NCBI GenBank assembly: GCA_031459535.1
Contig: JAVKIJ010000074.1
Span: 1-16,004 of the forward strand
Direction: 5' to 3'
DNA length: 16,004 nt
From: Candidatus Fervidifonticultor quintus
GTDB taxonomy: Bacteria > Sysuimicrobiota > Sysuimicrobiia > Sysuimicrobiales > Humicultoraceae
Shown here: positions 1 to 16,004 of the stretch, piece after piece
How positions within the stretch are numbered: the first letter of the stretch is position 1
Layout: each line of letters begins with the position of its first letter
Made by a program: the position numbers and the translations under genes
Notes under the pieces: model-generated
The model's database searches: none
What the model was told of the DNA's origin: nothing
What the model saw: only the letters and a program-made list of their open reading frames with translations

Positions 1-87
1 GCCGTCTCCCGCCCCATTGCTCGAATGTCGGACAGGGACTCGGATGAGGACTCAGAAGTCAGGGGCTGTACTACGTGAGAACGAGCC

Positions 88-207
88 AGGTCGGGGACGT
101 GAACCTCCGGACCGACGAGGCCGGAGGGCGTCGATCCGGTTCGGCGTTCCCGACCTCTCCACGCGACGGACCCCCGGGCCCGCGACTCGGCAATCAGGGG
201 GTCCGTC
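88..207. other. Structured intergenic region downstream of the TRAP operon (nested stem-loops; possible terminator or ncRNA)
   Basis: AGGTCGGGGACG (88-99) pairs with CGTTCCCGACCT (145-156; one G-U pair) and encloses CCTCCGG (104-110)/CCGGAGG (121-127). A separate perfect 11-bp inverted repeat is GACGGACCCCC (165-175)/GGGGGTCCGTC (197-207). No U-tract is present. Confidence 0.45.
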
Positions 208-224
208 TAGCCTCTCGGGCGTGC

Positions 225-2102
225 CTACTGCGCTGTGGGGACCACCGCCATCCGGCTCTGCACGATCTGCCGACCCGCCACCGCAGCGCAGACTGCCAAT
301 CCGATCACCGACGGCACGAGCGCCGGGTGGAACAGCAAGGCGGCGCCGGCGATGAGGATGACACGTTCCAGGAGGCTCAGCGGCGCCCGCAGGTAGCCCA
401 TCACGGCCGCGGAGAGAAAGATAACCCCAACGGCCGTGGTCGCGATGTGCAGCGCCGCGTCTGCCGGATTGCCGCGCAGCAGCAGCGTTGGAATGAAGAT
501 GAAGCCGAACGGCACCAGGTAGCCCGAGAGGGTCAGACGCATGCCCTTCCAGCCGGTGTCCATCCAGTTGGAGCCGGCAATCGCCGACGCAGTGAACAGC
601 GCCATGCCCTCGGGCGGCGTGATCGTGGCCAGGACTGAGTAGTAGAAGATGAACATATGGGCCGCCAGCGTCGGGACGCCCACGGACTCCAGGGCCGGCG
701 CTACCGTGGCCGCCGCAATCAGATACGCCGCCGTGGTCGGCAGGGCCAGACCCAGGATGAGCGTCGCTGCGACCACGAACAGCAAGATGACCATGATGTT
801 CCCACCCGCTGCCTCCACCGCCAGGCTGGAGAACTTGAGGCCGATGCCGGTGAACACGATCATCGAGTAGATCAGCGCCGAGCAGGCCGTACCCATGGCG
901 GCTTCCAGGGTGCGCAGTCCCCCGTCGGCCAGGGCGTCGGCGATGGTCTGCAGTCCCATGCGGGTCTGCGGGCGCACCCATGACGATACGATCGTCAGGA
1001 CCACCACCAGGGCCGCAGCCCGCGGCGCGTTCATGCCTCCTACGACGAGAACCACCAGCGCCACAAACGGGATGAGCAGGTGCGCGCGGGTCCGCATCGC
1101 CTGCCGCATGGTCATGAAACCCTGGTCCAGCTCGGCCGCGCTCAGCCCGCGCAGCCCCAGGGCGCCAGCGCCGAAGTAGACCGAGGCGCCCACGGCCAGG
1201 TAGTAGAGCAGCGCCGGCACGATGGCCGCGACCACGATCTGGGCGTAGGGCACGCGGATCAGCTCGGCCATGATGAATGCCGCGGCGCCCATCACCGGCG
1301 GCATCAACTGCCCGCCGGCGCTGCTGGCCACCTCCACGGCACCGGCCCAGGCCGCCGGAAACCCGTAGCGCTTCATCAAGGGAATGCTGACGGACCCCGT
1401 GATGGCCACGTTGGCTGGCGCCGAGCCTGAGATCATCCCAAATACCAGACTACCGACGACGGACACCTGAGCCGGCCCGCCGCGGATACGACCGGCCAGC
1501 CGCATCGCCACCGCGTTGAGCAGGTCGGCTACCCCAGACTTCATCATGACCTGACCCAGCACGATGAACACCAGGATGTAGGTGGCCGCCACCCCCACGG
1601 GCAGGCTCCACATGCCGTCCGAGGTCAGGTACAGATACCCGAGCACGTCGCGCAGCCCGAACCCCGCATGCCCCCAGCTGCCCGGGATGTACCGCCCCAG
1701 CACGGCATACCCGATCATGACCGCCACCAGCGTTGGGAGGATCCAGCCGATGACCCGGCGGGTCGCCTCGAGAATGAGCAACAAGGCCACGACCGCCAGG
1801 ACGATCTGACTGCCTCTGGCGATCCCGCCCTGGTAGGCGATGGTCTCGGCGTTCTGCGCCACGTAGCCCACGGAGAGCGCGGTCAGCACGATCAGCGCCG
1901 CCTCTAGCAGGCGGAGCCGACCGCGGTCCGCCAGCCGCTCCAGGAAGATGAGCGTGAGCGCGAATGCCACGAACAGAGGCCGCTCGACCAGCAGGTCGAG
2001 CCCCCTCCGCCAGGCGTCCACCAGGAACACCAGCGCGAAGATCAGCGCCGCCGCCCGGTGGGTACGCCTGAGCAGGTGCGCCACGCGGCCCTCCGCTTCC
2101 AT
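225..2102 (-). CDS. TRAP transporter fused permease (4TM/12TM DctQM-type, TAXI-associated)
   Basis: 625-aa highly hydrophobic ORF with typical motifs: 'GGPAQVSVVGSLVFGMISGSAPANVAITGSVSIPLMKRYG', 'ASSAGGQLMPPVMGAAAFIMAE', 'LGLALPTTAAY' and 'AHMFIFYYSVLATITPP'. It starts 9 bp after the TAXI gene stop. Confidence 0.93.
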   Translation of the reverse strand: MEAEGRVAHLLRRTHRAAALIFALVFLVDAWRRGLDLLVERPLFVAFALTLIFLERLADRGRLRLLEAALIVLTALSVGYVAQNAETIAYQGGIARGSQIVLAVVALLLILEATRRVIGWILPTLVAVMIGYAVLGRYIPGSWGHAGFGLRDVLGYLYLTSDGMWSLPVGVAATYILVFIVLGQVMMKSGVADLLNAVAMRLAGRIRGGPAQVSVVGSLVFGMISGSAPANVAITGSVSIPLMKRYGFPAAWAGAVEVASSAGGQLMPPVMGAAAFIMAELIRVPYAQIVVAAIVPALLYYLAVGASVYFGAGALGLRGLSAAELDQGFMTMRQAMRTRAHLLIPFVALVVLVVGGMNAPRAAALVVVLTIVSSWVRPQTRMGLQTIADALADGGLRTLEAAMGTACSALIYSMIVFTGIGLKFSSLAVEAAGGNIMVILLFVVAATLILGLALPTTAAYLIAAATVAPALESVGVPTLAAHMFIFYYSVLATITPPEGMALFTASAIAGSNWMDTGWKGMRLTLSGYLVPFGFIFIPTLLLRGNPADAALHIATTAVGVIFLSAAVMGYLRAPLSLLERVILIAGAALLFHPALVPSVIGLAVCAAVAGRQIVQSRMAVVPTAQ

Positions 2103-2111
2103 CGAGGAACG

Positions 2112-3107
2112 CTACCTGGGGAGATCGGCCGGCGGTTGCATCTCCGCCGGGATGCGCAGGCCCGCCTCCCGGTAATAACGGAGGGCGCCGGGGTGCAGCG
2201 GGTACACGGTCTGCAGGACCGTCCGCTGCGTCATACCCTCGGCTTCCTTGTAGATCTTCACCACGGTGGCGAAGTTGTCGTAGACGGCCTTCGTGATCTG
2301 GTAGACCAGACCGGCGTCCAGGTCGTGCCGGGCGGCCATCACCGCCCACGGCGCCAGGACGCGGGCCTTGCCCGCGCCGCGGTACGACTGGGTGAAGTCG
2401 GCCTCCGCCACCGGGAGCTGCGGCATGCGCTCCCGGATCAGTTCCACCTCGTCCTCGGTGAACGAGAGGACCCGCAGCGGCTCCCGCAGCGAGACCTCGT
2501 AGTACGCTGGGGTAATGGCGCCGGAAACCGCCACGTCGATCTCGCCGCTCTGGAGGGCGCTGGCCGCATCGCTGTGCGGGTAGTGGTAGATCCGGCTGGG
2601 CCGGAGGCGCAGGACTTCCAGCAGCCGGGTGCCGACCTGCTCGGCCAGGGACCCCCGGGTCAGGACGTTGATACGCTTGCCGTTCAGATCGGCGAACGAT
2701 CGGATCCCCGAGCTCTGCCGGACGATGAAGTGCACGTACTGCGGGGGGACCGTGGGGTACATCTGGAGCGGGAACTTCTTGGCGTCCGCGTACGGCCCCG
2801 CGCGCCGCAGGACCTGGAACCCGTCCACGCTGACGATGACCGCGATGTCGCCCAGCCCCGACGCCAGCCGGAGGGCGTTGGCACCCAGCCCGGGCGTGGC
2901 TTGCACCGTCCCGGCCACCACGCCCCGCAGGTTGTCGGCCATGATCTGGCTGAGGCCGGCAGCCTGCAGATACGGCCCGCCGCCGATGATGCCGCCCAGG
3001 ATGGTGAGCCGCACCTGGGCCAGGCTCGTCGCGGCCAGCGAGGCCCCCAGGATCACCACGAGCATTGACACGTACAGGTGCCTGCCGACAGCATTCCGCA
3101 CGGTCAC
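2112..3107 (-). CDS. TAXI-family TRAP transporter solute-binding subunit
   Basis: N-terminal signal peptide (…YVSMLVVILGASLAATSLA-Q), 'SGIRSFADLNGKRINV', 'ALQSGEIDV', 'LVYQITKAVYDN' and the C-terminal 'PLHPGALRYYREAG' TAXI signature. Start moved from 3155 to GTG 3107, which follows GGAGG and overlaps the LacI stop (GTGA). Confidence 0.9.
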   Translation of the reverse strand: MTVRNAVGRHLYVSMLVVILGASLAATSLAQVRLTILGGIIGGGPYLQAAGLSQIMADNLRGVVAGTVQATPGLGANALRLASGLGDIAVIVSVDGFQVLRRAGPYADAKKFPLQMYPTVPPQYVHFIVRQSSGIRSFADLNGKRINVLTRGSLAEQVGTRLLEVLRLRPSRIYHYPHSDAASALQSGEIDVAVSGAITPAYYEVSLREPLRVLSFTEDEVELIRERMPQLPVAEADFTQSYRGAGKARVLAPWAVMAARHDLDAGLVYQITKAVYDNFATVVKIYKEAEGMTQRTVLQTVYPLHPGALRYYREAGLRIPAEMQPPADLPR

Positions 3108-4144
3108 TCCCTCCCCCCATACGCCTTGGTGGATTCGCGCACCCGCAGCGTGCACGGCAAGACCACGGACTGCGCGCGCATGCCCCGCAGGATCTTCAAG
3201 AGGAGTTCCACCGCTGTCCGACCGAGGTCGTAGGTGGGCACCGCCACGGTCGAGAGTGATGGCACCGTGTACGATGCCAGTGGCGTGTCGTCGAAGCCCA
3301 CCACGGAGACATCGTCTGGGACCCGGTGGCCCAGTTCGTGGAGGGCGCGGATCGCCCCGATGGCAACCTGATCGTTGGCGGCGACAATCGCCGACGGCGG
3401 CGGGTCGAGCTGGAACAACGCAGCCACCGCCTGCCCGGCCCCGGCCGGCGTGAAGCCCACCTCCCGGATGAGCGCCGGATCAGGCGACAGGCCCGCGGCC
3501 TCCAGCGCCTGGCGGTAACCGGCCACGCGGTCGCACGCCGAAAGCGAGGACGACGGCCCGGCCAGACAGGCGATGCGGCGGTGCCCGAGGGCCAGGAGGT
3601 GTTCGGTGGCCATGGCCCCGGCGGCCACGTTGTCCACCCGCACCTGCGGAAACCGGGCCCGGTGCCGGCCGATCATCACCATCGGCACAGCCCCTCCGAC
3701 CACGGACATTTCGGCCCGGCCGAATGACCCGCCGGCGATGATGACCCCGTCCACTCGCCGCTCCATCAGTGCCCTCAGGTAGAGGCGCTGTTGCTCCCTC
3801 CGGCGATCGGTATTGCAGAGGATGACCGTGCGGCCCGACGGCGCGATGGCGTCCTCGATGCCCCGCAGGATCGCGGCATAGTACGGGTTGGACACGTCGG
3901 GGATCAGGACACCGATGGCGGCCGTCTGCTGGGTGAGCAGGCTGCGCGCCAGCATATTGGGGATGTAGGCAAGCTTGCGCGCGGCCGCGAGCACCCGGCG
4001 GCGCCCGCGCTCGCTGACCGGATGCGGGCTGTGGTTCAGCACCCGCGACACGGTCGCAGGCGAGACACCGGCGTAGCGCGCCACATCCCGGATGGTCATG
4101 ACGCGGCGGCGCCGGGCCGGCGGGGACGCTAGGCGAGTGCCCAC
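3104..4144 (-). CDS. LacI-family transcriptional regulator
   Basis: HTH 'TIRDVARYAGVSPATVSRVLN', hinge 'YIPNMLARSL', and sugar-binding domain motifs 'NDQVAIGA' and 'VPDDVSVVGFDD'. The start is uncertain: GTG 4144 (after GAGGA) or ATG 4099. Confidence 0.93.
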   Translation of the reverse strand: MGTRLASPPARRRRVMTIRDVARYAGVSPATVSRVLNHSPHPVSERGRRRVLAAARKLAYIPNMLARSLLTQQTAAIGVLIPDVSNPYYAAILRGIEDAIAPSGRTVILCNTDRRREQQRLYLRALMERRVDGVIIAGGSFGRAEMSVVGGAVPMVMIGRHRARFPQVRVDNVAAGAMATEHLLALGHRRIACLAGPSSSLSACDRVAGYRQALEAAGLSPDPALIREVGFTPAGAGQAVAALFQLDPPPSAIVAANDQVAIGAIRALHELGHRVPDDVSVVGFDDTPLASYTVPSLSTVAVPTYDLGRTAVELLLKILRGMRAQSVVLPCTLRVRESTKAYGGRE

Positions 4145-5043
4145 GCTTCCTCGATGACGCGCTTGGCGTTGGCCACGATCAGCTCCGACCGTTCGCCGGC
4201 TACCAGCGGGCGCACCTCGGCGCTGCACACGGGTCGGGTCGTGGGGTTGAGGAATCCCAGATCCACCAGCAACCGGAAGAACGCCCGAACGTGGTCGGTG
4301 GTCACCTCGCTGTCCGGGAAGTCAAAGCGCGGCTGCAGGTCACCGTAGGCAATGTGCCGGCGGTCCTTGATGTAGGCGTTGCCGATGTGCACATGGACCA
4401 GGTAGGGCAGCAGCTCGGGGATGACGCGGTGGATGTCTTCGTTGTTGAGGGGAAAGTGGGACAGGTCGTAGAGCAGCCCGAAGCTCGGATACCACTTCCG
4501 GACCTCGCGGGCCACGTCGATGGCGTCTGGGTGCAGCCCGATCAGCGACTCCTTGTCGATCGACCGGTCGAAGAGCTTCAGGGTGAGACCGGGGTTGTCG
4601 TATCCCTGGGCGAACTCACAGATCTCGAGCAGCGAGTCCACCAGCAGCTTCTTGGCTTCCTCTCGACGCTGCGGGCCGGGGTCCTTGCCCGCGGTCAGCC
4701 GCACCCACCGCGCGCCGAGCTGACAGGCCTCGCGGATGCAGTTCTTGACCTGGTTGATGGCCCGCCGCCGCGCGTCGGCATCCAGGGCGTTGAGGCTGAG
4801 CTTCTGGCTGAACATGGCCGGCTGGGTGGCGTAGCAGACCTCAAGGTGGCTTTGGTCGAGGATGCGCCGGGCCTCATCGCGGGTCACCGGGTCCTTCATC
4901 CAGCCCACCTCCACCGCGGAGAAGAACGTGTCCTCGCAGATCTTCAGCAGGCTCTCGATGATGGGTCCGGTGCCCTGCTCAATGGGAAAGGCCTTGAAGA
5001 GGATGATCCCCGGCCGCATGTATCGCTTCAATGGCGCGTCCAT
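4129..5043 (-). CDS. Sugar-phosphate isomerase/epimerase-family (xylose-isomerase-like/AP endonuclease 2) TIM-barrel protein
   Basis: 'LNALDADARRRAINQVKNCIREACQLGA', 'LLYDLSHFPL', 'LVHVHIGNA' and 'SAEVRP' give the D-x-x-H, H and E metal-ligand pattern. Good RBS (GGAGGAG) precedes ATG 5043. Confidence 0.8.
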   Translation of the reverse strand: MDAPLKRYMRPGIILFKAFPIEQGTGPIIESLLKICEDTFFSAVEVGWMKDPVTRDEARRILDQSHLEVCYATQPAMFSQKLSLNALDADARRRAINQVKNCIREACQLGARWVRLTAGKDPGPQRREEAKKLLVDSLLEICEFAQGYDNPGLTLKLFDRSIDKESLIGLHPDAIDVAREVRKWYPSFGLLYDLSHFPLNNEDIHRVIPELLPYLVHVHIGNAYIKDRRHIAYGDLQPRFDFPDSEVTTDHVRAFFRLLVDLGFLNPTTRPVCSAEVRPLVAGERSELIVANAKRVIEEAWALA

Positions 5044-5076
5044 CTCTGGCTCTCCTCCCGCGTCGCGCTGTCTCCG

Positions 5077-6183
5077 CTAGGGTATCACCACGACCTTGAT
5101 GGCGTCGCCGAGTCGCCGCTCGAAGGTCTCGATGGCCTTCGGCAGATCGTCCAGCGAGAACTGGTGGGTGATGAACGGCCGTCCCGAGATCTTGCCCTGC
5201 GCCATCAACGCCAGGCCTCGCCGGGTGGCCCCCCTGCCCTCGCCGCGGATACCGTAGAGGTAGATGTTGTTGCGCACCACGTGCGCGGCATCGAACGGCA
5301 CCATGTCGCTCGAAAACGCGGCCAGGCACACTCGCCCGCCGCGCTTCGTGCAGTACACCGCCTGGTTGACCGCGTCCGGCGCCCCGGAGCACTCCATCAC
5401 CAGGTCGACGCCCAGCCCACCGTCGGTGAGCCGCTTGACGGCTTCCACCAGGGGCTGCTCGCGCACGTTGATCACGTGGTCTGCGCCGAGCTCCCGGCCC
5501 AGCGCCAGCCGGCTCTCCCGCGTCCCGGCCAGGATGACCGATGCGCCCAGCGCCTTGCCGCAGGCCACCGACATCAGCCCGATGGGTCCAGGGCCGATGA
5601 CCAGAAGCGTCTCGCCGGCGATGAGGCCGCCCAGCACGTCCAGGCCGTAGATCGAGGTCCCGGCGGTTACGGCCAGCGTGGCCTCGTCGAACGGAATGTG
5701 ATCCGGGAGTTTGAACACCGTGTTGATGTGATTGACGGCATACTCCGCAAAGCCGCCGTCGGTGGTGAAGCCGTTGGCCCGGTGTCCCTTGGCGCGGTAC
5801 GAGTAGTTCAGGCATGACGTATACATGCCGTGTCGACAGCGCTCGCACCGACCGCAGCCGGCGTGGATCTCCACGACCACGCGATCGCCCACGGCGAACT
5901 CGTCCACCGTGGGCCCCAGTGCCGCCACCGTGCCCACATACTCGTGGCCGATGACATGCTGGCCGTTGAAGGGCGACCCACCATCGATCATGGCGGGCAA
6001 CCCTTTGCGCAGGATCTCGATGTCGGTCCCGCAGATGGCGACCGCTCCGATCTTGATGAGCACCTCCGCGTGACCGGGCTGCGGGACCGGCTTCCGGACC
6101 GGACGCAGGTCCCCCGGACCGAACAACGCCCAGGCCCGCATCGTCTCCGGCAGCGCCGGGCGTGTGACCTGCTCGACGACCAC
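5077..6183 (-). CDS. Zn-dependent alcohol/polyol dehydrogenase (MDR family, sorbitol/threonine dehydrogenase-like)
   Basis: Catalytic Zn 'ICGTD' and 'GHE', structural Zn 'CGRCERCRHGMYTSC', Rossmann 'GPGPIG'. Start moved from 6405 to GTG 6183, which follows GGAGG. Confidence 0.92.
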   Translation of the reverse strand: MVVEQVTRPALPETMRAWALFGPGDLRPVRKPVPQPGHAEVLIKIGAVAICGTDIEILRKGLPAMIDGGSPFNGQHVIGHEYVGTVAALGPTVDEFAVGDRVVVEIHAGCGRCERCRHGMYTSCLNYSYRAKGHRANGFTTDGGFAEYAVNHINTVFKLPDHIPFDEATLAVTAGTSIYGLDVLGGLIAGETLLVIGPGPIGLMSVACGKALGASVILAGTRESRLALGRELGADHVINVREQPLVEAVKRLTDGGLGVDLVMECSGAPDAVNQAVYCTKRGGRVCLAAFSSDMVPFDAAHVVRNNIYLYGIRGEGRGATRRGLALMAQGKISGRPFITHQFSLDDLPKAIETFERRLGDAIKVVVIP

Positions 6184-6200
6184 GATTCCTCCCCCCCCTT

Positions 6201-7502
6201 TCAGCGCGTTCCCGCCTGGCTGGAGGCGACCAGTTCGCAGTACGTGCGGATCGCCTCGTCCGCAAAGGGTGGGTCGTTGATGGCGGCATCCACCTCGAGG
6301 TAGCGGACCCGATCGGTGCGCAGCTGCGCCTGCAGGGTGCGACGAAACGCCTCCCCAGCCTCCGGGTCCCACATGGTGCCGCCCCGCTGGCCAATATACG
6401 ACCACCCCTGCAGCGGATAGAGGAAGGCCGTCGGTCCCTCGGCCGCGTTGAGGCGCTCCGCCAGCAGTCGGGCCACGCTGGCCCGCTCTTCGGCCACCGC
6501 CAGCACGTTGGTGTTGTAGGGATTGTGGTAGTGCGTCCGCCGGCCGCGGAACCTCGGCGGGACCGACTCCGGCGGTCCGAAGACGAAGTAGTCCAGCCCG
6601 CCGGGTGCGACGACCTGGGGGAGGCCGCGCCGTCCGGCTGCCCGCAGCCGCTGACCTTCTGGAGGCGCGTAGATGTCCTCGGTGCAGACCTCGCCCAGCA
6701 GCTCGTGGGTCGTCAGGTCTACGACCCCAACGAACGCCCCCGCGTCTACCAGACGTTCCATCACGGCGCCGCCCGCCCCGGACGCGTGGAACGGCACCAC
6801 TTCCAACCCACGCGCTGCCAGCGCATCCATGATCCGGGCCGCCGCGCCGTGCGTGTTGCCGAGCGCTGTCAGGGCCACCGCCGGCCTCAGCGCCCCAGAC
6901 GCCTGAGGGCCGGCCTCTGGAACCGGAGTTTCCGCCACGGGCGGCGCTGGCACATCGCCAGCGTTCAGCATGCCTTCCAGCATGGCCGCCGCGCGTCGGA
7001 GGACCCCGGCGGTCACTCGGTTGGGCCCACCCAGCAGGTCAGCCAGTGCCGGGACGACGGCGATATCACTGGCGCCCACGAAAGGGCGCATGTCGCCCGA
7101 GGCGACGGTCGAGACGACGACCTTCGGCAGCCCCAGCGGTAGCGCCCGCATGGCCATGCAGGCCACCGCGGTCCCCTGGTTGCCGCCGAGCCCGATGACG
7201 CCGGCAATCGTCCCGTCGGCGACCCACCGACGCAGGATCTCGCCCGCCCCACGGCCCATGGCCGCCATGGCCTGGTCCCGCCTCGCGGCCGCCAGTGCCT
7301 CCAGCGTGGTGCCCGCTGCCTCCGCGACCTGCTCCCGGAAGACGTCGCCGTCTTGAAGGGCACACTGGGGCGTACCCGCGACGCCCACGTCGATCAGGCG
7401 GGCCGCAAGGCCCCTGGCGGCGAACTGCTCGCGGAGGAACGCAGCCTCGAGCCCCTTGGTGTCCAGGGTCGCCACCACGGCGACGGTCGCGCGGCCGGTC
7501 AT
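6201..7502 (-). CDS. Tm-1-like ATP-binding domain protein (UPF0261)
   Basis: Family motifs 'ATLDTKG', 'RDQAMAAMGRGA', 'GLGGNQGT', 'MRALPLGLPKVVVSTVASG', 'FHASGAGG', 'VDLTTHE', 'PQVVAPGGLD' and 'AINDPPFA'. Start at ATG 7502 after GAGG. Confidence 0.88.
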   Translation of the reverse strand: MTGRATVAVVATLDTKGLEAAFLREQFAARGLAARLIDVGVAGTPQCALQDGDVFREQVAEAAGTTLEALAAARRDQAMAAMGRGAGEILRRWVADGTIAGVIGLGGNQGTAVACMAMRALPLGLPKVVVSTVASGDMRPFVGASDIAVVPALADLLGGPNRVTAGVLRRAAAMLEGMLNAGDVPAPPVAETPVPEAGPQASGALRPAVALTALGNTHGAAARIMDALAARGLEVVPFHASGAGGAVMERLVDAGAFVGVVDLTTHELLGEVCTEDIYAPPEGQRLRAAGRRGLPQVVAPGGLDYFVFGPPESVPPRFRGRRTHYHNPYNTNVLAVAEERASVARLLAERLNAAEGPTAFLYPLQGWSYIGQRGGTMWDPEAGEAFRRTLQAQLRTDRVRYLEVDAAINDPPFADEAIRTYCELVASSQAGTR

Positions 7503-7515
7503 ACGCACCTCGCCC

Positions 7516-8130
7516 CTACGGTTCCCGCCCACGCCACAGCCTGGTCAGGATCGCGGTTCTCGCCGCGTCCTCCAGATACTGCGTGATGTAGAACGCCTGG
7601 TAGAGGTCGGCACCGACCGTCAGGCTGCCGTGTTCGGCGAGCACCGCGGCCCGGACCTCTGGGTCGGAGAACGCCTCTTCCACCAGCCGCGCGAGCTCCG
7701 CCGACCCCGAGGGTGCCGGCGGAATGAGCACCAGCCCGCGTCCCAGAAAGGCCCGCGACGCGCCGGTGAGGTAGGGCGGCAGGCTGTGCGCCGCGGCGAA
7801 GACCAGGGTGTATGGTGGGTGCAGGTGCACTACGGCGCCCACATCGGGGCGCCGCCGGTAAATCGCCAGGTGGAACTGCATCTCTTTGGACGGTCGGGCG
7901 CCGACATCTTCAACGACGCGGCCGTCCAGGTCGACGACCAGCGTCTCGGCCTCGGTGATGTCCCCCAGCGAGTATCCGGTGGCCTTGATCACCACCTGGT
8001 CGCGCCCGGGCACCCGGACGCTCATGTTGCCGCTCACGCCGGGCGTCAGGCCGAAGGCGTAGGCGCGGTGGCACAGCGTGACCAGGGTCTGCCTCACCTG
8101 CGCCAGAGTCACCGGGGAATCGCCATTCAC
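7516..8130 (-). CDS. Class II aldolase/adducin family protein (FucA/AraD/MtnB-like)
   Basis: 'SGNMSVR', 'PSKEMQFHLAIYRRRPDVGAVVHLHPPY' (HxH Zn ligands) and 'LAEHG'. The GTG start overlaps the upstream TGA (GTGA, 8127-8130). Confidence 0.9.
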   Translation of the reverse strand: MNGDSPVTLAQVRQTLVTLCHRAYAFGLTPGVSGNMSVRVPGRDQVVIKATGYSLGDITEAETLVVDLDGRVVEDVGARPSKEMQFHLAIYRRRPDVGAVVHLHPPYTLVFAAAHSLPPYLTGASRAFLGRGLVLIPPAPSGSAELARLVEEAFSDPEVRAAVLAEHGSLTVGADLYQAFYITQYLEDAARTAILTRLWRGREP

Positions 8131-9035
8131 AGGCTGTACGCACGCCCCGGATAGTCTCTCTCGACCATCGACACCGGGAACTTCCGGACCTCGCCGACGA
8201 AGTCAGCCAGATGCCTGGCCATCCGCCGGAAGATCTCTTCCCCCTTGGCCGGGTTGGACCGGAAAGGATTCCCGATGACAGCCGTGTCACAGTACTCGTG
8301 GTGCTCCATCGGCACCCAGATGTTCTCCGACTCCTGGAACTTGACCGTGCCGGTGCCGTCGATCTTCGAGAACGCCGGCCCCATCCACCGCGGTGCGTGC
8401 GCCCGGTCGGAGACCGCCTTGTTCATGTCCACCAGGCGCTCATTGACCGCCATCAGGCAGGAGGTCTCCAGTTCGCTGGAGTGCCAGCCAGGGGTTTCCT
8501 CAGGGGGGTTCTCGAAGATGCCCTGCAGCACGTTGACCTCGCGCTCGGTGGGCGTCTTGTAGAATGCGATGAAGGCGCCGGTCTCGTAGCGCAGGCAGCG
8601 CAGGATCTCATCGATGGGCTTGGTGTTCGAACCGTGGTGGCTCACGAAGATGATCTTGGTGAACCCGTGAAAGATCAGGCTGCGCGCCACATCGTGCAGG
8701 ATTCGCCGATAGGTCTCGGCCTGCAGCGTGATGGTCCCCGCCCCCTCCAGCAGGCGCCCCATGTGATGCGGCGAGTAGCCGAAGGGCATCAGCGGTGTGT
8801 GCAGACAGTCGGCCATCTCTGCCGCCTGCACCACCGCCGTCATGGTGATGTAGCTGTCGGTGCCCAGCGGGATGTGCGCGCCGTGCTTCTCTGTGGAGCC
8901 GATCGGGACCAGGATGACGTCCTGGCCAGGCTCCTTGAGGCGCTCGGCCACCTCGGCGTAGGACATGGCCAGCAGGTTCCGCTTCCGGCCGTCGGTGGGA
9001 ACATCATGCCGGTAGTAACTCTCGTGTGCGCTCAT
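8127..9035 (-). CDS. Creatininase-family metallo-amidohydrolase/hydrolase
   Basis: 'VPIGSTEKHGAHIPLGTD' (E-x-H…D metal motif), 'GYSPHH', 'GTITL', 'SHHGSN' and 'HSSELETS'. RBS GAGGAGG precedes ATG 9035. First gene of the operon. Confidence 0.88.
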   Translation of the reverse strand: MSAHESYYRHDVPTDGRKRNLLAMSYAEVAERLKEPGQDVILVPIGSTEKHGAHIPLGTDSYITMTAVVQAAEMADCLHTPLMPFGYSPHHMGRLLEGAGTITLQAETYRRILHDVARSLIFHGFTKIIFVSHHGSNTKPIDEILRCLRYETGAFIAFYKTPTEREVNVLQGIFENPPEETPGWHSSELETSCLMAVNERLVDMNKAVSDRAHAPRWMGPAFSKIDGTGTVKFQESENIWVPMEHHEYCDTAVIGNPFRSNPAKGEEIFRRMARHLADFVGEVRKFPVSMVERDYPGRAYSL

Positions 9036-9076
9036 CGTTCCTCCTCGGTCTCGACCCGCGCGGGAAACGCACGGTC

Positions 9077-9098
9077 ATGGAAATCCTTTTCCATTCTA
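9077..9098 (-). promoter_or_regulatory. Putative LacI-type operator with adjacent -10 element of the catabolic operon
   Basis: Palindrome ATGGAAA-TCCT-TTTCCAT (9077-9094) resembles TGGAAANCGNTTTCCA LacI sites. A minus-strand TAGAAT at 9093-9098 abuts it, in an AT-rich island of the divergent intergenic region. Confidence 0.6.
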
Positions 9099-9165
9099 GA
9101 TTTCTAGATTCTCGGCGGAAGCCGATTCTCCTTGTCCGGGAGGGGCGCCCTCACCGGGGACGAAC

Positions 9166-9966
9166 ATGACAGTTGTGCGAAGGCGGATTCGCGGCTTCCT
9201 CTTTGACATGGACGGCGTGCTCTACCGCGGGCACCGACCGCTGCCAGGCGCCCGCACGGTCCTGACCCGCCTGGAGCGCCTCGGCCTCCCCTATGCCCTG
9301 GTCACGAACAACAGCACACGAACCCCGCGCCAGTACGTCCGGCACCTGGCGGCCATGCGCATGCGCGTGCAGGAGGATCGCATCGTGACCTCGTCGGTCG
9401 TCGCGGCGGAGTACCTCAAGAAGATCCTCCGCCCCGGGGACCGGGTGTTGATCATCGGCGAGCGCGGGTTGCAACAGGCCGTCCGCGCTGCCGGACTCGT
9501 TCCGTCCGAAGACCGGGTGGCTGCCGTCGTGGTGGGCCTGGATAGACATCTCACGTATCGCAGGCTTGCGGCCGCAGTTGGGGCCCTGCTGGGCGGGGCC
9601 GCCTTCGTCGCCACGAATCCGGACAGGCTGCTGCCCACCGAGGCAGGAGAGATTCCAGGGGCCGGCGCGCTGGTCGCGGCACTGGTGTACGCGACCGGAC
9701 GGCGCCCGATCATGATCGGCAAGCCGCGTCCGGCCCTCCTCCGCCAAGCGATGGCCCGCATCGGGACCCGGCCCGCGGAGACCGTGATGGTAGGGGATCA
9801 GGCCGCCACTGACGTCGCGGCAGGTCGGGCCGTGGGCGCCTACACTGTCTTGGTCCAAAGCGGTCTGGGGCCACCGCGCCGGGCTCGCGGCTCGCTGCCC
9901 CGACCGGACCTCGTGGTGCGGGACCTGCGAGAACTGTGGCGGACCATCAGCCCGACCCTCCGCTGA
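9166..9966 (+). CDS. HAD-superfamily class IIA hydrolase (NagD-like sugar/nucleotide phosphatase)
   Basis: Motif I 'FDMDGVLY', motif II 'VTNNS', 'ATNPD', motif III 'IGKP' and motif IV 'MVGDQAATDV'. Confidence 0.92.
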   Translation: MTVVRRRIRGFLFDMDGVLYRGHRPLPGARTVLTRLERLGLPYALVTNNSTRTPRQYVRHLAAMRMRVQEDRIVTSSVVAAEYLKKILRPGDRVLIIGERGLQQAVRAAGLVPSEDRVAAVVVGLDRHLTYRRLAAAVGALLGGAAFVATNPDRLLPTEAGEIPGAGALVAALVYATGRRPIMIGKPRPALLRQAMARIGTRPAETVMVGDQAATDVAAGRAVGAYTVLVQSGLGPPRRARGSLPRPDLVVRDLRELWRTISPTLR

Positions 9967-11285
9967 CGGCGAGGCCCGCAGGACCGCCGCCCGGGGCCGA
10001 GCTCTTTCCCTTCGGCGCGCTGCGCGCCAGCCTGGTGGCGATCGCCGCCGTCCTGGGGTTTCCGGTGGTAGCCGGATTCGTGGCCGTCGCCGCGCCGCAC
10101 CTGGCTGGCCTCCAGCACCGCGCCCCGCTCCCCCTGGCCGCCAATCACCTGGTCACGCTGGGATGGGGCACGCTGATTGCGATCGGGGCGCTGCACCAGC
10201 TCCTGCCGGCTGCAGCAGGCGTCCGCCGCGACCTCAGCCCGTGGGTCCCCGTGCAGCTCCCCATCCACCTCTGTGGCGTCGCGCTGCTGGCTGCCGGATT
10301 CGCCTCGGGCTGGCACCCGGTGACGGTGGCGGGAGGAAGTGGTGTGGCGGCCAGCGCCCTGGCCATGCTGGGGATGGCGATCGGCCTGGTGCGACGGCGA
10401 GGGCGCGCGCTCTCGGTTCTCCGCTACGTGGTGGCCGCCCTGGTCTGCCTGGCTGCGACGGTGCTGTGGGGGCTGGCGCTCGCGATCAACCGGTGGCTGG
10501 CCCTGTGGCCGACCCTGCTGAGGCCGGCGGGGCTCGGCATCCATCTCACGCTGGGGCTGGTTGGCTGGTTCGCACTGCTGGTCGTCGGGGTATCCTACTA
10601 CCTGCTGCCTCGCTTTGCTGGGATCAGGAACCCGATGGACCGGCAGGACCTGGTGTTCGGCGGGCTCGCGTGCGGCGCGGGCCTCCTGCTCGTGGGGAAT
10701 GTGGTCCCGGGGCGGCTGGTCCAACTTGGCCTGATGGTGGTCGGGCTGGCCGGACTGCTCTACGCGTGGGACCTGCACACCATGCTCCGGGCGTGGCGCA
10801 CCCGCGGCCGCGACATCGTGCGCGCCCACTGGTGGGTGCTCCTCGTGGAAACATCGGGCCTGGGCGCGGCAGCAGCGGCCTGGGGGGTCGGCCTGCTCCC
10901 CGGGGATGGCCTCCGGTGGGGCGTCGCGGGCGCGACGCTGTTCCTACTGGGATGGGTGACGCTGGCCATCACCGGCCAGGCGTACAAGGTCACACCCTTT
11001 CTCATGTGGTACTACCGATTCCACCGGGGGTTGTCGGCGCTGGAGGTGCCGCGACTGGAGGCGCCGTACTGGCCGCGCATCGCCCTCCCGCCGCTCGTGC
11101 TGCTGGCCGCTGCCGGGCCCGTCGTTGCGGCGGGAGTGCTGGCTGCCAGCCCGCGCCTGTGCGGCATCGGCGGCGTGGCCTACTTCGTGGGCGCGGTCAT
11201 GTTCGCGTTCGTGCTGGGCTACTCGTGGATTCCCGCCGTCTGGCGCGGAAGGAGACCTCCCGCCGCCGCCGCCGAAGCCCGTTGA
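9936..11285 (+). CDS. Polytopic membrane protein, NnrS-like/heme-copper-oxidase subunit I-like (function unknown)
   Basis: About 12 hydrophobic segments with three internal repeats: 'HLVTLGW…GALHQLLP', 'HLTLGLVGW…GVSYYLLPRF' and 'TLFLLGW…GQAYKVTPFLMWY'. The start is uncertain (GTG 9936 overlaps the HAD gene). Confidence 0.65.
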   Translation: MADHQPDPPLTARPAGPPPGAELFPFGALRASLVAIAAVLGFPVVAGFVAVAAPHLAGLQHRAPLPLAANHLVTLGWGTLIAIGALHQLLPAAAGVRRDLSPWVPVQLPIHLCGVALLAAGFASGWHPVTVAGGSGVAASALAMLGMAIGLVRRRGRALSVLRYVVAALVCLAATVLWGLALAINRWLALWPTLLRPAGLGIHLTLGLVGWFALLVVGVSYYLLPRFAGIRNPMDRQDLVFGGLACGAGLLLVGNVVPGRLVQLGLMVVGLAGLLYAWDLHTMLRAWRTRGRDIVRAHWWVLLVETSGLGAAAAAWGVGLLPGDGLRWGVAGATLFLLGWVTLAITGQAYKVTPFLMWYYRFHRGLSALEVPRLEAPYWPRIALPPLVLLAAAGPVVAAGVLAASPRLCGIGGVAYFVGAVMFAFVLGYSWIPAVWRGRRPPAAAAEAR

Positions 11286-11287
11286 CC

Positions 11288-12322
11288 ATGCGGCAATTGG
11301 ACTCTACCGCAGGCTCTGTGCGACTCGCCACGCGCACCGCGCGTGCGGCGATCCTGGGGCTGGGCGTCCACGTCCCGTCCCGGGTGCTCACCAACGCCGA
11401 TCTGGAGAAGATGGTGGACACCAGCGATGAGTGGATCATCACGCGCACGGGCATCCGCACCCGTCGTGTGGTCGACCCCGACCAGGCGGCCTCGGACCTG
11501 GCGGTCCCCGCGGCCCTGGCGGCGATGGCGGACGCCGGCCTGAGCGCCGACGACGTGGACCTGATCATCTGCGGCACGACGACCCCGGACATGGTGTTCC
11601 CCGCCACAGCCTGCCTGATCCAGGACCGCATCGGCGCGAAGCGCGCCGGGGCATTCGACCTGCTGGCCGCGTGCTCCAGCTTCGTCTATGGCCTCGTCTC
11701 GGCAGCGCAGACCGTGGAGGCCGGCCTGGCACGCCACGTGCTGGTCGTCGGCGCCGAGGCCCTGACGAAACTCGTGGACTGGACGGACCGTACCATATCA
11801 GTACTCATCGGCGACGGCGCCGGCGCCGTGGTGGTGGGCCCGTCGCGCAGCGGCGCCGGCATCAGCGCCACGGCCGTGGGAGCCGATGGGTCGGCCGCCG
11901 ACATCCTCAAGTTACCCTCCCCGGGCAGCCGGATTCCGGCCACACCGGAGGCGATCAGGAAGGGCCTGCACCGGGCGCGCATGGACGGCCAGGCGGTGTT
12001 CAAGCTGGCGGTGCGCATCGTCCCGGACGCCATCCGCCAGGTCACGGCCGCCGCCGGGCTGCGCCTGGAGGACCTGGACTGGGTGGTCCCTCACCAGGCC
12101 AACCAAAGGATCATCGAGGCCATCGCCAAAGGCCTCGAGTTGCCGCTGGAGCGGTTCGTCAGCACCATCGACCGCTACGGGAACACTTCGTCTGCGTCCA
12201 TCCCGCTGTCCCTGTGGGAGGCGCGGCGGGACGGCCGCCTCAAGGACGGCGACCACGTGGTGCTGATCGCCTTCGGCGGCGGATTCACCTGGTCGGGCTG
12301 TCTCGTCACCTGGGGATCCTAG
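11288..12322 (+). CDS. fabH: 3-oxoacyl-ACP synthase III (KAS III)
   Basis: 'VDTSDEWIITRTGI', catalytic Cys in 'AACSSF', 'GDGAGA', 'PHQANQRII', 'YGNTSSASIP' and 'FGGGFTW'. The real start is ATG 11288; the 719-aa ORF-track call extends out of frame over the upstream membrane-protein gene. Confidence 0.95.
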   Translation: MRQLDSTAGSVRLATRTARAAILGLGVHVPSRVLTNADLEKMVDTSDEWIITRTGIRTRRVVDPDQAASDLAVPAALAAMADAGLSADDVDLIICGTTTPDMVFPATACLIQDRIGAKRAGAFDLLAACSSFVYGLVSAAQTVEAGLARHVLVVGAEALTKLVDWTDRTISVLIGDGAGAVVVGPSRSGAGISATAVGADGSAADILKLPSPGSRIPATPEAIRKGLHRARMDGQAVFKLAVRIVPDAIRQVTAAAGLRLEDLDWVVPHQANQRIIEAIAKGLELPLERFVSTIDRYGNTSSASIPLSLWEARRDGRLKDGDHVVLIAFGGGFTWSGCLVTWGS

Positions 12323-12349
12323 CGGCCCGCGTGGGGGGCCACGCCGGGA

Positions 12350-12431
12350 AATCGGGTCCAGACCCGATGTGCGCTGGCCCCGTTCGCCCGTCAATGTCTA
12401 ATTGAGATTAATCGGGTCCACTTATCCCTAT
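12350..12431. promoter_or_regulatory. Putative Rrf2 operator region (palindrome plus direct repeat)
   Basis: Perfect inverted repeat ATCGGGTC-CA-GACCCGAT (12351-12368). AATCGGGTCCA repeats exactly 60 bp apart (12350-12360 and 12410-12420), and the second copy begins an imperfect inverted repeat ATCGGG…CCCTAT (12411-12431). An AT-rich stretch lies between the copies. Confidence 0.4.
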
Positions 12432-12443
12432 GCCTCGGTACTC

Positions 12444-12872
12444 ATGGCCATGAAGCTGACTCGGGAGGCTGACTACGCCGTACGGGTGGTCCTCGACCTG
12501 GCGGAGCACGCCGGGCGGGGACCGGTGCGATCGGCCGACATCGCTCGCCGCCAACTGATCCCGCGGCCGTTCCTGACCAAAGTGGTGCAGGCCCTGGCCA
12601 GGCAGGGCTACATGCGCACGCACCGCGGCGTCCGCGGGGGCGTCACGCTGACCCGCCGCCCGCGCGAGATCACGATGCGGGCGGTGGTGGAGGCCATCGA
12701 AGGCCCGTTCCGCCTCAACCGCTGCGTGGCGGGGTCGGGCGAGTGCCCGCTGGAACGCCGCTGCCCAGCGCATCCGGTCTGGCGGCGACTCCAGGCCCTG
12801 ATGCTCCGGGAGCTGGACCGGATCACGTTCGAGCGGCTGCGAAGGAGCAGCCGCAGGAGAGGTCGTGCATGA
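12444..12872 (+). CDS. Rrf2-family transcriptional regulator (three Cys, probable Fe-S sensor)
   Basis: 'MKLTREADYAVRVVLDLA', wHTH 'IARRQLIPRPFLTKVVQAL', wing 'RGVRGGVTL', 'VVEAIEG' and 'CVAGSGECPLERRC'. Start at ATG 12444 or 12450. Confidence 0.92.
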   Translation: MAMKLTREADYAVRVVLDLAEHAGRGPVRSADIARRQLIPRPFLTKVVQALARQGYMRTHRGVRGGVTLTRRPREITMRAVVEAIEGPFRLNRCVAGSGECPLERRCPAHPVWRRLQALMLRELDRITFERLRRSSRRRGRA

Positions 12873-12873
12873 G

Positions 12874-12936
12874 TCGCAGCCGCGTGATTGCGCCGGCCAG
12901 CGCCGCGGCGGGCGCGGCGTTGGCTACGGGCTGCGA
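12874..12936. terminator. GC-rich nested hairpin between convergent rrf2 and MFS genes
   Basis: GCCAGCGCCGCG (12896-12907)/CGCGGCGTTGGC (12913-12924) is nested within TCGCAGCC (12874-12881)/GGCTGCGA (12929-12936). No U-tract is present. Confidence 0.35.
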
Positions 12937-12950
12937 TGGTGACTTGGCGA

Positions 12951-14192
12951 TCAGACCGCCGGGGGATCTGCCGGCTCGATGACCGGCGGGGGAAGCGACG
13001 GTACCTCCGCCGGCCTGGGGAGGCCCGGTGCCGCTGCCGCCGCGATGGCATACACCCCCGCTGCAGCGGCAAACGGCGCAAGAGGCGCGAGCTCATAAAT
13101 GCCGCCGGCCCACAGCGGGCCCAGGGAACGGCCCAGGCTGTCGAAAGCGCTCTGCAACCCCAGCGACGTCCCGAAGCCCGTCGTCGTCAGGCGCGAGTTC
13201 AACGCGGCCAGAGACGGCCGGATCAGGGCCATGGCCACAGAAGTCAGCCCGACCGCCAGCGTCATCGTGGGCACCGAGCCCGCCGCCGACACCGACAGGA
13301 ACCCCAGCGCGCCGAACCCGAACCCCAGCATGATACCGCGCGCCTCTCCCCAACGCCTGGAGATGGGCCCCACGAGTCCGGCCTGGGTGACCACCGAGCC
13401 CAGACCAAACGCGGTGAACATGGCACCGACCTGAGACGGACTGGCCCCGGCCCGGTCCATAGCGTAATAGCCGAGCATCGAGAAGAGGCTCGATCCCCCG
13501 AAGGTTGCGGCGAAAGCCATGAGGTAGAGCGGTCGTTCACTGCTGGCCAGCGCGCGGGAGACGTTTCCGATGCCCGGCCGCGCCGTCCGCAGCCTGCGAC
13601 CGTCCGCCGGCGGTTCCCTCACCCAGCGGAGGACCACAGGCAGCGAGAGCGCCGCAGCAACCGCAGCGAAGTAGAAGGGCACCTGCGGGCCCAGGGTGGC
13701 CAGCGTGCCGCCGAGGGCCGGGCCCACCATGAACCCCACACCGAACGCAGCGCCCAGGATGCCCATCACGCCGCCTCGATCCTCGGGCTTGGTGAGGTCG
13801 GCCGCGATCGCCTGGGCCGAAGGCAGGACTGAGCTGGACAGCAGCCCACCGAGCACGCGCGCGACCAGGAGCACGCCATACGACGGCGCCAGCGCCATAG
13901 CCACAAACATGACGCCGTACCCAGCCAATCCCACCATGAGCACCGGCTTGCGGCCGATCCGATCGGCCAGCACGCCCCAGGCCGGAGACGCCAGAAACTG
14001 GGCGAGCGCCCATCCCGTGATGAGCAGCCCCATCTCGACCGAGGAGGCCCCAAACCGCCTGGCCAGGAAGGGCAGGATCGGCAGGACGATCCCGAAGCCG
14101 ATCATGACCAGCAACACCGTGCCGAAGAGCGTCCAGATCTGCCAGCGCACCCGAGGATCAATCCTCGGTGCGCGAGTGATCGAAGGTGGCAT
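12951..14192 (-). CDS. MFS transporter, DHA1 (TetA/Bmr-like drug:H+ antiporter) family
   Basis: 'GFGIVLPILP', motif A 'GVLADRIGRKPVL', antiporter motif C 'GAAFGVGFMVGPALGG' and a 12-TM pattern. Start moved from 14360 to ATG 14192. Confidence 0.9.
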   Translation of the reverse strand: MPPSITRAPRIDPRVRWQIWTLFGTVLLVMIGFGIVLPILPFLARRFGASSVEMGLLITGWALAQFLASPAWGVLADRIGRKPVLMVGLAGYGVMFVAMALAPSYGVLLVARVLGGLLSSSVLPSAQAIAADLTKPEDRGGVMGILGAAFGVGFMVGPALGGTLATLGPQVPFYFAAVAAALSLPVVLRWVREPPADGRRLRTARPGIGNVSRALASSERPLYLMAFAATFGGSSLFSMLGYYAMDRAGASPSQVGAMFTAFGLGSVVTQAGLVGPISRRWGEARGIMLGFGFGALGFLSVSAAGSVPTMTLAVGLTSVAMALIRPSLAALNSRLTTTGFGTSLGLQSAFDSLGRSLGPLWAGGIYELAPLAPFAAAAGVYAIAAAAAPGLPRPAEVPSLPPPVIEPADPPAV

Positions 14193-14226
14193 CCCTGCCT
14201 GCGCGCGGCGGTGCACCGGTCGCGGA

Positions 14227-14856
14227 CTATGGGATCTTGTAGCGAACGAGCTCTGACCAGCCGGAGATCTGGCGGTCGCCCCGGTGCCCCTTCCGTTCGG
14301 TGCGGACGGCGCCCACGCCCGGCGCGTACCAGGTGAACGCCGTGATCTCCGAGTCTTCACCGGTCGTGATGGACTGCAGCTTCCAGGCCCGGAAGGTCCC
14401 GGCCTTCACCCGAACCGTCTCCTCGCCGATCCACTTCTCGGCGACCTTGAACGCGAAGGGCACATCGGCCGGACTCCACGACCACGAGAGGCCTGCGCGG
14501 GGCGGCAGTCGCAGCGCCACCCGTGGCGGGTTGAGGACGACCAACTCGCCGCGTGGATTCGTCGTCTCCAGCACCAGGACATCAGACGCCGTAACCAGAT
14601 AGCAGGTCCGCGTGGTTCGTTCGCGCTCCCGCCCGGTGGTCCGCCGTTCCACCACCGTGCACCGGCGCTCCTTGATCATCTTCGTCCCGACCACGCGCGA
14701 GATGGATTCCGTGCCGTCGTCGTTGACCCGCACCCACTCTGCGCCGACCGGCAGAGGGAAGAGCGACGGAGCGGGGCCGGCCCGCGCAGCACCCCCGGCC
14801 GCCAGGATCACCGAGAGCGCCACCACACACAGCGCGGCGCGGGAGAAGGGCGTCAT
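14227..14856 (-). CDS. Secreted beta-rich hypothetical protein (DUF3108-like)
   Basis: Signal peptide MTPFSRAALCVVALSVILAAGGAARA follows RBS GGAGG. It carries 'ETVRVKAGTFRAWK' and 'TWYAPGVGAVR' motifs, which I associate with DUF3108-like proteins. Confidence 0.7.
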   Translation of the reverse strand: MTPFSRAALCVVALSVILAAGGAARAGPAPSLFPLPVGAEWVRVNDDGTESISRVVGTKMIKERRCTVVERRTTGRERERTTRTCYLVTASDVLVLETTNPRGELVVLNPPRVALRLPPRAGLSWSWSPADVPFAFKVAEKWIGEETVRVKAGTFRAWKLQSITTGEDSEITAFTWYAPGVGAVRTERKGHRGDRQISGWSELVRYKIP

Positions 14857-15047
14857 CTCCACCTCCGTCTGGGGACCGCCCGAGCGATCCGCCCTCACCC
14901 TGATCTTCGGCGGGTGTCGAAGGGACCCTCCCGACCGAGGGAGAAGGAATATGCCCGCAGGGTGCCAATACTTCCCTGCACAGATCAGGCAACAGCCGTC
15001 AGGCGGCGTAGTTGGACGGCAGTGCACAGAAAGAGGGTGGGTAGGGC

Positions 15048-15254
15048 ATGCCGATCGGAACGGTCAAGTGGTTCAGCGCCGAGAAGGGATACGGCTTCAT
15101 CACCCCCGACGAAGGCGGGAAGGACGTCTTCGTTCACTATTCAGCCATTCAGGCCGAGGGTTACCGAAGTCTGAATGAGGGCCAGAAGGTCGAGTATGAG
15201 GTCGTGCAGGGCCAGAAGGGCCCGCAGGCTGCGAACGTGAGGATCACAGGGTAG
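15048..15254 (+). CDS. cspA: Cold-shock protein (CspA family)
   Basis: 68 aa with 'GTVKWF', RNP1 'KGYGFI', RNP2 'VFVHYS' and 'KGPQAANV'. The specific paralog cannot be assigned. Confidence 0.96.
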
Positions 15255-15281
15255 TTGTCCGGCAGGCCGCCTGATTGAGCG

Positions 15282-15305
15282 GGAGGCCGCGCGGGCGCGG
15301 CCTCC
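15282..15305. terminator. Stem-loop between convergent csp and cNMP-domain genes (likely terminator)
   Basis: Perfect 10-bp stem GGAGGCCGCG (15282-15291)/CGCGGCCTCC (15296-15305) with a 4-nt loop, followed by TCCATTT. Confidence 0.55.
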
Positions 15306-15346
15306 TCCATTTCGTCTCCCGACAGCGACCCCCGGCCTGAAACCAC

Positions 15347-15771
15347 TCAGTCGGTGTGGGACGCAAGATGTTCCCGCAGCCGCCGGACCACCACCTCGAG
15401 CATTCTCACGGCCAGGTCGGGGTGCTCCTTGAGAAGCGCTCGGAAGTCCCACCGCACGAGCTGCAGGCACGTCGTCTGGGTCTTGGCGGTGACCGTGGCG
15501 CTGCGCGGCCTCTCTTCCATCAGCGCCATCTCCCCGAAGAACTCTCCCGGCCCCAACTCGCGGATCACGTGGCCGTCGTGAGAGACCTGGACACGGCCAT
15601 CGCGGATGAGGAAGAAGCCCAGCCCAGGGTCGCCCTGGCGTACGATCACCGCGCCGGGCTCGTAGACTCGCTCCCGCATCGAGCGGGCAATAACTGCAGT
15701 TCTCCTGCCGGCAAATCTTTGAAGATCGGCACGTTCATCAGGTGTTCGAGTGGAGAGGACGGTTCGGGCAT
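15347..15771 (-). pseudogene. Stand-alone cyclic-nucleotide-binding (cNMP) domain protein with a 1-bp frameshift near 15688 (pseudogene or sequencing error)
   Basis: The 3' part (15347-15679) encodes 'VIVRQGDPG…FFLIRDGRVQV…LGPGEFFGEMALMEERPRSATV'. The N-terminal helix 'MPEPSSPLEHLMNVPIFKDLPAGELQLL' starts at ATG 15771 in another frame. The span is 425 nt, one short of a multiple of 3. Confidence 0.8.
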
Positions 15772-15915
15772 CGATGTTCCCCCCTGAGAGGATGTGTGGA
15801 TGTTCGCCAGGACCCGGCCGGCCCCTTCAGTGAGCCGGGCGTCGAGCCTGATGCGGCGTTCCTGGGCCTCTCTACCCCCTAGCAGGATGCTGAAAAACGC
15901 TCCATATCTTGTGGC

Positions 15916-15944
15916 TTCACAAAGTGCACGCCTCTGCGTATAGT
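15916..15944 (+). promoter_or_regulatory. Sigma70-type promoter for the gene starting at 15993
   Basis: -35 TTCACA (15916-15921), 17-bp spacer, -10 TATAGT (15939-15944). Confidence 0.6.
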
Positions 15945-15992
15945 CTGGTCAAAGCGCAGCCGCTAACGATCTCTTCGAAGGAGCAGACGACG

Positions 15993-16004
15993 ATGCGTGG
16001 AGAT
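15993..16004 (+). CDS. 5' end of a CDS (MRGD…), probably IS5-family transposase
   Basis: ATG at 15993 is preceded by RBS GAAGGAG (15977-15983) and runs off the window. Confidence 0.45.

Follow-up and report, generated by a model that had tools for sequence, protein, structure and literature searches.

A UPF0261 protein as candidate kinase of a conserved catabolic operon with a creatininase-family hydrolase and a class II aldolase

Described relatives and pathways

UPF0261 is a large protein family with members in bacteria, archaea and plants; in plants it makes up the N-terminal half of Tm-1, which confers virus resistance. In 2025, MarK (multiple aromatic kinase; Saro_1862 of Novosphingobium aromaticivorans; PDB 9MPY), a UPF0261 protein, was reported to phosphorylate the phenolic hydroxyl of acetovanillone with conversion of ATP to ADP, and no catalytic activity had been known for the family before (PMC12624787). 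The activity came from a laboratory-evolved MarK, the wild-type protein being a very poor kinase, and the E16K exchange, at the equivalent of Tm-1 Lys20, raised activity about 1600-fold (PMC12624787). The same paper places the ATP and substrate sites about 25 A apart, with the mechanism not settled, and assigns G195, T196, H219, F283, I285, H304 and H348 to the acetovanillone pocket, in which His219 makes a hydrogen bond to the phosphoryl-acceptor oxygen and His348 binds the ketone (PMC12624787). The operon of MarK holds essential homologues of known acetovanillone genes, among them acvF/hpeD (PMC12624787). The statement of an earlier sequence-only reading of this DNA, that UPF0261 had no assigned bacterial function, is thus superseded by MarK; our literature search found no second UPF0261 enzyme activity besides this one.

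Two other kinds of pathway resemble the locus in their enzymes. The OtnK/OtnC/OtnI and OiaK/OiaC pathways, which employ DUF1537 acid-sugar kinases, are said to have been described by Zhang et al. (2016, PNAS) and Carter et al. (2018, Nat Chem Biol), and the oxidative inositol pathway of Thermotoga maritima, with IolM, IolN and IolO, reportedly by Rodionova et al. (2013).

The UPF0261 gene and its product

The window, which is the whole stretch of 16,004 nucleotides analysed here, carries the UPF0261 gene on its minus strand (6201..7502), with an ATG start at 7502, a TGA stop at 6203-6201 and a product of 433 aa, the candidate pathway kinase. The longest listed ORF (6201..7532) has a GTG start and overlaps the class II aldolase gene, which makes the ATG at 7502 preferable. 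Between the TAG of the aldolase gene (7518-7516) and this ATG lie 13 nt (7515-7503, with GAGG), so the earlier placement of the UPF0261 gene 13 bp downstream of the aldolase gene holds when the minus strand is read. The protein belongs to UPF0261, since it matches both Pfam domains of the family, PF06792 (168.8 bits, E 1.5e-49, cut-off 27) and PF23189 (211.3 bits, E 1.3e-62, cut-off 27), and the NCBIfam model NF002674 (412.7 bits, cut-off 335), each above the curated cut-off.

Among solved structures, the best match was MarK (9MPY, E 4.9e-54, residues 1-427), with Tm-1 in second place (4.6e-48). When the AlphaFold model of the protein (pLDDT 91.4, pTM 0.85) was compared by Foldseek, 3WRW, 3WRX, 3WRY and 9MPY were matched at E 1.5e-35 to 5.5e-34 and TM 0.59-0.80 (about 0.6 for MarK and 0.69-0.80 for Tm-1), and the next matches were GT-B glycosyltransferases with a TM of about 0.2. 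The model points to the two-domain Tm-1/MarK fold, with the architecture of MarK predicted over the full length at 33% identity in the Foldseek alignment.

The residues of the ATP site are retained. At the position of MarK site 16 and Tm-1 Lys20, the protein has a native lysine, Lys16 (7455-7457, minus strand, context LDTKG), and it also shares with MarK the glycine loop (GLGGNQGT, residues 104-111; 7170-7193, minus strand); D14, T15, K16, G106, G107 and G110 are invariant in an alignment of 31 orthologues. The substrate pocket resembles that of MarK in part. His239 (6786-6788, minus strand) aligns with MarK His219 and His326 with His304, both being invariant among the orthologues, and the equivalent of G195 is kept too. 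In contrast, MarK His348, Thr196, Phe283 and Ile285 are replaced by Ile370, Asn216, Tyr305 and Val307, and the motif THYHNPYNTN (6507-6536, minus strand) and D262, H266 and E267, all invariant in the subfamily, differ from MarK at the aligned sites. The setting differs as well, in that the 23 ORFs scanned in the window include no carboxylase or phosphatase genes of the acvCDEF/hpeCBAD type, and the neighbours encode sugar-acid-type enzymes. Because pocket residues, subfamily motifs and gene neighbours all differ, the protein is not an orthologue of MarK, and its pocket does not appear to be of the acetovanillone type. The bacterial and archaeal orthologues share 75 invariant columns, some of them in polar motifs of the substrate domain at the C-terminus (THYHNPYNTN, for example), as one typically sees in the active site of an enzyme.

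The operon and its conservation across genomes

The first gene of the operon encodes a creatininase-family metallohydrolase of 302 aa (8127..9035, minus strand), the most conserved member of the cluster with a mean column identity of 74% over 26 sequences; few reactions of this family are known to us. The aldolase gene (7516..8130, minus strand; 204 aa) follows with a GTG start that overlaps the stop of the upstream gene (GTGA). Its product matches PF00596 (164.9 bits, E 2.3e-48) and was aligned with the FucA structures 6BTD and 4C25, whose GN.S and PS.E loops, three histidines and glutamate are matched; across 19 cluster orthologues G34, N35, S37, P80, S81, E83, H102, H104, H167 and G168 (GN.S, PS.E, H.H and HG) are invariant. 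By this match and these motifs it is a class II aldolase/adducin-family enzyme, and by E. coli FucA we take the histidines, the glutamate and the two loops to be metal and phosphate ligands. Downstream of the UPF0261 gene, a GTG start 17 nt past its stop opens the gene for a Zn-dependent dehydrogenase of the threonine/sorbitol dehydrogenase type (5077..6183, minus strand; 368 aa), which is followed by the gene for a xylose-isomerase-like TIM-barrel protein (PF01261; 4129..5043, minus strand; 304 aa), a putative isomerase or epimerase that has no relative among solved structures at E 0.001 and whose gene was found in 19 of 77 homologous loci. The minus strand also carries genes for a LacI-family regulator (longest ORF 3104..4228), a TAXI-family TRAP solute-binding protein (longest ORF 2112..3155), among whose matches none bears a ligand name, and a fused TRAP permease (225..2102; TIGR02123, 533.6 bits). 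Since the HTH of the regulator begins at residue 45 of its longest ORF, the true start of this gene is probably downstream of the TIM-barrel stop.

A palindrome, TGGAAATCCTTTTCCA (9078..9093), which precedes the start codon of the hydrolase gene by 42 nt, is a candidate LacI-type operator. Its pattern has one match in the window and none in 200 shuffles, it is kept in an alignment of four intergenic regions, and the exact form TGGAAA-N4-TTTCCA was found in 9 of 198 loci, always 25-56 nt upstream of the hydrolase gene. Beyond it, a HAD-IIA phosphatase-like gene is divergently transcribed (9166..9966, plus strand); it accompanies the cluster in 3 of 77 loci and is conserved there among the closest relatives alone, so that it is uncertain whether the gene is part of the system.

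The UPF0261 gene belongs to a conserved cluster with the creatininase-family hydrolase, the class II aldolase and the Zn-dehydrogenase. A hydrolase-based search returned 77 loci, with UPF0261 in 71, the dehydrogenase in 68 and the aldolase in 64; the UPF0261-based search returned 35, with the hydrolase and the dehydrogenase in 31 each and the aldolase in 28. In the cluster loci, UPF0261 is separated from the dehydrogenase by a median of about 97 nt and from the aldolase by one of about 98 nt, and the adjacency of UPF0261 and aldolase is far beyond chance because it is repeated in dozens of genomes. By the taxa named in the sequence records, clusters come from about eight phyla of bacteria and three of archaea and occur in cultivable Moorella, Georgenia, Pseudonocardia, Streptomyces and Rubrobacter taiwanensis. 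They are adjoined by organic-anion transporters (TAXI-TRAP, TctABC, DASS and NMT1-type ABC) and usually by a LacI regulator. Our literature search found no publication on this hydrolase-aldolase-UPF0261-dehydrogenase cluster, and the UPF0261 clusters in the Atlas are all uncharacterised.

The strongest partners of UPF0261 are the hydrolase and the Zn-dehydrogenase, more than the aldolase. Eight of the 71 UPF0261-bearing loci have no class II aldolase within the flanking DNA examined, and therefore the link between kinase and aldolase is weaker than those to the other two enzymes; the eight are L095, L023 (a short contig), two loci in which the central hydrolase is a second copy, and several loci from archaea. 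In archaeal loci, UPF0261 adjoins the hydrolase, and the aldolase is elsewhere or was not found. An apparent aldolase-UPF0261 fusion in L005 was ruled out, as a TGA separates the two genes, and the sole UPF0261 fusion in a search among longer proteins was one with a class III aminotransferase (P0002).

Other kinases are scarce. The Pfam scan of the 23 window ORFs gave no FGGY, PfkB, ROK or DUF1537 domain, and a six-frame tblastn search with 11 kinases (PfkB, FGGY and ROK) taken from this genome gave no match in the window, so the earlier observation that the operon is without FGGY, PfkB, ROK or four-carbon-acid kinase was borne out. Neither FGGY, PfkB, ROK, GHMP, DUF1537 nor glycerate kinase was found in 219 neighbour ORFs from 30 loci, which are a part of the predicted ORFs, with crude ORF calls in GC-rich loci. 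With the same 11 kinases, and thus for three families, six-frame tblastn detected conventional kinases in 3 of 106 loci: a ribokinase-like PfkB directly upstream of the cluster (L006), a KDG-kinase-like PfkB past the TRAP genes (L043) and a ribokinase-like PfkB 5.5 kb from the cluster (L053). A BadF/BcrA-type ATPase is encoded nearby in L056.

Clusters without UPF0261 are almost absent. The single case is a Rokubacteria locus (L102); no other hydrolase locus with enough DNA on its flanks lacks a UPF0261 gene there and also has no main copy elsewhere in its genome. It carries a PPDK_N/PEP-utiliser dikinase-like gene, which we do not accept as a clean replacement of UPF0261 because this gene sits in a conserved module of its own (M24, Zn-ADH and dikinase-like genes), sometimes together with a UPF0261 homologue. 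An M24 and/or ADH match lies beside the dikinase-like gene in 23 of its 24 closest loci, the hydrolase accompanies this module on the L102 contig only (L108 being the same contig), and in five alphaproteobacterial loci a 33-36% UPF0261 homologue is found about 2 kb upstream of the module.

Proposed role and comparison with known systems

The UPF0261 protein is most likely the ATP-using kinase of a widely shared, uncharacterised operon, a predicted breakdown route for an acidic, sugar-like compound. We consider it likely that this protein is a soluble ATP-dependent small-molecule kinase and the only kinase in an operon that is regulated by a LacI-family protein and serves the catabolism of an anionic compound, on the grounds of the MarK precedent, Lys16 and the glycine loop, the conservation of the cluster, the small number of conventional kinases and the metal and phosphate motifs of the aldolase. 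It is also more likely than not that an intermediate of the pathway is phosphorylated by this protein and then passed on to the aldolase. The suggestion of the sequence-only reading, that UPF0261 is the ATP-dependent enzyme of the pathway, is supported by the same evidence. The substrate is probably anionic, sugar-like or cyclic, and carboxylate-bearing; ascorbate/2,3-diketogulonate, tetronate, inositol and quinate were considered, and none is favoured, all model matches being below cut-off.

From these data we infer the kinase activity, the kind of substrate and an order of reactions. The substrate would be taken up by the TAXI-TRAP system and oxidised by the Zn-dehydrogenase, after which the creatininase-family metallohydrolase might open a ring or bond hydrolytically, by analogy with IolM/IolN of Thermotoga, and the TIM-barrel enzyme, where present, might isomerise the product. 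The UPF0261 protein would then phosphorylate the hydroxy- or keto-acid so formed at one of its hydroxyls, with conversion of ATP to ADP as in MarK, and the class II aldolase-family enzyme would cleave, decarboxylate or epimerise the phosphoester to give a central phosphorylated product such as DHAP.

The phosphate is perhaps a transient activating group rather than the handle of the aldolase, because phosphatase genes (HAD-IIA and ComB-like) adjoin some clusters. An acidic hydroxyl (enol or enediol) would then be phosphorylated and later dephosphorylated, as in acetovanillone catabolism, in which hpeD is a phosphatase, and aldolase binding would be independent of phosphate. This agrees with the phenolic hydroxyl as target of MarK and with the essential acvF/hpeD homologue in its operon (PMC12624787), with the invariant acceptor-contacting histidine of the subfamily, with the HAD-IIA gene here and in the closest relatives, and with a ComB-like 2-phospho-acid phosphatase gene after the dehydrogenase gene in L021. 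However, the HAD gene is found in only three of 77 loci and the ComB-like gene in one, and the aldolase, present in 64 of 77, retains its phosphate-loop motifs, so we regard a transient phosphate as unlikely.

It is rather improbable that UPF0261 is instead an ATP-using partner of the creatininase-family hydrolase, driving or gating ring opening or closure without a stable phosphoester, in the manner of ATP-dependent lactamases and hydantoinases. The presence of UPF0261 in 71 of the 77 loci recovered via the hydrolase would fit such a partnership, as would the adjacency of the two genes in archaeal loci in which the aldolase is elsewhere or was not found, but all creatininase-family enzymes known to us work without ATP. 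Furthermore, no UPF0261-creatininase fusion was found among longer proteins, a blank that is weak evidence, and the only assayed UPF0261 enzyme, MarK, is a plain kinase (PMC12624787). A non-catalytic ATP-binding sensor, regulator or scaffold has its precedent in Tm-1, which binds a viral protein through an interface that includes ATP (PMC12624787), and the model is indeed closer to Tm-1 conformations (TM 0.69-0.80) than to the MarK crystal form (about 0.6). In contrast, the operon already holds a LacI regulator and a conserved operator candidate, the UPF0261 gene sits amid enzyme genes, and the 75 invariant columns include polar motifs of the substrate domain of a kind typical of an active site, which makes a purely binding role very improbable.

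Returning to the kinase, we tentatively propose a broader scheme, in which UPF0261 could be a general kinase family acting on acidic hydroxyls, those of phenols in the case of MarK and those of enols, enediols or keto-acids here. This subfamily could be the committed kinase of an undescribed oxidise/hydrolyse/phosphorylate/cleave pathway that degrades an organic acid of a cyclic or lactone type; the pathway would have been exchanged horizontally between thermophilic bacteria, soil bacteria and three phyla of archaea, and the kinase would stand in by role for PfkB or DUF1537 kinases. At this locus, a natural UPF0261 protein already has the key lysine and is encoded among enzyme genes in a defined, strongly conserved arrangement, and its likely substrates could be made in vitro by the neighbouring enzymes. 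If the kinase assignment is true, it would provide a second substrate class for UPF0261 and a new catabolic route with a creatininase-family hydrolase.

Each of the known systems is matched in part. With tomato Tm-1 (3WRV-3WRY) the protein shares the fold predicted by the model and the same ATP-binding N-terminal domain. However, unlike Tm-1 and the bacterial pairs of UPF0261 with PF09370, a PEP-hydrolase-like TIM barrel, it stands alone among catabolic enzymes; PF09370 is neither fused nor adjacent in the window and has no match in the genome (88.85% complete). The Thermotoga inositol pathway likewise has a Zn-dehydrogenase, a ring-opening creatininase-family hydrolase and a xylose-isomerase-like TIM barrel side by side, although the scores of 193.9, 88.2 and 41.9 bits against NF041097, NF041098 and NF041099 stay far below the equivalog cut-offs of 450, 245 and 300, and the transporters here suggest an anionic substrate. 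To our knowledge, that pathway has neither UPF0261 nor a class II aldolase, and pathways of the OtnK/OiaK type have no creatininase-family hydrolase. As in OtnK/OtnC/OtnI and OiaK/OiaC, a dehydrogenase, an isomerase, a novel-fold kinase and a class II aldolase-family enzyme would act in succession, near acid transporters, with the aldolase matching the OtnC model NF043034 at E 2.6e-27 and 96 bits, below the 250-bit cut-off. The domains of DUF1537 kinases such as OtnK, DtnK and OiaK are absent from the window (PF07005 and PF17042) and from the genome (PF07005), and the UPF0261 protein is of an unrelated fold, so that its likeness to these kinases is one of role and not of descent.

Organization and conservation of the cluster

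ORF prediction and domain searches showed a minus-strand operon of eight genes in the window, the GC content of which is 63-72% in 1-kb windows. The operon starts with genes for a creatininase-family hydrolase (9035..8127) and a class II aldolase-family enzyme (8130..7516), whose GTG start overlaps the hydrolase TGA, followed by the UPF0261 gene (7502..6201, 433 aa), a Zn-dehydrogenase gene (6183..5077), a gene for a xylose-isomerase-like TIM barrel (5043..4129), genes for a LacI regulator and a TAXI binding protein, and a fused TRAP permease gene (2102..225). The sequence-only reading had placed the UPF0261 gene directly behind the aldolase gene in an operon without a conventional kinase. Both points were confirmed: the UPF0261 ATG at 7502 lies 13 nt past the aldolase TAG, with GAGG just upstream, and neither the domain scan nor six-frame tblastn detected a conventional kinase for sugars or acids in the window.

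The hydrolase start is preceded at a distance of 42 nt by the palindrome TGGAAATCCTTTTCCA (9078-9093), which occurred once in the window versus not at all in 200 shuffles. Exact TGGAAA-N4-TTTCCA was found in 9 of 198 loci, each time just upstream of the hydrolase gene, with a Desulfobacteraceae locus among them. The palindrome is likely a LacI operator, and it supports the view of the cluster as a single regulated unit. Beside it is an AT-rich segment (9095-9113) in which TTCTAGAT occurs twice in tandem, with a TCTAGA palindrome in both copies. The segment lies in the promoter region between the hydrolase gene and the divergent HAD-IIA phosphatase-like gene (9166..9966, plus strand); the genome is ~70% GC. 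The ~1.3 kb from the HAD gene to a FabH domain (9966-11330) contains no Pfam-assignable ORF, AT skew is strong (-0.33) over 10001-11000, and FabH is confined to residues 393-717 of the longest ORF past the HAD gene (10163..12322, 719 aa). An Rrf2-family regulator gene (12402..12872, plus strand) and an MFS efflux gene of the Tet(A)-like type (12951..14360, minus strand) are convergent neighbours, and every NCBIfam match of this pair (12402-14360) was below cut-off.

When the UPF0261 protein was used as the query, 35 loci were obtained, with the hydrolase and the Zn-dehydrogenase each in 31 and the aldolase in 28, and the missing partners mostly fall at contig ends. The hydrolase alignment retrieved 77 loci on 75 contigs, not independent samples, which contained UPF0261 (71), the Zn-dehydrogenase (68), the aldolase (64), the LacI regulator (57), the TIM barrel (19) and TAXI-TRAP (15). 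Among the six loci without UPF0261, the contig stops at the hydrolase (L048, L101) or shortly past it (L098, the remainder being on L014 of the same MAG), two are second hydrolase copies (L083, L094), and L102 is a different cluster. Several Bacillota (L017 6723-13219, L026 12660-20696, L032 6171-14138, L083) have a second hydrolase copy, 62-63% identical, a few kb downstream, with TctABC genes and the gene of a multi-domain RidA (Rid-family) protein next to it. UPF0261 matched in two tblastn pieces in a Rubrobacteraceae MAG (L046 11559-14029), where the dehydrogenase match is likewise in pieces, and in a Syntrophothermus MAG (L073 3787-5003), which may reflect frameshifts, decay or assembly errors.

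According to taxonomy records, the cluster is carried by Ca. Sysuimicrobiota, Armatimonadota, Bacillota, Actinomycetota, Planctomycetota, Methylomirabilota, Spirochaetota (Rectinema) and Desulfobacteraceae, and among archaea by Sulfolobales, Desulfurococcales, Archaeoglobi (Mnemosynella) and Caldarchaeales (Pelearchaeum). Its nearest relatives are in Ca. Fervidifonticultor (79-90% identity for the hydrolase, 50-69% for UPF0261). The UPF0261 gene was found in only 8 of 31 related genomes, and thus the cluster looks like a mobile accessory trait.

Neighbouring genes and conventional kinases

Neighbour ORFs from a crude prediction were scanned (93 of 206 from 12 loci, 111 of 160 from 18 loci, and 15 more), leaving aside core genes as well as short or distal ORFs. 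Cluster-adjacent transporters were TAXI-TRAP, TctABC in many loci, a DASS carrier in Moorella and NMT1-type ABC systems in Actinobacteria, and a sugar-type ABC system adjoins the cluster in L030 and is likewise present in L102, which lacks UPF0261; most of these transporter types carry organic anions. In archaeal loci, a muconate-cycloisomerase-like gene of the enolase superfamily follows the Zn-dehydrogenase gene (L022 12371-13480, L025 12343-13458, L027 12355-13464, L104 6022-7101), and the TIM barrel was not detected in these four cluster versions. In a Bacillota MAG (L040), the cluster is flanked by aromatic amino-acid biosynthesis genes, with an AroK-AroB fusion and AroQ upstream (7608-9921), probably for aromatic biosynthesis, and chorismate mutase downstream (18884-19303). 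MAGs of Rokubacteria, Methylomirabilota, Acidobacteria-type and alphaproteobacterial lineages share a conserved module (L102 9998-14489, L108-L131) in which a Zn-dehydrogenase is combined with an M24 (creatinase/prolidase-like) peptidase and a dikinase-like protein of the PPDK_N/PEP-utiliser kind, its M24 protein being 79-96% identical between carriers; five alphaproteobacterial loci have a 33-36% UPF0261 homologue ~2 kb upstream of it.

The scanned ORFs included no FGGY, PfkB, ROK, GHMP, DUF1537 or glycerate kinase; the cluster neighbours did include an ABC1 kinase in L047 and, in L056, an ATPase of the BadF/BcrA type. When 11 PfkB/FGGY/ROK proteins encoded in the window's genome were compared with the window and 106 loci by six-frame tblastn, only three loci gave matches: ribokinase-like directly upstream of the hydrolase (L006), KDG-kinase-like behind the TRAP genes (L043), and ribokinase-like at a distance of 5.5 kb (L053). 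Therefore, conventional kinases are not regular cluster members, and the regular pairing of UPF0261 with such a kinase, named in the sequence-only reading as evidence against its proposal, was not found, while these three loci count against a strict claim that UPF0261 is the only kinase.

Proposed role of the UPF0261 protein

The window protein scored above the cut-offs for NCBIfam NF002674 and the two Pfam domains of UPF0261. Of the solved structures, 9MPY, which is MarK of Novosphingobium aromaticivorans, matched it best (E 4.9e-54, full length), and tomato Tm-1 came second (E 4.6e-48). The AlphaFold model from an alignment of 31 orthologues (pLDDT 91.4, pTM 0.85) aligned with Tm-1 at TM 0.69-0.80 and MarK at TM ~0.6, and beyond these solely with GT-B glycosyltransferases at TM ~0.2. 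The glycine loop GLGGNQGT is at residues 104-111. Neither a PF09370 partner nor a DUF1537 kinase was found in the genome searched (88.85% complete). The only longer homologue found, P0002 from one metagenome contig (867 aa), joins UPF0261 with a class III aminotransferase domain (PF00202) in one protein.

The nearest solved relatives of the aldolase are fuculose-phosphate aldolases (E 3e-19). Its GN.S, PS.E, H.H and HG motifs, which correspond to the phosphate and zinc ligands of E. coli FucA, are invariant in 19 orthologues, which is consistent with a phosphorylated substrate.

We consider it reasonably likely that UPF0261 is the kinase of the pathway, acting ahead of the aldolase-family enzyme. 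After import, an acidic compound of a sugar-like or cyclic type would be converted by the Zn-dehydrogenase and the hydrolase to an open-chain hydroxy- or keto-acid. UPF0261 would phosphorylate this acid, and its cleavage, decarboxylation or epimerisation would be the task of the aldolase-family enzyme. Several points count against a pathway kinase: the ATP and substrate sites of MarK are ~25 Å apart (PMC12624787), 8 of the 71 loci with UPF0261 have no class II aldolase nearby, and PfkB kinases occasionally neighbour the cluster. Phosphatase genes of HAD and ComB-like type near the cluster suggest that the phosphate could instead be a transient activating group that is removed later, although we regard this as unlikely. 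That UPF0261 is an ATP-using partner of the hydrolase seems quite unlikely, and that it only binds ATP, with no catalytic role, highly improbable.

Comparison with known systems

The earlier view that UPF0261 has no assigned bacterial function is outdated, because MarK is reported to phosphorylate acetovanillone using ATP, yielding ADP, and this is described as the first catalytic activity of UPF0261 (PMC12624787). The same paper states that E16K raised MarK activity ~1600-fold, that His219 touches the acceptor oxygen and that His348 binds the ketone. At the position of E16K, the window protein natively has the subfamily-invariant Lys16 (in LDTKG), and MarK His219 and His304 align with its invariant His239 and His326. 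In contrast, MarK His348 corresponds to Ile370, hydrophobic pocket residues are altered, polar motifs peculiar to the subfamily are invariant within it (e.g. THYHNPYNTN and D262, H266, E267), and the domain scan of the window detected no acetovanillone carboxylase genes near UPF0261. Therefore, the window protein is a UPF0261 member and not a MarK orthologue. No description of the hydrolase/UPF0261/aldolase cluster, or of a second UPF0261 activity, was found in the literature, although the homologues listed in the supplementary datasets on MarK might include members of this subfamily.

In the proposed pathway, the dehydrogenase and hydrolase would follow the same logic as Thermotoga IolM/IolN, although all scores are far below the equivalog cut-offs. 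Tetronate and apionate catabolism share the logic of the proposed kinase and aldolase-family steps, but there the kinase is of the unrelated DUF1537 type.
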